Virus record (IMG/VR): IMGVR_UViG_3300029479_000005
Reading direction: 5' to 3' (one strand)
From: a virus
DNA: 58,493 nucleotides
Shown: one piece after another, positions 1 to 58,493 of the stretch
Position numbering within the stretch: position 1 is the stretch's first letter
Layout of the letters: every line of letters begins with the position of its first letter
Position numbers and translations under genes: made by a program
Notes under the pieces: model-generated
What the model saw: the letters and a program-made list of their open reading frames with translations, nothing else
Databases searched by the model: none
Told to the model about the DNA's origin: nothing

Positions 1-949
1 AATCGATGCTGAAAAGCACAAATTAGATTATAAACAATCCGAAAAAGACAACGATATAGCCTTGCTAAAGAAAACCTACCAACGCCATCAAAACATGGAT
101 GGAGAAGTAAAGGAGAGTGGGGCATCAACTCTACTATCAAGACGTAAGCAAGAGACTCAAGTGCCTGAAAGAAAAGGTTCAGGAAGAATAAATCAAAAGG
201 GAAAGAGTTGGTATGATCCTACCAAACCTGAGGGAACTATATTATACAAAGAGTCAGGCAGAACATATGTTGATCCGAAGACCGGGAAAACTAAGCAAGC
301 AATGACAAATGTATCGTTGATGTCAGTAATAGACGACGCACATAAGCTGTCATCGGGACACCCTAAGGAAAATGCATATGCTGATTATGCTAATAAAATG
401 AAAGCTATGGCTAACGATGCTCGTAAGGAGGCGGTATATACTGGTAGACTTGCTACTAATGCAAATGCCAAACGTATCTATCAGTCAGAAGTGGATTCAT
501 TAAATGCAAAACTAAATCTTGCCGCACTTAATGCACCGAGAGAAAGAAGAGCTCAAGTTCTTGCTAATTCTGAAGTAAAGGCGAAAAAACAGGCTAATCC
601 TGAATTAGAAAAAGATAAGAAAGCATTGAAAAAAGTAAAACAAATTGCAATTAACAAGGCTCGTATAGCAGTCGGTGCAAGTGGAAAGGGCACACGAATT
701 AACATAACAGACAAAGAATGGGAAGCTATTCAGTCTGGCGCAGTAAGTGATTCTAAATTGACAAAGATACTAAGGTATGCGGATCAAGATGTAATAAGAC
801 AAAAGGCTACCCCTAAGTCTAATGGTGCGCTATCCTCTGCTCAAGTTAGTAGAATCAAAGCTTTGGCTGCATCAGGTTATACAAATGCTGAAATCGCAGA
901 AGTTTTAGGAAAGTCAACATCAACAGTTTCAAAATATCTAAATAGTTGA
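1..949 (+). CDS. C-terminal portion of the wrap-around two-barrel (YonO/beta'-like) RNA polymerase gene. The gene continues from 56587..58493 across the circular junction, giving 918 aa in total. Ends with a sigma-70 region-4-like HTH.
   Basis: I translated frame 2 by hand from 56587 through 58493 and it reads without a stop straight into 62..949. The C-terminus reads SAQVSRIKALAASGYTNAEIAEVLGKSTSTVSKYL, a close match to a sigma region 4 / LuxR-type HTH. Confidence 0.6.
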   Translation, partial: IDAEKHKLDYKQSEKDNDIALLKKTYQRHQNMDGEVKESGASTLLSRRKQETQVPERKGSGRINQKGKSWYDPTKPEGTILYKESGRTYVDPKTGKTKQAMTNVSLMSVIDDAHKLSSGHPKENAYADYANKMKAMANDARKEAVYTGRLATNANAKRIYQSEVDSLNAKLNLAALNAPRERRAQVLANSEVKAKKQANPELEKDKKALKKVKQIAINKARIAVGASGKGTRINITDKEWEAIQSGAVSDSKLTKILRYADQDVIRQKATPKSNGALSSAQVSRIKALAASGYTNAEIAEVLGKSTSTVSKYLNS

Positions 950-965
950 AAGGAAGTGTGAAGTT

Positions 966-1214
966 ATGATTAAATGTGCGTTAACCACAATCGATAATCC
1001 GTTCGATCCATTTGACCAATTCGATCAATGGTATATGTTCGATCTTGACAAAGGTTACAATTCTTGTTCATATTTGGATCGCGTTTCTCATACTTCTGAT
1101 CAATTAAGTGAAGAAGAAAACGATCGTGAAATTGAACGAGCAATTGACGAAATTATTAAATATGATTTTATGAACATTTATAAAAAAGTCACTAAAAAAA
1201 TTAAATCGTCATAG
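966..1214 (+). CDS. hypothetical protein (82 aa)
   Basis: ORF with an upstream GAAAGGAAG ribosome-binding site; no recognisable motifs. Confidence 0.45.
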   Translation: MIKCALTTIDNPFDPFDQFDQWYMFDLDKGYNSCSYLDRVSHTSDQLSEEENDREIERAIDEIIKYDFMNIYKKVTKKIKSS

Positions 1215-1637
1215 AATTTGTTGAGTTTTGAAGTAATTATCATGAAAAACGGCAATATCTAAAAAATAGATGATAATACTTTAACAGAAGTATAAAAGCA
1301 GTTTGACATTTACTGATATGTAATGGTTTTAACCATGTTTGACTATACAACATTGATGTAATAGTATGAAAACATGAGCATTCATTTAATGTGTCATGCT
1401 ATCCTAAACCTCTATTAGTGGAATGTGAATATGTAAGTGTATGTCATCGTTTAGTAATGCTATCATATAAGCTGACATAAAAGAGAGATACTTTTGTGTT
1501 AGTATAAAAGATACAAAATACATTAATAAGCCGATATATTGTATGATAATGAAAATTTTATGATTTAAAAATGCTGGTATAGATAGAATATCATGGTCGA
1601 TAGTCGTTGAATTATAATGTTTGGCTTTGAGGTGTAA

Positions 1638-1709
1638 GGGGGGTTCTCAAAATTAGCACCCCCTCCCTCATCGCCCGCCTCCTTGAAAATTCTCCGGGGG
1701 CAATTTTTG
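1638..1709 (+). promoter_or_regulatory. GC-rich island able to form alternative hairpins: a G6 run (1638-1643) against a C-run (1659-1667), or the C-run against G5 (1696-1700) followed by a T-run (1703-1708). Attenuator- or terminator-like element.
   Basis: The G/C runs are read directly from the sequence, inside an otherwise AT-rich 700-bp non-coding stretch. Confidence 0.3.
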
Positions 1710-1723
1710 AAAAACGTTTTATA

Positions 1724-1859
1724 TTTTCATGTAGTATTCTAAAAGGTTCATAAGGTTGTTGATGCGGTGTTGGTTTTTGTTTGTTTTGGATCGCGCTTAA
1801 CTCCTTTCGGCGAATAGAGTCATATAACTTTATGAACCTCTTTGAGTGCTACATGAAAA
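1724..1859. repeat. Long imperfect inverted repeat: arms of about 30 bp with cores TTTCATGTAG/CTACATGAAA and GGTTCATAA/TTATGAACC, separated by a spacer of about 75 bp. Lies upstream of the small terminase gene.
   Basis: The arms are read directly and match at about 27 of 32 positions. Candidate pac/cos site, operator, or RNA structure. Confidence 0.5.
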
Positions 1860-1914
1860 CTATATAATAATGATAATCTTATAATACCAATCTTTCAGAA
1901 AGGATGACCAAAGT

Positions 1915-2250
1915 ATGGCTAAAATAAAAAAAACAAACGCTATTCCAAATGCCAAGAAAAATAGAGTTGCAACTTCGCCGGAAGCGAGGGAAAATCAACT
2001 TATATCTTTGGCAGTAGATCTTGCTGAGCAGCAATTGAGAGATGGAACAGCATCGTCTCAAGTCATTTCTCACTTTCTTAAGCTGGCTTCAACAAAAGAA
2101 AAGTTAGAACGAGAGATACTTGAAAAACAAAAAGATTTAATAACCGCTAAGACGGAGAATCTTCATTCTGCTCAAAGAATAGAAGAATTATATGAAAACG
2201 CAATGAATGCTTTAAAAGGCTACAGCGGACGAGATGATAGCGATGATTAA
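1915..2250 (+). CDS. putative terminase small subunit (111 aa)
   Basis: Small basic/helical protein immediately upstream of the HNH and large-terminase genes, with a GAAAGGATG ribosome-binding site. The call rests on position, not on motifs. Confidence 0.4.
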   Translation: MAKIKKTNAIPNAKKNRVATSPEARENQLISLAVDLAEQQLRDGTASSQVISHFLKLASTKEKLEREILEKQKDLITAKTENLHSAQRIEELYENAMNALKGYSGRDDSDD

Positions 2251-2653
2251 AACATATTCTGAATTGATAACGTTTGATAGATACATAGATAGATTTAAGT
2301 ATCTTCAATTGAACGGATATGTCGGAAAGGAAACATTTGGGTTCGATAGATATATAAATCAAGCACTCTATCATTCAGCTGAATGGATGAGATTCAGAGA
2401 TAAGGTTATAATCAGAGATTGCGGGTGCGATCTTGCTACGATTGGGTATGAAATATATGGGCCAATAACAATACATCATATTAATCCTATAAGCAGAGAT
2501 GATATTATTAATCGTAATCCATGCGTGTTTGATTTAGAGAATGTTGTATGCACCACAAACGATACCCATAATGCTATACATTACGGAGATGAAAGTTTAT
2601 TAATATGTACACCTAAGGTTCGTACTAAAAACGATACATGTCCGTGGAAATAA
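2234..2653 (+). CDS. HNH endonuclease
   Basis: Cys pairs and the H-N-H pattern are visible: DCGCD...ITIHHINPI...N...VC...HNAIH. Confidence 0.75.
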   Translation: MIAMIKTYSELITFDRYIDRFKYLQLNGYVGKETFGFDRYINQALYHSAEWMRFRDKVIIRDCGCDLATIGYEIYGPITIHHINPISRDDIINRNPCVFDLENVVCTTNDTHNAIHYGDESLLICTPKVRTKNDTCPWK

Positions 2654-2675
2654 TAAAAAAAAGGAGAAAATCAAA

Positions 2676-2993
2676 ATGAGTAAAAACAATAAAATACCAG
2701 AGGAAGTTCTTGAAAAAGAAATTTTGGATGATGAAAACTCGGATTGTGCAGAAACAAAGGTTGATGAGCCGGAAGATAAAAAAACATACGGAATTGTATG
2801 CGGATGCGATAAGCTAAGACTAAGAGCTGAACCAAATGTTGATAGTAGAATAATATCAGAGTTGCCAAAACATACAAGAGTTATCATCGATGAAAATATC
2901 ACTAATGACGAATGGGTTTATGTGGAAACTGAATTTGGATCTGTCGGTTATTGTATGAAAAATTACATAGATCTCAATACAACAGGTGATTGA
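2676..2993 (+). CDS. hypothetical protein (105 aa)
   Basis: ORF with a GGAGAAAATC ribosome-binding site. Confidence 0.45.
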   Translation: MSKNNKIPEEVLEKEILDDENSDCAETKVDEPEDKKTYGIVCGCDKLRLRAEPNVDSRIISELPKHTRVIIDENITNDEWVYVETEFGSVGYCMKNYIDLNTTGD

Positions 2994-3330
2994 TATGACA
3001 GATAGCATATTAACTACTATAAAAAAAATGCTGGGTATATCTGAGGAATACGAGCATTTCGATATCGATATAATAACTCACATTAATTCTACGTTTTCTA
3101 TACTTGCTCAATTAGGAGTTGGACCTGATAAAGGTTTTTCTGTACACGATAAAACTGAAAAATGGTCTGACTATATGCCCGAAAATGCAACACTAGAAAT
3201 GGTAAAAACATATGTTCAGTTAAAAGTAAGAATGCTGTTTGATCCTCCATCGAGTAACGCGGTGTTGGAATCATTTAATAGAACTATACGCGAACTTGAG
3301 TTTCGACTGAATGTTTCTAAAAGTTTTTGA
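2986..3330 (+). CDS. hypothetical protein (114 aa)
   Basis: ORF in the operon context. Confidence 0.45.
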   Translation: MIDMTDSILTTIKKMLGISEEYEHFDIDIITHINSTFSILAQLGVGPDKGFSVHDKTEKWSDYMPENATLEMVKTYVQLKVRMLFDPPSSNAVLESFNRTIRELEFRLNVSKSF

Positions 3331-3355
3331 ATAATCAAGAAGGGAGATGGTATTT

Positions 3356-3775
3356 ATGGAAAACAGTCAACTGTATCATCACGGTATCTTAGGCATGAAA
3401 TGGGGAGTTAGGCGTTTCCAAAATAAAGACGGAAGTTTAACCAGTGACGGAAAAAGACATCTGGAGCAAAATTCAAAAGCTAAACAAGGCAATAATAAAA
3501 AGAAAAAAGGACATACCACCAATAAAGGAAAAAGTATTAATGAGTTAAGCGATGATGAATTAAGAAAACGCATCAATCGTTTGGAACTCGAAAAAAGATA
3601 TGAAGCTTTATCGAAAAAAGAACAAAAGGCTAAAATGTTTGATGGTAAACGATTTGTAACACAAGTTCTTGAAAACTCAGGCAAGGTTGTAGCCACTCAA
3701 TTATCCACATATGTAATGGGAAATATGGTGAATAAGGTAGCTCAAAAAAATATCATCAATGTAAAAAAAGACTAA
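3356..3775 (+). CDS. conserved phage protein with the N-terminal motif HGILGMKWGVRR; Lys-rich C-terminus
   Basis: I prefer the ATG at 3356 because the AAGGGAG ribosome-binding site sits 9 nt upstream of it. The motif resembles small phage proteins commonly found near terminase genes. Confidence 0.5.
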   Translation: MENSQLYHHGILGMKWGVRRFQNKDGSLTSDGKRHLEQNSKAKQGNNKKKKGHTTNKGKSINELSDDELRKRINRLELEKRYEALSKKEQKAKMFDGKRFVTQVLENSGKVVATQLSTYVMGNMVNKVAQKNIINVKKD

Positions 3776-3790
3776 GTAGGTGAATAAATT

Positions 3791-5536
3791 ATGGCATTAT
3801 CAAATACTGCCGTTCCCAAATATTACGGCATGTTTAGAGATGCTGTGATTAGAGGCGAAATACCGGTATGTAAAGAAATTGGCATGGAGATGTATCGGAT
3901 AGACGATCTCATTGCGAATCCCGGAATATATTATGACGATCAGGCAGTTGAGGGCTGGATAAAGTTTTGTGAGGCAGAATTAACTCTAACTGATGGTTCT
4001 GATTTAACATTGCTCGATTCATTTAAATTATGGGGAGAGCAAGTTTTCGGATGGTATTATTTCGTGGATAAAGATGTATACGAACCAAATCCTGATGGAC
4101 ATGGAGGTCATTATGTTCATAAAACTGTGAAAAAGAGACTGATCAACAAGCAATTCTTAATAGTCGGCAGAGGTGCTGCAAAATCACAATATGAATCCTA
4201 TATGCATGAATATTATTTGAATGTTGACACATCGACAACTCATCAAGTGCATACATCTCCGACTATGAGACAAGCCGAAGAAGTGTTGGCACCAATGAGG
4301 ACTGCGATTATGAGAGCACGAGGTCCTTTATTTAAATTTTTAACAGAGGGTTCGTTACAAAATACAACTGGCTCAAAAGCGAACAGAATGAAATTAGCTT
4401 CTACCAAAAAAGGAGTAGAAAATTTTTTGACAGGTTCATTAGTTGAAATTCGACCAATGTCAATAGATAAGCTCCAAGGCTTAAATAGCCGAATAAATAC
4501 TGTCGATGAATGGCTATCGGGAGATGTTCGCGAAGATGTTATAGGTGCGCTTGAACAAGGTGCTTCTAAAAATGACGATTATTTAATAATAGCTGTAAGC
4601 TCAGAGGGAACAGTTCGTAATGGACCGGGCGATACAATCAAAATGGAATTGATGGACATTCTAAAAGGCGAATATGTCAACCCACATGTTTCGATTTGGT
4701 GGTATAAATTAGATTCGGTTGACGAGGTTTCAAATCCTGATATGTGGCTAAAGGCAAATCCCAATTTAGGAAAGACCGTCAGTTATGAAGCATATCAAAT
4801 AGACGTAGAACGAGCCGAAAAAGCACCATCGGCCAGAAATGATATTTTGGCAAAGCGTTTCGGGTTACCTATGGAGGGATACACATATTATTTTACATAC
4901 GAAGAGACTATTCCACATAAAAAAAGAGAGTATTGGCAGTTGTCGTGTGCATTAGGTGCTGACCTATCACAAGGTGATGATTTTTGTGCGTTTACTTTTT
5001 TATTCCCATTAGGTAATGGACGTTTTGGAGTTAAAACTCGAAACTATATTTCCGAAATAAAATTGATGAAATTGCCACAAGCAATGCGTGCAAAATACGA
5101 ACAATTTATTAATGAAGGTAGCTTGGCCGTATTGCCTGGCGTTGTACTTGATATGATGGAAGTTTATGAAGATTTGGATAAATTTATAGCAGAAAACGAA
5201 TACGATGTTTGTTGTCTCGGATTCGATCCATATAACGCAAAAGAGTTTATTGCCAGATGGACTGCTGAAAATGGACCATTCGGAATTGAAAAAGTAATTC
5301 AAGGTGTAAAAACTGAATCAGTACCTTTGGGAGAATTGAAAAAATTAGCCGAAGAGAGATTATTGCTTTTTGACGAAGAACTGATGTCATGGGCAATGGG
5401 GAATAGTATAGTCATGGAAGACACTAACGGTAATAGAAAACTTCTAAAAAAAAGATACGAGGAAAAAATCGATGCTGTCGCAGCTATGATGGATGCTTTT
5501 GTTGCATTCAAGATAAATAGAGAAGCATTCGAATAA
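3791..5536 (+). CDS. terL: terminase large subunit
   Basis: Walker A-like LIVGRGAAKS near the N-terminus; a C-terminal nuclease-like region with acidic residues; typical 581-aa size. Confidence 0.8.
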   Translation: MALSNTAVPKYYGMFRDAVIRGEIPVCKEIGMEMYRIDDLIANPGIYYDDQAVEGWIKFCEAELTLTDGSDLTLLDSFKLWGEQVFGWYYFVDKDVYEPNPDGHGGHYVHKTVKKRLINKQFLIVGRGAAKSQYESYMHEYYLNVDTSTTHQVHTSPTMRQAEEVLAPMRTAIMRARGPLFKFLTEGSLQNTTGSKANRMKLASTKKGVENFLTGSLVEIRPMSIDKLQGLNSRINTVDEWLSGDVREDVIGALEQGASKNDDYLIIAVSSEGTVRNGPGDTIKMELMDILKGEYVNPHVSIWWYKLDSVDEVSNPDMWLKANPNLGKTVSYEAYQIDVERAEKAPSARNDILAKRFGLPMEGYTYYFTYEETIPHKKREYWQLSCALGADLSQGDDFCAFTFLFPLGNGRFGVKTRNYISEIKLMKLPQAMRAKYEQFINEGSLAVLPGVVLDMMEVYEDLDKFIAENEYDVCCLGFDPYNAKEFIARWTAENGPFGIEKVIQGVKTESVPLGELKKLAEERLLLFDEELMSWAMGNSIVMEDTNGNRKLLKKRYEEKIDAVAAMMDAFVAFKINREAFE

Positions 5537-5557
5537 TATTTTACTCGCTTATTAAAT

Positions 5558-5580
5558 GCTGCTAATAGCAGCTTTTTTTT
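5558..5580 (+). terminator. rho-independent terminator (GCTGC-TAATA-GCAGC followed by T8)
   Basis: Hairpin plus T-run read directly from the sequence. Confidence 0.6.
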
Positions 5581-5607
5581 ATTTTAAAATAAAGGGAGGA
5601 ATTTAGA

Positions 5608-6852
5608 GTGAATATATTTAGTAGACTCCAGCATGGCTGGAACGCTTTTATGAACAAAGATCCAACTGTGGTATATAAACCTCAAATAAATACATATTCG
5701 TATCGACCGGATAGAGCTAGATTCTCAGGACGCAATGAACGTTCCATAGCGACATCGATATATAACCGAATTTCTATGGATGCTGCATCCATAGATATAA
5801 AACATGTTCGGTTAGACGCAAATGATCGTTATACAGAAATGATGGATTCCAGTCTTAATAACTGTTTGACACTAGAAGCCAATATTGATCAAACAGCCAG
5901 AGCATTCATGCAGGATATATACTCATCATTGTTGGACGAAGGATGTGTTGCTATTGTTCCGGTAGATACTACGCTTGATCCGAATATTAGTAATTCATAC
6001 GATATTTTATCAATGCGTACCGGACAAATAATTGATTGGAGAACTGATTCGGTAAAAGTTAGATTGTATAACGAAATATCCGGAAGAAAAGAGGATATAT
6101 GGTTAGCTAAAAAAAATATAGGCATCGTGGAGAATCCTTTATACGCAGTTATAAATGAGCCTAATTCGACAATGCAACGTTTGATAAGAAAATTATCTTT
6201 ATTAGACGGAGTAGACGAACAAGCCAGTTCTGGAAAACTGGACTTGATAATCCAATTGCCGTATGTAATAAAAACCGAAGCACGAAAAAAACAAGCCGAA
6301 GAACGTCGTAAAGACATAGAAGAACAATTATCAGGTTCTAAATATGGTATTGCTTATACAGATGGTACAGAAAAAATAACACAGTTAAATCGTTCGGTGG
6401 AAAATAATCTAATGAAACAGATTGAGTATTTAACGAGTATGCTATATAGCCAGTTAGGAATAACTCAAACTATCATGGATGGTACTGCTGATGATAAGAC
6501 TATGTTGAATTATTATTCTCGCACTATAGAACCTATGGTTGCTGCTGTTGCGGATGAAATGAAACGAAAATTTCTTACAAAAACAGCAAGAACACAAGGA
6601 CAATCCATACGTTATTATAGGGATCCATTTAAGCTTGTACCAGTATCTGATTTGGCAGAAATTGCAGATAAACTTACTCGAAATGAAATATTGACTTCGA
6701 ATGAAATGCGACAAATTATAGGTATGAAACCTTCTGACGATCCGAAAGCAGATATGCTAATCAATAGTAACATCAACCAATCGCCAGAAATGCTTAATGA
6801 GAATAAGGCATTAGTAAAACAAGAAAAGGAAGGAGAAAATCAAAATGAATAA
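5608..6852 (+). CDS. putative portal protein (414 aa)
   Basis: Lies between the large terminase and the protease-capsid gene. GTG start with a GGGAGG ribosome-binding site. Confidence 0.55.
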   Translation: MNIFSRLQHGWNAFMNKDPTVVYKPQINTYSYRPDRARFSGRNERSIATSIYNRISMDAASIDIKHVRLDANDRYTEMMDSSLNNCLTLEANIDQTARAFMQDIYSSLLDEGCVAIVPVDTTLDPNISNSYDILSMRTGQIIDWRTDSVKVRLYNEISGRKEDIWLAKKNIGIVENPLYAVINEPNSTMQRLIRKLSLLDGVDEQASSGKLDLIIQLPYVIKTEARKKQAEERRKDIEEQLSGSKYGIAYTDGTEKITQLNRSVENNLMKQIEYLTSMLYSQLGITQTIMDGTADDKTMLNYYSRTIEPMVAAVADEMKRKFLTKTARTQGQSIRYYRDPFKLVPVSDLAEIADKLTRNEILTSNEMRQIIGMKPSDDPKADMLINSNINQSPEMLNENKALVKQEKEGENQNE

Positions 6853-8707
6853 TTACGATTTCGGTGGTTATGCCACTAGAAACGACTTACTTTGTGAAGA
6901 TGGACGAACCATAAAAAAAGACGCTTTTAAAGACAATGACGGAACAACCGTTCCTTTGATTTGGAATCACGATCACAAAAGTTCAGATGCAGTTTTAGGA
7001 CATGCTTTGTTAAAAAATCGTGAGGATGGTGTATATGCTTATTGTACGTTCAATGACACAGAACAAGGTAAGCATGCAAAACAATTGGTTTGTAATGGTG
7101 ATGTGAGATCGCTATCAATTTATGCTAATAAGTTAAAACAGATTGGCGGAGATGTCGTACATGGCTCCATAAGAGAACTCAGTCTTGTACTCGCAGGATC
7201 TAATCCCGGCGCATATATAGATTTTGTTATGGCTCATGGTGACGAAGAAGAAGATGGCGTTCAAATAAATTACGACGAAAGTGCGCTCGTAATATACCAT
7301 TCCAGTGATGAAGAGGAGGAAAAAGATATGGATAATAAAGAGAAGCAAGATTCCAAAACAGCAGAAGAAGTTTTCGATGAACTCACCGAAGAACAAAAAA
7401 GAGTTGTCTTTACTCTGATCGGAATGCTTATGAATGATGAAAATAAGGATGAAGAAGACGGAGAAGACGGAGAAGACGAAAAAGATGAAGAAGACAAAAA
7501 AGATAAAAAAGGAGACGGAAATATGAAGCATAACGTATTTGATAACGATGAAAGAAAACAGGATTATCTATCGCATAGCGCCCAAGAGGACATTATTAAG
7601 CTGGCTAAATCAAGTCAAGTAGGCAGTTTCCAGACAGCCTTTGCAATGTACGCAGAACAAAATGACTTGCAACATGATGCTATAAGCGGCGGATTCACAC
7701 AAAATGGAACAGGTAATGTAACCATGCTATTCCCTGAATATAAGGATGTTAGACCTGGTGCACCGGAATTGATTACTAACGATCAAGGTTGGATTTCAGC
7801 GGTCATGAATAAGGTACATAAGAGCCCGATTTCAAGAATCAGAACACGCCATGTTGATATCCGAAAAATAAATGATCTCAGAGCAAAAGGTTATAAAAAA
7901 GGTAAAGAAAAGGCTCTTGCAGGTAATTTTAACCTTGTAAAGAGAACCACAGATCCTCAAACTGTATATGTAAAGAATGCACTTCACAGAGATGATATCA
8001 TCGATATTACAGATTTCGATTATGTTCAATATCTATACGACATTGATAAGACAATGCTAGATGAAGAACTTGCAACAGCAATACTATTGGGAGACGGTCG
8101 TGATATAGGTGCAGATGATAAGATTATGCCTGACAAGATAAGACCTATTTGGACAGACGATGATTTATATACAATTCATGTTGATCTCGATATTGATAAG
8201 GCTAAGAAAGAACTTCAAGGTAGCGGAACAGGCGTGAGTTTCGGCGAGAATTATATCTATGCAGAAGCTATAATTAACACCGTTCTTTATGCCAGAGAAA
8301 ATTATAAAGGCAGTGGCACACCAGACTTCTTTGTAACTCCGCATATGCTAAATGTTATGTTACTTGCTCGCGATATGAATGGTAGAAGAATCTATTCATC
8401 AAAAGCAGAGCTTGCCACAGCACTTAATGTCGGCAATATTTATACAGCAGAACAGTTTGAAGACAAAACAAGAACGACTGAAGATTCAAAGAAGAAGAAA
8501 ATTCTCGGTATCGTTGTAAATCTTGCAGATTATTCTCTAGGTGCTACAAAAGGTGGAGAGGTAACACATTTCACCCAATTTGACATCGACTTTAACCAAG
8601 AAAAGTCGTTGCTTGAGACAAGATGTTCGGGCGCATTAACAAGAGTGTACTCGGCTATTGCTATTGAGGAAGACGTGACAGCCAATTCTCAAAGTGTAGT
8701 TGGTTGA
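6845..8707 (+). CDS. fused HK97-type prohead protease (S78) - acidic scaffold-like linker - major capsid protein
   Basis: The N-terminus matches the S78 protease pattern: GYATRND...VPLIWNHD...LSIY...ELSLVLAGSNPGAYI. The middle is a poly-E/D/K linker (EEDGEDGEDEKDEEDKKDKK). The C-terminal ~380 aa is the size of a capsid protein. Confidence 0.75.
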   Translation: MNNYDFGGYATRNDLLCEDGRTIKKDAFKDNDGTTVPLIWNHDHKSSDAVLGHALLKNREDGVYAYCTFNDTEQGKHAKQLVCNGDVRSLSIYANKLKQIGGDVVHGSIRELSLVLAGSNPGAYIDFVMAHGDEEEDGVQINYDESALVIYHSSDEEEEKDMDNKEKQDSKTAEEVFDELTEEQKRVVFTLIGMLMNDENKDEEDGEDGEDEKDEEDKKDKKGDGNMKHNVFDNDERKQDYLSHSAQEDIIKLAKSSQVGSFQTAFAMYAEQNDLQHDAISGGFTQNGTGNVTMLFPEYKDVRPGAPELITNDQGWISAVMNKVHKSPISRIRTRHVDIRKINDLRAKGYKKGKEKALAGNFNLVKRTTDPQTVYVKNALHRDDIIDITDFDYVQYLYDIDKTMLDEELATAILLGDGRDIGADDKIMPDKIRPIWTDDDLYTIHVDLDIDKAKKELQGSGTGVSFGENYIYAEAIINTVLYARENYKGSGTPDFFVTPHMLNVMLLARDMNGRRIYSSKAELATALNVGNIYTAEQFEDKTRTTEDSKKKKILGIVVNLADYSLGATKGGEVTHFTQFDIDFNQEKSLLETRCSGALTRVYSAIAIEEDVTANSQSVVG

Positions 8708-8728
8708 TGTTTATAGGAGAAATTCAAA

Positions 8729-9046
8729 ATGACAAAATTCTTTGGGAAAATCGGTTATGCTATGACGCAGGAAACTAAGCCCGGTGTATGGATGGATCAA
8801 ATAATGGAACGTGAATATTACGGGGATTTATTGAGAAATTCTTATAGATTTCAAACATCGGATAAAGTAAACGATGATGTTTCGATAGCTAATGAATTTA
8901 GTATTATAGCCGATTCATTTGCTAAAGATAATTTTCATTTGATGAAGTATATCGAGTTTGAGGGTACTAAATGGAAAATCACAAATGTTGAGGTTAGGTA
9001 CCCTCGACTAAATTTAACGGTGGGAGGTATATATAATGAAAACTAG
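8729..9046 (+). CDS. putative head-tail connector / adaptor protein (105 aa)
   Basis: Called by position, between the capsid gene and the major tail protein. Confidence 0.4.
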   Translation: MTKFFGKIGYAMTQETKPGVWMDQIMEREYYGDLLRNSYRFQTSDKVNDDVSIANEFSIIADSFAKDNFHLMKYIEFEGTKWKITNVEVRYPRLNLTVGGIYNEN

Positions 9047-9341
9047 ATATGAATTGCATGAGTTTTTATGCGAGATTTTAGGCAGTAGAAATGTATATTT
9101 TCAACCACCGGAATCTGTTAAAATGAAATATCCGGCTATAGTTTACGAACGAACCGAAATAAAAAATCGTTTTGCAAATGATGCCGTTTATAAACAGAAT
9201 AATGCATATTTATTAACGGTCATAGATAAGGATCCTGATAGCGAAGTGTCGAAGCAATTAGCTAATATACCATTGTGCAGATTGCAACAACATTTTGTAT
9301 CTGATAACCTTAATCATGATATATTCAAAATTTATTATTAA
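9036..9341 (+). CDS. putative head-closure / tail-completion protein (101 aa)
   Basis: Called by position. Confidence 0.4.
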   Translation: MKTRYELHEFLCEILGSRNVYFQPPESVKMKYPAIVYERTEIKNRFANDAVYKQNNAYLLTVIDKDPDSEVSKQLANIPLCRLQQHFVSDNLNHDIFKIYY

Positions 9342-9357
9342 AAGGAGGATTACTTGA

Positions 9358-10065
9358 ATGAGTAAACTAACATGGGATAAGATCGGTGAAAGACTATATG
9401 AAACCGGTACAAAAAAAGGCGTTCTATATCCAGCCTCAAAAGACGAACAAGGAGCTACCCAATATCCGAAAGGTGTGCCTTGGAACGGTTTGACCGCTGT
9501 AACAGAAAGCCCATCGGGAGCAGAGGCAACGCCTATATATGCAGATGATATTAAGTATTTGAATATCCAGTCAGCAGAAGATTTTGCCGCAACATTGGAA
9601 GCACTTATGTACCCTGAAGAATTTGCAGAATGCGATGGTTCCAAGTCAATAGTTGCGGGTGTAACAATCGGTCAGCAAAAGCGTAAGATGTTTGGATTGT
9701 CGTATGTTACCACTTTGGGTAATGACGTAGATGGAAATGATTATGGATACAAGTTACATATCGTGTATGGATGTATGGCTACACCATCAGAGAAAAACTA
9801 TGCAACAATCAATGATTCACCGGAAACAATTACTATGAGTTGGGAAATTTCTACTACACCGGTAGATATTCCGGGAGTAGATAAGGATGGTAATCCATTT
9901 AAACCAACAGCAACCATGACGTTTGACAGCACAAAGACTGATTCAAAGATAATGAAAGCAATCGAAGACATTCTTTACGGTACAGCTGATACCGAAGCAA
10001 GACTTCCATTGCCGGAAGAAATTCTTGAAATTCTTAAACCAAGTGATACATCAATTGTAGGCTAA
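9358..10065 (+). CDS. putative major tail protein (235 aa)
   Basis: Strong AAGGAGG ribosome-binding site, a strong terminator immediately downstream, typical size, and position before the chaperones and tape measure. Confidence 0.55.
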   Translation: MSKLTWDKIGERLYETGTKKGVLYPASKDEQGATQYPKGVPWNGLTAVTESPSGAEATPIYADDIKYLNIQSAEDFAATLEALMYPEEFAECDGSKSIVAGVTIGQQKRKMFGLSYVTTLGNDVDGNDYGYKLHIVYGCMATPSEKNYATINDSPETITMSWEISTTPVDIPGVDKDGNPFKPTATMTFDSTKTDSKIMKAIEDILYGTADTEARLPLPEEILEILKPSDTSIVG

Positions 10066-10076
10066 AAACATATTTA

Positions 10077-10110
10077 AAGGGACGGACTATTAACCGTCCC
10101 TTATTTTTTT
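10077..10110 (+). terminator. rho-independent terminator (AAGGGACGG-loop-CCGTCCCTT followed by T7)
   Basis: 9-bp stem and T-run read directly. Confidence 0.7.
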
Positions 10111-10131
10111 ATTTGAAAGGAGAACAATATT

Positions 10132-10554
10132 ATGATTAAAAAAACTATAACTTATACAGATTATAACGGAGTAAGCAGAACCGAAGATTTCTGGTTCAAT
10201 CTTAGTACGGCGGAACTTATGAAAATGGAATTGGGTACAAGAGGCGGCTTCTCAGAAATGATGACTAGAATCGTTCAAGCCAATGATGTGCCGACGATGA
10301 TGAAAGTATTTGATGATTTTATCAGAAAATCATACGGACAAAAGAGCCCGGATGGAAAAAGATTTATCAAGTCAGAGGCTATAACCGAAGAATTTTGCCA
10401 AACAGAAGCATACTCGAATCTATTCATGGAATTCATTACAGATACTGATAAAGCTATCGAATTCATGAACGGTATCGTTCCGACAGAAATCAGTAAAAAA
10501 GCCAATCTGGTTAACCAAAAGTCATTGATGGACGGAACAAATACTAATAATTAA
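10132..10554 (+). CDS. putative tail assembly chaperone (140 aa)
   Basis: Lies upstream of the tape measure. The N-terminus, TITYTDYNGVSRTEDFWFNLSTAEL, reads like chaperones of this type. Confidence 0.4.
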   Translation: MIKKTITYTDYNGVSRTEDFWFNLSTAELMKMELGTRGGFSEMMTRIVQANDVPTMMKVFDDFIRKSYGQKSPDGKRFIKSEAITEEFCQTEAYSNLFMEFITDTDKAIEFMNGIVPTEISKKANLVNQKSLMDGTNTNN

Positions 10555-10577
10555 GAAAATAAACGGGAGGAATAAGA

Positions 10578-11123
10578 ATGCTTCAAATAATTATACCTGC
10601 TGAAGAACGATGGGATGAAGAACACGAAGAATTTATTGTGTCTAAAAAAGAGCAAAAATTGATGTTGGAGCATTCTTTAGTGTCCCTTTCAAAATGGGAA
10701 TCTAAATGGCAAGTGCCTTTTCTATCAAAAAAGGAAAAGACATACGAGGAAACTTTAGATTATATAAAATGCATGACAATCACACAGAATGTAAGCGACG
10801 ATGTGTACAAGCGCTTAACATCTGAAAATTTGATGCAAATACGTTCATATATGGAGTCGCCGATGACGGCAACATCTATACATGATGAACCTGCTCCAAA
10901 GAATAGATCAGAAATTCTTACGAGTGAGGTTATTTATAATATGATGATTGCTTTTAATATCCCGTTCGAATGTCAAAAATGGCATTTAAATAGATTATTT
11001 ACTCTTATAAAAGTATGCGAGTTAAAAAATCGTAAGCCGAAGAAAAAAAGCCTGCGAGATATCATGCAACAAAATACTGCGATAAACGAAATGCGTAAGA
11101 AAAAATATAATACGAGGGGGTAA
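10578..11123 (+). CDS. hypothetical tail-module protein (181 aa)
   Basis: Called by position. Confidence 0.4.
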   Translation: MLQIIIPAEERWDEEHEEFIVSKKEQKLMLEHSLVSLSKWESKWQVPFLSKKEKTYEETLDYIKCMTITQNVSDDVYKRLTSENLMQIRSYMESPMTATSIHDEPAPKNRSEILTSEVIYNMMIAFNIPFECQKWHLNRLFTLIKVCELKNRKPKKKSLRDIMQQNTAINEMRKKKYNTRG

Positions 11124-11128
11124 GTAAT

Positions 11129-11512
11129 ATGGAAATTATAAGCTTTAGACACAAAGGTGATTTTTCTAAATTAAGCCAATATTTAGAAAAAGTAAAATCC
11201 GTTATAAGAATGGATATTTTTAATAAATACGGTAAAAAGGGTGTTGATGCATTGTCAGCGGCAACTCCTGTGGATTCGGGTAAAACAGCATCATCTTGGT
11301 ATTACAAAATAGAAAAAAGTGCAGGGGCTACCGTAATAAGTTTTCACAATTCGAACATAAACAAAGGTGTTCCAATTGCTTTACTGATACAGTATGGTCA
11401 CGGTACAAGAAACGGAGGATATGTTCAAGGTCGTGATTATATAAATCCCGCACTCAGACCAATCTTTGACCAATTAGCAGATTCTGCATGGAAGGAGGTA
11501 ACTAATATATGA
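11129..11512 (+). CDS. putative HK97 gp10-like tail component (127 aa)
   Basis: Size fits, it sits next to the tape measure, and its stop overlaps the tape-measure start. Confidence 0.35.
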   Translation: MEIISFRHKGDFSKLSQYLEKVKSVIRMDIFNKYGKKGVDALSAATPVDSGKTASSWYYKIEKSAGATVISFHNSNINKGVPIALLIQYGHGTRNGGYVQGRDYINPALRPIFDQLADSAWKEVTNI

Positions 11513-14500
11513 GTACCGAAATCGATAGCAGAATTGTTGAAATGCGATTTGATAACAAGCATTTCGAAGAAAATGTAGCAACAAGTATGTCTACATTAGA
11601 TAGGCTTAAAGAAAAATTAAAAATGAAAGATGCGGCAACCGGATTGGAGAACATAAGTTCGGCTGCAAAAAAAGTTGATCTATCCGGATTAGACAGTGCG
11701 ATTGATAGTGTTAAAATTAAATTTTCATCAATGCAAGTTATAGCGGCAACTGCATTATCTAATTTAACAACATCTGCGATAAATGCCGGAAAAAAGATGA
11801 CATCAGCATTAGTTGACCCTTTGATTGAAGGGGGCAAAAAGAGAGCACTCAACATTGAACAGGCGAAATTTCAATTAGAAGGTTTGGGTGTTGCGTGGAA
11901 TACTATCAAAGATGACATTAATTATGGCGTAAAAAATACGGCATATGGCTTGGATGCAGCAGCTAAAGTTGCATCGCAATTAGTAGCTTCAAATGTGCAG
12001 GTTGGCGATTCAATGAGAACTGCGCTAAGAGCAGTATCTGGTGTCGCAGCAATGACGAATAGTGAGTATGAAGATATAGGTAGAGTATTCACTACCGTTG
12101 CTGGTAATGGTCGTTTAATGGGAGACCAATTACAACAACTTTCATCTAGAGGAATAAATGCTGCGGCAACACTGGCTAATTATCTCGGTAAAACCGAAGG
12201 TGAAATTCGAGATATGACTTCTAAGGGTAAAATAGATTTTGCTACATTTGCGGCTGCAATGGATGATGCTTTTGGAGAACATGCAAAAGAAGCTAATGCC
12301 ACATTTACAGGTTCCATGTCTAATATGAGGGCAGCATTATCTCGTATAGGAGCGGATATTGCTACACCAGCATTCCAAGATTTACGAGATATATTTAATA
12401 CTTTAACGCCTATCATAGACAAAGTTCATACGGCATTAGGACCACTTATTTCGGATATAGAAAAAGGAATGCGTCTAGCTACTGATTTTGTAATCAATAA
12501 GCTTAATGGTTTTTCAGATAGCTTTTTGACTTCCAATTGGGATAGACTTAAAGCTAAAATATCGGATACCGGAGTGGCGTTTGATGATTTTCAAAATGGT
12601 TTAATTGAAACTGCCAAATCTCATAACATAGCCATAGATGATATGATTCAAAAAGAAGGCTCGTTTGAAAATACTTTAAAAAGCGGATGGTTAACACCTG
12701 ATTTAATAGCAGAAACACTAAAAAATTTTACAAATGGTATTTCTGAAACAACCAGTGAAGTGGTTAACTTTGAAGAGGTTGTTAACCGAGTTATTAATGG
12801 TGATTTTGGAAATGGAGTCGAAAGAATTAATAGACTGACAGAAGCAGGTTATGATTATGCGACAGTACAAGGCTTAGTTAACGACGTATTAAAGGGTAAT
12901 GCTGTAAACTTCGAAAAAGTTGTCGATGTACAACAAAAATTTACGGATGGCGTATCGGAAGCAACGGGAGAAGTTGTTAATCTGAAAGACGTTGTGGATC
13001 AAGTTATAAACGGAGATTTCGGAAACGGAATAGTAAGAGTGAATAAACTAACCGAAGCGGGTTATGACTATGCAACTGTGCAGGGCTTGGTTAATGACGT
13101 ATTGTGGGGTAATGCTGTAAACTTCGAGAAAATGTCCGATGCTCAGTTGGAAAGCTTAGGTTATACAGAGGAGCAGATACAACTGCTTCATCAGTTAGGC
13201 GAAGAAGCCGAACGGACAGGTACTCCGTTAAACGAATTAATACTTAATCTTAATCGACCAACAGGAATATCTTTATTGATTGATTCGATTAGAAATGCAG
13301 TTCAAGGTATTACTAAAATAATAAACACTGTAAAGGCCGCATGGAATGATGTGTTTGCTAGCAACAATACAAATTTGCTATACCTGATGGTAAACGCAAT
13401 ACATAGTTTTTCTGAAAAACTTATAATGAGTGATGAAAATGCTGATAATTTAAGGCGAACTTTAAGGGGTTTATTTTCTGCACTCGATATTATTAAAAAT
13501 ATTGTGACTGGCGGATTAAAAACTGCATTTGATATAATAAATGCTATTTTGGCAGGCTTTGATTTAAATATTTTAGCTGTTACAGCCAAGATTGGAGATG
13601 CTATTACTAATTTTAGAGCATGGTATAAAGAACATAATTTATTAGCAACAGCATTAAAGAAATTAACTTCAATTATAAAAAATGCAATACAATTCGTTAA
13701 AGAATTTGTAAGTAAATTTAAAGAAATACCACAAATTCAATCGATAATCGAAAAAGTTAAAGATATAGCGGTTAAAGCTCTTGAAAAAATCGGTGAAATG
13801 TCCGAAAAAGGGCAAGAAAAAATACTGTCATTTATCGATAAACTAAAATCTTTGAACTCAATAAGTTTAAAAGATATAAAAATTGCATTCAAAGGGTTTA
13901 AAGATAACATATTTGAGTATTTTTTGAATTTTGACAACTTATCAAAAAATGTAAAAAACATATTCGGAACTCTAAAAGCAAAAATAAGCAGTAGCTTAGA
14001 AGCAACGGGTAGTTCGTTTGACGGTTTAAAAGCAAAAATAAATAGCTTTGTACACTTTATCCAAACCAAATTTTCGAAAGTTGGAATAGGAGAAGTATTA
14101 ACAGTAGGTTTTGGTGTATCATTAATAGCGTCTATTAGATTAGTATCTAAAGCTTTAGATAAGATTATGGGACCATTTAATGCAGTATCAAAAGTCGCTG
14201 GAAAAGTAAACGGAGTTTTATCAAAAACACAAGATGTACTTAAAAGCTATTCTGAGAAAATAAAGTCCGAGTCCCTGAAGAACGTTGCGATATCAATAGC
14301 TATTTTAGCTGGCTCGCTAGTGGTTTTAGCACAAGTTGATCCAGCTAAAGTTTGGTCTGCTGTTGGTGCATTAATTGTTTTATCAGGTGCTTTAGTTGGT
14401 ATAACAGCGCTTACGAGCAAAATTGGTAAAGTTGAAAAATTCTCGGTTAATATATTAGCTATATCAGCTGCAATTTTAATGCTTGTATTTGCACTAAAGG

Positions 14501-17500
14501 ATCTTAATAAATTAGATCCAATAAGAACTGTTCAGAGCTTGGCTGTTGTTTTAACTATGATATTAGGTTTAATAGCAGCTATAAGTTTGTTATCGAATAC
14601 CGCACCACAAACTAAATCCAGTGCTTTAACGATATTAGCAATAGCCGTATCGATAGGTATATTAGCCAATGCACTTGAAAAAATAGACAAACAGAATCCC
14701 TCTGGCAAATCTATTTTGGTTTTAATATCTATTATGGGGGCATTAGCCGGATTAATAGCGATAACCAATTTGGTAGCCAAAGACACAGTTAAAGCTGGTG
14801 TCAGTATGGTTGGTATAGCAGCGGCACTGTTAATATTATGTACTGCTTTTAACAAGATTGATCAGTTGAAAATAACTACTAAAACTATAGGCAATCTTAT
14901 AGTGATGGTAGGTGCTTTGACCGCATTGATGGCGGCTACCAGATTAGCAGGAAAAAATGCGACAAAAGCAGGTGTAGGAATGATAGGTGTGGCGTCATCT
15001 ATCTTTATCATGATCGAGGTCCTGAAAAGAATAGATAGCGTCAAAATCACAAGCAAAAAGGTTGAGACCTTAATAGGTATTATGGCTACATTATCACTGC
15101 TTATGGTAGCTACCAGATTAGCAGGAAAAAATGCGACAAAAGCAGGAGCAAGTATGTTGTTGATAGCAATATCGATAGGATTGCTTGCCGGAGTAATAGC
15201 GGTATTAAGTTTGGTAGATCCTAGTGGTTTAGACAGAGGATTGAAAGCTGTAAGTGTATTAGGACTCGTTGTAGCGGGGATCATCGCATCAACTAAATTA
15301 GCATCTACGTGTAAAGAAAGTCTAATAACACTAACTGTAGCAATAGGTATTTTAGTAGCCGGTTTAGGTGTACTGGCTATGATAGAACCGGAAAGCTTAA
15401 AAAATGCTACCGTAGCGATTTCAACAGTATTAGCCATGTTTGCAGTTGTATTGGCAGCGTCAAATTTGATATCAGAATCGTATAAAAGTATAATTGTAAT
15501 GACCGTAGCGATAACCGCTTTAGGAGCAATGTTATATCTGCTATCAGCAATAGATTCGGGTTCGATGTTGGCATCCGCACAATCGCTATCGCTATTGATG
15601 TTGTCTTTGTCGGCATCCATGTTGATTATAAGTAAAGCAGGTAAAGTATCATTATCAGCTATTGGATCTTTAGCATTAATCGGATTAGTAGTTGCAGAGT
15701 TGGCAACCATTTTAGCTGTAATGAATGGACTGAATGTTGCTCCGTCTATGGAAACTGCAAAAGCTCTATCTTTGTTGTTAGGAACAATGACAGGAGTTCT
15801 TGTTGTGCTGTCATTAGTGGGAGCAGGTGCAACTGCCGCATTCACCGGAATAGGAGTTCTCGCTGCTTTAATAGCGGCTGTAGGCGGCATAATGATAGGA
15901 TTAGGTGCGTTGATGGAATATGTTCCTAAGTGTCAGGAATGGCTAGATACAGGAATGGTAATTCTTGAAAAAATCGGCAATGGCATAGGATCATTTTTTG
16001 GTGGTATCGTTAACGGATTTAATACGAGTGCATCTTCTGATTTATCAAAGGTTGGTATTAATTTATCTGCTTTTATGAACTCCATTCAACCGTTTTTCGA
16101 TGGACTTTCGAAAATTGACGAATCAACATTAACTAAGCTAAAGCCGTTGACCAATTTTATGAAAGATTTCAAATCTTTTGATACGAATGAAAACTCCATG
16201 ACCGAAATAGAAAGCCAATTAATAACTTTTGGCGAAGCACTGAAGGGATTCGGAGCAAGTATATCAGGAATAAACATCGATGAGATAAATGTAGCGTCTA
16301 ATGCGGCAAAAGCTATAGCAGAAGTAAATAAGATTTTATCAAAGTATAAAACGACTAATATTTCGGATTTCGGTGCACAATTAGAACCATTTGGTAGATC
16401 GCTTAAAGCTTATGGTGAATCAGTCGATGGACTAAATGTTGAAGCTATAGAATTATCTGCAGAAGCGGCAAGTGCATTAAGCGAATTAGCCTCCGCATTA
16501 CCAAACAGTGGAGGTTGGGCAGGTATGTTTGCCGGTAACAACGACATTGACGATTTTGGCGCAAAGTTAATACCATTTGGAAGAGCATTAAAGAATTATG
16601 GTGATGCTGTTGACGGAGTAAATTCTGAAAGTATTGAGGAATCCGTTAAAGCCGGACAAGCACTGTCAGATTTGGCAAACGCATTACCAAACAGTGGAGG
16701 CTGGGCAGCAGCTTTTGCGGGTGACAACGATATAGCGGATTTCGGGGCAAAGCTGATTCCGTTCGGAAAAGCTATAACCGAATATGGCAACAGTGTTAGC
16801 GGCATAGATGTTGATAGTATAACAAAATCTACTACTGCAATTTCAGCGTTAAGCGAACTGGCTTCCGCATTACCAAACAGCGGAGGTTTTGCAGCGGCGT
16901 TCGCTGGTGATAACAGTATAGACGCTTTTGGAAGTAAGCTTATATCTTTTGGGGAATCTTTGAAAACATATAACGAACAAGTTTCTGATATGGATACGTC
17001 AGGAATTGAACGCGTAAATGATTTTATAAATTCGTTCAATGCATTGTCACAATCGATGTCTAATGGCAACTTAAAAGCTTTTTCTGATAGCAGTATTACG
17101 GATAATTTGAAGACACAATTCAAAGCATTCGGAGATGTTATAAAGAGCTTTAATGACAGTATAAAAGGTATGGATACCAAAGGCTTAGAAGCATCGGCTA
17201 ATGCCGGAAAAAGTATCGCTGAAATATCAAAGATAACTTCAGAAGGAAAACTGGGTAGGATATTCAGCGACGGAAACGGAGAGGGATTTAAAGCCGATTT
17301 AAAAGCATATGGTGAAGCGATAAAAGATTATGGCAAAGCCGTAAAAGGTATGAATACTGAAAATATAGCAGCAAGTGCGACTGCGGCTAATTCTATATTT
17401 AAAGTAGCAAAAACTATGTCCGGTGACGGGACTATAAACAGAATATTTACAGATGACGCAACCGCCGAACAATTTAAAAATGATATGCGTGTCATAACAG

Positions 17501-20500
17501 ATATTCTGCAAACGTATGGTGTTGGTTCACTTAGCATTGATTTAGGACACATAGAGGCCTCGAAAGAAGCATTTAACGATATAAAAGATTTTGTCGTTAA
17601 TATTCCGGATATAGATGACAATACTGATAATATTACAAATCTCAAGAAAAAGATGCAGATTATAGACAGTATTCTGCAAACGTATGGCGTAAGTTCACGA
17701 AGTATTGATTTGGGAAATGTACAAGCCTCGAAAGAAGCATTTAACGATATAAAAGATTTTGTCGTTAATATTCCTAATATAGACGATGATACTGATAATA
17801 TAAATAACTTTAAACAGCGAATGACTGCTATTTCGAGTATTCTTAAAACGTATGGTGGAAGCATTAAAGATATTGATTTAGGAAATGTACAGGCATCACA
17901 AAACGCATTTGACAACATAAAGAGTTTCGTAACCAATATACCTTCTTTGGATGATAATGCGACTAATATTGAAACGTTTGAAAAACAAGCCAATACAATA
18001 TCGAAAATATTATCCTCGTATAGTATAAATACAAAAGACATCGAAGTAAGTACAGTATATACAGCAAAACAAGCATTCGATTCGATAAAAGAGATGTTAA
18101 GTAACATGTCCAGTGTTACCGATTATTCTGCGAATATCGAGTCGTTTAAAGAGCAAATCGACAAAATTATTCGAATGTTAAAAGATTTTAACGAAGATAT
18201 AGTTAATGTCGATTTCAATAACATACAATCAGCGACGACCACATGCGAATCACTAGCAGGATTAGCCAGCAGTGTTTCAGACAACGATGGGAATTTGGAG
18301 GCGTTCGGTAATTCATTAATAGCATTCGGTGAGAAGTTATCTGAATTTTCTAACACAATCGGCGAGGTGGATTTGTCAGGTATCAGTGCCAATATAAATG
18401 ACCTTACCACATCTATACAAAATTCAGCAACACAAATCGGTGACGGGTTTGTTAATTCATTAAATACCGCTGGTTCGCAAATAGTTCAAGCGGCGACTGA
18501 TATGATAAACTCTGCTATATCAGCTATAACCGGTGCTACTTCTAATTTCCAAACAGAAGGAACAAACCTCGGTGATGCTATAGCTTCTGGATTAACAGCC
18601 GCCTCGGGAAATGTAACAGCAGCTGCTCAAAGTGTAGCTTCGGAAAGCGTATCAAGCGTAAGCCAGTATGATGGGCAATATAGAGCTGCCGGCTATAATA
18701 TGGCTGCAGGACTTGCATCTGGAATTAGTGCAGGAAACTCTCTTGCTGTAGATGCTGCTGTAAATATGGCTAAAAGTGCATTGGCCGCAGCAAAAGAAGA
18801 ACTTGGTATACATTCGCCATCAAGAGCTTTTATGGCAATCGGTAGATATATTGGCGAAGGCTTAGCAAACGGTATACGAGATAACGCATATAGAGCAGTT
18901 GATGAAACTGAAGCGTCAGCAGCAAAAGTTAAGAGTGTGGCGAAAAAGTCTTTTGATGATGTCGAAAAATGGGTAGAAGAAGCAAAGTCTTTCGACGAGT
19001 TGAGTTTGGCGGAGGAACTTGAAATATGGGATACTATGATTTCAAAATACTCTGAGGGTAGCGAAGAGAGACTGAAGGCTGAAAAAAATGCTTATGCAGT
19101 TCTTAAGGAATTAAGAGAAGAAGATTATCAGAATTCTAAGGATTGGATCGATAAAGAAAAAGATTACAATCGTATGAGTACCAAAGAGGAACTCGAGGCT
19201 TGGAAACGAGTTCAAGAGCGATACATTGAGGGTACAGACGAACGAGCAGAAATCGATAAAAAGATTTACGATCTGAAACACGAACTTATTGACGGAGATG
19301 TATATGCACTGGAAAGAGAAATTCAGGCTAATGATGACTTAATAGCATCATTGGAAGAAGAAACAGTTGCTTATTCTAATGCTGTAAAAGAAGGTATATA
19401 TCTTCGTAAGTTGTTAAAAGATGCGGAATATAGTACATCTAAGAATTGGATTGAAACCGAAAAAGATTATAATCGTTTAGATACTAAAGGTGAACTTGAA
19501 GCTTGGGAACGAGTTCAGGCAAGATATGAAGACGGTAGTGAAGAACGAATAGAAATCGATAAAAAGATTTACGATCTAAAGCACGAACTTATTGACGGTA
19601 ATATAGATGCGTTGGAAGACGAGATAGAAGCTAACAAACGTCTGATTGCAACTTTAGAAGAGGGTTCGGTTGCATGGTCAAACGCCGTTAAAGAGGGTGA
19701 ATACCTTAATAAACTACTGGTTGATGCTAATTATCAGAATTCTATGGACTGGATTCAAGACCAAGAGGATCGTGGGGAATATTCTTTAGCCGACAAATTA
19801 GCGTGGAATACTCGTATGCTGAATAAATACGGTAAGCGAGATAAGGAAACACGTAAAAAGTACGAAAAAGAAATCTATGCCACGCAAAAAGAAATCTACA
19901 ACGCTTATAAAGACTTTCTTGATGATTGTCAAAATGTTAAGGATGATTACGTCGAGAAAGAAAAGGAATTAAACGAAAAACTCGAACAGGACATTAAAGA
20001 ACTGGAAGATAATTATTCGGATACCCTCGATTCAAGGATTCAGTCACTTTATAATGCATATGGTTTGTTTGATAAGGTGGAGCAAAAAGGAAAAACCAGT
20101 GTTTCTGAATTGACAAAAAATCTTCAAGATCAAGTTGCAGAGTTTGAGGATTGGGACGATACACTTCAACAACTATCTAAACGAGGACTAAACCAAGCTT
20201 TGATAGAAGAACTTCAGGAAATGGGACCATCAGCTATTGCTAATATTCGAGGCTTGAATTCTATGACTGATGCCCAACTTTCGCAATATGCAAATTTGTG
20301 GGCTGAAAAGCATAAAGAAGCAACAGACAGAGCAACTGATGAATTAACCGACTTACGCAAAGAAACAAATAGCCAGATTAAAGAACTTAAAACCACATAT
20401 AATTCAGATTTGGACGAATTGAAGAAAGACACTGACGAAAAACTCAGTGAATTAAAAGATGCTTTCTTAAAGAATATCGGCGCTATCAAAGACGATACCG

Positions 20501-21234
20501 AAGAGAAATTCCAAGAAATTGTTTCTATAGCCAGCACGGTTTTAGGTTCTGCCGGTTGGGATGAACTCGGCGAATATATGGTTGATGGATTAATTGAGGG
20601 TGTAGAAAGCAAACAACCTGAATTTCTTAAAACTTTGGAGAGTCTTATTTCTGCCGGAACGGAAATAACTCAAGATACTGCCGAGATACACTCACCATCG
20701 AGAGTATTTGCCAGAATTGGCGAATATATGGTTGAAGGTTTGATAGGCGGTATTACTAATCGAAGTGATGATGCTTCTAAAGCGAGTGCGGATATGGCAC
20801 GCGGTACAATTCAGTCTGTAAGCAGATTGATAAGTGATATGTCTACAATAATCGATAGCGATATGGAGATAACACCAACCATAAGTCCTATTTTGGATAT
20901 GACAAATGTGCAGAATGGGCTTAATCAAATGGATAGCACACTTTCGGCAAACAGAAGTATTGCTCTAGGAATGAGTGTTGTGTCTAAAAATCAAAATGGA
21001 TTAGCATATCAGTTTGGTGATGCTATATCAAAGTTGGCAGATGCGAATACACAATCGAACGGTCAGATTGTAGACGCAATAGACGGTTTGAAAAGCGATT
21101 TATCTGACTTGGTAGATAGAGTAAGTCAATTACAAGTCGTGATGGATACAGGCGAATTGGTCGGCGCAATAAGTCCTGAAATGGACAGAAGTCTTGGTGT
21201 AGCAGCAATGATGAAAAGGAGAGGTAATATATGA
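11509..21234 (+). CDS. tail tape measure protein, 3241 aa
   Basis: An N-terminal tape-measure core (AYGLDAAAKVASQL...TKGKIDFATFAAAMDD). A long multi-TM segment of about 600 aa. Coiled-coil repeats. Two copies of the C-terminal motif IHSPSR(A/V)F..IG.Y..EGL..GI. Confidence 0.9.
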   Translation: MSTEIDSRIVEMRFDNKHFEENVATSMSTLDRLKEKLKMKDAATGLENISSAAKKVDLSGLDSAIDSVKIKFSSMQVIAATALSNLTTSAINAGKKMTSALVDPLIEGGKKRALNIEQAKFQLEGLGVAWNTIKDDINYGVKNTAYGLDAAAKVASQLVASNVQVGDSMRTALRAVSGVAAMTNSEYEDIGRVFTTVAGNGRLMGDQLQQLSSRGINAAATLANYLGKTEGEIRDMTSKGKIDFATFAAAMDDAFGEHAKEANATFTGSMSNMRAALSRIGADIATPAFQDLRDIFNTLTPIIDKVHTALGPLISDIEKGMRLATDFVINKLNGFSDSFLTSNWDRLKAKISDTGVAFDDFQNGLIETAKSHNIAIDDMIQKEGSFENTLKSGWLTPDLIAETLKNFTNGISETTSEVVNFEEVVNRVINGDFGNGVERINRLTEAGYDYATVQGLVNDVLKGNAVNFEKVVDVQQKFTDGVSEATGEVVNLKDVVDQVINGDFGNGIVRVNKLTEAGYDYATVQGLVNDVLWGNAVNFEKMSDAQLESLGYTEEQIQLLHQLGEEAERTGTPLNELILNLNRPTGISLLIDSIRNAVQGITKIINTVKAAWNDVFASNNTNLLYLMVNAIHSFSEKLIMSDENADNLRRTLRGLFSALDIIKNIVTGGLKTAFDIINAILAGFDLNILAVTAKIGDAITNFRAWYKEHNLLATALKKLTSIIKNAIQFVKEFVSKFKEIPQIQSIIEKVKDIAVKALEKIGEMSEKGQEKILSFIDKLKSLNSISLKDIKIAFKGFKDNIFEYFLNFDNLSKNVKNIFGTLKAKISSSLEATGSSFDGLKAKINSFVHFIQTKFSKVGIGEVLTVGFGVSLIASIRLVSKALDKIMGPFNAVSKVAGKVNGVLSKTQDVLKSYSEKIKSESLKNVAISIAILAGSLVVLAQVDPAKVWSAVGALIVLSGALVGITALTSKIGKVEKFSVNILAISAAILMLVFALKDLNKLDPIRTVQSLAVVLTMILGLIAAISLLSNTAPQTKSSALTILAIAVSIGILANALEKIDKQNPSGKSILVLISIMGALAGLIAITNLVAKDTVKAGVSMVGIAAALLILCTAFNKIDQLKITTKTIGNLIVMVGALTALMAATRLAGKNATKAGVGMIGVASSIFIMIEVLKRIDSVKITSKKVETLIGIMATLSLLMVATRLAGKNATKAGASMLLIAISIGLLAGVIAVLSLVDPSGLDRGLKAVSVLGLVVAGIIASTKLASTCKESLITLTVAIGILVAGLGVLAMIEPESLKNATVAISTVLAMFAVVLAASNLISESYKSIIVMTVAITALGAMLYLLSAIDSGSMLASAQSLSLLMLSLSASMLIISKAGKVSLSAIGSLALIGLVVAELATILAVMNGLNVAPSMETAKALSLLLGTMTGVLVVLSLVGAGATAAFTGIGVLAALIAAVGGIMIGLGALMEYVPKCQEWLDTGMVILEKIGNGIGSFFGGIVNGFNTSASSDLSKVGINLSAFMNSIQPFFDGLSKIDESTLTKLKPLTNFMKDFKSFDTNENSMTEIESQLITFGEALKGFGASISGINIDEINVASNAAKAIAEVNKILSKYKTTNISDFGAQLEPFGRSLKAYGESVDGLNVEAIELSAEAASALSELASALPNSGGWAGMFAGNNDIDDFGAKLIPFGRALKNYGDAVDGVNSESIEESVKAGQALSDLANALPNSGGWAAAFAGDNDIADFGAKLIPFGKAITEYGNSVSGIDVDSITKSTTAISALSELASALPNSGGFAAAFAGDNSIDAFGSKLISFGESLKTYNEQVSDMDTSGIERVNDFINSFNALSQSMSNGNLKAFSDSSITDNLKTQFKAFGDVIKSFNDSIKGMDTKGLEASANAGKSIAEISKITSEGKLGRIFSDGNGEGFKADLKAYGEAIKDYGKAVKGMNTENIAASATAANSIFKVAKTMSGDGTINRIFTDDATAEQFKNDMRVITDILQTYGVGSLSIDLGHIEASKEAFNDIKDFVVNIPDIDDNTDNITNLKKKMQIIDSILQTYGVSSRSIDLGNVQASKEAFNDIKDFVVNIPNIDDDTDNINNFKQRMTAISSILKTYGGSIKDIDLGNVQASQNAFDNIKSFVTNIPSLDDNATNIETFEKQANTISKILSSYSINTKDIEVSTVYTAKQAFDSIKEMLSNMSSVTDYSANIESFKEQIDKIIRMLKDFNEDIVNVDFNNIQSATTTCESLAGLASSVSDNDGNLEAFGNSLIAFGEKLSEFSNTIGEVDLSGISANINDLTTSIQNSATQIGDGFVNSLNTAGSQIVQAATDMINSAISAITGATSNFQTEGTNLGDAIASGLTAASGNVTAAAQSVASESVSSVSQYDGQYRAAGYNMAAGLASGISAGNSLAVDAAVNMAKSALAAAKEELGIHSPSRAFMAIGRYIGEGLANGIRDNAYRAVDETEASAAKVKSVAKKSFDDVEKWVEEAKSFDELSLAEELEIWDTMISKYSEGSEERLKAEKNAYAVLKELREEDYQNSKDWIDKEKDYNRMSTKEELEAWKRVQERYIEGTDERAEIDKKIYDLKHELIDGDVYALEREIQANDDLIASLEEETVAYSNAVKEGIYLRKLLKDAEYSTSKNWIETEKDYNRLDTKGELEAWERVQARYEDGSEERIEIDKKIYDLKHELIDGNIDALEDEIEANKRLIATLEEGSVAWSNAVKEGEYLNKLLVDANYQNSMDWIQDQEDRGEYSLADKLAWNTRMLNKYGKRDKETRKKYEKEIYATQKEIYNAYKDFLDDCQNVKDDYVEKEKELNEKLEQDIKELEDNYSDTLDSRIQSLYNAYGLFDKVEQKGKTSVSELTKNLQDQVAEFEDWDDTLQQLSKRGLNQALIEELQEMGPSAIANIRGLNSMTDAQLSQYANLWAEKHKEATDRATDELTDLRKETNSQIKELKTTYNSDLDELKKDTDEKLSELKDAFLKNIGAIKDDTEEKFQEIVSIASTVLGSAGWDELGEYMVDGLIEGVESKQPEFLKTLESLISAGTEITQDTAEIHSPSRVFARIGEYMVEGLIGGITNRSDDASKASADMARGTIQSVSRLISDMSTIIDSDMEITPTISPILDMTNVQNGLNQMDSTLSANRSIALGMSVVSKNQNGLAYQFGDAISKLADANTQSNGQIVDAIDGLKSDLSDLVDRVSQLQVVMDTGELVGAISPEMDRSLGVAAMMKRRGNI
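12742..13164 (+). repeat. in-frame tandem repeat inside the tape measure, 2 copies of about 70 aa (…VINGDFGNG(V/I)(E/V)R(I/V)N(R/K)LTEAGYDYATVQGLVNDVL…GNAVNFEK)
   Basis: Near-identical peptide and nucleotide copies, seen directly. Confidence 0.8.
14869..15230 (+). repeat. in-frame tandem repeat inside the tape-measure TM region, 2 copies of about 59 aa (KIT(T/S)K…ATRLAGKNATKAG…)
   Basis: The 45-nt stretch ACCAGATTAGCAGGAAAAAATGCGACAAAAGCAGG recurs at about 14938 and about 15115. Confidence 0.75.
16200..17010 (+). repeat. in-frame tandem repeats inside the tape measure: 3 strong plus 2 degenerate copies of about 60 aa (ALPNSGG(W/F)A..FAG(N/D)N(D/S)I(D/A)(D/A)FG(A/S)KLI(P/S)FG)
   Basis: Seen directly. 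Confidence 0.8.
17467..18230 (+). repeat. in-frame tandem repeats inside the tape measure: about 4.5 copies of about 56 aa (…ILQTYG…IDLGNVQASKEAFNDIKDFVVNIP.IDD.TDNI…)
   Basis: Seen directly; the first two copies are nearly identical. Confidence 0.8.
18958..19900 (+). repeat. in-frame tandem repeats inside the tape measure: 2 strong plus 2 degenerate copies of about 101 aa (DWI(D/E).EKDYNR..TK.ELEAW.RVQ.RY..G..ER.EIDKKIYDLKHELIDG…)
   Basis: Seen directly. Confidence 0.8.
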
Positions 21235-22181
21235 TTCAATCGATAACATTTTTTAAAAGTCCTGACGATATTCTAAAATCACATGATAAGAATACAAAAG
21301 TGGACTGTAAAAATACATGGGATGATTGGCATATATTAGCCGAATCCCGTCCGGTCTTTGCGCCACCCGAACCAAAGACGAATTATATAGATGTACCGGG
21401 AGGAAACGGATCTCTGGATTTATCGGAGGCTCTTACGCGTTACCCAACGTACAATAACCGTACCGGTACATTTAAATTTAAGGTTATGAATGATTACGAG
21501 GTCGGTAACCGCATTGTTTTAGAGTCGAATGATCGTAATCGTTGGGCTCAAAGGTATTCGGAAATTATGGAGTATTTACACGGAAAATGCTTATATGCGG
21601 TTTTGGACGATGATCCAACATGGTTTTATCAAGGGCGTTTTACAGTAGATTCGTGGGAGTCAAATGATACTTGGTCTGTTATAACAATCGGGTACAATGT
21701 GAATCCATTTAAATGGAATGTATCATCATCTACTTCTGATTGGCTGTGGGATCCGTTTAACTTTGAAACAGGAGTTACTTGGGATACCATATGTACCGAT
21801 ATAGAAATAGATAATCAAAATGGATTTAGTGAAATGCAATTTCCACCATATACTTTGGATTCCGATTCAATGAATACTTTCTTTGGCGGTGTTCCGATTT
21901 CACCAACGATAACATTTAAACCAAAATGCCCGACTCATCATAACTTATTAACCTATAATAACGGAATATTGAGGTGTCCCAAAAGCAGTTGCGGTGAATT
22001 GGATAAAGGTATAGATATTCGATTTGTCAATTCATATTTGGATATTGACATCACAATGAATTTTAAAGGCGGAACAACATTTGCTCCTGATTTCATTTTC
22101 TATGGACAAACCAGACCGTATAAAATGTATTTTAAAGGAGTAGGTACTGTTTCAATAGATTTTAGAGTGGGGAGGTTATAA
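21231..22181 (+). CDS. putative distal tail protein (Dit)
   Basis: Immediately downstream of the tape measure with an ATGA overlap; 316 aa; siphovirus gene order. Confidence 0.55.
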   Translation: MIQSITFFKSPDDILKSHDKNTKVDCKNTWDDWHILAESRPVFAPPEPKTNYIDVPGGNGSLDLSEALTRYPTYNNRTGTFKFKVMNDYEVGNRIVLESNDRNRWAQRYSEIMEYLHGKCLYAVLDDDPTWFYQGRFTVDSWESNDTWSVITIGYNVNPFKWNVSSSTSDWLWDPFNFETGVTWDTICTDIEIDNQNGFSEMQFPPYTLDSDSMNTFFGGVPISPTITFKPKCPTHHNLLTYNNGILRCPKSSCGELDKGIDIRFVNSYLDIDITMNFKGGTTFAPDFIFYGQTRPYKMYFKGVGTVSIDFRVGRL

Positions 22182-22184
22182 TCA

Positions 22185-24680
22185 ATGTATAGTATAATGG
22201 GTGACGGCGTTATGATTTACAGTGATGTATCTCCTACAGAGAGCCGAAAAGCAGACAGTCCAAAACTTACGTTAAAGGACAATGCCGCAGGCTCTCTGGA
22301 AATAACTCTTCCACCGGGAAACGCCGGATATGATATATTGAAACGTATGACATCTGAAATAATCGTATATCGGGACAAACAAGAATTATGGAGAGGCAGA
22401 ATACTCTCTGAAAAAATGAATTTCTGGAATAACCGAACTTTAACTTGTGAGGGTGAACTGTCATATTTGAACGATACAATTCAACCGCAAGCAAAGTATC
22501 CGGAGGGAACGACTGTCGGAAGTTTTCTGACTTCTATTTTGGACAACCATAATAAACGATATGGCGATGATGAAGAAAGATATAAGTTTTACATTGATGA
22601 AGCATATATCTATAACTACAACGAGCCATTTGCAGAAGAAATTGTTACCGATTACGGAAAGACATTAGATGCTATAAACGAAAATGTTGTCAATGCTTTT
22701 GAATGTCATCTCTGTATAAAAAGAATCGGCGATAAGAAATACATAAGTCTGATAAAAGAAGAATATCAACTTAATGAGAACTCGCAAATTATAAGATTCG
22801 GAGATAATCTTTTAGATTTCACAAAGAATTGGGATTTAACAGATTTGGCAACGGTCTTAATCCCGAGAGGTGCAACCATAGAACAGGAATCAACCGAGGA
22901 TTCGGATGCGTTTGATACTTATGTAACACTGTCCGATATTCCTAAGGGAGATGTGGTTGATAAAGAAGAAATCGGATATTATGAGCGAGATAAAGATGGA
23001 AAACTTACTCACAATGAAGATGGAAATTTGATTTATATTTATCCCGACAAAAAAGACGAAAATGGAAATTTAGTCTATAAATACAAAGTGGATAAAAACG
23101 GTTATATTACTATTGAAAGTAAGACGTTGGATAACTCGGTTACTGTTCCGACGATACGAGTAGACACAAAAACAAATAAGAAAGATACCGTTATGGTTGA
23201 ATTTCTTGATTACAGTATTGATAGCGATAATAAGGTTACATCTACGATTACTGCTAAGATCGAAACAGACGGAACATATGCGAATGTGTACTTGAAGAAC
23301 GAAAACGAGGAGTTCTATTGCCTTAAAGATATATACGGACGAGTCGAAGCCGTTGCAGATTTCAGCGAGGCAAAGGATTCAATCGAACTTTTAAAGAAGA
23401 CACGAGATTATATAAAAGAACATCAGTTTGACCAAATGACTCTTGAAGTATCGGCAGTCGATTTGCGATATTTGTCGAATATTAACGAGCCGGTAAAAAT
23501 TCTTGATCGTATAAGATGTATTTCTTATCCACACGGAATGAATACCTTGTTTACGGTAACTGAACTGAGCATAGAGCTTGATAAGCCTGACAGTGCAAAA
23601 TATACTCTCGAAAAGACTCTTTTGAATACTTCAGGTACATCTTCGTTATCTGAAACAATGAGTTCGGTGTCTTCGGAGATAGAATCACCGCATTCTACAA
23701 TATTAAAGAACGCACAAGCAAACGCCGATAAAATGCTGAGGGAGAATACAAACGGTTATGTGTCATTGATTACAAATAATCAAAATGGACAACATTCAGA
23801 GGCTTTAGTCGTATCTTCAGGTAAGGACTATACACGTTCGGAACACTTTTGGATATGGAACGTTAACGGTCTCGGTCATTATACGGAATATGCCAATCAG
23901 GATGCTCCTCAAGGCGATGCCGATGATAAAACCGATACCTTTTGGAACAACGGAAAACCATATAAGCTAAATCTCGGTATAACTATGGACGGTGCGATTG
24001 TCGCGAATCGTATAACCGTCGGTCATATGAGTGCCGATAGAGTTCGCACAGGTGTATTAATGTCGCAAGACGGAAATGTCGTGTGGAATTTGAATAAAGG
24101 CGGAAGTATGGTTATAAAGAAAGGCTCTATAGATTTGGGAAATAGCTCATTCAGTGTTAATGACAATGGAGAATTAAGAGCTGTTAAAGGTTATATAGGT
24201 GGTTTCGTCATCGAGGCGGATAATCTGCATAATGACTGTATAACTTTGGATAAAAGCGGACTGGTACTCGTCAATGAAAAAACGAATGTCGGTAAAATCG
24301 GAACAACTCAATGGGAAAACGAACCGAGTAAAAAGATTCTGTCTATGAGCTTGGAACCCGATGGCGCTGCGATTGTTTGGGGATATAGAGAAAAGCCTAC
24401 TGATGAAAAATATACTGCTCAGTTTATTTATGCAGCTAAGGATTATGCACAGTATGAAGCAGGAAATTTCTATATGCACGGAAATTTGGATTTGAGAGGT
24501 CGCGAGTTGAAGAATTTTGTAATAGATCCAGTAAACAGTAAGAACAATATATCTGGCAGTATTACATTAGATGATCCAATTTTATTGGTAAAACCAGGTT
24601 TTATAACTGCAGATGGAACAGTCGATTATACAAAAACAATAAGTGTAAAGATTCAAAATGGTTTTGTCGTAAATAGGTAA
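22185..24680 (+). CDS. putative tail-associated protein (Tal) / tail tip protein, 831 aa
   Basis: Called by position after the distal tail protein and by size; no lytic domain recognised. Confidence 0.55.
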   Translation: MYSIMGDGVMIYSDVSPTESRKADSPKLTLKDNAAGSLEITLPPGNAGYDILKRMTSEIIVYRDKQELWRGRILSEKMNFWNNRTLTCEGELSYLNDTIQPQAKYPEGTTVGSFLTSILDNHNKRYGDDEERYKFYIDEAYIYNYNEPFAEEIVTDYGKTLDAINENVVNAFECHLCIKRIGDKKYISLIKEEYQLNENSQIIRFGDNLLDFTKNWDLTDLATVLIPRGATIEQESTEDSDAFDTYVTLSDIPKGDVVDKEEIGYYERDKDGKLTHNEDGNLIYIYPDKKDENGNLVYKYKVDKNGYITIESKTLDNSVTVPTIRVDTKTNKKDTVMVEFLDYSIDSDNKVTSTITAKIETDGTYANVYLKNENEEFYCLKDIYGRVEAVADFSEAKDSIELLKKTRDYIKEHQFDQMTLEVSAVDLRYLSNINEPVKILDRIRCISYPHGMNTLFTVTELSIELDKPDSAKYTLEKTLLNTSGTSSLSETMSSVSSEIESPHSTILKNAQANADKMLRENTNGYVSLITNNQNGQHSEALVVSSGKDYTRSEHFWIWNVNGLGHYTEYANQDAPQGDADDKTDTFWNNGKPYKLNLGITMDGAIVANRITVGHMSADRVRTGVLMSQDGNVVWNLNKGGSMVIKKGSIDLGNSSFSVNDNGELRAVKGYIGGFVIEADNLHNDCITLDKSGLVLVNEKTNVGKIGTTQWENEPSKKILSMSLEPDGAAIVWGYREKPTDEKYTAQFIYAAKDYAQYEAGNFYMHGNLDLRGRELKNFVIDPVNSKNNISGSITLDDPILLVKPGFITADGTVDYTKTISVKIQNGFVVNR

Positions 24681-24687
24681 TATTTTC

Positions 24688-24716
24688 TTGCATAAATTTA
24701 AAACATATGCTATAAT
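24688..24716 (+). promoter_or_regulatory. sigma-A-type promoter TTGCAT-N17-TATAAT
   Basis: Perfect -10 box with a 17-nt spacer, 40 nt upstream of the 24756 gene. Confidence 0.6.
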
Positions 24717-24755
24717 CAAATATACAAAAATTATATTAATTAGGAGGATAAGGTT

Positions 24756-25751
24756 ATGAAAAAGATGATATGTAAAATACTATCGGCTATAATGATACTG
24801 ACAAGTGTAACAGCTATTTCGGTATCGGCCGATGAAGCTGTTCCGACTACCTCTACTGTGTTGGTAAACGGGAATAACATTAAATTTGATTCTTATAATA
24901 TTAACGGAAACAACTATTTTAAACTTCGTGATTTGGCATATGTTTTAAACACAACAGAAAAACAGTTTTCTATAGGGTATAACGAGGTTTTGAATACGGT
25001 TTCATTGACGAGTCGACAGCCATATATCGCTGTCGGAGGCGAAATGGAAATCGGAGATGGTGACAATGTTCAAACAGAGCCTACGAGTTCTACGATTTTA
25101 AAAAACGGCGAAGTGGTTCAATTGCAGGCATATCTTATCGATGACAGCAATTATTTTAAGCTGAGAGATATAGGTGAATTGTTGGATTTCAGCGTAGAGT
25201 GGAATGGTGAAGAAAATAGCATTTCAATAGATACTTCTAAGAGTTATGTTTCAGAGAATGAAGGTGATAAAGTGACTGAAGATACATATTACTCTCAATA
25301 CAAAACTGGTGAGTTTGTTGAAATAACAGGTAAACTGGTTTCTATCGAAAAAATTAAAGAGGTGATTTCAACATCCGATAATGATGTGTGGTTAGGATGT
25401 TTGAAAAATGCGGAAAACACTGAATGGATGGTATGTTTAAATGTGGAGGAATATGGAATAGGGCATAAGAGCGATTTTGAAGGTTGCCTTTATAGTGATG
25501 TGAAAATATCTGGAATATATGAAGGGTATTCAAAAACGTATGAAAAACCTGTCATAACATTATATGCTATGACTTGCTCTAATGGTAATAGCGTAAATGG
25601 TATACGAAAGGTGGAAGAAATGCTCAATAACGGACAAATACCTATAGAAAGTGAATTTGATCCATATGTAGGTGGGATGTCCATTGAATACATGAGTAAA
25701 GAGATGCAGTATCACTTGAGAGGAATAAAACGTAACTTACAATTAGTATAG
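24756..25751 (+). CDS. secreted protein carrying two copper-amine-oxidase-N-terminal-like ('stalk') domains; a moron-type accessory gene
   Basis: Signal peptide MKKMICKILSAIMILTSVTAISVSA. A repeated motif reads VNGNNIKFDSYNINGNNYFKLRDLAYVL, then KNGEVVQLQAYLIDDSNYFKLRDIGELL. The gene has its own promoter and terminator. Confidence 0.65.
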   Translation: MKKMICKILSAIMILTSVTAISVSADEAVPTTSTVLVNGNNIKFDSYNINGNNYFKLRDLAYVLNTTEKQFSIGYNEVLNTVSLTSRQPYIAVGGEMEIGDGDNVQTEPTSSTILKNGEVVQLQAYLIDDSNYFKLRDIGELLDFSVEWNGEENSISIDTSKSYVSENEGDKVTEDTYYSQYKTGEFVEITGKLVSIEKIKEVISTSDNDVWLGCLKNAENTEWMVCLNVEEYGIGHKSDFEGCLYSDVKISGIYEGYSKTYEKPVITLYAMTCSNGNSVNGIRKVEEMLNNGQIPIESEFDPYVGGMSIEYMSKEMQYHLRGIKRNLQLV

Positions 25752-25774
25752 TTTTATAAAGAATAAGAGCCTAT

Positions 25775-25816
25775 ATCATAACGATACGGGCTCTTTTGTA
25801 CTTTTTATGCCTGTGA
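25775..25816. terminator. hairpin terminator (AAGAGCC...GGCTCTT followed by T-rich sequence), shared by convergent transcription units
   Basis: 7-bp stem read directly; it sits between the convergent ends of the 24756 gene and the minus-strand gene 25805..25927. Confidence 0.5.
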
Positions 25817-25927
25817 TAGTTTTTTGATTGCATCAGTTATTTCGCTAAGCGAATTCGGATGGACATTGGCATATATAAAGCATAAACCAAGCGCAACCGT
25901 TGTTATTATAGCAGCATTTGTATCCAT
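25805..25927 (-). CDS. small hydrophobic protein (40 aa; MDTNAAIITTVALGLCFIYANVHPNSLSEITDAIKKLSQA)
   Basis: Translated by hand; AGAGGAG ribosome-binding site 8 nt upstream; one predicted transmembrane helix. Confidence 0.35.
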   Translation of the reverse strand: MDTNAAIITTVALGLCFIYANVHPNSLSEITDAIKKLSQA

Positions 25928-25946
25928 GCAGACTCACTCCTCTCAA

Positions 25947-26123
25947 TCAATGTAATAAATTTTTAAAAAATGATAATAACGGCGATATTACAACAGAAAC
26001 TTTGTATTTTTCAACAAAACCGTCAATTCCGCCACATTCTGTAAAGACGTAATGGTTAAAAGCAGCAGCACCGCATACGTCTTTTCCTGCATCATTCTTA
26101 TACATAAAATCATTTGCTTTCAT
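25947..26123 (-). CDS. small Cys/Gly-containing protein (58 aa; MKANDFMYKNDAGKDVCGAAAFNHYVFTECGGIDGF…)
   Basis: Translated by hand; AGAAAGGAG ribosome-binding site. Confidence 0.4.
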   Translation of the reverse strand: MKANDFMYKNDAGKDVCGAAAFNHYVFTECGGIDGFVEKYKVSVVISPLLSFFKNLLH

Positions 26124-26143
26124 ATGTGTAACTCCTTTCTATT

Positions 26144-26296
26144 TTACATGTTTAAAGCTTTTTTTAATTCTTCTTCGGTATATCCGAACATATAATCTTC
26201 GTCATATCCACTGGACATCCATATATCGGCGGCATCCCAGACACATAAGGATTCATCATCTTCCCAGTCATCGGTTGGTGGGTTTAATTTTGGCAT
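26144..26296 (-). CDS. small highly acidic protein (50 aa; MPKLNPPTDDWEDDESLCVWDAADIWMSSGYDEDYMFGYTEEELKKALNM)
   Basis: Translated by hand; AGAGGAGG ribosome-binding site 9 nt upstream. Confidence 0.4.
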   Translation of the reverse strand: MPKLNPPTDDWEDDESLCVWDAADIWMSSGYDEDYMFGYTEEELKKALNM

Positions 26297-26334
26297 TGTG
26301 TTCAACCTCCTCTATTGATTTATTTGTTAACATA

Positions 26335-26363
26335 AATATACCATATTCTATATTTGATGTCGA
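26335..26363 (-). promoter_or_regulatory. putative minus-strand promoter (TCGACA-N17-TATATT) for the three-gene small-ORF cassette
   Basis: Read on the reverse complement; sits about 25 nt upstream of the cassette's ribosome-binding site. Confidence 0.35.
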
Positions 26364-26424
26364 TAACAATAAGTGTGAAATACACAGTCGAATTTTGCAA
26401 AAAATGAAAATGTTCTTACTGTTA

Positions 26425-26453
26425 TTTACAAAAAATGCGGATTATGATATAAT
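26425..26453 (+). promoter_or_regulatory. sigma-A-type promoter TTTACA-N17-TATAAT with an extended -10 TG
   Basis: TGATATAAT read directly; it is divergent from the minus-strand promoter. Confidence 0.6.
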
Positions 26454-26488
26454 GTTATAGAAATATTTTCGGTGGGGGTATATGTGTA

Positions 26489-26959
26489 GTGAATGTATAT
26501 AAAAAGATAAGGCAAGAAAGCGGATTATCCAGAGAAGAAGTATGTGCTATGACAGACGACAACGGAGTACGAAAGATTGATGCATCACGACTTGAACGTA
26601 TCGAAAATGATAAGTTACGCATTTATCCGAACGAAGTAGTAATTTTATCTGAAGTTTATGATAAACCTATGTTGTGTAATAAATATTGCACAGAGGAATG
26701 TGAAATAGGTAAACGATATGTTTTTCCTATTGCTGACAAAGAATTGGAACTGGAAAAAATAGTTTTACCGTTAATTGCATCACTAAATTCTATAAAACGT
26801 CAACAGGAAAGGTTAATAGAAATAAGTTCAGACGGTAAAATTGATGAGAGTGAACTAAGCGATTTTGTGAAAATCGAAACCGAACTTCAAAATATTTCGA
26901 AATCTATCGAAACTTTAAAAATTTGGACAGAAAAAGAACTTAAACATACGCAAAAATAA
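26489..26959 (+). CDS. XRE-family HTH transcriptional regulator with a C-terminal coiled coil (156 aa; GTG start)
   Basis: The N-terminus KKIRQESGLSREEVCAMT… matches the XRE HTH pattern; GGTGGGGG ribosome-binding site. Confidence 0.6.
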   Translation: MNVYKKIRQESGLSREEVCAMTDDNGVRKIDASRLERIENDKLRIYPNEVVILSEVYDKPMLCNKYCTEECEIGKRYVFPIADKELELEKIVLPLIASLNSIKRQQERLIEISSDGKIDESELSDFVKIETELQNISKSIETLKIWTEKELKHTQK

Positions 26960-27042
26960 CAGCTCCTATTATGGAAAGGAGTGATAAGTTATGATTACTT
27001 GTGAATATGGAATCAAACGTATAAAGAAATAAACAAAAACCA

Positions 27043-27074
27043 AAGAGTCCTAACAAGGGCTCTTTCTTTTTTTT
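27043..27074 (+). terminator. rho-independent terminator, member of the GAGTCCTAACAAGGGCTC hairpin family (copy 1 of 7)
   Basis: 8-bp stem, AACA loop, and a T-run. Confidence 0.7.
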
Positions 27075-27111
27075 TATGCAATTTTTCAACAACGGAGGTG
27101 ATTAAAACTAT

Positions 27112-27489
27112 ATGAAACTAATGAATGTTGAAATGGAAACTATGCTCGGACAAGTACAATCGGTACTCGGGCATGTAGACAAAGTCGGCTATGTTGCCGC
27201 CAGAAATACTCGCCTATTAAACACGGCACTTACTGAATATTTTCAAATCAAGCAAGAGCTTATAACTAAGTATGGCGAGAAAGAAATAATCAACGGCGAG
27301 CCGACAGGCAGAATAGTTGTAACTCCGAAATCAGAACATTTCAAAGAATTTGAAAAGGAGTTTTCTGAAATTGCAACTATCAAGCATGAGGTTGAGTTGA
27401 TGAAGCTCAATTACAACGAGGTCATAGGCATCTTAAGCGGTGAGGAAATACTAAAGCTTGATTGGATGCTAGAAGACGAGGAGGGATAA
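27112..27489 (+). CDS. hypothetical protein (125 aa)
   Basis: GGAGGTG ribosome-binding site. Confidence 0.5.
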   Translation: MKLMNVEMETMLGQVQSVLGHVDKVGYVAARNTRLLNTALTEYFQIKQELITKYGEKEIINGEPTGRIVVTPKSEHFKEFEKEFSEIATIKHEVELMKLNYNEVIGILSGEEILKLDWMLEDEEG

Positions 27490-27491
27490 CC

Positions 27492-28274
27492 ATGGCGAAT
27501 ATATCCGATTGGTTAAATAAAATAAAATCTGCTATATACGGCAGAGAAGTACGAACAGCATTGCACGACTCTATCGATGCTGTGAACCAAGAAACAGAGT
27601 CAAATACAGAGTCTTGTAAGAATTTGCGTAACGACCTTACCACACATTCAAATACAAAAGCAACAGGCAGTGTTTTAGGGCATGTAACTTTATCTGACAG
27701 TGTAAGTGATACTTTCAATAATTCCGAATCGGTTGCCGCAACTCCGCATGCCGTAAAAATTGCATACGACAAAGCGGTTGACGCACGTTCGGCAGCAGAC
27801 TCTAATAGAGCGGCACTGAATGATGAAGTGACAAAACGATCCAATGCAGATAAGGATTTATCTGAACGAATAAACGAACGAGTTAAAACTGATGAGGTTA
27901 TGAGTGAAGATATAAGCACTCTAAAATCAAAAGCACATACGCACGATAACAAGGAAGTTCTTGATGGGATTAGTTCTACAGACATTGAAAAATGGAATGG
28001 CATTAAGGAACAGGTGACACAGGAACAACTTGATGAACATGCTGCTTATAATAACGAACAGATAGCATCTTTGATGCGAGAAATAATGCTTTTACAAACT
28101 GCACTTGGTATTGTAATATACGACGGTGGTTTATTTGAGCAAGACTATGATGAAATAGAATTTGATGGTGGAGATTTCGACAATGAACCGACAGATGAGT
28201 TTGATTGTGGAGATTTCGAACCGTTGAAGATATCAACACAAGTAAACGCTGTCTTAGATGGCGGAAAATATTAA
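27492..28274 (+). CDS. tail fibre / minor structural protein
   Basis: The N-terminal motif SDWLNKIKSAIYGREVRTALHDSIDAVN resembles the conserved N-terminus of Firmicute phage fibre and hyaluronidase-like proteins. Coiled-coil middle; acidic C-terminus. Confidence 0.55.
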   Translation: MANISDWLNKIKSAIYGREVRTALHDSIDAVNQETESNTESCKNLRNDLTTHSNTKATGSVLGHVTLSDSVSDTFNNSESVAATPHAVKIAYDKAVDARSAADSNRAALNDEVTKRSNADKDLSERINERVKTDEVMSEDISTLKSKAHTHDNKEVLDGISSTDIEKWNGIKEQVTQEQLDEHAAYNNEQIASLMREIMLLQTALGIVIYDGGLFEQDYDEIEFDGGDFDNEPTDEFDCGDFEPLKISTQVNAVLDGGKY

Positions 28275-28293
28275 AAAAATGGAGGAATTCAAA

Positions 28294-28959
28294 ATGGCAA
28301 ACACAATTTTAATCAAAAGAGGTTTAATCAAAAATCTTTCAAATCTAACACTAGCAGAGGGCGAATTGGCACTTGCTTATAATGATGACAAAACAAAAAT
28401 TGCTCTTTATGCAGGCAATGGTGGATCAAACATTCTTCTGAATCCGGATGTAACAGTTCCGACAAAGGTTTCAGAGTTGACGAACGACAGTAAGTTTCAA
28501 ACAGAAAGTGAAGTTGCTACTACCGTAGCGGCAGCAATTGCAGCAACAGGACACGCGTCATTCAAGAAAGTTGACAGCATTCCATCTATAGAAACAGCAG
28601 AAGATAACGTATTGTATCTTGTTATGAATAGCAAGACTAATCACTATGATATTTATGCTAAAGTTGATTCGGAAGTAGTATTGCTTGATGACACAACTGT
28701 TGATTTAAGCGGTTATGCAACGGTAGAGGAACTTAATAAGAAAGTTGACAAAGTAGACGGTAAACAACTTTCAACTGAGGATTATACAACAGCGGAAAAA
28801 GAGAAGCTTGCAGGTTTGTCGAATTACACACATCCGACATCACATCCGGCAAGTATGATTACACAAGATTCAACGCATCGCTTTGTTTCAGATGCAGAAA
28901 AAACAGCATGGAACTCTAAATTGGACTCAACAAGTACAATAGATGGAGGAACATTTTAA
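28294..28959 (+). CDS. tail fibre protein (N-terminus MANTILIKRGL…LAEGELAL)
   Basis: Shares its N-terminal motif with the following gene (MAN(T/K)IL(I/L)(K/R)RGL…L..GE.A). Confidence 0.5.
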   Translation: MANTILIKRGLIKNLSNLTLAEGELALAYNDDKTKIALYAGNGGSNILLNPDVTVPTKVSELTNDSKFQTESEVATTVAAAIAATGHASFKKVDSIPSIETAEDNVLYLVMNSKTNHYDIYAKVDSEVVLLDDTTVDLSGYATVEELNKKVDKVDGKQLSTEDYTTAEKEKLAGLSNYTHPTSHPASMITQDSTHRFVSDAEKTAWNSKLDSTSTIDGGTF

Positions 28960-28972
28960 GGAGGTTTAATCC

Positions 28973-30439
28973 ATGGCGAACAAAATCTTATTAAGAAGAG
29001 GGTTAAAATCTAAATTGCCAACTCTTTCGGCAGGAGAACCGGCATATACCACCGATTCTCGTGAATTTTTTATGGGCACCGGAAGTGGTAATGTGAATAT
29101 GGGTGGAAGTCAATGGTATACGGGTACTGCTATGAGCGGCACCAGTACATCAAGCACATATTCGTATACTTCTTGCCCATTGGTTAAAGTTGGCGATATT
29201 TATCTAAACACTTCGTACGGATATATTTATCAATGTACTACCGCCGGAAATGGAAGCAGTGCTAAATGGGTCTATAAAGGCACAATCAGGGGCCCGCAAG
29301 GTGCGACAGGTGCGACTCCAAGTTATTTCCCGAGCAACGGATATTCAAGTATAGACGACTTAACATTAGATGTAGTTGATTTAAAAGGTGAACACTTAGC
29401 ACCGCCTACAACAATTACAATCGGTTGTGTGGATTCAAAACATCAATGGCTGGTCGATTATGTTTGTATGGACGGACAAGATCATTCTGCAATATTTAAG
29501 AAAGCTATTGATGCATTACCATCTAGCGGTGGTAAGATTACAATTTTGGAAGGAAGTTATTCCATTAAAAATACTATATCGTTTAGTAGTAAAAAAGTAG
29601 TGTTTGAGGGCATGGGTTCCGGGACAAGTATAAACGTCAATGGAACTTTTGTAACATCAGGTGGTAACAACAATATAACAATAAGAGACATCGATATTGT
29701 GGCATCTAATGTCGATGGTGGCATATTCGATTTGACAAATACGGACAAGATCAATTTAGATAATTGCAGTATGTCTGTTTCAATAAAATCCGGAATTGTT
29801 ACGAGTACCGACGTAACAGCAGCTGTCAATGGTAGTGGCAACACAGATGTACATTTTAACAATTTGTCATTAACAGCCACATTTAATGCGAATGACGGCG
29901 AATGCGGTGCTGTATTTCGTTATTGTAATGTGCATGGCGATATGTCTAAGATAAAAGTAACAAGAGCATCCGGATGTGATTACAATGTCAATACCTTTAT
30001 GGTTTGTAAAGGTAGGGTGACAAATACCAGCTTGATGAGTGATCATTTCATATTGCATGGCACGGACCCTTTTGTTATTGATAACTGCTATGTGAAATGT
30101 TATTCCATAACACAAATTGAATATGATAACCGCGGAAGTGTAATCAATTCAAGGATTTACATAACAGGAAAAAACACTATATATTGGGCATTAACGCAGA
30201 TTGCAAATTGTCAAATATCTATACCTTATACAAAGACAAAAATCTTATGTAAGGCAGAGATGTTTAATAACAATAAGATAGAAAATAGTGCAAGTAATAT
30301 GTTTGTTTTCTCGCAGTATGCAATTATAGTGGGAAATAAATCAAAATGCACTATGACATCGTCTACCCCTACAGGTGCAGTTATAGCTAATAATGTAGTG
30401 GATTCCTATATGTCCAGTATTCTAACGGGAGAAGAATAA
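28973..30439 (+). CDS. tail fibre / receptor-binding protein with a right-handed beta-helix (pectate-lyase-like, possible depolymerase) domain
   Basis: The N-terminus MANKILLRRGL… is paralogous to the previous gene. Repetitive N/T/G/V/I/D-rich strands such as NITIRDIDIVASNVDGGIFDLTNTDKINLDNCSMS follow. Confidence 0.55.
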   Translation: MANKILLRRGLKSKLPTLSAGEPAYTTDSREFFMGTGSGNVNMGGSQWYTGTAMSGTSTSSTYSYTSCPLVKVGDIYLNTSYGYIYQCTTAGNGSSAKWVYKGTIRGPQGATGATPSYFPSNGYSSIDDLTLDVVDLKGEHLAPPTTITIGCVDSKHQWLVDYVCMDGQDHSAIFKKAIDALPSSGGKITILEGSYSIKNTISFSSKKVVFEGMGSGTSINVNGTFVTSGGNNNITIRDIDIVASNVDGGIFDLTNTDKINLDNCSMSVSIKSGIVTSTDVTAAVNGSGNTDVHFNNLSLTATFNANDGECGAVFRYCNVHGDMSKIKVTRASGCDYNVNTFMVCKGRVTNTSLMSDHFILHGTDPFVIDNCYVKCYSITQIEYDNRGSVINSRIYITGKNTIYWALTQIANCQISIPYTKTKILCKAEMFNNNKIENSASNMFVFSQYAIIVGNKSKCTMTSSTPTGAVIANNVVDSYMSSILTGEE

Positions 30440-30457
30440 AAGAGGAGGTAAATGCAA

Positions 30458-30841
30458 ATGGATATGAACAGATTTTATGTGGAAAATGGAAAAGTAGCAT
30501 TGAACACATATGAAATTGTTGTAAGGCAATATTCAGACCTTGAAAAAAATGAATACTTTGATACGCCTCGTTATGTAAACGATAAAGAGGCATACGAGTT
30601 AGAGGTTAATTATGTGCCAAAGCACAGATTGCTTGAGATTGTGTCAAAAACAGCATTCGACAACTCTGAATATTCTTGGATGGAAGGTATTGAATTGCGA
30701 ACAGCCGATCCACAAAAAGAAATTGCGGACATAGTTTCATATGGTAGTATTGAAGCATACAAGGCAAGTCTTCCGCAGGCACAGGACGAATTTAATCTTG
30801 ATATGGATTATAGAATGTCTAAAATGGAATTGGGATTGTAA
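30458..30841 (+). CDS. hypothetical protein; by position XkdW-like, upstream of xkdX
   Basis: PBSX-like gene order: fibre, then this gene, then XkdX and XhlA. Confidence 0.35.
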   Translation: MDMNRFYVENGKVALNTYEIVVRQYSDLEKNEYFDTPRYVNDKEAYELEVNYVPKHRLLEIVSKTAFDNSEYSWMEGIELRTADPQKEIADIVSYGSIEAYKASLPQAQDEFNLDMDYRMSKMELGL

Positions 30842-30856
30842 AGAGGAGGAAATGAT

Positions 30857-31006
30857 ATGACTTATGGTTATTGCAAAAAAATAATCGCAAGCGGTAAATA
30901 CGATAAAAATGAAATGAAAGATAAATTGGATGTTTTTCTGTTGGCTAATCGTATTACCGATGAGCAATACAAGGAATTAATACAACTAATAAACGGTGGT
31001 GAGTAA
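30857..31006 (+). CDS. XkdX-family small phage protein (49 aa)
   Basis: MTYGYCKKIIASGKYDKNEMKDKLDVFLLANRITDEQYKELIQLINGGE fits the XkdX pattern (Y..IK..Y..G.Y....L..F…I..E.Y.E.I). The ORF falls below the size cutoff of the supplied ORF track. Confidence 0.65.
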   Translation: MTYGYCKKIIASGKYDKNEMKDKLDVFLLANRITDEQYKELIQLINGGE

Positions 31007-31317
31007 TGTTGGATACACCGATTACAAGAGCTGAACATGAAGAATTTCGTAGACGAATAGAGGAAGAACATAGTCGACAAAATAGACGCTTGGAACTTTT
31101 AGAAGAGAGTATCGAGCGTCTTAATGCTCTTAACACGTCTATTGAGAAACTTGCATTAAACATGGAGAGTATGCTAAAAGAGCAGGTTCGCCAAGGTAAA
31201 CGTCTTGAAGTGCTGGAGAATAGGGATGGAGAGATGTGGCGTAAATTATTATCTCATGCTGTTACCACCGTGGTTGGTATAATTGTCGGATACATATTTA
31301 CTCATATAGGTTTTTAA
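31006..31317 (+). CDS. XhlA-family protein (coiled coil plus a C-terminal TM; lysis-associated)
   Basis: Coiled-coil N-terminus followed by the hydrophobic tail AVTTVVGIIVGYIFTHIGF; sits between xkdX and the amidase. Confidence 0.6.
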   Translation: MLDTPITRAEHEEFRRRIEEEHSRQNRRLELLEESIERLNALNTSIEKLALNMESMLKEQVRQGKRLEVLENRDGEMWRKLLSHAVTTVVGIIVGYIFTHIGF

Positions 31318-31334
31318 AAAAGGAAGTGTTATGT

Positions 31335-32141
31335 ATGAGAATAGGTATAAACTGTGGACACACTGTTAGCGGACAACCAGGCTGTGGAGCTGTTGGACGT
31401 ATTGATGAAAGTGTAGAAACTCGGGCTGTAGGAAAAATTCTTATCGATATGTTAAAATCGCAGGGGCATACTGTGCATGACTGTACGAATGATTATGCTC
31501 CATCAACGACGTCTAATTTAAGACAAATAATAGATATGGCTAATGCACATCCGCTAGATTTGTTTGTATCAATTCATTTCAATAGTGGTGGTGGTAGAGG
31601 AACAGAGGTATTTACATACGGAGGAAAAATATTTCCAGAGGCAGAGAATACTTGCAAAGCTATTCATGAATTGGGATTTAAAAACCGAGGCATAAAAGAT
31701 GGTTCAAACTTATATGTTGTTAGAAGAAGTAATGCTAAAGCCATGTTAGTTGAATGTTGCTTTGTTGATACGGATGATGCAGATGAATACAAAAGTATTG
31801 GTGCTAAGAAGATGGCATCAGCAATATGTAAAGGAATAACAGGTCAAGCCGGAAACGAGGATGATGATATGAAAAATTATGATGAAATTATAAACAAAAT
31901 GGGAGAAGAAATTGCATCTTTGAAAGAAGAAGTGAAAATTTTGAAAAATCCAATGATTTATAATTTTGTGGATGAAAATATGCCTGGTTGGGCAAAAGAG
32001 GCTGTTCAATGGTGCATAGATAAAGGTATCATATCGGGTACCGGAAATGGTTTAAATCTAACAGATGCCAAGCTATGGACGTGTGTTGTAATACACAGAA
32101 CAGTAAAATTGATTGCCAAAATTATAAATGTGAAGATCTGA
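31335..32141 (+). CDS. N-acetylmuramoyl-L-alanine amidase (Amidase_3) endolysin with a C-terminal wall-binding region
   Basis: MRIGINCGHT…LDLFVSIHFNSGGGRGTEVF matches the amidase_3 signature (GH…SiH.N…G.E). AGGAAG ribosome-binding site 9 nt upstream of the ATG at 31335. Confidence 0.8.
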   Translation: MRIGINCGHTVSGQPGCGAVGRIDESVETRAVGKILIDMLKSQGHTVHDCTNDYAPSTTSNLRQIIDMANAHPLDLFVSIHFNSGGGRGTEVFTYGGKIFPEAENTCKAIHELGFKNRGIKDGSNLYVVRRSNAKAMLVECCFVDTDDADEYKSIGAKKMASAICKGITGQAGNEDDDMKNYDEIINKMGEEIASLKEEVKILKNPMIYNFVDENMPGWAKEAVQWCIDKGIISGTGNGLNLTDAKLWTCVVIHRTVKLIAKIINVKI

Positions 32142-32156
32142 TAGGGGGGCATTTTT

Positions 32157-32372
32157 ATGAAAATGAATGACAAGACGTATGACGTATTGAAATGGATTGC
32201 TACATATCTATTACCTGCTTTGGGAACTTTATATTTTGCTTTGGCACAAATATGGAATCTTCCATATGGCGAACAAGTTGTGGGATCAATAACCGCAATA
32301 GATACATTTCTGGGAGTTGTATTAGGTTTAAGTACAAGCCAATATAATAAACAGAAAGAGTCAGATAACTAG
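32157..32372 (+). CDS. holin (71 aa, 2 predicted TM)
   Basis: Hydrophobic helices at LKWIATYLLPALGTLYFALAQIW and ITAIDTFLGVVLGLS; lies immediately after the endolysin. Confidence 0.6.
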   Translation: MKMNDKTYDVLKWIATYLLPALGTLYFALAQIWNLPYGEQVVGSITAIDTFLGVVLGLSTSQYNKQKESDN

Positions 32373-32582
32373 CAGTTTGATGTTATGCGACCGTATCAGA
32401 AATAAAAAAGTATAGGTTAAACATACACTATACATACATTTTTGATCTCAAAATGGCTTGAAACCTAACTTTATATGTTTCCGTAGAGGAAGCTGCAAAG
32501 GCTGGTAAGTTCTAATAAACATAGTAAGCATGCGTGTTTACGGAGTGGTAAAAAGTTAAAAAAGGTGGAGTAATGTATGCAA

Positions 32583-32626
32583 TTCCTACATTACTCCTAC
32601 ACTACTCCTATACTTAAATTCCTACA
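32583..32626. repeat. four direct repeats of (T/C)TCCTA(C/T)A spaced about 10-15 bp apart, 3' of the integrase gene: candidate integrase arm-type binding sites / attP arm
   Basis: Copies are ttcctaca at 32583, ctcctaca at 32594, ctcctata at 32604 and ttcctaca at 32619, read directly. Confidence 0.45.
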
Positions 32627-32642
32627 CAACTAAAACTGTAAA

Positions 32643-33875
32643 TCAGTTAATCTTTTCTATTTCTGTTTTTAACCAGGATGCTTCTCTTTTTGTATAGACT
32701 TTTTCTGTCAAATCATTGATTTTGTGTCCAACAATATATTTTATAGCAAATTGGTCTACGTTATATTTTTTTGCTGTTGTAACAAAATATACTCTACCGT
32801 CATGTGGTTTGTGTTCGGGGTTTAAATTTAAACATTCTATAATTTTTTTGAAACGGCTTCTATATTTGTCATATGTAAGGTTGACACTATTTTTTGATTC
32901 AGGGCAGTTAAAAAGATATTTACTATGCAGTCTAACTGCTTCGTCATATCTAAATTTAACAAGCTCTTTTATTTTTGAATGTATCGGAACAATTCTTTCT
33001 GTTCCGGCTTCGGTTTTCATTCCACCAATAAAAGTATTGTTTTTAAAGTCTATATTTTTTAGTTCAATTAAACCAAGTTCTTGCGGTCGCCATCCAGAAT
33101 AGCATTGTATTAACAAAATATCGACATATGGAACTTTATAAAGATTATCCCACAATATTGATATTTCTTCGTCCGAAAATGTTATATGACTGTCGGAGTT
33201 TTCTTCACATTCTTTTAAAACATCGGATGAAGTATTAAAAGTTCGAGCATAATTTCTATCTACTATTTCGTATTCTAATGCATAGTCTAGCATCAGGTTA
33301 AATAGCGATTTTATTCGGGATTGCATATTCGCAGAAGGCAGTCGTTTTTCACCTTTTATTATAGCTACACCATCGTCCATACATCCTTTGATGTGTCGAG
33401 CCCTAATATCCTTGGCTCTCATATTGTATATCGATGAACAATAAGACCATGCGGAAGTGATCGTACGAATACTCGATGCTGATTTTAATGTTTTAAAGTA
33501 TTCACTTGTCCATTTTTCGTATAGTTCTGAGACTGTGATAGCTACATCAAGGTCGTATGGATTATTATTATATTCTATTAATGCTTCGTATGCAGCATTA
33601 TAAGTAGGAAAATATGATTGCGGTTTGAGTGGTTTGCAAATACTTCTTCCTGTTTCTGTTTTACCAACAGTAATCATTGCACGAAATGGATTACGTAACT
33701 TTCTATTCTTAATTTCACTTATTTGACCAAAACCGTTTGGCAATCTTCTTCTTTTATTATTTTTTCCTTTCATTTTTTTTGGTAATTTCTCTGGCTTTAA
33801 AGGAAAGCCACAATGAGGGCAATATATTGCTTTGTCGCTAACATTTAAAGCACATTCGGGACATGGCATTAACAT
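32643..33875 (-). CDS. int: tyrosine integrase (phage integrase family) with an N-terminal zinc ribbon
   Basis: C-terminal catalytic region with …HDGRVYFVT…VGHK…VYTK (R…HxxR…Y). N-terminal CPECALNVSDKAIYCPHCG. Confidence 0.85.
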   Translation of the reverse strand: MLMPCPECALNVSDKAIYCPHCGFPLKPEKLPKKMKGKNNKRRRLPNGFGQISEIKNRKLRNPFRAMITVGKTETGRSICKPLKPQSYFPTYNAAYEALIEYNNNPYDLDVAITVSELYEKWTSEYFKTLKSASSIRTITSAWSYCSSIYNMRAKDIRARHIKGCMDDGVAIIKGEKRLPSANMQSRIKSLFNLMLDYALEYEIVDRNYARTFNTSSDVLKECEENSDSHITFSDEEISILWDNLYKVPYVDILLIQCYSGWRPQELGLIELKNIDFKNNTFIGGMKTEAGTERIVPIHSKIKELVKFRYDEAVRLHSKYLFNCPESKNSVNLTYDKYRSRFKKIIECLNLNPEHKPHDGRVYFVTTAKKYNVDQFAIKYIVGHKINDLTEKVYTKREASWLKTEIEKIN

Positions 33876-33920
33876 GTTTTTTCTCTCCTGTCATAGTTTT
33901 TAGCAAAAATTATACATCAA

Positions 33921-33943
33921 AGTGTAGGAATTGTCAACTCCTA
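33921..33943. promoter_or_regulatory. perfect 7-bp inverted repeat TGTAGGA-N9-TCCTACA in the integrase upstream region (operator / arm-type site). The half-site is the same as the repeats at 32583-32626.
   Basis: Read directly. Confidence 0.5.
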
Positions 33944-33946
33944 CAT

Positions 33947-34270
33947 CTAAAAATACATTTTTAAAAGTCTATTTTTTTCACTTAGCCAACGATTCATAGT
34001 CATCTCGCAAGGATAGTCTTCGTATCCTAGAGTTTCAGGAGTAATCAGACCTTCAATTACACCAATGATTATTTCAGACTCATATTCTTTATATGGTATT
34101 ATTGAACTTGGGAGCTCTCTATGTAACGATTTACACGAACTGCAACGAAGTCTACGAATTACAATCTTTTTAGTTTTCCCTCTTTTTGTTTTCACTGTTC
34201 TTTTTACACTGTCGTAATATTTCAACTTATTTTTACAAATAGGACAATATTTTTCATTTATTTTAATCAT
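33947..34270 (-). CDS. zinc-ribbon protein (CPICK…CSSCKS), co-oriented with the integrase; candidate recombination directionality factor or regulator
   Basis: Two CxxC pairs and a basic region; the functional call rests on position only. Confidence 0.45.
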   Translation of the reverse strand: MIKINEKYCPICKNKLKYYDSVKRTVKTKRGKTKKIVIRRLRCSSCKSLHRELPSSIIPYKEYESEIIIGVIEGLITPETLGYEDYPCEMTMNRWLSEKNRLLKMYF

Positions 34271-34283
34271 GACGTAACATATT

Positions 34284-34313
34284 TTAACACTAATACGCGA
34301 AATTTACAAGGCG
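34284..34313 (+). promoter_or_regulatory. member of the repeated promoter-like motif family (TACGCGAAA-N10-TATTATGAAG)
   Basis: Copy 1 of 11; lies upstream of the tRNA-like element. Confidence 0.35.
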
Positions 34314-34316
34314 TAT

Positions 34317-34390
34317 TATGAAGAGAAAGACATTAGCTCAGTTGGTAGAGCGGCAGATATATCTATCTGAGGGTCGCAAGTTCGATTCTT
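34317..34390 (+). tRNA. tRNA-like element: canonical D-arm (GCTCAGTTGGTAGAGC) and T-arm (GCAAG-TTCGATT-CTTGC), but an imperfect acceptor stem and a non-canonical anticodon loop. Either a phage-encoded tRNA, or the 3' tRNA-derived part of attP.
   Basis: Folded by eye. The acceptor stem has 2 mismatches. The anticodon stem CAGAT/ATCTG closes a 6-nt loop ATATCT. Confidence 0.4.
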
Positions 34391-34545
34391 GCATGCCATT
34401 CTCTTTTTTATAAAACCAACATCGTAATTTATATTTAGGAAAGGAGTTTTTTTGATTACAGAAAAAAGTGGATATTTCCACTCGATGTGTTTTTACAAGA
34501 AGTCATTTTTAAGCTAGAATAGCAGTTGAAAGGAGACGAACGCAG

Positions 34546-34830
34546 ATGGAAAAACAAAACATTAACCAAAAAGAACCAATGAATGAGGTTAAATTTGCCG
34601 ATGGATCTGTACCAGTTGCAGTAGCAGCAAGAGTATATGGAAAAGAGGCACATTGGGTTAGAGCTGGAATTATAGTTGGTTGGTTACCAATAGGAACAGC
34701 TACGAGAAAGGGTCAGGTTGTAAAAACTATAAAAGAAATGGATTCAAGATATGGTAGAATCAACTATTATATTTCGCCTAAGAAGTTATACGAAGACACT
34801 GGCTACATATGGAAGGGAGAAAAAAGATAA
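34546..34830 (+). CDS. hypothetical protein (94 aa)
   Basis: GAAAGGAGACG ribosome-binding site. Confidence 0.5.
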   Translation: MEKQNINQKEPMNEVKFADGSVPVAVAARVYGKEAHWVRAGIIVGWLPIGTATRKGQVVKTIKEMDSRYGRINYYISPKKLYEDTGYIWKGEKR

Positions 34831-34831
34831 G

Positions 34832-35248
34832 ATGAGCACGACTATACGACCAAAAATTTCTGAAAAGAACAAATACTACATCGATAAACATCGTTATTAC
34901 GAATTAAAGCATTTTTGTTTACAGTACCCATTATGGGAAAAGCAATATAATGAGTTAATGAATATTACCAAAATTTCCGATTTAAAGAAAAGTAGTCGAA
35001 CAAATAAGATAACCGATTATACAGCTGAAACTGTAGAAAAAAGGTTATATTATCGCGAAAGAATGGATGTGGTTAACAAGGCTACTCAAGATGCAGATAC
35101 TGAATTGGCAAGTTATATTTTTAAAGCCGTTACACAAGGATTATCATATGAAGCTCTTCGATTACAAATGAATATGCCTTGTTCAAGGGATATATATTAT
35201 GATAGATATAGACGATTCTTCTATTTGTTAAGTAAGTATAGAAGATAA
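34832..35248 (+). CDS. putative sigma-like / ArpU-family phage transcriptional regulator (138 aa)
   Basis: Aromatic-rich N-terminus (YYELKHFCLQYPLW). C-terminal region-4-like HTH (GLSYEALRLQMNMPCSRDIYYDRYRR). Confidence 0.35.
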   Translation: MSTTIRPKISEKNKYYIDKHRYYELKHFCLQYPLWEKQYNELMNITKISDLKKSSRTNKITDYTAETVEKRLYYRERMDVVNKATQDADTELASYIFKAVTQGLSYEALRLQMNMPCSRDIYYDRYRRFFYLLSKYRR

Positions 35249-35294
35249 ACCTACGCATATTTATCATATCCTATTATGATAGGAGGAGATAAAT

Positions 35295-35591
35295 ATGAAC
35301 AATACACTTAGCAAACTTATGAATAAGTTCATAATCAAAACTCATCATTTTATTGTATTTGAAGATGATGTACTAAAAACCATAGAGGTTATCAACAAAA
35401 ATCGGAATTGCGTCAAAATATTATTATATGGACGTATTAGGATTTGGTCAGATGGCCGTATATGGCATATAGTATTTAAAGCTTCTAATACCGAATGGTG
35501 CTCATTGATAAACGAACTGAAAGTTATTCGAGTTTGGGATATTTCTTGTATTCCTAAAACTACGAACGGTAGTATTTATTCAACAGATTAA
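35295..35591 (+). CDS. hypothetical protein (98 aa)
   Basis: GGAGGAG ribosome-binding site. Confidence 0.5.
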   Translation: MNNTLSKLMNKFIIKTHHFIVFEDDVLKTIEVINKNRNCVKILLYGRIRIWSDGRIWHIVFKASNTEWCSLINELKVIRVWDISCIPKTTNGSIYSTD

Positions 35592-35596
35592 AGAAT

Positions 35597-35633
35597 TGAG
35601 TCCTAACAAGGACTCTCTTCTTTTTTTTTTTTT
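35597..35633 (+). terminator. rho-independent terminator, GAGTCCTAACAAGGACTC family (copy 2)
   Basis: 7-bp stem, AACA loop, and a long T-run. Confidence 0.7.
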
Positions 35634-35663
35634 GCACGAAAAAAACATATCTCTTTATGAAGA
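35634..35663 (+). promoter_or_regulatory. promoter-like motif family member (GCACGAAAAAAACA-N6-CTTTATGAAG)
   Basis: Copy 2 of 11. Confidence 0.3.
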
Positions 35664-35702
35664 AAATAGTAGTTAATATTACTAAAAATGGAGGTATGAA
35701 TT

Positions 35703-35939
35703 ATGAAAAGAGTATTAACTAGTATAGCATTAGTGGTATGCACAATAGCAGTTTGTATCGGTTTATATAAAGTCGGATACGATAGCGGAGTTAGTAATGG
35801 TTACAAACGTGGAATTACGGATGGAAAAATCATGAGAAACGAAGAAATCGAAAAGGAAGTTAAAAACCATATGTACAAATTGGGATCATATTACGGAATT
35901 GATGGTATCACAGTTGATTACTACATAAAGAAAAGATAA
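35703..35939 (+). CDS. small membrane protein (78 aa, N-terminal TM)
   Basis: GGAGGT ribosome-binding site; hydrophobic segment ALVVCTIAVCIGLY. Confidence 0.5.
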   Translation: MKRVLTSIALVVCTIAVCIGLYKVGYDSGVSNGYKRGITDGKIMRNEEIEKEVKNHMYKLGSYYGIDGITVDYYIKKR

Positions 35940-36063
35940 CATATTAACCACTAATTAAAAAAAAGGGGAAAGTCTGAGGAAACTTGGACTTCTCTTTTTT
36001 TTTCAGCACACAGGTTACAATAATATATGTTATTTTATTATTGTGGTAAAGGATAGATAAGAA

Positions 36064-36092
36064 CCGCATAAAAAACAGTTTCTTTTATGGAA
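36064..36092 (+). promoter_or_regulatory. promoter-like motif family member (CCGCATAAAAAACA…TTTTATGGAA)
   Basis: Copy 3 of 11. Confidence 0.3.
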
Positions 36093-36127
36093 CTATGAAA
36101 AATTATATTTTTGAAAGGAGAGCTAAA

Positions 36128-36595
36128 ATGAAAAAAAACATTAAAGATTTGTTAGATGAGGAAATTATAGCACAAATTGAAAGTCTAAAAACGCTAGATG
36201 ACGGATCGAAAGAAAAGCAGTCAGCAATAGATGATTTAAACAAGTTGTACCGTTTAAAAATCGATGAGACTAGAATGGGGCTGGAATTTGAAGAAAAGAA
36301 AGAACGACGCGAGATGGAAAATACTCTGCAGTCTGATGAGTTAATAATAAAAGAAAAACAATTAGATGCAGAAAACGATGCTCGTAGTTGCGAGGAACAA
36401 TTCAAAGCAGAACAGCTTAAAGAACAGGTTAAAGATCGATATTTCAAAGTGGGAATAGCAGCTGCAGAAATCATAATACCGATTGTGTTTTATGGGGTCT
36501 GGCTAAAGAGAGGTTTTAAATTCGAGGAGACTGGTATATTTACCTCAACAACATTCAGAAGTTTATTCAATCGTTTTAAACCGACTAAGAAATAA
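36128..36595 (+). CDS. coiled-coil protein with a C-terminal TM (155 aa)
   Basis: GAAAGGAGAG ribosome-binding site 8 nt upstream of the ATG at 36128. Confidence 0.5.
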   Translation: MKKNIKDLLDEEIIAQIESLKTLDDGSKEKQSAIDDLNKLYRLKIDETRMGLEFEEKKERREMENTLQSDELIIKEKQLDAENDARSCEEQFKAEQLKEQVKDRYFKVGIAAAEIIIPIVFYGVWLKRGFKFEETGIFTSTTFRSLFNRFKPTKK

Positions 36596-36654
36596 TATTT
36601 ACAATGCAGTTCTAAACGAGGAGACGCGTTATATGCGCGCACTCTTCGTTTTTC

Positions 36655-36685
36655 TCCGCAAAATTTACAAGGCATATTATGAAAG
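36655..36685 (+). promoter_or_regulatory. promoter-like motif family member (CCGCAAAATTTACAAGGCATATTATGAAAGG)
   Basis: Copy 4 of 11; almost identical to copy 1. Confidence 0.35.
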
Positions 36686-36697
36686 GAAGTGTTGAAC

Positions 36698-36877
36698 ATG
36701 AGAAACAAAATCAAAACATTCTTAAAGGACAAGAAAAAAGAAATTATTATGATTGGAGCGGTATTGACTACAGCTTGTATTGGCGGATATATAGGGGCTA
36801 ATACGGGAAATCGTTATGCACAATTTCATATTAATTTAATTGGTCCTGATGGGGATAAAATAAAAGAGATTGTTTAA
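36698..36877 (+). CDS. small membrane protein (59 aa)
   Basis: AAAGGAAG ribosome-binding site; hydrophobic segment IIMIGAVLTTACIGGYIGA. Confidence 0.45.
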   Translation: MRNKIKTFLKDKKKEIIMIGAVLTTACIGGYIGANTGNRYAQFHINLIGPDGDKIKEIV

Positions 36878-36884
36878 CGTTGGC

Positions 36885-36911
36885 GAAAGATCGAGTCCTA
36901 ACAAGGGCTCT
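36885..36911 (+). terminator. rho-independent terminator, GAGTCCTAACAAGGGCTC family (copy 3)
   Basis: Hairpin plus T-run. Confidence 0.65.
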
Positions 36912-36931
36912 TTCTTTTTCGGGAGGAAAGA

Positions 36932-37294
36932 ATGCGGTATCATTACGAAAAACCACCTATTTACTTATCAATGTATGGAAAACTATATATTTGTAATCAT
37001 CCTGTATATGATAGCTGTACCCTGTTCGAAATAAATGAATTGGGATTAGCTGTTATACAGCAACGGTATGATGCCGAAACCAAAAGCACTTGGTGGAGTG
37101 AGGTTGATCCGTGGCTTACTGATGAAATATATTTGAATCCTTATTTTAAAGGATATTTTGAACAACGATCAAAAAAGTGTTCTGACGACGGCTTATATCC
37201 AACGGTTACAGTTCGGCAAATAATGTGGGCTCTGAAAATGAAGCCTTTATCACGAGAGAGATGGGAAACTGTATTCGATAGACGTGATATTTGA
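36932..37294 (+). CDS. hypothetical protein (120 aa)
   Basis: GGGAGGAAAG ribosome-binding site. Confidence 0.5.
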   Translation: MRYHYEKPPIYLSMYGKLYICNHPVYDSCTLFEINELGLAVIQQRYDAETKSTWWSEVDPWLTDEIYLNPYFKGYFEQRSKKCSDDGLYPTVTVRQIMWALKMKPLSRERWETVFDRRDI

Positions 37295-37296
37295 AA

Positions 37297-37326
37297 TACG
37301 CATAAAAAACAATGTGTATTATGGAA
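37297..37326 (+). promoter_or_regulatory. promoter-like motif family member (TACGCATAAAAAACAATGTGTATTATGGAA)
   Basis: Copy 5 of 11. Confidence 0.35.
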
Positions 37327-37366
37327 ACAATAGACCAAGAGTTTATATTTTGAAAGGAGAATTATT

Positions 37367-37585
37367 ATGTTAGAAACATCAAAAAAATTATTCCGGGAGA
37401 TTGGAGAGGTAGGATTTTTAGTGAGTAAGCTAATTGAGGAGAGACCAAACGATCCTTTAATAGCTATGATCGCTTCAAAAACCGCCGAACTAACTACAAC
37501 AGGAATGGCATGTATGGATAAACAAAGGGAATTCACAGGCAGACTTGAAAAATTACTCAATTCTGTTGTTCCCAATGAACAATAA
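37367..37585 (+). CDS. small protein (72 aa; MLETSKKLFREIGE…), paralogue of 37940..38167
   Basis: The upstream leader and N-terminus are duplicated at 37863-37960. Confidence 0.55.
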   Translation: MLETSKKLFREIGEVGFLVSKLIEERPNDPLIAMIASKTAELTTTGMACMDKQREFTGRLEKLLNSVVPNEQ

Positions 37586-37592
37586 GGAAACA

Positions 37593-37621
37593 GAGTCCTA
37601 ACAAGGGCTCTTTTCTTTTTA
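37593..37621 (+). terminator. rho-independent terminator, GAGTCCTAACAAGGGCTC family (copy 4)
   Basis: Hairpin plus T-run. Confidence 0.65.
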
Positions 37622-37622
37622 T

Positions 37623-37654
37623 ACGCACGATAAACACTCCCTTTTATGAAAGGA
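37623..37654 (+). promoter_or_regulatory. promoter-like motif family member (TACGCACGATAAACA…TTTTATGAAAGG)
   Basis: Copy 6 of 11. Confidence 0.3.
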
Positions 37655-37665
37655 GACGTGATAAA

Positions 37666-37836
37666 ATGTTTTTAATGGCAATTTTATTAGTTATGCTGAT
37701 TCTCTTAACAGCTTTTATTATAATGGCTGTAGGCACAGGAGGTGCTATTTGCATTATAGTATTCGGAGATGTAATCGTATGCATAGCAGGAATAATATGG
37801 TTTATAAAAAGACAATTTGACAAAAAATCTCATTAA
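37666..37836 (+). CDS. small hydrophobic membrane protein (56 aa; MFLMAILLVMLILLTAFIIMAVGTGGAICIIVFGDVIVCIAGIIWFIKRQFDKKSH)
   Basis: Translated by hand; AAAGGAG ribosome-binding site 9 nt upstream; below the size cutoff of the supplied ORF track. Confidence 0.5.
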   Translation: MFLMAILLVMLILLTAFIIMAVGTGGAICIIVFGDVIVCIAGIIWFIKRQFDKKSH

Positions 37837-37842
37837 AGAATT

Positions 37843-37870
37843 GAGTCCTAACAAGGACTCTCTTCTTTTT
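37843..37870 (+). terminator. rho-independent terminator, GAGTCCTAACAAGGACTC family (copy 5)
   Basis: Hairpin plus T-run. Confidence 0.65.
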
Positions 37871-37900
37871 ACGCGAAAAAAACAATGTGTATTATGGAAA
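37870..37900 (+). promoter_or_regulatory. promoter-like motif family member (TACGCGAAAAAAACAATGTGTATTATGGAA)
   Basis: Copy 7 of 11; consensus copy. Confidence 0.35.
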
Positions 37901-37939
37901 CAATAAACCACGAGTTTATATTTTGAAAGGAGAATTATT

Positions 37940-38167
37940 ATGTTAGAAACAACAAACAAATTAATCGAAGAAATGGATGAACTAAAAAAGATGGTAATGA
38001 CGGAGGTTATTCACGGCAATATCGATATAGATATAGAAGATATGTCGGAAATCAAATTCTTAATGAAATCTTTTAAGGCATTAAATTTAAGTATGAGATT
38101 AATGAAAGAACAGGCAGAAAAACTTGATTCGATGGAAGAAAAACTCGATAAATTATTGTCGAAGTAA
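37940..38167 (+). CDS. small protein (75 aa; MLETTNKLIEEMDE…), paralogue of 37367..37585
   Basis: Duplicated cassette. Confidence 0.55.
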   Translation: MLETTNKLIEEMDELKKMVMTEVIHGNIDIDIEDMSEIKFLMKSFKALNLSMRLMKEQAEKLDSMEEKLDKLLSK

Positions 38168-38179
38168 CAATAAGGAAAC

Positions 38180-38216
38180 AGAGTCCTAACAAGGGCTCTT
38201 TTCTTTTATTTTTTCT
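38180..38216 (+). terminator. rho-independent terminator, GAGTCCTAACAAGGGCTC family (copy 6)
   Basis: Hairpin plus T-run. Confidence 0.65.
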
Positions 38217-38236
38217 GATGGGAGGAGGTGAATAGA

Positions 38237-38995
38237 ATGAATAAATTATTAAGTAAAACAGGATGTTTCTTTAAGAAAAACGTAGCTACCATTCTTACTG
38301 GTATAGGTACGGCAGGTGTAGTTATTACTGCTGTTAGTGCAATTAAAGCGACACCTAAAGCTTTATATTCTATAGAAGAAGCAGAAAAAGAAAAAGGTGA
38401 TAAATTATCGAATAAAGAAAAAATCATAACTACGACTCATATATATCTACCTACTATAATTATAGGTGTTTCAACTATAGCTTGTATATTAGGTGCAAAT
38501 GTTTTAAACAAAAAGCAACAAGCATCTCTCATAAGTGCATATGCTTTGCTACAAAAATCGTATAATGAATATCGCGATAAAGTTGATGAGTTGTATGAGA
38601 ATAGCAGTATTGTAGATAAAGAGATAGCAAAAGATGTTTATGATAATACAAAACCATCGGTATCGTCTGATGAAAAATGTTTATTTTATGATATGTTTTC
38701 AAAAAGATATTTCGAATCAAATAAAGTAGATGTAATAGCGGCAGAGTATCATTTTAACAGGAATTTCACATTGCGTGGGTATGCTACGTTAAATGAACTA
38801 TATGAGTTTTTAGGCGTTGATAAAATCGATGGTGGAGATTCCATAGGTTGGAGTATAGATGCCGGTTTGGCATTTTATGGCTATAGCTGGGTTGATTTCG
38901 AACACGATTTTGTAACGACCGATGACGGTATGGAAGTATGTTTGATTTCCATGCCATTTGCGCCAACATCCGACTATCTCGATAGTTGGTTGTGA
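38237..38995 (+). CDS. 2-TM membrane protein, paralogue A of a three-member family (252 aa)
   Basis: Shares the N-terminal TM (…ILTGIGTAGVVITAVSAIKATPKA), a second TM, and the C-terminal motifs (YD.FSKRYFES; LNELYEFLG…GW.ID) with 39555..40316 and 42000..42941. Confidence 0.6.
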   Translation: MNKLLSKTGCFFKKNVATILTGIGTAGVVITAVSAIKATPKALYSIEEAEKEKGDKLSNKEKIITTTHIYLPTIIIGVSTIACILGANVLNKKQQASLISAYALLQKSYNEYRDKVDELYENSSIVDKEIAKDVYDNTKPSVSSDEKCLFYDMFSKRYFESNKVDVIAAEYHFNRNFTLRGYATLNELYEFLGVDKIDGGDSIGWSIDAGLAFYGYSWVDFEHDFVTTDDGMEVCLISMPFAPTSDYLDSWL

Positions 38996-39025
38996 ACACG
39001 CGTAAATAACAATCTCTATTATGAA
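38996..39025 (+). promoter_or_regulatory. promoter-like motif family member (CACGCGTAAATAACAATCTCTATTATGAAG)
   Basis: Copy 8 of 11. Confidence 0.3.
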
Positions 39026-39041
39026 GGGAGGTGAATGCTTT

Positions 39042-39194
39042 ATGATAAACATTAAGCAAATAATGAAAGTAGCAAAACCGCTTATATCAGTATTAGCTAT
39101 CGCAGTACCGATTGCGAGCAGTTTGACAGAAAAAGCGGAAATGAAAGAAACAATTGCAAAAGAAGTAGCAAAAGCAGTCGCTGATAAACAATAA
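39042..39194 (+). CDS. small protein with an N-terminal TM (50 aa; MINIKQIMKVAKPLISVLAIAVPIASSLTEK…)
   Basis: Translated by hand; GGGAGGTG ribosome-binding site; below the size cutoff of the supplied ORF track. Confidence 0.45.
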   Translation: MINIKQIMKVAKPLISVLAIAVPIASSLTEKAEMKETIAKEVAKAVADKQ

Positions 39195-39200
39195 GAAAAC

Positions 39201-39228
39201 AGAGTCCTAACAAGGGCTCTTTCTTTTT
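39201..39228 (+). terminator. rho-independent terminator, GAGTCCTAACAAGGGCTC family (copy 7)
   Basis: Hairpin plus T-run. Confidence 0.65.
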
Positions 39229-39247
39229 CTTGAAAGGAGATATGTAT

Positions 39248-39541
39248 ATGAATTCACCCAATAAGGCAGCGGTGGAGATTGTAAAAAATTATACATACTA
39301 TTTAGAGGAATTGGGTATATGGTATGGATATTCTTTTTTAGAAGTTTGCAATTCCAAATGGGCGGCAGAAGAACTTATTGATATTTTATTAAAAGACATG
39401 TCAATACCGCCATTGTGTGTTGTCGAGAGGTTTAGAGATGAAATGTATCGACTTTCTACACTGAATAAAAAGACAGAACACGTATTCTCAATAGCAGTTT
39501 GTGTTGCTGAGGATATTATGGATCAATTAATCAATAATTGA
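39248..39541 (+). CDS. hypothetical protein (97 aa)
   Basis: AAAGGAG ribosome-binding site 8 nt upstream of the ATG at 39248. Confidence 0.45.
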   Translation: MNSPNKAAVEIVKNYTYYLEELGIWYGYSFLEVCNSKWAAEELIDILLKDMSIPPLCVVERFRDEMYRLSTLNKKTEHVFSIAVCVAEDIMDQLINN

Positions 39542-39554
39542 AAGGAGAAATATT

Positions 39555-40316
39555 ATGTCTAAAAATTTGTCAATGATAACGAAAAATATAGGCAGAAAAT
39601 TAAAAAAGCACAGCCCTGAAATATTAACAGGTATAGGAATTGCAGGTATGATTTCGGCTACGGTGATGGCTGTGAGAGCAACTCCCAAAGCTTTACAAAA
39701 TATTGAACATGAAAAAAAAGAGCAGAATGTAACTAAGTTACCACTTATTGAAATGGCAAAATGTACTTGGAAATCTTATATTCCATCAGCGGTAACTATA
39801 ATTGTTTCTTCGGTATGCTTAGTTGGTGCTTCTACTGTTAGCTTTAAAAGAAACACTGCTTTAGCAACTGCTTATGCTATGACAGAGGCTACATTAAAAA
39901 GCTACCAAGAAAAAGTAGTGGAAACTATAGGTGAAAAGAAAGCAGACGCAATAAAAACGAAAGTTGTAAAAGAAAAGATGGATAGCAATCCGATAAATAA
40001 TAAAGAGGTGATAATTACAACCAAAGGAGATACACTTTGTTATGATTCAGTGAGTGGTCGATATTTTAAATCAGATATAGACACTATTAAAAAAATAGTA
40101 AATGAACTAAACAGGCGAATGCTTAGCGAGTCGTATATATCTTTGAATGATTTCTATTATGAACTCGGGTTGAGTTTTACTAAAATGGGTGACCAATTAG
40201 GTTGGAATATAGATAGAGGTCTAATAGATATATCATATGTGCCACTATTGGCGGACGATGGAAATCCGTGTTTAGCTATGGAGTACACAGTTTCACCGGA
40301 GTACGATTATTGTTAA
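39555..40316 (+). CDS. 2-TM membrane protein, paralogue B (253 aa)
   Basis: Motifs KKHSPEILTGIGIAGMISATVMAVRATPKA and …LNDFYYELG…LGWNIDRG. Confidence 0.6.
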   Translation: MSKNLSMITKNIGRKLKKHSPEILTGIGIAGMISATVMAVRATPKALQNIEHEKKEQNVTKLPLIEMAKCTWKSYIPSAVTIIVSSVCLVGASTVSFKRNTALATAYAMTEATLKSYQEKVVETIGEKKADAIKTKVVKEKMDSNPINNKEVIITTKGDTLCYDSVSGRYFKSDIDTIKKIVNELNRRMLSESYISLNDFYYELGLSFTKMGDQLGWNIDRGLIDISYVPLLADDGNPCLAMEYTVSPEYDYC

Positions 40317-40322
40317 ATTAAA

Positions 40323-40352
40323 TACGCGAAAAAAACAATGTGTATTATGGAA
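40323..40352 (+). promoter_or_regulatory. promoter-like motif family member (TACGCGAAAAAAACAATGTGTATTATGGAA)
   Basis: Copy 9 of 11; identical to copy 7. Confidence 0.35.
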
Positions 40353-40395
40353 GAATAATCTTTCAAGTTTTTATATTTTTAAGGAGGAAAATGAA

Positions 40396-40638
40396 ATGAA
40401 TGAAGAACTTATGACAAATGACGAAATTGAAGTAGTCGGAGAACCAGAGGAAGTAATGGACGAGCGTTCAGGTATGCCAACAGGATTGGCTATGCTTATC
40501 GGAGGTGGAATAACATTGGCAGTAGTAGCCGGTGTTAAGAAGGTGAAGAATGTATTAGTCAAGCGTAAGGCAAAGAACGAAGAACCCGTTATGGTGGTTT
40601 CGGATAATGAAAATGAAATCATTGAAGAGGAAGAATGA
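40396..40638 (+). CDS. small membrane protein with acidic termini (80 aa)
   Basis: AAGGAGG ribosome-binding site; TM at GLAMLIGGGITLAVVAGV. Confidence 0.5.
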   Translation: MNEELMTNDEIEVVGEPEEVMDERSGMPTGLAMLIGGGITLAVVAGVKKVKNVLVKRKAKNEEPVMVVSDNENEIIEEEE

Positions 40639-40730
40639 TCCAAATAAAAACTGAACAGAATTCGAAAAAGGGAAGATACCTTTAACTAGGTATTTTCTCT
40701 TTTATTTTTTATTGAGAGGAATATCGCAGA

Positions 40731-40922
40731 ATGAATAAATACATATACAAAGGTCCAGTAAAAAAATTCGATACCGTGGTCGAAACAAATTGGACCGGAA
40801 CAACATACGCAATATCTGAAATAAAAGCCAGGAGTAATTTGGCATATCAGTATAAGAAAAATAATAACCTGACTGCAAGAACAAGGGTATCATTACCTGG
40901 GAAAATAGAATTGGCTAAATGA
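40731..40922 (+). CDS. hypothetical protein (63 aa)
   Basis: GAGAGGAA ribosome-binding site. Confidence 0.4.
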   Translation: MNKYIYKGPVKKFDTVVETNWTGTTYAISEIKARSNLAYQYKKNNNLTARTRVSLPGKIELAK

Positions 40923-40936
40923 AAGGAGGAGTGATC

Positions 40937-41539
40937 ATGGAAAATTACCCATCTAATTCTCATAAAACTAGAGAACAAAACACTGATAAAAAAGTAGAAA
41001 AAGTTGTTTCAGGGAAGACATCAACTAAGAAAAAGTCAGGCATACGCAAGTTGTCTGACACGTTTCTTAGCGAAGATATTGGTAATGTAAAGAATTATAT
41101 TTTTGCAGAGGTATTATTACCAGCAGCCAAGAAATTGGTGTCGGATATTGTTACCAATGGCATCGATATGATGTTATATGGTGAAATCAAAAATAAAAAA
41201 GGCAATTCGTCTAAGGTTTCTTACAGTCGTTATTATGATGACAGACGAGATAGGGATAGGAGCAGAGATTACAGAACCTCATCTATCCGAAGTGGTTTTG
41301 ATTTTGACGAGATTATATTTGAAACGCGTGGGGATGCTGAAGCGGTCCTCGATGCAATGTATGATATTCTAAATCAATATAAAGTTATATCAGTTGCAGA
41401 ACTGTATGATTTAGCAAGTATCACGACGCACAATTATACATGTAATAATTACGGTTGGGTGGACCTCAGAGGATCAAGCGTTGTTCGGGTGCGAGACGGT
41501 TATATTTTAAAGTTACCAAGAGCTTTAGCGATAGATTAA
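40937..41539 (+). CDS. hypothetical protein with a basic N-terminus and an RD/RS-rich middle (200 aa)
   Basis: AAAGGAGG ribosome-binding site 7 nt upstream of the ATG at 40937. Confidence 0.45.
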   Translation: MENYPSNSHKTREQNTDKKVEKVVSGKTSTKKKSGIRKLSDTFLSEDIGNVKNYIFAEVLLPAAKKLVSDIVTNGIDMMLYGEIKNKKGNSSKVSYSRYYDDRRDRDRSRDYRTSSIRSGFDFDEIIFETRGDAEAVLDAMYDILNQYKVISVAELYDLASITTHNYTCNNYGWVDLRGSSVVRVRDGYILKLPRALAID

Positions 41540-41553
41540 GAAAGGAGATTATT

Positions 41554-41730
41554 ATGAAAACATATATTTTAGAGTATATAGTATACACAAGAATTATAGA
41601 CGGTATGTTGGTATCGGAACGAAAGCAGAAAGAAGTACGTTCGAAAACATTACAAGGAGCTATAAAAAGATTATATTTGGAATCTGAAAAGAACTTTGGG
41701 GGATTAACGGCAATTCTAAAGGAGGGATGA
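41554..41730 (+). CDS. hypothetical protein (58 aa)
   Basis: AAAGGAG ribosome-binding site. Confidence 0.4.
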   Translation: MKTYILEYIVYTRIIDGMLVSERKQKEVRSKTLQGAIKRLYLESEKNFGGLTAILKEG

Positions 41731-41733
41731 TTT

Positions 41734-41997
41734 ATGTATGAATCAAAAGATGTGATGGTGAGTCATCCATCGCATTATAAATCGAAAAATGGTATGGAAG
41801 TAATTGATGTGATTGAGGCTTTTACTTCTGAATTAAAAGGTATTGAAGCTACGGATACGGGAAACGTCATAAAATATATTTGCCGTTGGAAGAATAAAAA
41901 CGGCATCCAAGATCTGGAGAAAGCTGAGTGGTATTTAGTGCATCTAATAGATCATGTGAGATCTTTAAACGAAAACAAAGAAAAGGAGAATAAATAA
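41734..41997 (+). CDS. DUF3310-like phage protein (87 aa)
   Basis: The N-terminal motif VSHPSHYKSKNGMEVIDVIEA resembles the DUF3310 signature (HP.HY…G.E.ID.I). Confidence 0.45.
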   Translation: MYESKDVMVSHPSHYKSKNGMEVIDVIEAFTSELKGIEATDTGNVIKYICRWKNKNGIQDLEKAEWYLVHLIDHVRSLNENKEKENK

Positions 41998-41999
41998 TT

Positions 42000-42941
42000 A
42001 TGAATGCGAAAATTACAATAAATAGAATAGGATTACAAATAAAAAAACACAGCCCTGAAATCATGATGGTTGCAGGTGTTGTAGGAACTGTTGTGGGCGC
42101 TGTTATGGCTTGTAAAGCAACTACTAAAATCGATGATATATTGAACGAGACAAAAAACAACGTTGACAAGATACACGCTGCTGAAGAAAAAGGCCAAATA
42201 ACTACCGATAAAGATGGTGAACTTATAATTGAGGAGTATACAGCGGACGATTGTAAAAAAGACTTAAGTATAACATACGCCAAAACAGGTCTGGAATTAG
42301 CTAAGATTTATGCGCCGGCAGTCGTGTTAGGAGCAATAAGCATCGCGTCCATATTAGCTGCTCATAATGTACTTCGTAAGCGTAACGTTGCTTTGATGGC
42401 TGCATACACGGCTATCGATAATAATTTTAAAGATTATCGCAAACGTGTTATCACCAGATTTGGTGAGAAAATCGATAAAGAGCTAAAGTGCGGAGTGAGA
42501 ACGGAAAACGTTACCGAAACAATTGTAGATGAAAATGGTGAAGAAAAAACTGTTGAAAAAACAGTTACAATAGTTGATGATGTAACAACATCAGAGTATA
42601 GACGTGTTTTCGATGCCGGTAATGCGGGTTGGGAAAAAGATGCAGACCATAATCTTTTCTTCTTAAGATCAGTTCAAAATTGGGCAAATGAGGTTTTAAA
42701 AGATAGAGGGCATATTTTTTTAAACGAGTTGTACGATCAACTCGGATATGAAAGAACAAAAGCGGGACAAATCGTCGGATGGGTTTATAGACCGGACGAT
42801 GTTGAGTATAAAGGTGATGGCTATGTTGATTTTGGAATTTATGATTATACACAGCAGGTAAATCGCAATTTCTTGGACGGAGACGACCCAACAGTTATAT
42901 TAACATTTAATGTGGACGGACCAATATATGATCTGATATAG
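42000..42941 (+). CDS. 2-TM membrane protein, paralogue C (313 aa)
   Basis: Motifs KKHSPEIMMVAGVVGTVVGAVMACKATTK and …LNELYDQLG…IVGW. Confidence 0.6.
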   Translation: MNAKITINRIGLQIKKHSPEIMMVAGVVGTVVGAVMACKATTKIDDILNETKNNVDKIHAAEEKGQITTDKDGELIIEEYTADDCKKDLSITYAKTGLELAKIYAPAVVLGAISIASILAAHNVLRKRNVALMAAYTAIDNNFKDYRKRVITRFGEKIDKELKCGVRTENVTETIVDENGEEKTVEKTVTIVDDVTTSEYRRVFDAGNAGWEKDADHNLFFLRSVQNWANEVLKDRGHIFLNELYDQLGYERTKAGQIVGWVYRPDDVEYKGDGYVDFGIYDYTQQVNRNFLDGDDPTVILTFNVDGPIYDLI

Positions 42942-42953
42942 GAGGAATGTGAT

Positions 42954-43472
42954 ATGAAAAAATTATTAGCTATATTATTCGCAGTAACGACTTTAAATAC
43001 TGCATCCGCTTCGGCAACAGAGTACATAGATATATCAACACCGAATATTGATAGTTCGTTTAAGACGTACATGGATTATAGAACAATTACAAGTCAGTCC
43101 AGCGATCAGTATAAATATATTGATCGTTGGGGATGGTCGGATTATGACGGTTTTATGCGTTGCGATGGCGAACGTGATTTGGGAATCGAAAGTGATTATT
43201 ATCTTATTGCGATGGGAAGTTATTACGGCAGTGAAATTGGTTCTAAATATCGAATTACAACTGACACCGGTAATGTGTTTTACGGTTGTCTAGCAGATCA
43301 AAAAGATGATCGAGACACAAATTATACTCATCAATGGAGCTATAATAATGATGTTGTAGAATTCATAGTCGATACTCAAAAGTTACCTAATATTATAAAA
43401 TTACATGGCAATTGTAATGTATATATGCCGCTTAACGGTAAGGTAGCTAAAGTTGAAAAAATTATATTTTAA
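42954..43472 (+). CDS. secreted protein with a signal peptide (172 aa)
   Basis: MKKLLAILFAVTTLNTASASA followed by a hydrophilic domain. Confidence 0.5.
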   Translation: MKKLLAILFAVTTLNTASASATEYIDISTPNIDSSFKTYMDYRTITSQSSDQYKYIDRWGWSDYDGFMRCDGERDLGIESDYYLIAMGSYYGSEIGSKYRITTDTGNVFYGCLADQKDDRDTNYTHQWSYNNDVVEFIVDTQKLPNIIKLHGNCNVYMPLNGKVAKVEKIIF

Positions 43473-43483
43473 GGAGTATACAG

Positions 43484-43777
43484 ATGGGACAGGCAATAGC
43501 ATTTGGATTGATACTTGTTAGTATCAGTGCTATTATACATTTTAAAAAATATCAATTCAATAGATTAAAGACGAGAAAAAAATACGAACGCAGAAAAAAG
43601 ATATTTGAATATAAAAACAAAATGTTTGAAGAGATGTGCCGTTGGAATAAGGAACATCCTAAGCCTACATATACAGTCGCCGAACAAAATGTTGTATATA
43701 AAGGTGGCAGTGATCTTTTAGACGATGATGCGTTCAAGCAGGCGTTAAGAAGAAAAGGAGGTGTTACAAATGTATAA
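43484..43777 (+). CDS. membrane-anchored basic protein (97 aa)
   Basis: N-terminal TM. Confidence 0.45.
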   Translation: MGQAIAFGLILVSISAIIHFKKYQFNRLKTRKKYERRKKIFEYKNKMFEEMCRWNKEHPKPTYTVAEQNVVYKGGSDLLDDDAFKQALRRKGGVTNV

Positions 43778-43858
43778 CAGTTTGACTTTTATATTTGCGG
43801 CGATGGCTGGAATTTGTTTGATAGGTGGGTTAGCTGTATTGAAAGGAGGACGCTAATC

Positions 43859-44008
43859 ATGGAGGGATTGGATAATATTATTTATATGTTAGATGAAATG
43901 CTGGACACAAAAAGAAAGCGTCATATTACTGGCGGAATTTTATTGAGTATTTCCGCTTTGTTTGGCGGATTGGCTATAACAGTGATGTCTATTGGTAAAG
44001 AAGAGTAA
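43859..44008 (+). CDS. small membrane protein (49 aa)
   Basis: GAAAGGAGG ribosome-binding site 7 nt upstream of the ATG at 43859; C-terminal TM. Confidence 0.4.
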   Translation: MEGLDNIIYMLDEMLDTKRKRHITGGILLSISALFGGLAITVMSIGKEE

Positions 44009-44022
44009 AGGAGAAGAATATT

Positions 44023-44541
44023 ATGAGTGCTAAGAATTTTATATTTTGGGCTTGCGGTGCTATTTGTGGCTTTGGTGCGTCATATATGATGTTGAAAAGA
44101 AAATATGAAAATCTGATTCAGGAAGAAATTGAATCGGTCAAAGCGGTATATAAGAAAAACCAAGATGTTAAAGATAAAGAGACCGAAGAATCTCCGATCG
44201 ATAAGGCGGATTCGATAATAAATCAAAACGGATATAATCCGCTACGATATGGAGCTGTGAAATCAATACAAGTGATATCTCCCGATGAATTTGGAGATGA
44301 GCCAGATTATGAAAAGATTGAATTGTCATATTATGATGATGGTTTCTTAACAGATGATAATGATGAAATTATTAATGATTCGAAAAAAATAATAGGCGAT
44401 GCACTTGAGCATTTTGGTGAACATGAGGAAGATGTCGTTATGGTTGTTAATCATGAATTGCAAGTTTATTATGAAATCATAAGAGATACAAGGCGTTATG
44501 TGGATGTGGTGTCTAAAACACCATATAAAGTGGAGGTATAA
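44023..44541 (+). CDS. N-terminally membrane-anchored acidic protein (172 aa)
   Basis: GGAGAAG ribosome-binding site. Confidence 0.5.
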   Translation: MSAKNFIFWACGAICGFGASYMMLKRKYENLIQEEIESVKAVYKKNQDVKDKETEESPIDKADSIINQNGYNPLRYGAVKSIQVISPDEFGDEPDYEKIELSYYDDGFLTDDNDEIINDSKKIIGDALEHFGEHEEDVVMVVNHELQVYYEIIRDTRRYVDVVSKTPYKVEV

Positions 44542-45075
44542 ATGACAAAAGACGAGTTGGATAACGAATATTTTAAATGGATGTATCAGCTCGTAAGACC
44601 ATCACATGGATCGTATAAGATATTGCTTTGTCAATTGCATGGTATAATTTTTTATAATTTAATTGACATGGATGCTGATAGAGCAGAAGATGGTATAAAT
44701 CTTAGATATCGTTTTGGATATGAAAACGGTTACGAGAGTGCAATGATTGCATCCTGTCTCGACAATCGTCCATGTAGTGTACTAGAAATGATGGTGGCTC
44801 TCGCAATAAAAATCGAAGAACAAATAATGGATGATCCCGATATTGGTAACAGAACGGGTTTATGGTTTTGGAAGATGATTGAAAATCTCGGATTAAAAAC
44901 CATGCGCGATGCTGTAATCGATACTGATTATGTTGAGAAAATTATATTTCGATTCCTTGATAGAAATTATCAACGAGATGGATCAGGCGGATTATTCATA
45001 GTACATGGACATGGGGATCTTAGGAACGTTGAGATCTGGTATCAAATGTTATGGTACTTAAATGATATTTTATGA
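44542..45075 (+). CDS. hypothetical protein (177 aa)
   Basis: ORF translationally coupled to the preceding gene. Confidence 0.5.
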   Translation: MTKDELDNEYFKWMYQLVRPSHGSYKILLCQLHGIIFYNLIDMDADRAEDGINLRYRFGYENGYESAMIASCLDNRPCSVLEMMVALAIKIEEQIMDDPDIGNRTGLWFWKMIENLGLKTMRDAVIDTDYVEKIIFRFLDRNYQRDGSGGLFIVHGHGDLRNVEIWYQMLWYLNDIL

Positions 45076-45090
45076 TGGAGGTGATTTTTT

Positions 45091-45258
45091 ATGGACAAAA
45101 CAATTATCGAACTACATATGACGGTAGATCGTTTAAAAAATATTGAAGAATGCTTGAACAAACAAATCGCATTTCGAAGAAAAGTAACAGTGGCAGTTTT
45201 GCTTGCAGGAACTTATGTAATTTATAAAAAGATAAGGAGTAAACAGAATAATGATTGA
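45091..45258 (+). CDS. small protein with a C-terminal TM (55 aa); overlaps the polymerase start
   Basis: Translated by hand; GGAGGTGA ribosome-binding site 6 nt upstream. Confidence 0.35.
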   Translation: MDKTIIELHMTVDRLKNIEECLNKQIAFRRKVTVAVLLAGTYVIYKKIRSKQNND

Positions 45259-48200
45259 CTTTATGATTGTTGCTACGAAGTGCAGCAAAAAAGGCGTGAT
45301 TGAAATATATCCAAAGTTCATCATTAAAAAGAGTTCCGATCTTATGATTCGAGGAGGCGATTTCTATGCTATTTGGATTGAAGAACGGGGACTATGGTCC
45401 ACGGACGAGCAAGATGCATTACAATTAATAGATAAGGAGCTAGATACATTTGCTAAAGAAAACAAAGACCGTTTTGAAGGAACTGTAAAGATATTGCATA
45501 TGTGGGACGCCGAGTCCGGTATGATAGACTCATGGCACAAGTATTGTCAAAAACAAATGAGAGACAATTTTCACATGCTTGACGAAAAACTTATATTTTC
45601 AAACAGTCCCACAAATAAAAAAGATTATGCAAGCAAACGACTTAATTATCCTCTGGAAAAAGGGGATATTTCAGCGTATGATAAATTAATGTCTACTTTA
45701 TATTCGGAAGAAGAACGCCATAAGATCGAATGGGCTATTGGTTCAATTGTGGCGGGAGATTCTAAACATATTCAAAAATTTATGGTTCTATATGGTGCGG
45801 CGGGTACGGGTAAATCAACAGTTTTAAATATTATACAACAATTATTTCAGGGTTACTATTCGGTATTTGATGCAAAAGCATTGGGATCGAGTAGTAACTC
45901 TTTTGCGTTAGAGGCATTTAAAACGAACCCCCTAGTTGCTATTCAACATGACGGTGATTTATCTAGAATTGAGGATAATACCAGATTAAACAGTTTGGTG
46001 TCGCATGAGCTCATGACCGTAAACGAAAAATTTAAATCAACATATTCAAATCAGTTCAAATGTTTCTTATTTATGGGTACGAATAAACCAGTTAAAATCA
46101 CAGATGCAAAGTCGGGGTTGATTCGAAGATTGATCGATGTTTCTCCATCTGGAAATAAATTGAATTCGAAAGAGTACAAAACAATAGTGAAACAAGTTGG
46201 GTTTGAATTAGGAGCTATTGCTGACTATTGTTTGAATTTATATTTAGACAATACAGGATATTATGACGATTACGTACCTATAAGTATGATGAGTGCATCT
46301 AATGACTTTTATAATTATATAATGGATTCATATTATGTATTCGCTAAAGAAAACGGCACAACATTGAAAGCGGCTTGGGAAATGTACAAGCAGTATTGTG
46401 ATGAGGCAAAAGTACCTTATCCGTTATCACAAAGAGCTTTTAAGGAAGAGCTAAAGAATTACTTTAAGGATTATAAAGAACGTCATACGTTAAGTGATGG
46501 CGTTCGTGTCAGGTCATATTATAGTGGTTTCAAAACTGAAAAAATCGATAATTTAACTGTTATTGATGCCGAGAAAAAAAATGACAGCTATTTAATTGTA
46601 TTTGATAAACAGGAATCTATATTTGATAAAGAATGTGCCGGTTGCGTTGCGCAATACGCAACCAGTAATGAAACTCCATATGAAAGTTGGGATAATGTCA
46701 CAACAAAATTGGAAGAACTCGATACATCGAAACTTCATTACGTTAAACTCCCAGTAAATCATATAGTTATAGATTTCGATATTAAAGACGAATACGGTAA
46801 AAAATCATTTGAGAAGAATCTAGAGGCGGCTAGTAAATGGCCGGCTACTTATGCCGAATTAAGTAAAAGCGGAGCAGGTATTCATCTTCATTATATTTAC
46901 ACAGGAGATCCAACACGCCTGAGTAGAATATATGACGAAGATATAGAAATTAAAGTTTTTATAGGAAAAAGTTCATTAAGACGTAAACTGTCTAGGTGTA
47001 ATGATTTACCTATTGCAACAATTAGCTCTGGATTACCATTGAAAGGAGAAAACAAAATGATAAATATAGAAGCTGTTAAAAGCGAAAAGGGACTTAGAAC
47101 ATTAATAAAGCGTAATCTTAATAAAGAAATCCATCCAGCAACAAAACCGAGTATTGATTTTATACATAAAATATTGGACGATGCTTATAATAGTGGTTTG
47201 AAATATGACGTTACCGATATGAGAAATGCTATACTAGCGTTTGCTGCTAATAGTACAAATCAATCGGATTACTGTATAAAGCTTGTAAGTAAAATGAATT
47301 TTAAATCAGAGGAACCATCTGTCGGAAAAAATAATGACGATGCAAAGCTTATTTTCTACGATGTAGAAGTCTTCCCTAATTTATTCTTAGTCAATTGGAA
47401 ATTTGAGGGTAAGGGTAAGCCTGTTGTACGGATGATTAATCCGTCACCGGCTGAGGTAGAAGAACTTATGAGATTCAGACTGGTTGGGTTTAACTGCCGA
47501 AGATATGATAACCATATACTCTACGCACGGCTAATGGGTTATACAAATGAACAGTTGTATAATTTATCACAGAAAATAATTAATGGCAGTCCCAATTGTT
47601 TCTTTGGAGAGGCATACAATGTATCATATACAGATGTTTATGATTTTTCAAGTAAAAAACAATCATTAAAGAAGTTTGAAATTGAATTGGGTATTCACCA
47701 TCAGGAACTCGGATTGCCTTGGGATCAACCGGTACCTAAAGAATTATGGGCAAAAGTTGCAGAATACTGTGATAACGATGTTATTGCAACGGAAGCTGTA
47801 TTTAATGCCAGAAAAGCAGATTTTATTGCCAGAGAGATATTAGCTGATGTGGCGGGCATGACTGTGAACGATACAACAAATTCTCTTACAACCAGAATTA
47901 TATTTGGTAAGAACAGAAAGCCGCAGGATCAATTTAATTATCGTGATATGGGACTCCCATCGAGTGATGATATTCTAATGGACGGTTTTGATGATTATAC
48001 CAGATTTGATAATCAGAATAGACCTATATTTCCAGGTTATGAATTTAAATTCGGAAAATCCATGTATAGAGGTGAAGAAATCGGTGAGGGAGGATATGTG
48101 TATTCCGAACCAGGTATGTATAGTAACATTGCGCTATTGGATATTGCTTCTATGCATCCGAGTAGCATTATAGCTGAACAGTTATTTGGCTGCGAATATA

Positions 48201-49234
48201 CAAAACGGTTTCAGGAAATAAGAGATGCTCGTGTTGCAATTAAGCACAATGATTTTGAGACTGCCAAAACAATGCTGGATGGAAAGTTAGCAAAGTATCT
48301 TACAGACGAGGGAGCTGCAGCAGATTTGGCACAAGCTTTGAAAATCGCTATTAATTCAGTTTACGGTTTAACAGCAGCAAAATTTGATAATCCATTTAAA
48401 GATAATCGAAATGTCGATAATATTGTCGCAAAACGTGGCGCTTTATTCATGGTTAACCTAAAACATGAAGTACAAGCAAGAGGATTCACAGTTGCTCATA
48501 TAAAAACCGATTCAATAAAAATTCCAAATGCAACGTCTGAAATTATTCAGTTTGTATCGGATTATGGTAAAATGTATGGTTATATATTTGAGCATGAGGC
48601 TACATACGACAGAATGTGTCTTGTAAATGATGCTGTTTATATCGCAAAGTATAAAGACGGAAAGCATGCCGGAGAATGGACTGCCACGGGAACACAGTTT
48701 CAAGTACCATATGTATTCAAAACGCTGTTTAGTAAAGAAGACATTGCTTTTGAGGATATGTGCGTAACAAATAGTGTGACTTCTAGTTTATATTTGGATA
48801 TGAATGAGAAATTGCCTCAATTAACAATTGAAGAGGAAAAAGAATTAGCAAAATTACATAAGGCTTTGGATTCTGAAGATTCTGAGAATATGGAAAAAGT
48901 GCTTAAGTCGTATAGGTATGATGCTGAATATGCCAGCGAAAGATATTCTGAACTTCGTAAAAAAGAGGAAGAATCGCATAACTATGTATTTATCGGAAAA
49001 GTCGGGCAATTTTGCCCTATAAAACAGGGATGTAATGGCGGACTTTTAATGAGAGAAAAAGACGGCAAATATTATGCCGCAGGAGGTAGTAAGGGATACA
49101 GATGGCTTGAAGCCGAGATGGTAAAGGAACTCGGAAAAGAAGCGGATATCGATCGCTCTTATTATGAAAATATGGTCAACGATGCCATTTGTGATATTTC
49201 ACAATATGGTGATTTTGAATGGTTTGTAAATTAA
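45251..49234 (+). CDS. fused SF3 helicase - archaeo-eukaryotic (AEP) primase - family-B DNA polymerase with a 3'-5' exonuclease (1327 aa)
   Basis: SF3 helicase: Walker [10 protein letters not shown] and motif C FMGTN. AEP primase: IDFDIKD and [11 protein letters not shown]. Exonuclease: ExoI FYDVEVF, ExoII FNCRRYD, Exo[11 protein letters not shown]. Polymerase B: motif [10 protein letters not shown], motif [10 protein letters not shown], motif C IKTDSI. Confidence 0.8.
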
Positions 49235-49260
49235 TAACAATGAAGAAAGAGGTAACAAAA

Positions 49261-49716
49261 ATGTCAAGAGTAGAAAATTTAGCTATAGAAAATGCAAGAA
49301 TTATATTTAGAAATTTCGCAGGAAACGAGAGTAAATACAACAGAGCCGGAGACAGAAATTTTTGTGTGATAATAGATGACGCGGATGAGGCTGAACAATT
49401 AGCCAGAGATGGTTGGAATGTAAAAATTCTTCCGGCTAGAGACGAAGATGAAGAATCAAAGCATTATATTCAGGTTTCGGTAAGCTTCCGAAATATTCCG
49501 CCCAAAATCATAATGATAACCAAAAGAGCACAGACACAACTTGATGAGGAAAGTATCGAGACACTTGATTTTGCAGATATAATCAACGTGGATCTTATTT
49601 TGAATCCTTATGAATGGGAAGCAAACGGTAAAAGCGGCATAAAGGCTTATCTGAAAACTATGTATGTAACTATTCAAGAAGATGAATTTGCGGAAAAGTA
49701 TGCATCTAAACAATAA
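49261..49716 (+). CDS. hypothetical replication-associated protein (151 aa)
   Basis: AGAAAGAGG ribosome-binding site. Confidence 0.45.
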
Positions 49717-49786
49717 AAAAGATATTCGCAAGGGGTGTCTATGCTAAAATAGGCACTCTTTGTTTTATTCGAAAGGAGTTATAATC

Positions 49787-50095
49787 ATGCTAACTATAAA
49801 AATTCCAATGTTGTCCAATTTTTCTTTAGGACAACTTGTATGTACTAATAGGATAAACGACAAAATAGAGCAAGATAACGAATTTAAAAAATTTGTAGAG
49901 GAATCTTTGGCTAGATATACCAGTAGTGACTGGGGTGATACATGTAATGTTGATGCGAAAATGAATAATGATGCTATACGAAATGGCGATAGAATTTTAG
50001 CTGTTTATACACAAAAAAATACAGATGTTACAATCTGGATTATAACAGAGTGGGACAGAAGTGTAACAACGATTCTATTTCCAAATGAGTATTAA
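49787..50095 (+). CDS. hypothetical protein (102 aa)
   Basis: AAAGGAG ribosome-binding site. Confidence 0.45.
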   Translation: MLTIKIPMLSNFSLGQLVCTNRINDKIEQDNEFKKFVEESLARYTSSDWGDTCNVDAKMNNDAIRNGDRILAVYTQKNTDVTIWIITEWDRSVTTILFPNEY

Positions 50096-50110
50096 ACACG
50101 GAGGATAAAA

Positions 50111-51334
50111 ATGTCAAAAATCGGATTACGGGATTATCAAAAAAATGCAATCGAAAGAATGCAAAATGGATGTATCTTGTGTGGTGGTGTGGGAAGTGGT
50201 AAATCTCGAACGGCACTCGGATATTATTATGTCCAAAATGGTGGAGATATTGATAGTGATGAATATGTGCCAATGGACGATAACAATGTAAAAGACTTAT
50301 ATGTTATCACTACGGCACGAAAAAGGGATAGTAAAGAATGGGAATCTGATATGATACCGTTTTTACTTTCTACAAATAAGGATGTAAATTTATACAGCAA
50401 TAAAGTTATAGTTGATTCATGGAACAACATAAAAAAATATGAGAATATCAAGAATGCGTTCTTTATATTTGATGAGCAAAGAGTTGTCGGAAGTGGCACT
50501 TGGGTAAAGGCTTTCCTAAAGATAACCAAAGATAACGAATGGATTCTATTGTCGGCGACGCCTGGCGATACTTGGCAAGATTATATTCCGGTATTCATAG
50601 CTAATGGTTTTTATAAAAATCGAACAGAATTTACTCGTGAACACATCGTATATAAACGATTCAGTAAATTTCCTCAAATAGACAGATACATTAATACAGG
50701 ACGCTTAATCCGGTTACGAAATAGAATTTTGATAAACATGGATTTTCGTAGGAAAACAGTATCGCATCATGAAGATATATATACCAAGTATGATATTTCG
50801 ACATACAAGGATACTATGCGTAATCGTTGGAACCCATATAAGGATAAACCGGTGGAAACCGCGAGCGAGCTATGTTATTTATTAAGGAGAATAGTTAATA
50901 GCGACGACTCACGTCAAGTAGCAGTTTGCGAGTTGTTTGAAAAACATCCGAAACTAATTATATTTTATAACTTTGATTATGAATTGGAAATATTAAAGGA
51001 AATTTCGTATGGCGACGATGTTGAAATCGCAGAATGGAACGGGCACAAACATCAGCCTATTCCAGAGAGCACCCGTTGGGTATATTTAGTACAGTATAAT
51101 GCAGGTTGCGAGGGGTGGAACTGTGTTAAAACCGATACTATTATATTTTATAGTCAAAATTATAGTTATAAGGTTATGGCTCAAGCTGCCGGACGAACAG
51201 ACAGATTAAATACACCGTTTTCTGATTTATATTATTATCATTTGAAATCAAGAAGCGGAATTGATTTAGCTATCAGCAAAGCATTGGATAGCAAGAAAAA
51301 GTTTAATGAATTGAGGTATGTTAAATGGAAATAG
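50111..51334 (+). CDS. SF2 (SNF2/DEAD-like) helicase
   Basis: Motif I GGVGSGKS, motif II FDEQ, motif III LSATPG, motif VI QAAGRTDR. Confidence 0.7.
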   Translation: MSKIGLRDYQKNAIERMQNGCILCGGVGSGKSRTALGYYYVQNGGDIDSDEYVPMDDNNVKDLYVITTARKRDSKEWESDMIPFLLSTNKDVNLYSNKVIVDSWNNIKKYENIKNAFFIFDEQRVVGSGTWVKAFLKITKDNEWILLSATPGDTWQDYIPVFIANGFYKNRTEFTREHIVYKRFSKFPQIDRYINTGRLIRLRNRILINMDFRRKTVSHHEDIYTKYDISTYKDTMRNRWNPYKDKPVETASELCYLLRRIVNSDDSRQVAVCELFEKHPKLIIFYNFDYELEILKEISYGDDVEIAEWNGHKHQPIPESTRWVYLVQYNAGCEGWNCVKTDTIIFYSQNYSYKVMAQAAGRTDRLNTPFSDLYYYHLKSRSGIDLAISKALDSKKKFNELRYVKWK

Positions 51335-51482
51335 ATTATCAAGAAGTATATTTCAATATGTATTGTAAAACGTGTGCTCATAAAAATAAGAACGAACGCG
51401 AAGATCCGTGTAACGAATGCTTAGAACAACCATATGTTCAAAATTCCCATATACCACAGAATTATAAAAAGGAGACGAAAAT

Positions 51483-51899
51483 ATGAATGAACACATTGTA
51501 GACTATATAGGTAAAGCGGCTTTATTAGAACAGACTGCAGAGGAAGCTTCTGAATTATCACAGGCATGTCTTAAAATGGCAAGAAAAATAAGAGGCGAAA
51601 ATCCAACCCCCAAAGACACCAATGATATTTTGGAGAATTTAAATGAAGAAATAGCGGATGTTAGTGCATGCTGTAACGAATTAGTAGATGGCGGAATCGC
51701 ATCGTACGACTCTATAGGTGGCATAACAATACGAAAGTATAAGCGATGGTACGAAAGGGTAAAAAACGAAGAAAATAATAGGATGAAACAGAAAGAATGC
51801 TTAGGGGATATTTGCAGTAATTGTGGTGGAAGGATAGATGTACATGACAAATATTGCAGACATTGCGGTAAAAATTGCAGAGAGGTGAGTCGTTTATGA
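51483..51899 (+). CDS. MazG-like nucleotide pyrophosphohydrolase with a C-terminal zinc ribbon
   Basis: EEASELSQA…LNEEIADV carries the EExxE…E..D pattern; followed by CSNCGG…CRHCG. Confidence 0.55.
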   Translation: MNEHIVDYIGKAALLEQTAEEASELSQACLKMARKIRGENPTPKDTNDILENLNEEIADVSACCNELVDGGIASYDSIGGITIRKYKRWYERVKNEENNRMKQKECLGDICSNCGGRIDVHDKYCRHCGKNCREVSRL

Positions 51900-52084
51900 G
51901 TGCGAAAAAAGAAAAAGTTCCGGTAACATTTTTCGATTATAAAAAATATGCTGTTAGAGCAGCAAAAGAATTATTTTATCCGCAAGAAACGGTTGAAAAA
52001 ATCAGACAGGCTAAAAACGATGATGAAATTACATCTATATTAACAAATGCACGAAAACATAATAAACGAAAGGGGAGTAAATAA
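51896..52084 (+). CDS. small basic protein (62 aa)
   Basis: AGAGGTGAG ribosome-binding site. Confidence 0.4.
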   Translation: MSAKKEKVPVTFFDYKKYAVRAAKELFYPQETVEKIRQAKNDDEITSILTNARKHNKRKGSK

Positions 52085-52086
52085 TT

Positions 52087-52764
52087 ATGAATATGGTAAA
52101 TTGGGCAGAAAATGAAGTGAAAATTGCTTGCGAAAAAGAGCATCCTGGTCTTAAAGAGGGAGAATTTGATTACGGTTGTGCATGCTATCAGAGTGCATTA
52201 AAGGCTTATAAAAGTTTAGCCGAAGATGGTCATAGTGGATATAGTTGGGGTGTAACTGCATCTATTCTAAAAAGATTGATGGACAATAAGCCATTAACTT
52301 CTATTGAGGATACGGATGATACTTGGTCTCGTGTTACATGTGGAAAAGATGATCGCACTGAGTATCAATGCAAAAGAAAAGCATCGTTGTTTAAGACTAT
52401 TTATGACGACGGTAGAATCGAATACCGTGATCGTGATCAATTTATTTGCGTTGATATTCATGATGGAAGTACATACATATTAGGTCTTATTAACAATGTT
52501 ATGCGAGAAAAATTTCCTATAACTTTCCCCTATATGCCTGGAAATGCTATCGAGGTATACTGCGAGGATTTTTTGACAGATCCTAAGAATGGTGCTTTTG
52601 ATACTGTCGGGATTATATATTGCAAGACTGATGATGGTAAAGAGGACATAAAAAGATATTTTAAAAAATCTTCTAACGATAGTGGTTGGGAAGAAATTAA
52701 TTTTGACGAGTATATGAAGAGAAAGGTAATGGCTGATAAGCTAAAGGAGAGCAAAGATGATTAA
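52087..52764 (+). CDS. hypothetical protein (225 aa)
   Basis: ORF only. Confidence 0.45.
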   Translation: MNMVNWAENEVKIACEKEHPGLKEGEFDYGCACYQSALKAYKSLAEDGHSGYSWGVTASILKRLMDNKPLTSIEDTDDTWSRVTCGKDDRTEYQCKRKASLFKTIYDDGRIEYRDRDQFICVDIHDGSTYILGLINNVMREKFPITFPYMPGNAIEVYCEDFLTDPKNGAFDTVGIIYCKTDDGKEDIKRYFKKSSNDSGWEEINFDEYMKRKVMADKLKESKDD

Positions 52765-53533
52765 ATTCGAAAATGTGGAAGTAATGGGTTGGGAGGCTGC
52801 CATAAGAGGTATGCGTAATCCAATGAACTCATGGAAGAAAAGTGATAGTTTCTTTTGCAAGAAAGGAGACTGTATAAACTGTGAAGTAAATGATGACTGC
52901 GGAGCTAAACAACTCGATTTTGATATTGGACCTAACGATTATGATCTTATGATTAAACTTCGCAATGCGGGTACAGACCATCGTAAATTCATGCGGATGA
53001 TTACAGTGTATGTTGATGTGACGGCTCCTTTATATTGGTGGAAAGAATTTGATACATATAAAGTAGGTACTGTCGCAAACTCTTGCTCGACGATGCATAA
53101 GATTGCGGATAAGGAGTTTGAACTCGACGATTTCAGCTGTGAGCATCTTTTGCAATCTTCTCCGACGCAACTCGAACTTTATTCGGCTTTAGCTTGCGCT
53201 CCCACTTGCGATGGAAAACCTCAATGGACACCAATGATGCATTTGTTAAGCACTATTGCGGGGTTAAATCATTATCGCGAAAAGTATCTCGAAACCAAAG
53301 ACAAAAAATATTGGTGGCAGATAATCCAGCTCTTGCCGAGCTCTTATAATCAGAGACGTACGGTTATGTTAAACTATGAAGTTTTGGCTAATATTTATAA
53401 GTCTCGTAAAAATCATAAGCTTGATGAGTGGTGTATATTCTGCGACTGGATTAAGAAGCTGCCATATTCGGAGATTATTACAGGAAAGAGTGAAATGAAC
53501 GATCAGGAGGAAGAAAATGAACAAAACAAATAG
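52757..53533 (+). CDS. ThyX-like (flavin-dependent thymidylate synthase fold) protein. It lacks the canonical RHR / S.RY phosphate-binding motifs and carries a Cys-rich insertion.
   Basis: FENVEVMGWEAAIRGMRNPMNS aligns with ThyX GFVELVDVMG…AARVS, and VTAPLYWWKEF aligns with VKAPIFVARQWF. DTY sits where RHR should be, STMH where SGRY should be. Insertion: CKKGDCINCEVNDDCG. Confidence 0.4.
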   Translation: MIKFENVEVMGWEAAIRGMRNPMNSWKKSDSFFCKKGDCINCEVNDDCGAKQLDFDIGPNDYDLMIKLRNAGTDHRKFMRMITVYVDVTAPLYWWKEFDTYKVGTVANSCSTMHKIADKEFELDDFSCEHLLQSSPTQLELYSALACAPTCDGKPQWTPMMHLLSTIAGLNHYREKYLETKDKKYWWQIIQLLPSSYNQRRTVMLNYEVLANIYKSRKNHKLDEWCIFCDWIKKLPYSEIITGKSEMNDQEEENEQNK

Positions 53534-53747
53534 AAAAAACATAGTAGATATTGTATATTCGCAAATTTCAAACGTTATAGAATTGAGAACGTATGGTGAT
53601 GATGGATTAAATCAACCATTATGTGCAGGTGATATCAGCAAAGTCCTAGAACGTCTTCCAGCAGACGCAAAAGTTATATTTGTAGACGATGTTGTGGGCG
53701 TTATTAATATCAGAGGAGGTGAAAAAGAATGTTTTTTGCAAAAGTAA
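53517..53747 (+). CDS. hypothetical protein (76 aa)
   Basis: ORF only. Confidence 0.4.
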   Translation: MNKTNRKNIVDIVYSQISNVIELRTYGDDGLNQPLCAGDISKVLERLPADAKVIFVDDVVGVINIRGGEKECFLQK

Positions 53748-53944
53748 TATTGTTAATAGTAACTATAAATCTATGTGTATACTTGTTGGTTGAAAGGATT
53801 ACAAATTGCATAGAAAAATGCGCGACCGTGAAAGCTTACGAAAAAATCATAGAAACCAATCTAACTTTAAAAAGTGGCAGTTTAAAAGATTTCGTTGATG
53901 AAAACGCTGACAAGGAGGCAACTAATGCTGAACAAAAAAGATAA
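53729..53944 (+). CDS. small membrane protein (71 aa)
   Basis: N-terminal TM at VILLIVTINLCVYLLV. Confidence 0.4.
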   Translation: MFFAKVILLIVTINLCVYLLVERITNCIEKCATVKAYEKIIETNLTLKSGSLKDFVDENADKEATNAEQKR

Positions 53945-54134
53945 AGACCTGAGGAAAAATGCATCGGGGTGCAATGATCCGACAGCGTATGAAGTTTTAA
54001 AAAATTTGGAGGGTGAAGAAGAACGCTTTCATAAATTGTTACATACAATCTTTTATATTTGCAAATTAGCGGATTTTGAGATTGAGGAAAGAATTGTTTT
54101 GATTGATAGGAGGACGGGAAAAACATGGAGATGA
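53925..54134 (+). CDS. hypothetical protein (69 aa)
   Basis: AAGGAGG ribosome-binding site 6 nt upstream of the ATG at 53925. Confidence 0.4.
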   Translation: MLNKKDKDLRKNASGCNDPTAYEVLKNLEGEEERFHKLLHTIFYICKLADFEIEERIVLIDRRTGKTWR

Positions 54135-54322
54135 TATATTTTGAAGTATATTTAAAAGATGGAACTACTTTTGATTTTAACTACAAATGTAACAAAATCG
54201 ATTATGGCGACGATGATTATATCGTTTGCATATGTAAAGAAAAGGATGAAGAACTTGTGTATAGAACACTGGCGATAATTCCTCGTGAAAATGTGAAATA
54301 CATATTAGCCAAAGGACTTTGA
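54125..54322 (+). CDS. hypothetical protein (65 aa)
   Basis: ORF only. Confidence 0.4.
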   Translation: MEMIYFEVYLKDGTTFDFNYKCNKIDYGDDDYIVCICKEKDEELVYRTLAIIPRENVKYILAKGL

Positions 54323-54329
54323 TCGACAT

Positions 54330-54360
54330 TCGCGAAAAATGCAATCACTCTTATGAAAGG
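54330..54360 (+). promoter_or_regulatory. promoter-like motif family member (TCGCGAAAAATGCAATCACTCTTATGAAAGG)
   Basis: Copy 10 of 11. Confidence 0.3.
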
Positions 54361-54371
54361 AGAGTGATATT

Positions 54372-54563
54372 ATGAGATATTTTTTAGCAGTAAATAACAA
54401 GCAACTCGGAATATGTCTGAGAATGCTATATGCTGAACGAATTCAAGGATTTGTTGAAACTGTTATGAACGGTAAAGGCAGAATCGAATTTCATATTGGT
54501 ATAGCAGTGGACGACGAGTTATTTGAAAAATTGAATAGGCGCTATAAAATATTAATATCATAG
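54372..54563 (+). CDS. hypothetical protein (63 aa)
   Basis: GAAAGGAGAG ribosome-binding site. Confidence 0.45.
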   Translation: MRYFLAVNNKQLGICLRMLYAERIQGFVETVMNGKGRIEFHIGIAVDDELFEKLNRRYKILIS

Positions 54564-54644
54564 CGGTTTCTTTCAAACGGTAAGAGGTCATAAACATGGC
54601 CTTTTACTTTTCATCCGATTATGATATACTGTATATAAAGAGGT

Positions 54645-54836
54645 GTGAATATAATGAAAGTAAAATCTAAAATGTCATGTCCTATTCGTAAAGAAGATGG
54701 AAGTTGGACTACGGTTATTAAAGAATTTGAAGAAGAGATTCCTGATAAAGGACGACACTCCTTGATTTGTAATAAATGTATTGAAGAATCGTATCCGGAA
54801 TGTCGAAAATGGTGTCCGATGGAAAAGAATAAATAA
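54645..54836 (+). CDS. Cys-rich small protein (63 aa; C-x…CNKC…C…C)
   Basis: AAGAGGTG ribosome-binding site. Confidence 0.45.
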   Translation: MNIMKVKSKMSCPIRKEDGSWTTVIKEFEEEIPDKGRHSLICNKCIEESYPECRKWCPMEKNK

Positions 54837-54839
54837 AAT

Positions 54840-55225
54840 TGCATCAGGAGAGAATGTGGTCATTTATATTTTTTAAAAGTGGGTTTAAGGTCACTTTTCT
54901 AGAAAAAGATATTTTTAGAATGATATTTTTATCTTTTTCAGAGATGAAATTGGTCATAAAAATGGTCAAATGCCCACTTTTAGCCCACTTTTTGAATATT
55001 AATGACCTGCTAAAAATGGCTTACCTATGCGGTTTTGACGGGTCTGCGGTCAAATGCCCACTTTTATTTCTATTTAATTGCGAATAAAAAAATATATAAA
55101 TATATATAACATATACAACGAAAACGGGTTTTTGACCATCTGATATATATATATATATATATCAGAACTCATTGATTTAACCGAATGAATGTGATACAAT
55201 AAAACGGATTAATATATTAAAAGAT
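54840..55225. other. putative origin of replication: GGTCA(T/A/C)(T/A)T iteron-like repeats, two 19-bp direct repeats, an AT-rich block and a 26-bp (AT)n palindrome
   Basis: GGTCA copies at about 54858, 54889, 54952, 54964 and 55048, and inverted at 55003 and 55133. GGTCAAATGCCCACTTTTA at 54964-54982 and 55048-55066. CTGATATATATATATATATATATCAG at 55140-55165. Confidence 0.45.
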
Positions 55226-55238
55226 GGAGGGATTGATC

Positions 55239-55589
55239 ATGACAAAACACGATAAAGAATATGAAAAACTTTATGAGCATTTACAACGTTCAGGATTCGA
55301 ATTCGGTTATAGCACCCGTATAGGTAAATCTAAAATTATATTTGAAGAAAGCATTAAAAACATTCCATCTTCAAAGAGAAATCACGATAACATTCCTTTA
55401 TTTGTGAAATGCAACAAATGTGATGAATATATGGATTTTCAACAAGGCAAAACAGATGTGCTCGATGGTAGATGGATATGTCCAGTGTGCGGAAACAATG
55501 TTCGAGAACGTACAGTATATAATCAAATTGAAAGAGAAAATTTCAATGATAACTATGAGTATGAAGAAATATATAACGAAAAGTTATAA
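55239..55589 (+). CDS. zinc-ribbon protein (116 aa; CNKC…CPVCG)
   Basis: GATGGAGGG ribosome-binding site. Confidence 0.5.
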   Translation: MTKHDKEYEKLYEHLQRSGFEFGYSTRIGKSKIIFEESIKNIPSSKRNHDNIPLFVKCNKCDEYMDFQQGKTDVLDGRWICPVCGNNVRERTVYNQIERENFNDNYEYEEIYNEKL

Positions 55590-55626
55590 TGACTTTTGTT
55601 AAATGATAATTTATATTTTTTATTGA

Positions 55627-55660
55627 GAGCTTGTGTTAACTACGCAGGCTCTTTCTTTTC
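55627..55660 (+). terminator. rho-independent terminator (AGAGCTTG…CAGGCTCT followed by a T-run)
   Basis: Hairpin read directly. Confidence 0.5.
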
Positions 55661-55661
55661 G

Positions 55662-55692
55662 TACGCGAAAAAAACATGCCCTTTTATGGAGA
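55662..55692 (+). promoter_or_regulatory. promoter-like motif family member (TACGCGAAAAAAACATGCCCTTTTATGGAGAG)
   Basis: Copy 11 of 11. Confidence 0.3.
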
Positions 55693-55763
55693 GAAGGAGA
55701 TATACGTAAAAAAATACGCATCATTTTCTTTTTATATTTTTTGCAGAAAGGAGAATTTAAATA

Positions 55764-56054
55764 ATGTTAGAGAGAAATTTCCAAGCTAAATTAAAAAAAG
55801 AGCTTAAAGAAATGTTCCCAGGTTGTATAGTTACAAAAAACGATGCTAACGACATTCAAGGATTACCCGATTTAACAATATTTTATAAAGATAAATGGGC
55901 GACTCTGGAATGCAAAAAATCAGCGAACGAAAGGAAACGACCAAATCAAGAATATTACGTGGACAGAATGAATGAGATGTCATTCTCAAGATTTATTTGT
56001 CCAGAGAATAAGGAGGAAGTATTGAATGAACTTCAACAAGCATTCAAATCTTGA
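55764..56054 (+). CDS. VRR-NUC domain nuclease (PD-(D/E)XK fold)
   Basis: GLPDLTIFYKDKWATLECK carries the PD…E.K signature; 96 aa. Confidence 0.6.
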   Translation: MLERNFQAKLKKELKEMFPGCIVTKNDANDIQGLPDLTIFYKDKWATLECKKSANERKRPNQEYYVDRMNEMSFSRFICPENKEEVLNELQQAFKS

Positions 56055-56583
56055 AGGTAGGCATGCTTTCTTAGGTGCTAGTAAATATCATTGGATTAGA
56101 TATTCTGATGATAAAATAGCAGAATCGTATTCTAAATTTCTCGCTATTCAAAGAGGAACTGAGTTACATGAATTTGCGGCACAATGTATAAGATTATCGC
56201 AAAAACTTCCGAGATCTAAGAAAACCTTGAATTCTTATGTAAATGATGCTATAGGTTTCAGAATGATACCTGAACAAATTTTATATTATTCAGATAATTG
56301 TTTTGGTACAGCTGATGCTATTATATTTAAAAACAACTTTTTAAGAATACACGATTTGAAGACCGGAGTGATTCCGGCACATATGGAGCAGTTACGAATA
56401 TATGCTGCTCTTTTTTGTTTGGAATATGGAATTAAACCGGGTGAAATTGGTATGGAACTTCGAATTTATCAAAACGACGAAATTATATACGATGTTCCTA
56501 CCGCCGAAGATATTGCACCTATAATGGATCGAATAGTTGTTTCCGATAAGATTATAACGAAAATGAAAGAACGAGAGGAGTAA
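56026..56583 (+). CDS. PD-(D/E)XK-family nuclease (YqaJ/Cas4-like exonuclease fold)
   Basis: Carries D…E.K (TADAIIF…IHDLKTG) and an N-terminal GASKYH. Confidence 0.45.
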   Translation: MNFNKHSNLEGRHAFLGASKYHWIRYSDDKIAESYSKFLAIQRGTELHEFAAQCIRLSQKLPRSKKTLNSYVNDAIGFRMIPEQILYYSDNCFGTADAIIFKNNFLRIHDLKTGVIPAHMEQLRIYAALFCLEYGIKPGEIGMELRIYQNDEIIYDVPTAEDIAPIMDRIVVSDKIITKMKEREE

Positions 56584-56586
56584 GTC

Positions 56587-58493
56587 ATGAGTATTATAGA
56601 CGAAATAAAATCATATTTTGGTTGTGGTTCCAGTGGTAAGGCTTTAGCCCATTATGGTACACCACGACACTCAGGACGTTACCCGTGGGGGAGTGGAGAA
56701 AATCCGTTTCAACATAGCGGAGATTTTCTATCTAGAATAGATGAACTAAAAAAATCTGGTATGACAGAAACGGAAATCGCACATGAATTGGGTTTAAGCA
56801 CTACCCAATATAGAGTGCAAAAACAATTAGCCTCGCATGAGCGACGACAGTTAGAAGTAGATCGTGCTAAATCGTTAAGAGCAGATGGTAAATCTCTTAA
56901 TGAAATAGCAAAGATTATGGGCTATAATAATGATTCGTCCATTCGTTCACTTTTAAACGACAATACTGCTGAAAGAGCAAATCGTGCTCAAAAAGCAGCT
57001 GATGTTTTAAAAAAAGAACTACAGAAAAAAGGAATGATAGACGTAGGTGCTGGTGCAGAGCGAGAGATTGGTATATCGGAAAATACTATGAAAGAAGCTC
57101 TTTATATTTTGGAACGTGAGGGATACAACGTTTATGGTGTAGGAATTCCTCAAGTGACCAATGCCCATCAGCAATCGAACACTAAAGTTTTGTGTAATCC
57201 GGAAATTGAATATAGAGATGTATATCAAAATATGGGTGATGTGCAATCTTTGGGCAATTATCATTCTACTGATGGTGGTGTGACATTCAACGAATTGAAA
57301 AAGCCAACTAGTATAGATTCTAAAAGAATTAGTATATGCTATGGTGATGAGGGCGGTTTGAATAAGGACGGTGTCATTGAAATAAGACGTGGTGTACCCG
57401 ATTTGGATTTAGGAAATTCACACTATGCACAAGTACGTATACTTGTAGACGGTACACATTATTTGAAAGGCATGGCTATGTATTCCGATGATATTCCAGA
57501 TGGAGTAGATATTGTGTTTAATACAAATAAAAAGTCGGGAACCGATAAAATGAATGTGTTAAAACCAATAAAAGATGATCCTGAAAATCCGTTTGGTGCA
57601 TTGATTAAAGCCAATGGTCAAAGTGAATATATAGATCCCAAAGATGGAACTAAAAAACTTTCTGCCATTAACAAACTTAAGGAAGAGGGGGATTGGGATA
57701 CGATGTCAAGAAATCTGTCCCAGCAATTTTTATCGAAGCAACCTTTGAGTTTGATAAAGAAACAGCTGGATTTAACATATGCAGATAGAGAGGCTGAATA
57801 CTCGGAGATAAAATCTCTTACTAATCCGACAGTAAAAAAGAAAATGTTAATGGATTTTGCAAATGATTGTGATGCAGCGGCGGTACATCTACAGGCTGCA
57901 GCATTACCTAGGCAGAATACCCAGGTTATTCTACCTATATCGGCAATGAAAGAAACAGAAGTATATGCTCCTAACTATAAAAACGGCGAACAGGTGGCAT
58001 TAATTCGTTTTCCTCATGGCGGTACATTTGAAATACCGGTATTGACGGTTAATAATAAAAATCCGTCAGCAAAAAGGATATTGGGAAACGTTACAGATGC
58101 CGTAGGAATAAATGCTAAAGTAGCTGAACGACTATCGGGGGCTGATTTCGACGGTGACCAAGTAGTAGTTATTCCTACTAATAATAAGGTTCGTATAAAA
58201 TCAACACCGCCGTTAAAAGATTTGGAGGGATTCGATCCTAAGACTCAGTATGCTTACCATGAGGGGATGAAAGTCATGACTAAAAGTGAAACCCAAAAAC
58301 AAATGGGTATAGTATCCAATCTTATAACTGATATGACACTACGGGGGGCACCTGAGAAAGATATAGCTAAAGCTGTAAAACATAGTATGGTAGTAATCGA
58401 TGCTGAAAAGCACAAATTAGATTATAAACAATCCGAAAAAGACAACGATATAGCCTTGCTAAAGAAAACCTACCAACGCCATCAAAACATGGA
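56587..58493 (+). CDS. N-terminal and central portion of the wrap-around two-barrel RNA polymerase. It runs off the window end and continues at 1..949. It contains two HTH motifs, a beta-like barrel motif, and a beta'-like catalytic motif.
   Basis: The hand translation has no stop through 58493. HTH motifs: MTETEIAHELGLSTTQYRVQKQL and KSLNEIAKIMGYNNDSSIRSLL. Beta-like barrel: GGLNKDGVIEIRRG. Beta'-like: LIRFPHGGTFEIPVLTV…GADFDGDQVVVIPT (compare beta' NADFDGDQMAVHVP). Confidence 0.6.
   Translation, partial: MSIIDEIKSYFGCGSSGKALAHYGTPRHSGRYPWGSGENPFQHSGDFLSRIDELKKSGMTETEIAHELGLSTTQYRVQKQLASHERRQLEVDRAKSLRADGKSLNEIAKIMGYNNDSSIRSLLNDNTAERANRAQKAADVLKKELQKKGMIDVGAGAEREIGISENTMKEALYILEREGYNVYGVGIPQVTNAHQQSNTKVLCNPEIEYRDVYQNMGDVQSLGNYHSTDGGVTFNELKKPTSIDSKRISICYGDEGGLNKDGVIEIRRGVPDLDLGNSHYAQVRILVDGTHYLKGMAMYSDDIPDGVDIVFNTNKKSGTDKMNVLKPIKDDPENPFGALIKANGQSEYIDPKDGTKKLSAINKLKEEGDWDTMSRNLSQQFLSKQPLSLIKKQLDLTYADREAEYSEIKSLTNPTVKKKMLMDFANDCDAAAVHLQAAALPRQNTQVILPISAMKETEVYAPNYKNGEQVALIRFPHGGTFEIPVLTVNNKNPSAKRILGNVTDAVGINAKVAERLSGADFDGDQVVVIPTNNKVRIKSTPPLKDLEGFDPKTQYAYHEGMKVMTKSETQKQMGIVSNLITDMTLRGAPEKDIAKAVKHSMVVIDAEKHKLDYKQSEKDNDIALLKKTYQRHQNM

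Follow-up and report, generated by a model that had tools for sequence, protein, structure and literature searches.

The open reading frame (ORF) at 11509 to 21234 on the plus strand of the window (the whole 58,493-nucleotide stretch of viral DNA analyzed here) encodes a tape measure protein (TMP), as identified by domain content and gene position. We consider it highly probable that this TMP belongs to a temperate siphovirus with a 58.4-kb circular contig and an uncultured human-gut Clostridia host, from a lineage that is Oengusvirus-like and has a protease-capsid gene fusion, and that it works by the mechanism outlined below. By analogy with distant cultured homologues, the tail of this phage is probably about 460 to 550 nm long. 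Similarly giant TMPs form a very large, uncultured family, in which this one is unexceptional. TMP length change by in-frame unit duplication or loss is already known, and the current understanding of tape measures is unchanged.

The tape measure gene and its neighborhood

The ORF begins with ATG, has zero internal stops, and encodes 3,241 amino acids, the length given by the first-pass annotation, which had also named it a tape measure protein. That name was borne out by scores above the cutoffs for Pfam TMP_3 (60.1 bits; cutoff, 41) and TIGR02675 (tape_meas_nterm; 30.5; cutoff, 21.35) and by a position between the chaperone gene and the Dit and Tal genes. The gene order is major tail protein (MTP), chaperone, 181-aa ORF, 127-aa ORF, TMP, distal tail protein (Dit), and Tal, and the 127-aa ORF runs 4 nt into the TMP gene. 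Along its length, the protein matched 15 PHROG families of TMPs or tail proteins. All PHROG matches of known function were to such families, with the exception of endolysin families on the CW_7 repeats and one overlapping the N-terminal region. A long helical protein with hydrophobic or transmembrane (TM) segments is typical of TMPs; this one has about 20 hydrophobic helices, and an AlphaFold2 (AF2) model of residues 1612 to 1803, of low confidence, is helical apart from the linkers. Coordinates of all features are given in Table 1.

Table 1 Features of the TMP gene and of the tail genes around it (all coordinates are positions in the window)
Feature	Residues	Coordinates	Strand	Basis or remark
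Major tail protein (MTP)		9358..10065	+	phrog_2645, E = 2e-102
Tail assembly chaperone		10132..10554	+	Pfam Phage_TAC_17, E = 2e-43
Conserved 181-aa protein between chaperone and TMP		10578..11123	+	phrog_4338
127-aa protein, candidate tail completion protein		11129..11512	+	match to phrog_5 (tail completion/Neck1)
TMP gene, 3,241 aa		11509..21234	+	intact ORF; 16.7% of 58,394-bp genome
N-terminal TMP_3 domain	133-282	11905..12354	+	Pfam PF20155, E = 3e-16
Repeat A, 71-aa unit, 2 copies + 35-aa partial third	378-554	12640..13170	+	self-profile
Hydrophobic block, ~20 TM-like helices	858-1475	14080..15933	+	Kyte-Doolittle scan, charge-free stretches
Repeat B, 58-aa two-helix hydrophobic unit, 6 copies	911-1257	14239..15279	+	self-profile, E = 1e-13 to 7e-28
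Repeat C, single 13-unit array	1559-2303	16183..18417	+	self-profile, 13 matches, E = 1e-14 to 1e-23
Polymorphic 186-bp unit	1663-1724	16494..16679	+	absent from P0123/L002 (3,179-aa variant)
HSPSR module copy 1	2395-2471	18691..18921	+	pairs with aa 3021-3094, E = 1.5e-8
Repeat D, Trp-containing charged helical unit, 4 copies	2459-2806	18883..19926	+	self-profile, E = 1e-34 to 1e-44
Charged helical spacer	2807-3020	19927..20568	+	PHROG TMP families phrog_1686, phrog_1272
HSPSR module copy 2	3021-3094	20569..20790	+	pairs with copy 1
C-terminal tail	3095-3241	20791..21234	+	position; 80alpha analogy
Distal tail protein (Dit)		21231..22181	+	phrog_33, E = 2e-13
Tal-like tail protein		22185..24680	+	phrog_3558, E = 9e-63; weak Pfam Prophage_tail match

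No canonical G/GT chaperone pair made by -1 programmed frameshifting was found upstream of the TMP gene: TAA at 10560 to 10562 closes the -1 frame, and a slip at AAAAAAG (10495 to 10501) would reach a stop at 10512. The 181-aa ORF was considered as a -1 frameshift product and rejected, having its own ribosome binding site and start codon (GGGAGG, then ATG). Such pairs are common in TMP loci but do not define a TMP. The same non-frameshift arrangement lies upstream of the TMP genes of Faecalibacterium phage FP_oengus and the Arthrobacter cluster AU phages.

Many long antisense ORFs lie over the TMP gene, all in one antisense phase and all devoid of Pfam matches. When codons were shuffled within 300-codon blocks, the longest open antisense stretch was 329 ± 104 codons, and 37% of shuffles reached at least 342. 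These results agree with their earlier description as composition artefacts. For the neighboring Mtd_N protein, a search for a diversity-generating retroelement yielded no direct repeat of at least 40 nt pairing with 28973 to 30439 and no reverse transcriptase among the subset of ORFs scanned.

Repeat families of the protein

The modules read, from the N terminus, as a TMP_3 domain, 2.5 CW_7-containing units, about 20 hydrophobic helices, a 13-unit helix-turn-helix array, and a first HSPSR module, followed by four Trp-containing charged units, a charged helical spacer, a second HSPSR module, and the C-terminal tail. At the DNA level, the five repeat periods are 213, 174, 186, 168, and 303 nt, all multiples of 3 and in frame. 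BLASTP of segments of the five repeat families against the protein gave E values of 1e-22 to 5e-36, far beyond chance. The first-pass annotation had listed five separate in-frame families; all five periods are present, but the 62-aa and 56-aa types are sub-types of one array. A sixth family, the non-tandem HSPSR module, was absent from that list. The growth by in-frame internal duplication that it had proposed is supported.

Repeat A had been described as two 70-aa units. Two copies are indeed present, but the period is 71 aa and a 35-aa partial third copy follows; the DNA carries a 212-nt repeat of 75% identity at 213-nt spacing. Each full unit contains one CW_7 cell-wall-binding repeat (Pfam PF08230, Cpl-7 type; 87.4 bits against a cutoff of 25, in 2 stretches), and the region matches the sequences of the Cpl-7 lysozyme entries 5i8l (E = 1.4e-11) and 4cvd in the PDB. 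The hydrophobic block is kept in all homologues, with 390 to 740 hydrophobic residues. Repeat B sits inside it, and the 59-aa TM unit reported there in two copies exists as a 58-aa unit with three copies by DNA (174-nt spacing) and six by profile.

Repeat C is an uninterrupted array with periods of 53 to 62 aa, in which each unit consists of a 48-aa helix-turn-helix core and a Gly-rich linker. A profile seeded on either sub-type recovered all 13 units, and the family profile likewise gave 13. Sub-types are marked by ALPNSGGW (62 aa) and ASKEAFNDIKDFVVNIP (56 aa); identity is 58 to 69% within sub-types and about 20% between them. The ALPNSGGW unit, previously given as 60 aa in three to five copies, has three clear copies but measures 62 aa and belongs to the 13-unit array; it was not found in Pfam. 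The ASKEAFNDIKDFVVNIP unit was correctly sized at 56 aa, and its proposed four to five copies were recovered by profile (three by DNA), but it is not a family of its own. In the AF2 model of three units (aa 1612 to 1803; pLDDT, 52), each unit has two helices of about 20 aa, a turn of 4 to 5 residues, and a non-helical Gly-rich linker of about 16 aa.

The best pair of repeat D units lies 101 aa apart, with a 300-nt DNA repeat of 71% identity at 303-nt spacing; the two copies by DNA and four by profile fit the two to four copies of a 101-aa unit first reported. The charged spacer gave a weak Pfam Apolipoprotein-like match at aa 2896 to 3003.

Predicted tail length

In cultured homologues with the hydrophobic block, tail length corresponds to 0.143 to 0.170 nm per residue over the full TMP length, which leads to the predicted 460 to 550 nm. 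An earlier estimate of about 480 nm is fair. The relation between TMP length and tail length holds in the homologous cluster AU phages: Giantsbane has a TMP of 1,529 aa and a tail of 219 nm, and Caterpillar has a TMP of 1,527 aa and a tail of about 260 nm. The tails of about 500 nm observed in Gordonia phages Katyusha, Benczkowski14, and GMA7, whose TMP genes measure 9,084 to 9,141 bp, show that a TMP of such size does specify a half-micrometre tail.

Alternatively, only part of the TMP may act as the ruler, with units folded back, arranged in a six-helix bundle or similar, or carried as cargo, and the tail would then measure roughly 250 to 350 nm. Each C unit is predicted to comprise a pair of helices, about 20 aa each, with a turn of 4 to 5 residues and a Gly-rich linker, the B units are paired hydrophobic helices, and unit count is only weakly tied to total length. 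In phage 80alpha, moreover, in-tube TMP density is not interpretable past residues 1 to 37. Given the non-helical linkers of about 16 aa in the AF2 model, the C array might fold back rather than extend fully, which would shorten the tail. However, the homologues sharing the hydrophobic block show 0.143 to 0.170 nm per residue across the full length, and leaving out the hydrophobic span would need 0.23 to 0.29 nm per residue, impossible values that exceed the rise of an alpha-helix. Katyusha, with a gene of 9,084 bp and a TMP of about 3,027 aa, does in fact have a tail of 500 nm, and deletions in the hydrophobic regions of the TP901-1 TMP shorten the tail. On these grounds we regard a partial ruler as unlikely and prefer the full-length ruler, in which the C array is putatively included.

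Integrity of the ORF and natural length variants

Fusion of a normal-sized TMP to another tail protein, for example a tail lysin or minor tail protein, would mean that the C-terminal third of the ORF is not tape measure; we regard this as very improbable. Residues 2316 to 2474 match residues 922 to 1080 of the Staphylococcus phage 80alpha TMP (PDB 6v8i; E = 1.3e-12). That module lies near the C terminus of the 1,154-residue 80alpha protein but 770 aa before the end of this one, and it could mark an ancestral C terminus. Yet the HSPSR module occurs again at aa 3021 to 3094, and relatives carry one to five copies, which indicates that a module and its spacer were duplicated internally and speaks against fusion. 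Pfam and TIGR profile scans revealed no enzymatic domain in the TMP, PHROG TMP families span aa 2636 to 3198, and Dit and Tal are encoded separately downstream.

The gene is repeat-rich and one related contig is off by exactly one unit, but it is extremely improbable that the length and copy numbers are artefacts of repeat expansion or collapse or of a chimeric ORF, since exact internal repeats reach 50 nt at most, adjacent units are 60 to 87% identical at the nucleotide level, 14 of the 15 listed members of a 244-member cluster (at least 90% identity) have 3,241 aa in independent assemblies, sequences of this length recur in many samples on contigs up to 355 kb, and distant relatives have a colinear TMP architecture. 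Mis-assembly, which the first-pass annotation had named as the outcome that would undo its claim, is effectively excluded without long reads. One independent contig differs at 7 nt.

The remaining listed sequence, of 3,179 aa, lacks exactly one 62-aa unit. The corresponding 186-bp unit lies between exact direct repeats of 21 bp, CGCATTACCAAACAGTGGAGG. The deletion was read on three contigs only, and an assembly artefact behind it is unlikely. Insertions and deletions (indels) relative to four further relatives (P0002, P0003, P0005, and P0034) measure 71 aa (an A unit), 60 or 346 aa (C units), and 101 or 43 aa (D), and P0005 lacks exactly 101 aa at the position of repeat D. The suggestion that tail length is evolutionarily plastic is upheld by these whole-unit differences and by the natural 3,179-aa variant.

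The family in metagenomes

The 62-aa unit is present in about 3,000 protein clusters (50% identity), mostly of 2,000 to 3,500 aa. Among 243 sampled homologues, the median length is 2,439 aa and the maximum is 3,906 aa, and 8 are as long as or longer than 3,241 aa. The earlier label "exceptionally long" is thus apt in comparison with cultured phages only, not within the protein's own metagenomic family. The recommended check of TMP length and copy number in relatives gave 0 to 17 of the 62-aa units in the sampled homologues, with indels of whole units, and up to 19 units in a representative library. Total length correlated weakly with unit number across the 243 homologues (r = 0.21), indicating that other modules co-vary and that length cannot be predicted from the number of units by itself. 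Within the phage collection, matches to the 62-aa array were limited to three uncultured faecal contigs.

Siphovirus tail length affects receptor access through capsule, mucus, and thick cell wall. To our knowledge, very long tails are rare in cultured phages. Here, a widespread gut Clostridia prophage devotes one sixth of its genome to a TMP with a predicted tail of about half a micrometre, built from exchangeable 56- to 101-aa units with a natural one-unit polymorphism. The 3,241- and 3,179-aa variants offer a concrete test case for the ruler model, and the 62-aa unit, which is not curated in Pfam, could be used to annotate some 3,000 clusters of giant metagenomic TMPs.

Proposed mechanism

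By analogy with TP901-1, 80alpha, and lambda, three extended TMP copies would nucleate on Dit/Tal through their C termini, and the C-terminal tail should dock with the tip complex formed by Dit and Tal. Rings of tube protein would then stack up to the TMP N terminus, which the 127-aa protein from the preceding gene would cap, yielding roughly 110 rings and the predicted tail of about 460 to 550 nm. During infection the TMP would be ejected C terminus first; the hydrophobic block is proposed to insert in the membrane as a DNA conduit, and the CW_7 repeats to hold the trailing part in peptidoglycan. Recombination or slippage between diverged direct repeats may add or remove units and so tune length.

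A more speculative extension, which we consider doubtful, is that module order mirrors the Gram-positive envelope during C-terminus-first threading, and that the roughly 3,000 clusters represent a highly prevalent, uncultured class of gut Clostridia siphoviruses with polymorphic tails of 0.35 to 0.6 µm. Roughly the last 1,750 aa, with the C, D, and HSPSR modules, would pass to or across the membrane. The conduit there would be of unusual size, made of the block of about 20 helices, or about 60 in a trimer, and the N-terminal part trailing behind would be anchored in peptidoglycan through the CW_7 repeats. Single-unit indels, as between the 3,241- and 3,179-aa variants, would make tail length polymorphic in natural populations.

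Comparison with known phages

FP_oengus (Oengusvirus) resembles this phage in its 58.4-kb genome, temperate lifestyle, and gut Clostridia host. The two share the gene order of fused protease-capsid, MTP, chaperone of about 140 aa, 181-aa ORF, 127/128-aa ORF, and TMP. The N-terminal 1,260 aa of the TMPs, including the hydrophobic block, are 24 to 26% identical. The FP_oengus TMP is 1,039 aa shorter (2,202 aa) and has one HSPSR module and no detectable 62-aa or D units; in the gapped alignment, it lacks a Pfam-grade pair of CW_7 repeats at the matching site. A megablast search of 50,697 phage records, with 4.9 kb of packaging and capsid genes as the query, gave no match and thus no genus-level nucleotide similarity to Oengusvirus. 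Synteny and the fused protease-capsid gene link the phage to Oengusvirus, but only above the rank of genus.

Arthrobacter cluster AU phages (Gordonvirus; Giantsbane, Caterpillar, and Shepard) also have a fused capsid-protease gene, and their TMPs, half as long at 1,527 to 1,529 aa, share the homologous N-terminal region and a block of about 480 hydrophobic residues. Giantsbane gp26 is 51% identical to the 127-aa protein, equal in length, with the same 4-nt overlap with the TMP gene. Cluster AU phages differ in having no CW_7, C array, or D array, in being lytic, and in their actinobacterial hosts. The Katyusha and GMA7 TMPs (about 3,030 to 3,050 aa) are likewise giant, the present gene being about 600 bp longer; they and that of Benczkowski14 were not among the best matches listed for this TMP, and they have lytic transglycosylase domains, of which none was found here.

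The predicted tail had been ranked among the longest implied for any siphovirus. It would not be a record, because Thermus phages P74-26 and P23-45, siphoviruses unrelated in sequence as far as tested, have the longest known tails, at nearly 1 µm; that of P74-26 is nearly twice the predicted length. In 80alpha, the TMP is a trimer whose N termini bind the tail completion protein and whose C termini bind Tal, and 39 to 40 rings are formed per 1,154-aa TMP. The 937-aa TMP of Lactococcus phage TP901-1, in which deletions and duplications alter tail length proportionally, also acts as a helical ruler and contains hydrophobic regions as well as internal repeats. It has six predicted TM segments, compared with about 20 here, and its repeats are aromatic-marked units of 11 or 18 aa. 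That TMP length varies as in-frame units are duplicated or lost is well established (Belcaid et al. 2011; Moreno-Rodriguez et al. 2026); whereas published examples involve 11-aa units or homorepeats, the units described here, including the 62-aa one outside Pfam, are structured modules of 56 to 101 aa.

A 3,241-residue tape measure protein in a complete phage genome

The first and last 99 nt of the window were 100% identical by DNA repeat finding, and because these ends match, the window represents a complete phage genome of 58,394 unique bp, assembled as a circular or terminally overlapping contig. A long, uninterrupted ORF, which begins with ATG and takes up 16.7% of the genome, encodes a tape measure protein (TMP). 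The protein scored 60.1 bits against Pfam TMP_3 (cut-off, 41) and above the cut-off for TIGR02675, and 15 PHROG families of TMPs or tail proteins matched different parts over its full length. It also carries two Pfam CW_7 cell-wall-binding repeats (87.4 bits versus 25), which match the sequences of Cpl-7 lysozyme structures 5i8l and 4cvd. No enzymatic domain was detected in the TMP.

The TMP gene lies within a standard siphovirus late operon. Phages of Arthrobacter cluster AU/AM, Streptomyces BI, Gordonia DJ, and Rhodococcus CC are reported to have, as a hallmark, the same fusion of prohead protease and capsid protein in one gene, and this links the gut Clostridia phage to their lineage. For the region 10132-11123, which spans the chaperone gene and the 181-aa ORF, a canonical G/GT −1 frameshift from the first into the second was rejected, since the 181-aa ORF has its own GGGAGG RBS and ATG; the −1 frame after the chaperone is closed by a TAA at 10560-10562. 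The Faecalibacterium phage FP_oengus has the same three-gene arrangement.

Coordinates of features in the window (nucleotides unless marked aa, which refers to TMP residues)
Feature	Position	Strand	Details
Identical ends	1-99; 58395-58493
Large terminase	3791-5536
Portal	5608-6852
Fused protease-capsid protein	6845-8707		620 aa, one gene; prohead protease (Peptidase_S78, phrog_3270) and major capsid protein
Tail terminator	9036-9341
Major tail protein	9358-10065
Tail assembly chaperone	10132-10554		Pfam Phage_TAC_17
181-aa ORF			first of two ORFs between chaperone and TMP
127-aa ORF	11129-11512		second of two ORFs between chaperone and TMP
TMP	11509-21234	+	3,241 aa
Repeat A	aa 378-554		71-aa unit x2 plus 35-aa partial third; one CW_7 repeat per full unit
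Hydrophobic block	aa 858-1475		encloses repeat B; ~20 TM-like helices
Repeat B	aa 911-1257		58-aa unit with two hydrophobic helices; 6 detectable copies
Repeat C	aa 1559-2303		one uninterrupted 13-unit array; each unit a 48-aa core, then linker
C unit absent from the 3,179-aa variant	16494-16679		aa 1663-1724
Module E (HSPSR)	aa 2395-2471; aa 3021-3094		two non-tandem copies
Repeat D	aa 2459-2806		four Trp-containing charged units; best pair 101 aa apart
Dit	21231-22181
Tal-like protein	22185-24680
Amidase endolysin; tyrosine integrase, minus strand			further 3′ of Tal-like gene
Mtd_N protein	28973-30439		488 aa
Likely attP	32141-32643		gap between amidase and integrase
GAGTCCTAACAAGGGCTCTTTTCTTTT copies	27033, 35586, 36890, 37581, 37831, 38169, 39190, 40665
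TACGCGAAAAAAACAATGTGTATTATGGAA copies	26935, 35240, 36051, 37285, 37858, 40311, 55649
97-nt repeat	37297-37393; 37870-37966		93% identity
DUF6353 genes	38228-38995; 39555-40316; 42000-42941		three paralogs

Four tandem repeat families and one dispersed module within the TMP

Repeats were mapped by 80-aa sliding-window BLASTP against the protein, by self-trained profiles, and by DNA repeat finding, with concordant results. (BLASTP of the whole protein against itself returned the diagonal alone, and the sliding windows were used instead.) All three approaches bore out the existence of the repeat families proposed in the first-pass annotation, and the DNA periods of 213, 174, 186, 168, and 303 nt, each a multiple of three, keep the units in frame. 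The unit sizes given there needed minor correction, and its five separate families became four tandem families (A to D) plus one dispersed module (E). The supposed 60-aa ALPNSGGW family corresponds to units C2 to C4(5) and the supposed 56-aa ASKEAFNDIKDFVVNIP family to units C8 to C11 of a single array, in which successive periods are 57, 62, 62, 62, 59, 61, 62, 56, 56, 56, 56, and 53 aa. Identity was 58 to 69% inside each of these subtypes and ~20% across the two, and a self-profile seeded by the ALPNSGGW type alone recovered all 13 C units (E = 1e-14 to 1e-23). Copies of repeat A shared 46 to 57% amino acid identity, depending on the stretch compared, and 61% nucleotide identity.

The 62-aa C unit matched no Pfam family. 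AF2, given three C units and a 41-row unit-shifted alignment, returned a low-confidence model (pLDDT 52, pTM 0.38), of which only the secondary structure was used; it predicts two ~20-residue helices per unit, joined to a ~16-residue non-helical Gly-rich linker.

Seven antisense ORFs of at least 100 aa lie within the TMP gene, all in one antisense phase. In that phase, a stop arises only where a codon ending in T or C precedes a sense Tyr, His, or Gln codon, and the hydrophobic and repeat regions contain few of these three residues. Shuffling of codon blocks produced open antisense stretches of 329 ± 104 codons versus 356 observed, and a Pfam scan of the four longest ORFs gave no match. Coding potential was rejected on these grounds, in agreement with the earlier view that the antisense ORFs are composition artefacts.

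TMP length is reproducible across assemblies and, among close relatives, varies mostly by whole repeat units

An assembly artefact was rejected as the source of the TMP length because exact repeats inside the gene are at most 50 nt long (the next being 38, 27, 21, and 21 nt) and the same length recurs in independent assemblies. Adjacent repeat units share 60 to 87% DNA identity. The TMP cluster at ≥90% identity holds 244 sequences, and 14 of the 15 listed are exactly 3,241 aa long; these 14 differ from the representative by 1 to 18 substitutions and were assembled independently from many metagenomes, with contigs reaching 355 kb. In an independent NCBI contig, the TMP gene differs at 7 of 9,726 nt.

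The sole listed member of another length, a 3,179-aa variant (P0123) seen on three contigs, lacks exactly one 62-aa unit. The corresponding DNA in the window is flanked by a 21-bp exact direct repeat, CGCATTACCAAACAGTGGAGG, a pattern characteristic of repeat-mediated recombination or slippage. Global alignments of the window TMP with its nearest relatives (P0002, P0003, P0005, and P0034; 38 to 52% identity) placed nearly all large indels inside the repeat arrays, and their sizes were mostly whole units or multiples: 71 aa for repeat A, 60 and 346 aa for C, and 101 or 43 aa for D.

When 1.84 billion cluster representatives were searched with a profile of the 62-aa unit, 3,084 proteins matched with E ≤ 1e-3, and 1,873 with E ≤ 1e-30. 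Most of the top 150 matches were 2,000 to 3,500 aa long, with 6 to 19 matched stretches near positions 1,400 to 2,100. Among 243 sampled homologues, each of at least 1,900 aa, the median length was 2,439 aa and the maximum 3,906 aa; 14 reached at least 3,000 aa and 8 at least 3,241 aa. The window TMP, described as exceptionally long in the first-pass annotation, is typical of a very large metagenomic family, in the upper part of its size range. C-unit number ranged from 0 to 17 in this sample and correlated weakly with total length (r = 0.21), so the proposal that C-unit copy number drives family length was dropped, while that of whole-unit indels among close relatives was retained. Other modules covary, and total TMP length appears to be loosely constrained.

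Ratios from homologous phages predict a half-micrometer tail

The N-terminal region and a hydrophobic block of ~480 residues are common to the window TMP and those of cluster AU phages, two of which served as calibration: Giantsbane (TMP, 1,529 aa; tail, 219 ± 15 nm) and Caterpillar (1,527 aa; ~260 nm). Over the full TMP length, these give 0.143 to 0.170 nm/aa, in keeping with the 0.15 nm per residue assumed earlier. If the hydrophobic span is left out, 0.23 to 0.29 nm/aa is needed, which exceeds the α-helix limit; the hydrophobic block therefore counts as part of the ruler. In TP901-1, TMP deletions, including those in the hydrophobic region, shorten the tail by ~0.15 nm/aa, and the Gordonia phages Katyusha and Benczkowski14, with TMP genes of 9,084 bp, have tails of ~500 nm.

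The C array might partially fold back inside the tail, as the alternation of helices and Gly-rich linkers in the AF2 model would allow; the cluster AU TMPs used for calibration have no array C. With the full TMP length as the ruler, the ratios predict a tail of 463 to 551 nm for 3,241 aa, and the 80alpha ratio of 39 to 40 rings per 1,154 aa predicts ~112 tube rings.

A proposed assembly pathway and a candidate tail completion protein

Tube rings of siphovirus tails polymerize along a docked TMP. In the window phage, a TMP trimer would dock in the Dit/Tal hub through its C-termini, tube rings would polymerize along the docked trimer, and a tail completion protein would cap the TMP N-termini. 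After adsorption, the TMP would leave the tube C-terminus first; its hydrophobic block would probably insert in the membrane, and its CW_7 repeats would probably serve as an anchor in the peptidoglycan. The order of modules in the TMP is consistent with such an exit and with these membrane and peptidoglycan roles, without proving them.

In 80alpha, the TMP N-termini are capped by the tail completion protein. A good candidate for this partner in the window phage is the product of the 127-aa ORF, whose end overlaps the start of the TMP gene by 4 nt. It shares 51% identity with gp26 of Giantsbane, an actinobacterial (Arthrobacter) phage, and gp26 has equal length and an equal overlap with its own TMP gene. 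Conservation of this protein is thus much higher than that of the TMP (~25%).

Host, relatives, and other elements of the genome

The contig collection lists exact copies of the integrase sequence in 1,185 blocks. Among loci L003-L008, the integrase of L005 has the neighbours seen in the window, holin and amidase genes (circular form); in five metagenomic contigs, it abuts host genes encoding a GGGtGRT protein, phosphofructokinase, and valyl-tRNA synthetase, with SSB and microcompartment genes also near the integrated prophage. Circular and integrated forms are thus both on record. The valyl-tRNA synthetase beside integrated copies shares 95% identity with its counterpart in an uncultured Oscillospiraceae MAG, which identifies the host as an uncultured gut Clostridia bacterium.

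When contigs of GTDB species representatives were scanned with the TMP, no close relative emerged, and a megablast search of 50,697 phage records with the packaging and capsid region returned nothing. The best tblastn matches of the TMP, all at 25 to 30% identity, were uncultured human-faecal contigs, FP_oengus, the Bifidobacterium phage BitterVaud1, and Arthrobacter cluster AU phages. FP_oengus shares the gene order of the window and has a TMP of 2,202 aa; the literature searched held no electron microscopy of FP_oengus or BitterVaud1. Within the phage collection, array C matched only three uncultured faecal contigs.

The genome contains 7 to 8 nearly identical copies of a ~45-nt hairpin with a T-run, GAGTCCTAACAAGGGCTCTTTTCTTTT, between small early genes, which looks like a reused intrinsic terminator cassette. 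Just 3′ of several of these putative terminators lies a repeated ~42-nt element, TACGCGAAAAAAACAATGTGTATTATGGAA, that may be a phage-specific promoter or operator. A 97-nt stretch present twice includes the RBS and start of two paralogous small ORFs. The three early DUF6353 genes were assigned from Pfam marks on identical genes in loci L003-L008.

One 488-aa protein has an N-terminal Mtd_N domain (28.5 bits versus a cut-off of 26.3), Mtd being the major tropism determinant of Bordetella phage BPP-1. No reverse transcriptase was found among the ORFs scanned, and a diversity-generating retroelement (DGR) around the gene was rejected because there is no template/variable repeat (TR/VR) pair. The protein probably binds the receptor and has no active DGR.

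Comparison with known tape measure proteins

In Pfam and the literature searched, no description was found of the 62-aa unit, of a ~20-helix block joined with CW_7 repeats, or of the natural one-unit TMP polymorphism. TMP growth through tandem units is already known, as are giant TMPs and half-micrometer tails, found in Katyusha, GMA7, and the Lactococcus phages 949 and L47 (480 to 500 nm for the latter two); the tail of P74-26 is longer still, at nearly 1 µm.

Follow-up and report, generated by a model that had tools for sequence, protein, structure and literature searches.

Repeated terminator-like hairpins and promoter-like motifs in a temperate gut siphovirus, the motifs being probably read by a phage-encoded two-barrel RNA polymerase

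The window analysed here, a stretch of 58,493 nucleotides, holds the complete 58,394-bp genome of a temperate siphovirus, a relative of Faecalibacterium phage FP_oengus, with a terminal redundancy of 99 nt (bases 1–99 are a copy of the last 99 bases). The host setting is gut Firmicutes. All 11 copies of a promoter-like motif listed in the original prediction were real, and a position weight matrix picked out a further two (26945 and 35250). The resulting 13 copies, all on the + strand, scored 20–39 bits, and nothing else in the window exceeded 7 bits (Table 1). Their consensus was CGCR-N7-ACA-N4-CTWTTAT-G (~30 bp). A variable N5-7 spacing had been proposed, but the interval separating the C of CGC from the T that precedes an invariant G was fixed at 24 nt: CGC lay at -24 to -22, followed by an A/T-rich stretch, ACA at -14 to -12, CT at -7/-6, TTAT at -4 to -1, the invariant G and then purines.

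The hairpin GAGTCCTAACAAGGRCTC was found in seven exact copies, as claimed, all on the + strand and with none expected by chance, although the start positions given earlier were 0–8 nt off. Each copy was followed by a T-run and had a folding energy of -12.8 to -15.2 kcal/mol (z ~ -4); these hairpins look like intrinsic terminators, as had been supposed. The motif was said to follow most of them, but it did so at only three of seven (35598, 37593 and 37843); the remaining four had an SD site and an ORF directly behind, without the motif.

Table 1. Positions of motif copies, hairpins and related features in the window.
Feature	Position	Strand	Remarks
Motif copy, G at 26973	26949..26976	+	Unlisted earlier; upstream of short ORF ending at hairpin 27045
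Motif copy, G at 34320	34296..34323	+	C-24 to A+4; 38 bits; directly 5' of tRNA-like gene
Motif copy, G at 35278	35254..35281	+	Unlisted earlier; 20 bits; upstream of ORF 35295-35591
Motif copy, G at 35659	35635..35662	+	Head of cassette missing in prophage L279
Motif copy, G at 36089	36065..36092	+	Position weight matrix
Motif copy, G at 36681	36657..36684	+	SD 3 nt after G
Motif copy, G at 37323	37299..37326	+	Inside 97-nt repeat, 93% identical to 37870-37966
Motif copy, G at 37648	37624..37651	+	13 nt after hairpin 37593
Motif copy, G at 37896	37872..37899	+	11 nt after hairpin 37843
Motif copy, G at 39023	38999..39026	+	Position weight matrix
Motif copy, G at 40349	40325..40352	+	Position weight matrix
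Motif copy, G at 54355	54331..54358	+	Position weight matrix
Motif copy, G at 55688	55664..55691	+	Heads nuclease-exonuclease-RNA polymerase operon
Hairpin terminator copy	27045..27062	+	
Hairpin terminator copy, A variant	35598..35615	+	
Hairpin terminator copy	36893..36910	+	Core gene 36932-37294 directly behind, without promoter motif
Hairpin terminator copy	37593..37610	+	
Hairpin terminator copy, A variant	37843..37860	+	
Hairpin terminator copy	38181..38198	+	DUF6353 gene 38237-38995 directly behind
Hairpin terminator copy	39202..39219	+	ORFs 39248-39541 and 39555-40316 directly behind
Different terminator hairpin	35970..35991	+	Closes 35635-35995 cassette
Strong terminator hairpin	40666..40703	+	-19.6 kcal/mol; after ORF 40396-40638
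Terminator hairpin, GAG...CTC + T-run	55625..55653	+	Immediately upstream of promoter copy 55664
tRNA-like gene, truncated anticodon loop	34327..34400	+	Starts 7 nt after promoter G
sigma-A-like promoter match, TTTACA-17-TAGAAT	34492..34520	+	Upstream of ORFs 34546 and 34832; pattern match only
'Sigma-like' ORF, all-helical protein	34832..35248	+	Large family confined to Oengus-like clade
Leader hairpin and T-run	55688..55740	+	5' arm begins at predicted start site
RNA polymerase gene, 5' part (single-subunit two-barrel, 918 aa)	56587..58493	+	Runs off window end
RNA polymerase gene, 3' part (wrap-around)	1..949 (coding 100..949)	+	Includes C-terminal sigma-region-4-like HTH

Cassette shuffling or duplication, previously suggested by the near-identical copies, was seen directly as both gain and loss in a near-identical prophage, L279. 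The prophage was 96–99% identical to the window and differed by two cassette indels, the breakpoints of which fell within the hairpin/promoter repeats. It lacked window positions 35634–35995 and carried an extra cassette of 278 nt flanked by a duplicated 64-nt hairpin-plus-promoter unit, equivalent to window positions 37833–37896 (hairpin 37843, its T-run and the promoter copy 37872..37899).

In related DNA the motif occurred ~1,000 times in a strand-specific manner. A search of 1.04 Mb of related loci gave 618 matches, 612 of them on the hairpin strand, compared to 2 in shuffled sequence; hairpin-bearing bacterial loci contained the motif in 65 of 66 cases, on one strand throughout, and no copy was present in 8 kb of host DNA adjoining the prophage. 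Comparison with related phage genomes, a proposed check, revealed an identical 25-nt geometry in FP_oengus (14–15 copies), Lactococcus phage 1706 (10), Streptomyces phage Rima (12) and Arthrobacter phage Mudcat (7). The predicted promoter design is shared by related phages from two phyla of bacteria; we found no published description of it. All 66 testable relatives of the polymerase described below in IMG/VR had a motif copy ~0.9 kb upstream of the gene, within a range of 892–1382 nt, with 135 matches on the + strand vs 1 on the - strand. A motif copy likewise headed the polymerase operon in FP_oengus and Mudcat, and motif and polymerase occurred together in five divergent lineages.

The two-barrel RNA polymerase named in the original prediction is encoded by a 918-aa wrap-around ORF that spans the terminal redundancy, and a 100% identical 918-aa protein exists in the database. 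It matched phrog_4291, 'RNA-dependent RNA polymerase' (E = 0); the Pfam RdRP model scored 17.4 bits, below its cut-off of 23.8. The residues S517-G-A-D-F-D-G-D524 were invariant across 26 homologues, and a structure model of moderate quality (pLDDT 69, pTM 0.36) showed a double-psi beta-barrel fold. Two tandem HTH repeats were located N-terminally and a single sigma-region-4-like HTH C-terminally. The FP_oengus homologue was likewise taken as an RNA polymerase by Koert et al. The Lactococcus 1706 record labels its homologue a 'structural protein', which is the sole basis for a possible packaging in the virion. Two other large ORFs were rejected as the RNA polymerase, the 1327-aa ORF being a primase-polymerase and the 3241-aa ORF the tape measure protein. 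All motif-bearing lineages shared the polymerase, the primase-polymerase, the helicase, nucleases and DUF6353, among which the polymerase was the sole transcription-type protein. ORF 34832, earlier put forward as a sigma-like reader of the motif, showed only weak resemblance to sigma-E region 4 and to Q antiterminators; it was absent from 1706 and Rima, both of which bear the motif, and was therefore discarded as the shared reader.

The position of the motif relative to gene starts was constrained. Among 58 tRNA(-like) genes, 54 began 2–5 nt past the invariant G (mode 3), and their acceptor stems paired from that first nucleotide. SD-like sites began 3–4 nt past the G in 158 of 798 contexts, and leader and terminator stems started at +1 to +3 and covaried. 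Because tRNA 5' ends and SD sites follow so closely behind the invariant G, TATTAT cannot serve as the sigma-A -10 box it had been likened to. Transcription would start at the G or up to ~3 nt downstream. Leaders would then be very short, tRNA-like genes beginning at +3 to +6 and many SD sites lying at +4/+5. The leader hairpin at 55688..55740 is a possible attenuator of the polymerase operon.

The comparison and the co-occurrence with the polymerase support the earlier suggestion of a non-sigma-A promoter class tied to a phage factor. The motif is probably the promoter of the phage's own single-subunit two-barrel RNA polymerase rather than of the host sigma-A holoenzyme, and, as the most speculative step, the fused HTH domains would likely read the upstream boxes. 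Counting against this reading, the TATTAT/TATAAT/TATAGT box resembles a sigma-A -10 (in Mudcat it matches TATAAT perfectly), TTTACA looks like a -35 element, the other proteins common to all lineages are as widely shared as the polymerase, and the polymerase operon itself relies on the motif, with no sigma-A-like promoter above chance upstream.

Host RNA polymerase might instead read the motif as a sigma-A -10 box joined to a CGC...ACA site for a phage activator or sigma-appropriating factor, which we consider unlikely. As in sigma-A (sigma-70) promoters, the motif has a TATAAT-like hexamer, joined in many copies by a TTTACA hexamer, and TAnnnT was matched by roughly half the copies of the window clade and by every copy in 1706, Rima and Mudcat. 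However, the two hexamers are 5–6 bp apart instead of 16–18, with no -35 element at the latter distance, and the key A at hexamer position 2 was not conserved (A in 50% and T in 40% of 444 copies, and T in nearly all FP_oengus copies, which read CTTTAT). A start 6–9 nt past the hexamer would cut off the 5' ends of tRNAs (3–6 nt) and SD sites (4–5 nt), and the near-consensus sigma-A promoters elsewhere in the genome, at 33937-33909 and 26425-26453, contrast with the motif. The factor could be the HTH-rich 918-aa protein, whose three HTH modules would suit a transcription factor, or ORF 34832, given its weak similarities, but the latter is missing from two lineages as described above. Also speaking for host polymerase, a temperate phage must depend on it at induction.

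That the motif acts in RNA, as a processing or cleavage site or as a translation or stability element at gene 5' edges within longer transcripts, would fit its fixed distance to SD sites and tRNA 5' ends and the pairing of the purine run after the G with downstream pyrimidine runs. It is nevertheless very improbable, as the motif often lies 9–13 nt behind an intrinsic terminator, where read-through should yield little RNA, holds most of its information 12–24 nt upstream of the gene edge without conserved RNA structure, gave nothing in an Rfam search, and heads tRNAs, mRNAs and leader RNAs alike. Least probable is a site acting in DNA, either for priming or origin function by the primase-polymerase or as a recombination or mobile repeat hitch-hiking between genes. 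Although the replication proteins (primase-polymerase, helicase and nucleases) are conserved in every motif-bearing lineage and indels do arise through the repeats, strict co-orientation with genes, fixed distances to tRNA and SD starts, and a location downstream of terminators and in front of the polymerase operon are unexpected for priming sites or mobile repeats, and there were no terminal inverted repeats or target duplications.

Composite terminator/promoter motifs, termed PeSL (promoter-early stem-loop), are known from T4-type phages (Arbiol et al. 2010, PMC2839356; Comeau et al. 2014, PMC4122927). As in PeSL, the present repeats couple a conserved, short stem-loop terminator with a promoter, recur in many places between small variable ORFs, and supply homology for indels or swaps between close relatives (here L279 and the window). 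PeSL promoters are, however, host sigma-70 early promoters of large virulent myoviruses of Gram-negative bacteria, whereas the promoter here appears specific to the two-barrel polymerase encoded by a temperate siphovirus from gut Firmicutes, and its geometry is also kept in Actinobacteria phages. Phage-specific promoter motifs are likewise used by the two-barrel polymerases of P23-45 (gp96/gp64, where two distinct motifs map to two polymerases; PMC10770324), crAss-like phages (gp66), SPbeta (YonO, the promoter of which was still undefined in 2017; PMC5467207) and AR9/phiKZ (non-virion). Shared with these are a predicted reader with a DxDGD double-psi beta-barrel core and a motif immediately upstream of the start sites (here inferred), unlike the host -35/-10 layout; the differences are the phrog_4291 family with HTH domains fused at both ends, and a motif of other sequence and length (~30 bp, CGC/ACA/TTATG). 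The AR9 promoter has an AACA box at -11 to -8 and that of phiKZ TATG, and their likeness to the motif is only superficial.

T7-type promoters are also contiguous blocks with an A/T-rich, TATA-like end abutting a +1 G (here inferred) and a purine-rich initially transcribed sequence, with one promoter per short unit and a hairpin terminator at the unit end; yet the enzyme folds are unrelated (right-hand in T7, two-barrel here), and the T7 promoter covers -17 to +6 whereas the one here reaches -26 from its predicted start site. Lambdoid morons are autonomous promoter-gene-terminator units between conserved core genes, as the cassettes here appear to be, but morons are driven by host promoters and typically active in the prophage, while the present units would be silent without the phage polymerase.

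If the phage polymerase reads the motif, the GAGTCCTAACAAGGRCTC hairpin and its T-run would close each small transcription unit as an intrinsic terminator. Termination would be incomplete or regulated, because conserved core genes (36932, DUF6353 38237 and 39248/39555) lie behind hairpins without a promoter of their own, and since the polymerase operon is itself headed by the motif, the first polymerase molecules would have to be supplied by the virion or by read-through from host transcription. The terminator-plus-promoter repeat probably also serves as a patch of homology, through which promoter-ORF-terminator cassettes are gained and lost.

All seven identical hairpins and all eleven copies of the ~30-bp promoter-like motif listed in the original prediction were recovered, the hairpins as exact copies and the motifs as genuine occurrences that aligned on TTATG with a fixed spacing of 24 nt back to CGC. 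Since a strict exact-pattern scan of IMG/VR matched only one contig, a position weight matrix was needed, and a matrix built from the 11 listed copies added two more, at 26945 and 35250. The resulting 13 copies scored 20–39 bits and were all on the plus strand, and the rest of the window never exceeded 7 bits. Across 1.04 Mb of related loci, the matrix detected 618 copies (445 unique) compared to 2 in shuffled sequence; 612 of the 618 lay on the hairpin strand, and 65 of 66 bacterial hairpin loci carried the motif on the same strand. In the host DNA beside the prophage, 8 kb contained no copy. Counted from an invariant G (+1), information peaked at T-26, at C-24, G-23, C-22 and R-21, then, after an A/T-rich stretch, at A-14, C-13 and A-12, and nearer the start at C-7 and T-6, at T-4, T-3, A-2 and T-1, and at G+1, followed by purines. 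As judged by these comparisons, the motif marks gene starts in a strand-specific manner throughout the lineage.

The hairpin is an 18-mer (GAGTCCTAACAAGGRCTC) for which no chance copies were expected, and it occurred on one strand only. Every copy had a stem of 7–10 bp (-12.8 to -15.2 kcal/mol, z about -4) with a T-run behind it and was preceded at 5–20 nt by a stop codon, so that all seven look like putative intrinsic (rho-independent) terminators. It had been proposed that the motif follows most of these hairpins; this held for three copies, where it came 11–19 nt on, and failed for the other four, where a Shine-Dalgarno (SD) site and an ORF came straight after (see table). In related loci, the motif was found 9–13 nt from the end of the hairpin stem. 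As conserved core genes (36932, the DUF6353 gene at 38237, and 39248/39555) lie behind hairpins without a promoter, we infer from sequence that terminator efficiency in the window would be partial or regulated.

Exact copies of the repeated hairpin in the window and the element behind each
Feature	Position	Strand	Basis	Element behind
Hairpin	27045	+	exact 18-mer match	SD and ORF
Hairpin	35598	+	exact 18-mer match	motif
Hairpin	36893	+	exact 18-mer match	SD and ORF
Hairpin	37593	+	exact 18-mer match	motif
Hairpin	37843	+	exact 18-mer match	motif
Hairpin	38181	+	exact 18-mer match	SD and ORF
Hairpin	39202	+	exact 18-mer match	SD and ORF

Rfam gave no match for either the hairpin or the motif, a tRNA alone being matched. 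Over 118 IMG/VR stretches carried the exact hairpin, as did 66 bacterial contigs, mostly from Lachnospiraceae; a T-run always came behind it and the motif often did, and these loci had an integrase-proximal gene module in common with the window. Hairpin variants in the clade of the window favoured TAACAA and GCAA loops and a GAG...CTC stem base. Arthrobacter phage Mudcat carried a terminator, GGGGCCTAACAAGCCC plus TTTCTTTTT (record position about 29225–29250), with the same CTAACAA loop and T-run tail as the window hairpin, the hosts of the two belonging to different phyla.

Comparison with related phage genomes, which had been suggested as a check, revealed that the motif and the 918-aa RNA polymerase-like protein encoded in the window co-occurred in five lineages, whose hosts belong to two phyla. 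With its geometry unchanged, the motif read GACGCGAAAAATNCA-N6-CTTTATGG in Faecalibacterium phage FP_oengus (14–15 copies), CACAWGTTTTACA-N5-CTATAGTAG in Lactococcus phage 1706 (10 copies, including one that precedes a tRNA), TCGCAWRWWTTACA-N5-CCTATARTGAGACCCC in Streptomyces phage Rima (12 copies, together with a repeated terminator of its own, CCCCGCAAGGGGTTTGGGTTTCG) and CGCGTAAATTACA-N5-CTATAATG in Mudcat (7 copies). One copy headed a nuclease-exonuclease-polymerase operon in the genome of each lineage, and a copy lay 892–1382 nt upstream of the polymerase gene in all 66 IMG/VR relatives with enough upstream DNA, where 135 matches were on the plus strand and 1 was on the minus strand. By these measures the motif co-occurs and co-varies with the polymerase across lineages. 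The transcript predicted for the polymerase operon (window 55688–55740, and the counterpart in relatives) would open with a hairpin ending in a T-run, with a 5' arm starting from +1 to +3 and arms that covaried in relatives (e.g., GGGAGGAA...TTCCTC and GAAGAGAGA...TCTCTCT). This structure resembles an attenuator or a short leader RNA.

Features downstream of the motif placed the probable start of transcription. In related loci, 54 of 58 tRNA or tRNA-like genes began 2–5 nt past the invariant G (mode 3; the gap in the window was 7 nt), and the acceptor stems of the motif-adjacent tRNA genes paired from the first nucleotide of the gene. An SD-like AGGA or GGAG started 3–4 nt after the G in 158 of 798 unique contexts and otherwise at about 13–25 nt, and the leader or terminator stems of both the tRNA-like transcript and the polymerase operon began at +1 to +3 and covaried among relatives. 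Counted from the TATTAT hexamer, tRNA 5' ends were 3–6 nt and SD sites 4–5 nt downstream, so close that a sigma-70-type start 6–9 nt past the hexamer would truncate these features. There was also no -35-like hexamer 16–18 bp upstream of the TATTAT box, where a T-run or xxTACG of low information was found, and TTTACA was only 5–6 bp away. Among 444 unique copies, 50% had A at position 2 of the hexamer and 40% had T, and the T at position 6 was conserved; FP_oengus copies read CTTTAT, with T at position 2 in nearly all. The motif thus had neither the -35 spacing nor the conserved position-2 A of a sigma-A/sigma-70 promoter, and the truncated features, variable position 2 and absent -35 together argue that transcription would start at or just after the invariant G and that the reader would not be sigma-A.

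Other sigma-type readings fared no better. Boxes at -24 and -12 from the G recall sigma-54, but there was no GG/GC match, and dozens of activator-dependent promoters would be implausible. Alternative -10 registers, TACAAT-like around the ACA, were rejected as their would-be position 6 was not conserved. A sigma-70 pattern scan of 40.5–58.5 kb returned 84 matches compared to 83 expected. Near-consensus sigma-A promoters were present elsewhere in the genome, at 33937–33909 and 26425–26453. The former, a perfect TTGACA-17-TATAAT on the minus strand upstream of the integrase gene, overlapped a terminator-like hairpin (33923–33945). The latter, an extended TTTACA-17-TATAAT with TG, preceded an HTH_3/phrog_6499 regulator (ORF 26489–26959). 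This gene, isolated between those for tail and lysis, may encode the prophage repressor.

The tRNA-like gene of the window (34327–34400) scored 39 bits against the Rfam tRNA model and had an anticodon arm with a 6-bp stem and a 4-nt loop. In related loci, ~35 of 58 promoter-adjacent tRNA-like genes had an abnormal anticodon loop, given by ARAGORN as an 'anticodon' of 2 or 4 nt; four such genes had an ochre-suppressor anticodon (TTA), and some acceptor stems were 8 bp long. These genes may be decoys or non-decoding RNAs.

The last 99 nt of the window (58395–58493) repeat the first 99 (1–99), which indicates that the genome is complete, was assembled as a circle and measures 58,394 bp. The polymerase gene crosses this junction, running from 56587 off the window end to 949, and was therefore missed by ORF listings. 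Its product bore out the prediction that a two-barrel RNA polymerase is encoded. The 918-aa protein, to which a database entry of equal length was 100% identical, matched phrog_4291 over residues 18–917 (E=0), was homologous to FP_oengus gp55 (annotated as an RNA-dependent RNA polymerase) and had a predicted double-psi beta-barrel fold resembling RNAP large subunits. Its catalytic DxDGD loop (GADFDGD, residues 518–524) was invariant in 26 homologues, and the Pfam RdRP family PF05183 matched around this loop at 17.4 bits, below the cut-off of 23.8. HTH elements comprised two N-terminal repeats and a C-terminal HTH_38/sigma70_r4_2 domain. These features identify it, at the level of sequence, as a two-barrel RNA polymerase of the YonO/RdRP-like family. 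Koert et al. (bioRxiv 10.1101/842583) had already suggested that the homologue in FP_oengus is a polymerase (HHpred 95.7%) flanked by HTH domains at its two ends; the words 'promoter' and 'terminator' are absent from their text. The family included at least 8,000 protein clusters among the matches listed, 412 IMG/VR stretches encoded a relative, and members occur in phages of gut Lachnospiraceae, Faecalibacterium, Lactococcus, Streptomyces, Arthrobacter and Gordonia.

Which protein reads the motif was considered among several candidates. The original prediction had also offered ORF 34832–35248 as a sigma-like reader; this ORF had a weak region-4 or Q-like resemblance, without recognizable sigma-70 regions 2 and 4. 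It did not accompany the motif everywhere, being confined to the Oengus-like clade (it was present in FP_oengus) and absent from Lactococcus 1706 and the Rima region examined. When ORF 34832 and the polymerase were compared with PDB sequences, the result was either nothing informative or HTH matches only. Two other large proteins were rejected as two-barrel polymerases: the 1327-aa product of ORF 45251–49234 is a DNA primase-polymerase (61% identical to its FP_oengus counterpart), and the 3241-aa product is a tape measure protein with no sign of a P23-45-like fused polymerase. The non-structural proteins common to the motif lineages were the primase-polymerase, a helicase, two nucleases, DUF6353 and the two-barrel polymerase. 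Because the latter is shared by these lineages and carries fused HTH modules, it is the best candidate reader, and the motif is probably its cognate promoter; we infer that its HTH domains would take part in motif reading. The Lactococcus 1706 record labels the polymerase homologue 'structural protein', a hint that the polymerase may be delivered in the virion.

A fuller reading, tentative and possible rather than likely as a whole, is that a virion-delivered single-subunit two-barrel polymerase uses the motif as a promoter that is sufficient in itself and needs no sigma factor, with a code conserved from Actinobacteria to Firmicutes phages. Under such a scheme, the HTH modules fused to the polymerase, including the sigma-region-4-like one, would read the -24 CGC and -14 ACA boxes, the polymerase would initiate at the invariant G, the promoter would yield near-leaderless tRNA-like RNAs, and the polymerase operon would be autoregulated through its 5' leader terminator.

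The suggestion of cassette shuffling was borne out by a near-identical prophage (L279), in which indel breakpoints fell inside hairpin/promoter repeats. L279 was 96–99% identical to the window apart from two cassette indels: it lacked window 35634–35995 (362 nt comprising a promoter, ORF 35703 and a terminator), with breakpoints in two terminator T-runs, and it had an extra 278-nt cassette between copies of a duplicated 64-nt hairpin-plus-promoter unit. Small variable ORFs each had their own promoter and terminator, a 97-nt promoter-plus-leader repeat in the window marked a paralogous gene pair, and distant relatives retained core genes that were about 70% identical with unrelated DNA in between. 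The arrangement resembles the promoter-early stem-loops (PeSLs) of T4-type phages, which behave in this way (PMC4122927): a terminator stem-loop joined to a promoter (at three of the seven hairpins) was repeated among small variable ORFs, and indels between close relatives, L279 and the window, had breakpoints in the repeats.

Elsewhere in the genome, the minus strand carried a tyrosine integrase and a DUF6431 gene, and terminase, tail and lysis genes were present. In metagenome contigs of 63–330 kb, the same phage (99–99.95% identity) was integrated beside a GGGtGRT-family gene (PF14057), pfk and valS, with phage homology starting at about window 32477. The attachment site lies at about 32460–32477, between ORF 32157–32372 and the integrase gene. 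ORF 52087–52764 matched the Tad3 anti-Thoeris family (PF25185, E 5.6e-31). Three DUF6353 paralogues (38237–38995, 39555–40316 and 42000–42941) each had hydrophobic N-terminal segments by sequence reading; conservation of DUF6353 even in Lactococcus 1706 and Rima makes it a second signature gene of the phage supercluster.

Taken together, the observation was confirmed, and its original interpretation is supported by the comparative evidence. Promoters specific to a phage polymerase are a known kind, as are PeSL-type cassettes; in the literature searched, neither this promoter nor the start sites of this polymerase family had been described. The closest worked example is P23-45, in which motifs were assigned to two-barrel phage polymerases (PMC10770324); the YonO promoter was undefined in 2017, and the question of promoter recognition was explicitly left open (PMC5467207). 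Single-subunit two-barrel polymerases, among them YonO, crAss gp66 and P23-45 gp64/gp96, are considered minimal relatives of the cellular enzymes. With a defined promoter of 25–30 bp whose invariant positions can be identified, and with culturable hosts at hand, promoter recognition can be tested directly. The motif would also improve transcription-unit annotation in thousands of gut prophages, the promoter and polymerase could serve as an orthogonal pair for Gram-positive hosts, and the terminator-promoter repeats show that PeSL-like modular gene exchange extends beyond the T4-type phages.

Follow-up and report, generated by a model that had tools for sequence, protein, structure and literature searches.

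The gene and its genomic neighborhood

The window, i.e., the whole 58,493-nt stretch of viral DNA deposited as IMG/VR record IMGVR_UViG_3300029479_000005, carries a gene whose product joins an SF3 helicase, a PrimPol/AEP primase and a family-B DNA polymerase (PolB) in this order within one chain, as seen from family matches, fold searches and motif positions (Table 1). An AAGGAG Shine-Dalgarno sequence is located 9 nt 5' of the ATG, and the N-terminus MIDF... agrees with the way the family consensus begins (MDFY...), where D3 and F4 are nearly invariant. At a random-frame stop rate of 8% of codons, which follows from the base composition of the window, the chance of 1327 open codons would be ~1e-48. 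Furthermore, M603, M740 and V950 are in-frame ATG or GTG codons preceded by a Shine-Dalgarno-like sequence; they were considered as internal starts releasing separate products and were judged to be chance occurrences. Here, M603 sits in the second interdomain linker, its methionine lacks conservation (other residues stand at this position in the family consensus) and the AAGGAG ahead of it stems from Lys-Gly-Glu codons.

Table 1. Features of the HelPrimPolB locus, with positions in the window.
Feature	Position	Strand	Basis
Complete HelPrimPolB gene	45251..49234	+	ORF listing; ATG start, 1327 codons + stop, uninterrupted
N-terminal beta-rich domain with helices (aa 1-125)	45251..45625	+	AlphaFold2 model, pLDDT about 85-93
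SF3 (D5/P4-type) AAA+ ATPase core (aa ~140-300)	45668..46150	+	Motifs
Helicase C-terminal helical and beta-hairpin domain (aa 301-433)	46151..46549	+	AlphaFold2 secondary structure; weak Pfam match
AEP/PrimPol catalytic domain (aa 447-599)	46589..47047	+	Motifs I-III, Ser-Lys-Ser loop
Alpha-helical bundle after the primase (aa 608-688)	47072..47314	+	Four helices, pLDDT 81-90; PriCT/helix-bundle position
DEDD 3'-5' exonuclease domain of PolB (aa ~700-880)	47348..47890	+	Exo motifs
Clade-specific insertion 1, exonuclease-palm loop (aa 901-925)	47951..48025	+	pLDDT about 64-73
PolB palm, fingers and thumb (aa ~925-1327)	48023..49231	+	Motifs A, B, C
Lineage-specific three-helix insertion 2, thumb region (aa ~1180-1245)	48788..48985	+	pLDDT about 80
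Phage ssDNA-binding/single-strand annealing protein	49219..49716	+	Pfam PF24083 4.4e-62; phrog_4787 3.7e-68
SF2 helicase, same replication module	50111..51334	+	phrog_62 DNA helicase 3.4e-61; 65% identity to FP_oengus helicase

The contig ends share an exact direct overlap of 99 nt, therefore the assembly is circular. A cluster of repeats at 54.86-55.17 kb is a candidate origin. Directly downstream, the ORF of the ssDNA-binding/annealing protein, counted from its first ATG, overlaps the stop of the polymerase by 16 nt. The SF2 helicase mentioned in the reading made earlier from the sequence alone (the sequence-only reading) is indeed encoded further downstream. On the contrary, the ThyX-like gene of the same reading was not found: a tblastn search with ThyX of the Faecalibacterium phage FP_oengus gave zero matches over the window, the candidate ORFs did not match the Pfam family Thy1, and the downstream ORFs of matching size, starting at 52087 and 52757, match a Tad3 domain and a PHROG family of unknown function instead. 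Likewise, none of the ORFs scanned was seen to encode a clamp, a clamp loader, a ligase or an RNase H, which leaves the proposed largely host-independent replication unsupported.

The modules of the polypeptide

The protein consists of four folded modules connected by three short linkers of low model confidence (aa 434-446, 600-607 and 689-695): the SF3 helicase (1-433), the PrimPol domain (447-599) with the subsequent bundle (608-688), the DEDD proofreading exonuclease, and the palm, fingers and thumb of PolB (the last two modules together spanning 700-1327). Conservation was counted over 98 homologues, which are 37-98% identical to the window protein. Across these, little or no variation is seen in the residues of Walker A and B, sensor 1, the arginine finger, the D-x-D/H/E set of the AEP, Exo I-III and Pol A-C.

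Within the ATPase core, Walker A (GAAGTGKST, aa 182-190), Walker B (D234/D236), sensor 1 (GTN, aa 276-278, with N278) and the arginine finger R292/R293 are present. G182-T190, D234, N278 and R292/R293 are invariant, and D236 is found in 91 of the 98 sequences. On the whole protein, DUF5906 is the only curated Pfam model above threshold, and both this family model and the fold agree with a D5/P4-type SF3 helicase. Using the model of the N-terminal half in a Foldseek search against the PDB, the best 50 matches are all D5-type helicases, so that this search informs on the helicase and not on the AEP domain by itself. Over aa 1-433, the best structural matches are poxvirus D5/E5, ASFV C962R and the Pri-Rep protein of SaPI5, which are likewise AEP-fused D5-type SF3 helicases with an N-tier and a C-terminal domain. 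In fold searches, roughly 340-420 residues align to SaPI5 Pri-Rep and to vaccinia/mpox D5/E5 helicase fragments. The first 125 residues probably lie within this aligned part and probably form the N-tier of the helicase ring (D5_N/collar-like). The segment aa 301-433, where Pox_D5 gives a weak Pfam match (aa 352-414, E 0.003, below the curated cut-off), would take the place of the D5/P4 C-terminal DNA-binding domain and, by analogy, may bind DNA. These relatives differ from the window protein since their AEP is located N-terminal to the helicase and none of them contains a DNA polymerase. An AEP N-terminal to the helicase was found in 94% of the primase-helicase fusions in a survey of 2016 (PMC4889955).

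Within the N-terminal half, conservation is highest in the AEP domain, where column identity to the window sequence reaches 75%. Motif I is formed by D508-x-D510 within IDFDIKD (aa 507-513), the eleven residues at aa 540-550 hold H545 of motif II, and E566 represents motif III. Together with S538 and S540, these residues are invariant across the 98 homologues, and all six align with the catalytic D78, D80, S108, S110, H115 and E139 of the NrS-1 PrimPol. A profile-profile comparison (hhalign) with a 45-sequence alignment of the NrS-1 family yielded a probability of 92% and an E-value of 6.7e-7, with the match stopping at motif III; with the NrS-1 sequence by itself, the match was limited to 17 columns and a probability of 45%. 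Many AEPs have a zinc finger where the window protein has a Ser-Lys-Ser loop, and no Cys/His zinc-finger cluster is present near the primase active site. The invariant S538-K-S540 aligns with the NrS-1 loop S108-P-S110, which has been shown to stand in for the zinc finger. This NrS-1-like, zinc-finger-less PrimPol assignment is apparently more specific than the published description.

No curated Pfam AEP model lies above threshold on the window protein, and a profile of the primase region gave zero matches to PDB sequences even at E 10. Among 22 relatives, Prim-Pol (PF09250) was matched by 13 (best E 0.0028) and AEP-TOTE by nine (best E 4.6e-4), both below threshold. These low scores are explained by sequence divergence and are no evidence of absence. 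The helical bundle following the primase has the conserved residues H628, T631, A665 and S668. A PriCT family was not among the 15 Pfam families listed, and from its position the bundle may have a PriCT/helix-bundle function (PMC5862659, PMC8718748).

In the exonuclease domain, ExoI (D704/E706 in FYDVEVF, aa 702-708), ExoII (N748/D753 in NCRRYD, aa 748-753) and ExoIII (Y839/D843 in YCDND, aa 839-843) were identified. The polymerase displays motif A (D964 in DIASMHPSS, aa 964-972), motif B (K1031/N1035/Y1038/G1039 in KIAINSVYG, aa 1031-1039) and motif C (K1085-T-D1087-S in IKTDSI, aa 1084-1089). Except for N748 (97 of 98 sequences), all of these residues are invariant, including the single aspartate of motif C. 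Neither of the curated Pfam models DNA_pol_B and DNA_pol_B_exo1 was reported at E <= 1. The polymerase assignment is supported by a match to phrog_1252 (1.5e-48), by NCBIfam Pol II models (2.8e-8, far below their cut-offs) and by a profile match against the PDB (4.5e-6), and predicted structure and fold search support a family-B fold. A verdict from the Pfam scan alone was rejected; it would have dismissed AEP and PolB, two of the three domains, which more sensitive methods resolved.

Thus, family searches, predicted structures with fold searches, the primase profile-profile comparison and residue conservation agree with the sequence-only reading of an SF3 helicase, an AEP primase and a proofreading PolB, and each motif quoted there is present exactly once and in the order given.

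Compared to E. coli Pol II and the cores of eukaryotic Pol alpha, delta and epsilon, the window protein has the same family-B fold along with Exo I-III and motifs A and B, and its A-B-C spacing is similar to that of E. coli Pol II. It differs by lacking the long N-terminal domain before the exonuclease and by the one-aspartate KTDS motif C, and the identity is only about 12-18%. According to PMC7544198, motif C and KxY of HelPrimPolB differ from those of other EpsilonN-like PolBs, and in other PolB groups activity is compatible with a single-aspartate motif C. By analogy, the KTDS motif C would be compatible with the predicted activity of the window PolB.

A known family of fused replication proteins

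The fusion of an SF3 helicase with an AEP primase and PolB was reported in 2016 with gp55 of Lactococcus phage 1706 as the exemplar (Kazlauskas et al., 2016, PMC4889955), and in 2020 the group was given the name HelPrimPolB, as stated in PMC7544198. The window protein matches phrog_4210 over its full length (2060 bits). Gp55 is matched by BLASTP with 915 bits and 40% identity (aa 19-1321 vs. 22-1298); both proteins are phage-encoded, have the same domain order and a single-aspartate motif C. Differences are the host lineage, since the window phage is of the FP_oengus type from gut Firmicutes, and two extra segments in the window protein (aa 901-925 and aa ~1180-1245). The helicase/polymerase of FP_oengus (AUV56521) is 61% identical over the full length, and actinophage genes annotated as "DNA primase/polymerase", which are HelPrimPolB genes carried by hundreds of actinophage genomes, show about 50% identity. 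The family is large: its primase module by itself accounts for 473 clusters (at 50% identity), in which the domain is nearly always located at ~aa 445-700 of proteins of 1250-1450 aa.

The window gene is a new member of HelPrimPolB, and this kind of fusion is itself already known and common in phages. It adds little as a discovery since the fusion was published, named and assigned its own PHROG family; calling the protein unusual, as in the sequence-only reading, overstates its rarity, since 252 deposited phage genomes carry the same fusion. The only other published three-in-one fusion of helicase, primase and polymerase is Pas55 of Actinoplanes phage phiAsp2, consisting of SF3 helicase, DnaG primase and PolA (PMC4889955). 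Its published description sets it apart: its primase (TOPRIM/DnaG) and polymerase (family A) modules are non-homologous to those of the window protein, therefore Pas55 represents an analogous, not a homologous, solution.

Integrity of the gene and source of the primer

An ORF of this length could be an artefact of the assembly, i.e., a chimera, or of a frameshift joining two or three genes, the latter being a worry already raised together with the single 1327-aa polypeptide. The whole ORF is colinear with 252 phage records (those covering at least 80% of the window protein) and with thousands of metagenomic proteins. Since this colinearity runs from start to end, neither a frameshift nor an assembly fusion is present, which disposes of the worry and confirms the single polypeptide. 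Length and domain order are identical in these 252 independently sequenced phage genomes, the same architecture is found in phage isolates of Faecalibacterium, Lactococcus, Gordonia, Arthrobacter, Streptomyces and Rhodococcus, and proteins 96-99% identical to the window protein recur in other assemblies. The two-piece BLAST match in Streptomyces phage Bing, which resembles a split gene, really consists of a full-length gene and, upstream of it, a small paralogous AAA fragment. An artefact is thus practically out of the question. A protein-primed polymerase of the phi29/pPolB type, in which the AEP-like region would not be used for priming, is very improbable as well. The insertions TPR1 (between motifs A and B) and TPR2 (between B and C) of phi29, which the sequence-only reading had suggested to look for, are absent as judged from motif spacing and from the alignment to E. 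coli Pol II, which shows only small gaps in the polymerase region. The A-B and B-C spacings of 67 and 56 aa, compared to 134 and 75 in phi29, are 67 and 19 residues shorter and leave no room for either insertion, which fits a primase-dependent polymerase. Furthermore, the fold search gives higher scores for Pol alpha, E. coli Pol II, Pol delta and RB69, the contig closes on itself with no inverted terminal repeats at its ends, the genome encodes a large terminase and an integrase, and the catalytic residues of the AEP are invariant. The phylogeny in PMC7544198 places HelPrimPolB among the primer-dependent PolBs, in the EpsilonN-like clade. On motif spacing and alignment, the polymerase is predicted to be of the primer-dependent, not the protein-primed, type.

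More weight, still small, is given to an AEP domain that is not a replicative primase, being either a degenerate spacer or a PrimPol for repriming or translesion synthesis, with the host DnaG making the primers. Many PrimPols work in damage tolerance, and the below-threshold Pfam AEP models, the unmatched PDB sequences and the missing zinc finger would fit such a role. However, the six proposed catalytic and loop residues are invariant in 98 diverse homologues and align with those of NrS-1, whose PrimPol is an active primase-polymerase although it has no zinc finger either. The strong conservation of the domain within the N-terminal half and its fixed position in hundreds of clusters also speak against this role, and a DnaG-type primase was not seen among the ORFs scanned. 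A non-replicative AEP is therefore regarded as unlikely.

Predicted mechanism

With a probability of roughly 0.9, the window gene is a HelPrimPolB member whose product serves as the replicative enzyme of a temperate, FP_oengus-like siphophage. Judging from solved relatives, the helicase part would probably form a hexameric ring, which would open the fork while translocating 3'->5' along single-stranded DNA. By analogy to related enzymes, the tethered PrimPol with its helical bundle may start short primers on the exposed strands. These might be handed, in cis or between ring subunits, to the tethered PolB, which would extend them with proofreading. The ssDNA-binding/annealing protein, the SF2 helicase and a Cas4-like exonuclease would complete the replication module. 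Thus, the hexamer and the polarity of its translocation, as well as the chemistry and hand-off of the primers, are predicted by analogy, and a literature search revealed biochemical or structural work on none of the HelPrimPolB proteins.

NrS-1 gp28, composed of the PrimPol N300 and the helicase CTR (PDB 6a9w, 6k9c), is arranged in the order PrimPol-helicase, opposite to the window protein, has an S-P-S instead of an S-K-S loop and contains no PolB; therefore, the NrS-1 PrimPol is itself the replicative polymerase. It starts chains with dNTPs. By extension, the NrS-1-type PrimPol of the window protein might prime with DNA instead of RNA, and a hexamer with six primases and six proofreading polymerases might act as a self-sufficient replisome, a doubtful proposal that we put forward only tentatively. 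If true, a DNA-primed replisome would need no primer removal, and such a minimal one-gene replisome would be of use for replicating and amplifying DNA in vitro. Since fork opening, priming, synthesis and proofreading are predicted in one chain, HelPrimPolB is a good subject for studies on primer hand-off with a ring-tethered primase and polymerase, and it raises the question whether one such enzyme can act as a one-protein replication system.

The closest cultured relative and lineage-specific insertions

The closest cultured relative of the window phage is FP_oengus (Oengusvirus), with a genome of 58,391 bp compared to 58,394 bp for the window after removal of the overlap. Integrase, SF2 helicase, Cas4-like nuclease, YonO-like RNA polymerase and HNH endonuclease are syntenic. 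FP_oengus encodes ThyX, which the window lacks, and is devoid of most of insertion 2. A megablast search with the 18.5-kb stretch 40000-58493 against phage genomes, FP_oengus included, revealed no relative on nucleotide level. Together with the protein identity of 61%, this indicates that FP_oengus is a different species or genus.

Insertion 1 is present in only 14 of the 98 aligned homologues, namely the window protein, FP_oengus and close gut relatives. Insertion 2 comprises 56-66 residues in the window protein and 10 close relatives, 16 in FP_oengus and five in most homologues.

Gene integrity and family membership

The polymerase ORF runs without interruption from an ATG, with an AAGGAG ribosome-binding site 9 nt upstream, over 1327 codons. 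The composition of the window (36% A, 28% T) would place a stop at 8% of the codons of a random frame, so that such an open run has a probability of about 1e-48 by chance. The ten motifs quoted in the sequence-only reading were each found once and in the order claimed, and its interpretation as a helicase-primase-polymerase fusion proved essentially correct in family searches, hhalign comparison and residue conservation.

A frameshift or chimera joining separate genes is excluded by the full-length match to phrog_4210 (2060 bits, profile positions 1-1285 of 1304) and by the colinear phage records: tblastn against deposited phage genomes matched 378 records, 252 of which cover at least 80% of the protein in a single colinear piece. 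Here, the "helicase/polymerase" of the Faecalibacterium phage FP_oengus, the closest cultured relative, displays 61% identity, the "DNA primase/polymerase" of Gordonia, Arthrobacter, Streptomyces, Rhodococcus and Curtobacterium phages 46-53% and the proteins of Lactococcus phages ~40%. The metagenome protein collection contains at least 8000 relatives, including proteins 96-99% identical. A seemingly split gene in Streptomyces phage Bing was rejected, as a small paralogous fragment precedes the full-length gene. An in-frame ATG (M603) with an upstream AAGGAG lies inside the linker between primase and helical bundle; it was judged a chance occurrence and not an internal translation start, because this methionine is not conserved in the family.

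The protein is another member of a published, common phage protein family. The 2020 survey of family-B polymerases (PolBs) names the group HelPrimPolB and places it in the EpsilonN-like PolB clade as a divergent member, prevalent in metagenomes (Kazlauskas et al., 2020; PMC7544198). The published exemplar, gp55 of Lactococcus phage 1706 (Kazlauskas et al., 2016; PMC4889955), is 40% identical from residue 19 to 1321. FP_oengus, the Lactococcus phages and an actinophage supercluster have the fusion gene and a YonO-like RNA polymerase in common (preprint 10.1101/842583), and both are present in the window. Our literature search found no paper on the enzymology or structure of any HelPrimPolB member; as a discovery the protein carries little weight, as an uncharacterised enzyme moderate weight.

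Two extra segments are each missing from ~85-90% of the 98 aligned homologues. The 25-residue loop is common to the FP_oengus clade only; the insertion of ~60 residues in the thumb region, forming three helices, is present in about ten close relatives and not in FP_oengus.

Features of the fusion protein and of the genome
Feature	Residues (aa)	Window (nt)
Fusion protein	1-1327	45251..49234 (+)
Helicase module	1-433	
Walker A	182-190	
GTN	276-278	
Linker	434-446	
Primase module	447-688	
IDFDIKD	507-513	
Second AEP primase motif	540-550	
Linker	600-607	
In-frame ATG	603	47057-47059
Four-helix bundle	608-688	
Linker	689-695	
Polymerase module	700-1327	
Exo I	702-708	
Exo II	748-753	
Exo III	839-843	
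Extra loop	901-925	47951-48025
Pol motif A	964-972	
Pol motif B	1031-1039	
Pol motif C	1084-1089	
Three-helix insertion	~1180-1245	48788-48985
Tape-measure ORF		11509-21234 (+)
Integrase		32643-33875 (-)
tRNA-like element		34327-34401 (+)
phrog_2152 paralogues		38228-38995, 39555-40316, 42000-42941 (+)
MazG-like gene		51483..51899
Tad3-like ORF		52087-52764 (+)
Repeat cluster		54860-55170
(AT)-rich palindrome		55092-55166
Nuclease genes flanking RNA polymerase		2246-2650, 55764-56583 (+)
RNA polymerase		56587-58493, continuing at 1-949

Helicase and primase modules

The first module is a D5/P4-type SF3 helicase with a C-terminal helical/beta-hairpin domain, and its N-terminal part is probably an N-terminal tier. 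Pfam DUF5906 matches above threshold (aa 180-293, E 4e-13), Pox_D5 weakly (aa 352-414), and the NCBIfam P4-family primase C-terminal model covers aa 171-396 (2.3e-15). Furthermore, a family profile search retrieved the ASFV primase-helicase C962R, and K188, T190, D234, N278, R292 and R293 are invariant among the 98 homologues.

The primase is the least secure part of the reading. The Pfam scan of the protein gave no match in this region, and its profile matched none of the PDB sequences. When 22 family members were scanned one by one against Pfam, 13 matched Prim-Pol (PF09250) and nine AEP-TOTE (PF22548), all below threshold, other families recurring in at most two. An hhalign comparison of the family's primase region with 45 aligned relatives of N300 from the PrimPol of phage NrS-1 reached a probability of 92% (E 6.7e-7, 85 columns), pairing D508-F-D510 with D78-L-D80, S538-K-S540 with S108-P-S110, H545 with H115 and E566 with E139. 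D508, D510, S538, S540, H545, H547 and E566 are invariant among the 98 homologues, and the stretch containing them is the most conserved of the N-terminal half. The individual scans and the alignment to the NrS-1 family support a predicted AEP.

The catalytic domain is followed by a four-helix bundle in the predicted model (pLDDT 81-90). PrimPols carry a helix-bundle/PriCT domain at the corresponding place (PMC5862659, PMC8718748), a likeness of position only. The module of primase plus bundle occurs in 473 clusters (50% identity). Among the best 150, nearly all have it at about residues 445-700 of proteins of 1250-1450 residues, which indicates a fixed and widespread architecture.

Polymerase module and mode of priming

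The polymerase module is matched by phrog_1252 (DNA polymerase; aa 685-1318, 1.5e-48). E. coli Pol II was found with the protein as a single sequence, via NCBIfam (2.8e-8) and in a profile search (4.5e-6) that ranked Pol alpha and archaeal PolBs behind it. Of the residues of Exo I-III and Pol A-C, only N748 varies among the 98 homologues (conserved in 97). Motif C reads K-T-D-S with a single aspartate; according to the 2020 survey, the HelPrimPolB motif C is strongly unlike that of its relatives, and single-Asp PolBs can be active (PMC7544198).

Protein priming, for which phi29-type TPR insertions would speak, is effectively excluded. Motifs A and B are 67 residues apart in comparison to 134 in phi29, and B and C 56 in comparison to 75, as measured on the phi29 sequence itself; the alignment with E. 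coli Pol II contains only small gaps. This leaves no space for TPR1/TPR2, and the PolB is shown to be of the primer-dependent type. Moreover, the contig ends overlap directly by 99 nt, as in a circular assembly, and genes for a large terminase and an integrase are present.

In the predicted models the protein folds into four modules joined by three short low-confidence linkers, and the catalytic residues of these modules are conserved. Judging by the solved relatives D5/E5, SaPI5 Pri-Rep, NrS-1 and C962R, and by what SF3 helicases generally do, the N-terminal part would form a hexameric ring that moves 3'->5' along ssDNA. The tethered PrimPol and its bundle would start primers, which the tethered PolB would extend with proofreading. 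The NrS-1 PrimPol starts chains with dNTPs. Since the primase resembles this enzyme, priming with DNA is a live, if rather improbable, possibility.

Genome context

A gene for an ssDNA-binding/annealing protein adjoins the polymerase gene, overlapping its stop codon, and SF2 helicase and Cas4-like exonuclease genes lie nearby. Of the further genes proposed in the sequence-only reading, the MazG-like one is putative, with matches to NTP pyrophosphohydrolases in PHROG only, and no ThyX-like gene was found in the window by family scans of candidate ORFs and comparison with FP_oengus. Largely host-independent replication is not established. Of the subset of ORFs scanned, none was recognised as a clamp, clamp loader, ligase or RNase H. 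The 225-aa Tad3-like ORF, which may be the source of the ThyX-like call, matches Pfam PF25185 (Tad3, type I Thoeris inhibitor) over its first 123 residues (5.6e-31), suggesting a possible anti-defence gene within the replication/nucleotide module. Upstream of the polymerase, three paralogues belong to the unknown-function family phrog_2152; the one tested against Pfam matches DUF6353.

Positions 1-99 are identical to 58395-58493. This exact direct overlap is typical of a circular assembly and indicates that the genome is complete at 58,394 bp, close to the 58,391 bp of FP_oengus. One in-frame gene crosses the junction (~918 aa after removal of 33 duplicated codons); it is 47-60% identical to the "putative RNA polymerase" of FP_oengus and contains a DFDGD loop, as reported for YonO/crAss-type single-subunit RNA polymerases (bioRxiv 10.1101/842583). 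It is flanked by genes for an HNH endonuclease (phrog_4321) and a Cas4/RecB-like exonuclease (phrog_3953), the latter with 71% identity to the FP_oengus "cas4 family nuclease", and by a small endonuclease-like ORF (phrog_93).

An AT-rich, gene-poor stretch harbors a repeat cluster with three direct copies of GCCCACTTTT (0.06 expected by chance) and one inverted, two copies of the 19-nt unit GGTCAAATGCCCACTTTTA 84 nt apart, and, after the repeats, an (AT)-rich palindrome. In FP_oengus, the equivalent CDS-free gap contains two copies of a 19-nt ...CCCACTT repeat at a distance of 83 nt. The AT-rich stretch of the window is a candidate for an origin of replication or an operator region.

The 3241-aa ORF has tape-measure family matches along its length, with endolysin-like segments toward the N-terminus (aa ~107-463); for a siphophage with a genome of 58 kb, this ORF is very long. 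The tyrosine-type integrase, the sole minus-strand gene, is 47% identical to that of FP_oengus. About 450 nt from it lies an odd tRNA-like element, listed by ARAGORN as "tRNA-???" with a two-base anticodon; this element may be an attP-associated tRNA fragment.

Follow-up and report, generated by a model that had tools for sequence, protein, structure and literature searches.

The 402-bp non-coding gap at positions 54837-55238 of a circularly assembled phage genome holds an array of repeated two-part sites set around an A+T-rich block, and from its anatomy, its conservation and its analogy with known systems we propose, with moderate confidence, that it serves as the replication origin used by the GP55-type replicase family. 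A replication origin had already been suggested at this place by a sequence-only reading of the window (the whole 58,493-nt stretch of DNA analysed here), and it is still the best available explanation because the array ends the replication module of a phage with a GP55-type replicase. Our search of the literature returned no description of the array, nor of any origin for GP55-type phages.

The phage genome measures ~58.4 kb with 35% G+C, has 99 nt repeated at both ends of the window, and carries nearly all of its genes on the + strand. Structural, packaging and lysis genes occupy 2-32 kb, followed by the integrase gene (32643-33875, - strand), which lies 21 kb from the array, and by a long early/replication block (34.7-54.8 kb) with the gene for the 1327-aa GP55-type replicase (45251-49234, + strand). 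Beyond the array lie genes for a VRR-Nuc protein (55764-56054), a Cas4-type exonuclease (56026-56583) and a 918-aa RNA-polymerase-like (YonO-like) protein, which begins at 56586 and spans the junction between the window ends. Among described phages, Faecalibacterium phage FP_oengus is the closest, and the relatives of the window are prophages of Lachnospiraceae, Ruminococcus, Blautia, Oscillospiraceae and Christensenellaceae. At the level of near-identical DNA, phage records gave no match to the window, and in a more distant DNA search of these records the matches were limited to the nuclease genes. An Rfam search of the window returned a single match, a tRNA at 34327-34400; the array matched none of the families at gathering score.

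Anatomy of the array in the window

The gap extends from the stop codon of a 63-aa ORF (54836) to the start of a gene encoding a Zn-ribbon protein. We set its right end at 55238 because the most likely start of the latter gene is the ATG at 55239, which is preceded by the ribosome-binding site (RBS) GGAGGG at 55226-55231 and replaces a start at 55224. Seven of the 43 GGTCA copies in the window lie within these 402 bp, against an expectation of 0.30 (Poisson P = 3e-8, uncorrected for the choice of region); five are direct (54858, 54889, 54952, 54964 and 55048) and two inverted (55001-55007 and 55131-55137). A second motif, CCCACTT, has four of its six window copies in the gap (0.04 expected; P = 1e-7, likewise uncorrected for the choice of region). 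The two motifs form the halves of a composite site, TGGYCA-N4-CCCACTT, with the consensus TGGYCAAAWRCCCACTT, such that the GGTCA repeats of the window represent its first half. A window-wide search for the family consensus gave four matches (0.64 expected), all of them within the array, at 54877-54893 (-), 54963-54979 (+), 55047-55063 (+) and 55122-55138 (-).

Every element that the sequence-only reading had listed here, that is, the repeats, the 19-mer copies, the A+T block and the palindrome, was found at its place, although the repeat unit had to be redefined. The repeats are genuine and are kept in relatives as a cis-element, but the motif GGTCAWW given for them is insufficient on its own and occurs at chance level across the window (25 copies found, 25.7 expected). 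Five direct copies of GGTCA are indeed present; four of them fit GGTCAWW, and the one at 54889 reads GGTCACT. Both inverted copies are present as described. The two copies of the 19-mer GGTCAAATGCCCACTTTTA (54964-54982 and 55048-55066, 84 bp apart) were likewise confirmed, together with the partial third copy GCCCACTTTTTG at 54983-54994, an 11-bp tandem, and to these we add two inverted elements, a degenerate copy at 55121-55139 and CCCACTTTTA at 54874-54883 (-). Allowing up to three mismatches, a window-wide search yielded no further match to the 19-mer (0.05 expected).

Read from left to right, the array begins with an outermost half-site, GGTCATT (54858-54864, +), and composite site 1, TGACCTTAAACCCACTT (54877-54893, -), which is inverted, departs from the family consensus at three positions and includes the inverted CCCACTTTTA. 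A box variant, GGTCACTTTT (54889-54898, +), overlaps this site. The left A+T-rich spacer (54894-54950), with GATATTTTTA occurring twice at 54905-54931, leads to the half-site TGGTCATA (54951-54958, +) and to composite site 2 (54963-54982, +), which corresponds to the first 19-mer copy and matches TGGYCAAAWRCCCACTT perfectly. It stands in an 11-bp tandem with a second CCCACTTTTT box (54983-54994, +), the counterpart of a box doublet in the relatives. An inverted half-site, GGTCATT (55001-55007, -), and a hairpin-capable spacer (55004-55044) with TATGCGGTTTTGACGGG separate these boxes from composite site 3 (55047-55066, +), the second 19-mer copy, which borders the A+T block on the left and directs its T-run towards it. 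The block itself (55067-55120) is conserved, contains the near-invariant ATTGCGAATAAAAAAA (55077-55092) and is the candidate DNA-unwinding element. Its right border is composite site 4, ATGGTCAAAAACCCGTTTT (55121-55139, -), inverted and degenerate, so that the two innermost composite sites converge across 54 bp of A+T-rich DNA; the 54-mer starting at 55062 has the highest A+T content of any in the window (91%). A promoter-like TTGATT-17-TACAAT with a TG (55172-55200, +) precedes the Zn-ribbon gene outside the conserved array and is kept in two relatives (L003 and L002).

Between site 4 and the promoter-like motif lies the palindrome TCTGA(TA)9TCAGA (55139-55166), which is perfect as had been noted but measures 28 bp rather than 26 bp. 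It contains the only (TA)n run of at least five units in the window. The sequence-only reading had proposed an unwinding element in this stretch. The palindrome is not supported in that role, as it is window-specific: it is missing in the closest relatives and in all others (L003/L088, L087 and all other loci), with a (TA)7 run found in L070 alone, there inside the A+T block. The conserved A+T element is instead the one at 55067-55120. Judged by this distribution, the (TA)9 palindrome is probably incidental, an expanded dinucleotide repeat.

Conservation of the array among related phages

To follow the array beyond the window, we gathered relatives in three ways, by the exonuclease gene (80 IMG/VR loci), by the replicase gene (80 loci) and from bacterial genomes (76 loci). 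More than 120 related loci of gut Clostridia, from phages and prophages, show the design of direct boxes, an A+T block of ~50 bp and an inverted box. Most relatives carry a cluster of three to nine CCCACTT boxes within 350 bp upstream of VRR-Nuc; at least three boxes within 350 bp are present in 60 of the 80 IMG/VR loci and in 63 of the 76 prophage loci. In the exonuclease-anchored IMG/VR set, one cluster per locus holds 85% of all boxes in the fetched DNA. Repeat clusters in two further loci, L163 and L109, proved to be coding repeats.

Thirty-six distinct cores could be aligned. They consist of GCCCACTTtCCCACTTTTTT, ~50 bp of A+T-rich DNA with a near-invariant ATTGYGAWAAAAA, and the right arm AAAAAGTGGGCwTTTGGCCA, which is the reverse complement of TGGCCAAAWGCCCACTTTTT and thus essentially the 19-mer. 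Box, A+T block and inverted box keep a fixed spacing of 63-66 bp, and an unbiased scan for A+T blocks with inverted arms recovered the array element in 71 loci. The two arms change together, being of the CCCAACTT type in L042/L157, of the TGGCCA type in L064, L132 and L035, and TGGCCAAAA in FP_oengus; this co-variation fits a single protein that reads both arms. Even in genomes richer in G+C, no other 50-mer matches the A+T block in A+T content (88% versus 72% for the next best in L057, and 78% versus 68% in Gordonia phage Petito), and it also ranks top in most other loci.

The array design is kept while the surrounding intergenic DNA diverges. L003/L088 and L087 are ~77% identical to the window across the gap, as compared with 94-99% for the flanking exonuclease and replicase proteins. 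Within the hairpin-capable spacer, TATGCGGTTTTGACGGG is conserved at the sequence level in many relatives (TATGCGGGTTTGCGGGC); the element between the upstream and the proximal sites is otherwise variable, with a different hairpin in L045 and 11-bp tandem repeats in L065 and L037. Small variable genes are inserted beside the array in different relatives, and anything from ~120 bp to more than 2 kb separates the array from the promoter-like motif that precedes VRR-Nuc, which is the next feature to be conserved. This variable spacing, together with a different position of the array in Lactococcus phage 1706 (see below), indicates a self-contained cis-element that is not part of one promoter.

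The same arrangement is found in more distant phages. FP_oengus, whose genome has 48% G+C and whose replicase is 61% identical to that of the window, carries in the syntenic gap two copies of TTTGGCCAAAAACCCACTT that are 83 bp apart (84 bp in the window), an A+T block and an inverted AAAACGGGCTTTTGGCCA; its block reaches 94% A+T, against 78% for the next best and a genome mean of 52%. Just upstream of VRR-Nuc in Arthrobacter phage Dynamite, whose host belongs to another phylum, GTGGCCAAAAGCCCACT, a 58-bp A+T block and ACTGGGCAATTGGCCAC make up nearly the site of the window. Petito has the same layout with other boxes, AATCTGCCAAA and TTAATACACGGTG, as does Streptomyces phage Scap1 with boxes of the TTGTCAAA type. 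Phage 1706 carries an analogous array (L083, 9375-9785) with boxes CTATCACGAAAAAAC and ACTTCGGGA, here located elsewhere in the genome, directly upstream of the RNA-polymerase-like orf75. All phages found here with the design encode a GP55 ortholog. Since the design spans two host phyla, the protein that reads the sites is probably encoded by the phage. Origin repeats do not usually stay as similar as this 17-bp site, which is almost identical between Clostridia phages and Arthrobacter phages; such near-identity across hosts suggests a protein-DNA interface under strong constraint.

Regulatory, recombination and packaging readings

The main alternative, though an unlikely one, is that the array is an operator/promoter, with the A+T block acting as a promoter and the boxes binding a regulator of the right-end operon (VRR-Nuc, Cas4 exonuclease and RNA-polymerase-like protein). 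RBS-bearing genes start 20-30 nt past the inverted box in several relatives (L010, L026, L037 and L049), a promoter- or operator-like position that favours this alternative and counts against an origin. The near-invariant ATTGYGAWAAAAA within the A+T block, which the origin reading does not account for, also counts against an origin. Within the block, a near-invariant TTGYGA is followed ~17 bp later by TATATA, and the boxes take the positions of an upstream activator site and a downstream operator. The gene after the inverted box encodes an XRE-type regulator in L049 and L021, the latter having an analogous layout built from palindromic sites and XRE genes. However, TTGYGA is lost in FP_oengus and Dynamite, where the boxes and the A+T-richness persist, and the following gene is not conserved, being absent in L035, L065 and L074. 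The boxes are moreover confined to one locus, and six to nine sites over 300 bp would be unusual for a promoter. We also scored the cores for their fit to TTGACA-16/18-TATAAT, with A2 and T6 of the second hexamer as required positions. The 36 cores scored 8.03, compared with 8.44 +/- 0.14 for composition-matched shuffles, with their best matches at inconsistent positions, and a scan of the window region gave 10 sites where 9.0 were expected; the element thus shows no sigma-70/sigma-A promoter signal beyond what composition predicts. Our first reading of TTGYGA-17-TATATA as a sigma-A promoter was dropped, as its neutral score relative to the shuffles lent it no support. The two readings would be compatible if a promoter were embedded in an origin.

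We regard it as improbable that the array is a recombination or insertion hot spot, a "boundary sequence" that has no dedicated function, or that it has some other function. The variable small genes inserted right beside the array in different relatives speak for such a role, as do the intergenic repeats of Arthrobacter cluster AU phages, which were proposed to promote recombination, at another locus (10.1101/2020.01.10.891226). A passive site, however, would not hold a fixed design with co-varying arms across two host phyla.

It appears still more improbable that the array is a promoter or loading site of the phage's own YonO-like RNA polymerase, with the boxes being read by its three helix-turn-helix (HTH) motifs. 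The 918-aa protein has a GADFDGD motif and a C-terminal HTH resembling sigma region 4, shares 50% identity with Dynamite gp98 from end to end, including the HTHs, and is encoded in every relative examined (FP_oengus, 1706, Petito, Scap1 and Dynamite); in 1706, its gene directly follows the array. Several promoters would nevertheless be expected for a phage RNA polymerase, and the boxes occur at one locus only. In a comparison that provides a weak test, the HTH sequences are essentially alike in L042, with its CCCAACTT boxes, and in phages with CCCACTT-type boxes. L021 is not a clean box variant in this comparison, and its contig may miss the real array. A related idea, that the phage lacks a primase and that the YonO-like RNA polymerase primes at the array, was abandoned, since AEP motifs are present in the replicase and primase activity is proven for GP55 (PMC12205980).

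The two remaining readings are extremely improbable. Repeat arrays and A+T-rich DNA are generally known also from terminase recognition sites, but a packaging or end-recognition site (cos/pac) is rejected because the genome end lies elsewhere, near 1671: the contigs of six independent relatives (three of them near-identical) terminate ~3 kb downstream of the exonuclease gene, at ...CACCCCCTCC..CAT, this end motif recurs at window positions 1656-1671 upstream of the terminase genes, and Actinobacteria phage records likewise end ~3 kb past the exonuclease gene. An attP is opposed by the distance of the integrase gene and by Dynamite, which bears the array and has no integrase in the ~14.5 kb of annotation examined. 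Equally, although an open frame of 82 codons (54839-55087) runs through the repeats, it begins with TTG, has no Shine-Dalgarno sequence or RBS and no PHROG match, and in L003 is split by single-base indels into pieces of 33, 39 and 59 aa, with the DNA boxes kept; conservation tracks the DNA motifs on both strands and not the codons. This supports the sequence-only reading, which took the stretch as more likely non-coding.

A candidate origin for a single-protein replisome

The window replicase is a full-length ortholog of GP55 of phage 1706, with 40-42% identity to proteins of the 1706 group. It combines a P4/D5-type SF3 helicase (residues 171-396, with matches to DUF5906 and TIGR01613), AEP-type motifs near residues 505-555 (VIDFDIKD and a second motif) and matches to PolB models at residues 946-1090, and it retains the catalytic aspartates of both the primase (D510, corresponding to GP55 D509) and the polymerase (D964, corresponding to D949). 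With helicase, PriS-like AEP and PolB in one chain and the catalytic residues in place, it belongs to the GP55 type. An AlphaFold model of residues 440-720 (pLDDT 68) has the NrS-1 primase-polymerase alone at the top of its PDB list, as a weak match (E = 2e-3). Among phage records, 252 have full-length homologs of the replicase and 250 have the exonuclease, that is, about equal numbers. Recent biochemical work (2025) showed that 1706 GP55 is a dimer with helicase, RNA primase, PolB and 3'-5' exonuclease activities, whose preferred priming site is 5'-CCAAC-3', above all CCCAAC, with GTP first (PMC12205980). These experiments used M13 and oligonucleotide templates only, with no origin mapped, and more than 1000 GP55 homologs were reported, mostly in phages of human-associated bacteria (PMC12205980).

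The array has the sequence features expected of an origin composed of iterons and a DNA-unwinding element. Short sites are clustered in non-coding DNA (four composite sites and seven GGTCA copies), an adjacent A+T-rich region stands out, and the whole is linked to and conserved with the replication module, in synteny among GP55-type relatives. A DnaA-dependent origin is not indicated, as no DnaA box (TTATCCACA, up to one mismatch) was found from 53113 to the window end. Against an origin stands the location of the array, which is neither inside nor adjacent to the replicase gene but 5.6 kb away from it. GC skew, which the sequence-only reading had offered as a check, carries no signal either way: it is positive throughout, with no turning point save at the reverse-strand lysogeny genes, and is unusable as an origin test here because nearly all genes lie on one strand. 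A search of PLSDB for plasmids with the replicase likewise found none that uses the replicon, a further point against an origin.

If the array is an origin, initiation may proceed as follows. A phage protein, either the replicase itself or a small partner, would bind the repeated sites, and this binding would melt the A+T block. The replicase helicase could then load onto the exposed strands, and the replicase's own AEP primase and PolB would begin synthesis outwards in both directions. The upstream boxes might provide extra cooperative binding or control, and the (TA)9 palindrome would be a bystander. As to the protein that reads the sites, windowed identity along the replicases of the window, FP_oengus, Dynamite, Petito, Scap1 and 1706 identified no domain that tracks the site type, and scans of the other module proteins against Pfam, PHROG and NCBIfam found no DNA-binding domain.

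A more speculative extension, which we hold to be rather unlikely, is that the CCCACTT boxes double as preferred priming sites of the replicase, giving an origin that needs no separate initiator. In the window the boxes read CCCAC; L042/L157 have CCCAAC, and the bottom strand of 1706 has CCCGAAG. The two boxes that flank the A+T block are on different strands, each with its T-run towards the block, and primers begun there after melting would grow outwards as two leading strands, providing a bidirectional start. CCAAC is absent from the 1706 array, which counts against this extension, and the resemblance between CCAAC and the boxes could be a coincidence.

SF3-helicase replicons (SaPI Rep/ori, P4 alpha/ori-crr, SV40 and papillomavirus) have repeated, often inverted sites beside an A+T-rich region. 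The SaPI ori, reportedly characterized with its Rep SF3 helicase by Ubeda and colleagues in 2007, resembles the array in having short repeats on both sides of an A+T-rich region, and the protein acting on these repeats is a P4/D5-family SF3 helicase that works together with an element-encoded primase, helicase binding having been shown for SaPIs. However, the SaPI ori lies immediately 3' of rep, whereas the window array follows the replicase gene at a distance of 5.6 kb, and SaPI iterons are island-specific, whereas the window sites are two-part and almost unchanged between phages of different host phyla. Phage P4 is similar in that the window helicase domain matches the P4-family TIGR01613 and in that its direct and inverted octamer repeats also lie kilobases from the gene of its multifunctional primase-helicase. 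It differs in needing two separate elements, ori and crr, and its alpha protein has no polymerase domain but carries a C-terminal winged-helix DNA-binding domain, of which we found no equivalent here.

In the lactococcal phages c2, sk1 and the P335 group, origins are located at the end of the early region and were shown by plasmid replication or 'Per' interference assays. Like the array, these origins are non-coding, A+T-rich and repeat-rich and lie at the boundary of the early/replication genes, and that of c2 overlaps a promoter; their replication proteins and repeats are unrelated to those of the window. Phage 1706, in turn, combines an orthologous replicase with an analogous array, but its boxes CTATCACGAAAAAAC and ACTTCGGGA differ from those of the window. 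The lambda ori and iteron plasmids share with the array initiator-binding repeats beside an A+T-rich unwinding region (for lambdoid O-iteron complexes, see PMC7466680), and iteron plasmids also have direct and inverted copies, as in Rep iterons and operators. The lambda ori, however, is located within the initiator gene and relies on the recruitment of host DnaB, DnaG and Pol III, whereas the window phage combines a helicase, a primase and a polymerase of its own in a single protein.

Origins made of repeats and an A+T block are of a well-known kind; unusual here are the near-identity of the site between phages of different host phyla and the association with a newly described single-protein replisome. 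For the GP55-type replicase, the array offers a concrete candidate start site with defined sites. It occurs in cultivable systems, namely phage 1706 (Lactococcus), FP_oengus (Faecalibacterium) and phages of Arthrobacter and Gordonia, and, if confirmed, it could serve for replicons or 'origin-interference' tools in gut Clostridia.

Genome form and probable physical end

The first and last 99 nt of the window (1–99 and 58395–58493) are identical, indicating that it is a circular assembly with its cut point within a gene; the true genome size is thus ~58.4 kb. The physical end appears to be marked by a different site: within the gene-free gap at 1214–1915, upstream of the terminase genes, lies the motif GCACCCCCTCCCTCAT (1656–1671), preceded by a G-run, and contigs from six independent relatives (L010–L012, L026, L036, L043, L074) terminate on it (…CACCCCCTCC..CAT). 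This shared terminus argues that 1656–1671 is likely the physical genome end (cos).

Priming-site motifs and other genes in the window

The sequence CCAAC is the strong priming site of the replicase of the Lactococcus phage 1706 (PMC12205980). Across the whole window, the bottom strand carries three times as many copies as the top strand (61 versus 22), and the imbalance is steeper for CCCAAC (15 versus 3). The CCAAC strand counts are raw and contain both the coding-strand skew and any selection for priming sites; the general excess of G over C on the coding strand probably explains most of the bias.

Within the replication block, 52087–52764 matches the Pfam entry for Tad3, a Thoeris anti-defence protein (E 6e-31). 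Three paralogous DUF6353 genes occupy the early region (38228–38995, 39555–40316, and 42000–42941), and the Faecalibacterium phage FP_oengus encodes at least two such proteins. The lysogeny-switch region carries a tRNA gene (34327–34400; Rfam RF00005, 39 bits) that overlaps a small minus-strand ORF (34338–34481). A single ORF in the tail-gene region (11509–21234) encodes 3241 aa, an exceptional length for a tape-measure protein.

Elements beside or possibly in place of the array

Directly after the array, the window encodes a 116-aa zinc-ribbon protein (CxxC…CxxC; 55239–55589), whose sole match, a weak one, is to Lar-type restriction-alleviation proteins. Homologs occupy the same position in FP_oengus and in the related locus L003; most relatives lack one there. 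In some relatives, a promoter-like site and an element of ~110 nt come after the array (L033 ~2780–2900, L057 ~1330–1470, L079 ~2400–2530, and L029 ~1870–2010). The element features long-range pairing of GCCACACAAT…ATTGTGTGGC as well as the conserved 'ggtaaaaagtgttttctctctttactcat'; it is not present in the window and could represent a small structured RNA.

The related locus L021 (1680–1915) carries a different array, in which the palindromic AATTTCACGGATGAAAT occurs three to four times ahead of a 130-bp A+T stretch, one inverted copy, and then two XRE-type HTH genes. Either the element has been replaced by another version here, or this array belongs to a separate operator module. The L021 contig begins just 1.7 kb upstream of it, and a CCCACTT array may lie beyond the contig start. 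A further candidate, at 18150–18570 of L163, was rejected as a repeat array: it is a long series of 21-bp coding repeats (GNAEISG-type) in a gene downstream of this relative's replicase.

A putative promoter and the RNA-polymerase-like protein

Directly upstream of the VRR-Nuc gene, phages of both host phyla share the conserved motif CGCRAAAAAnACAnnnCyTTTTATGRAGAGAG (window 55666–55700; L001 19685–19715; L085 4640–4665; also L035, L037, L065, and L074), which in the Arthrobacter phage Dynamite reads GGTATAATGAGGGAGAGGG. In the window, it is preceded by a terminator (55625–55653). The motif may be a promoter, possibly one used by the phage's own RNA polymerase.

The window encodes a 918-aa RNA-polymerase-like protein across its overlapping 99-nt ends (56586–58493 joined to 1–~850); the gene for this protein is always the last large one ahead of the genome end. 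Among YonO-like proteins, it belongs to the phage-1706-type branch (PMC2919709), and it is 50% identical to Dynamite gp98. The protein contains the two-barrel RNA-polymerase motif GADFDGD (with a weak Pfam RdRP match), as well as two N-terminal HTH motifs and one C-terminal, sigma-region-4-like HTH motif. Late transcription is a candidate role that this protein may fulfil.
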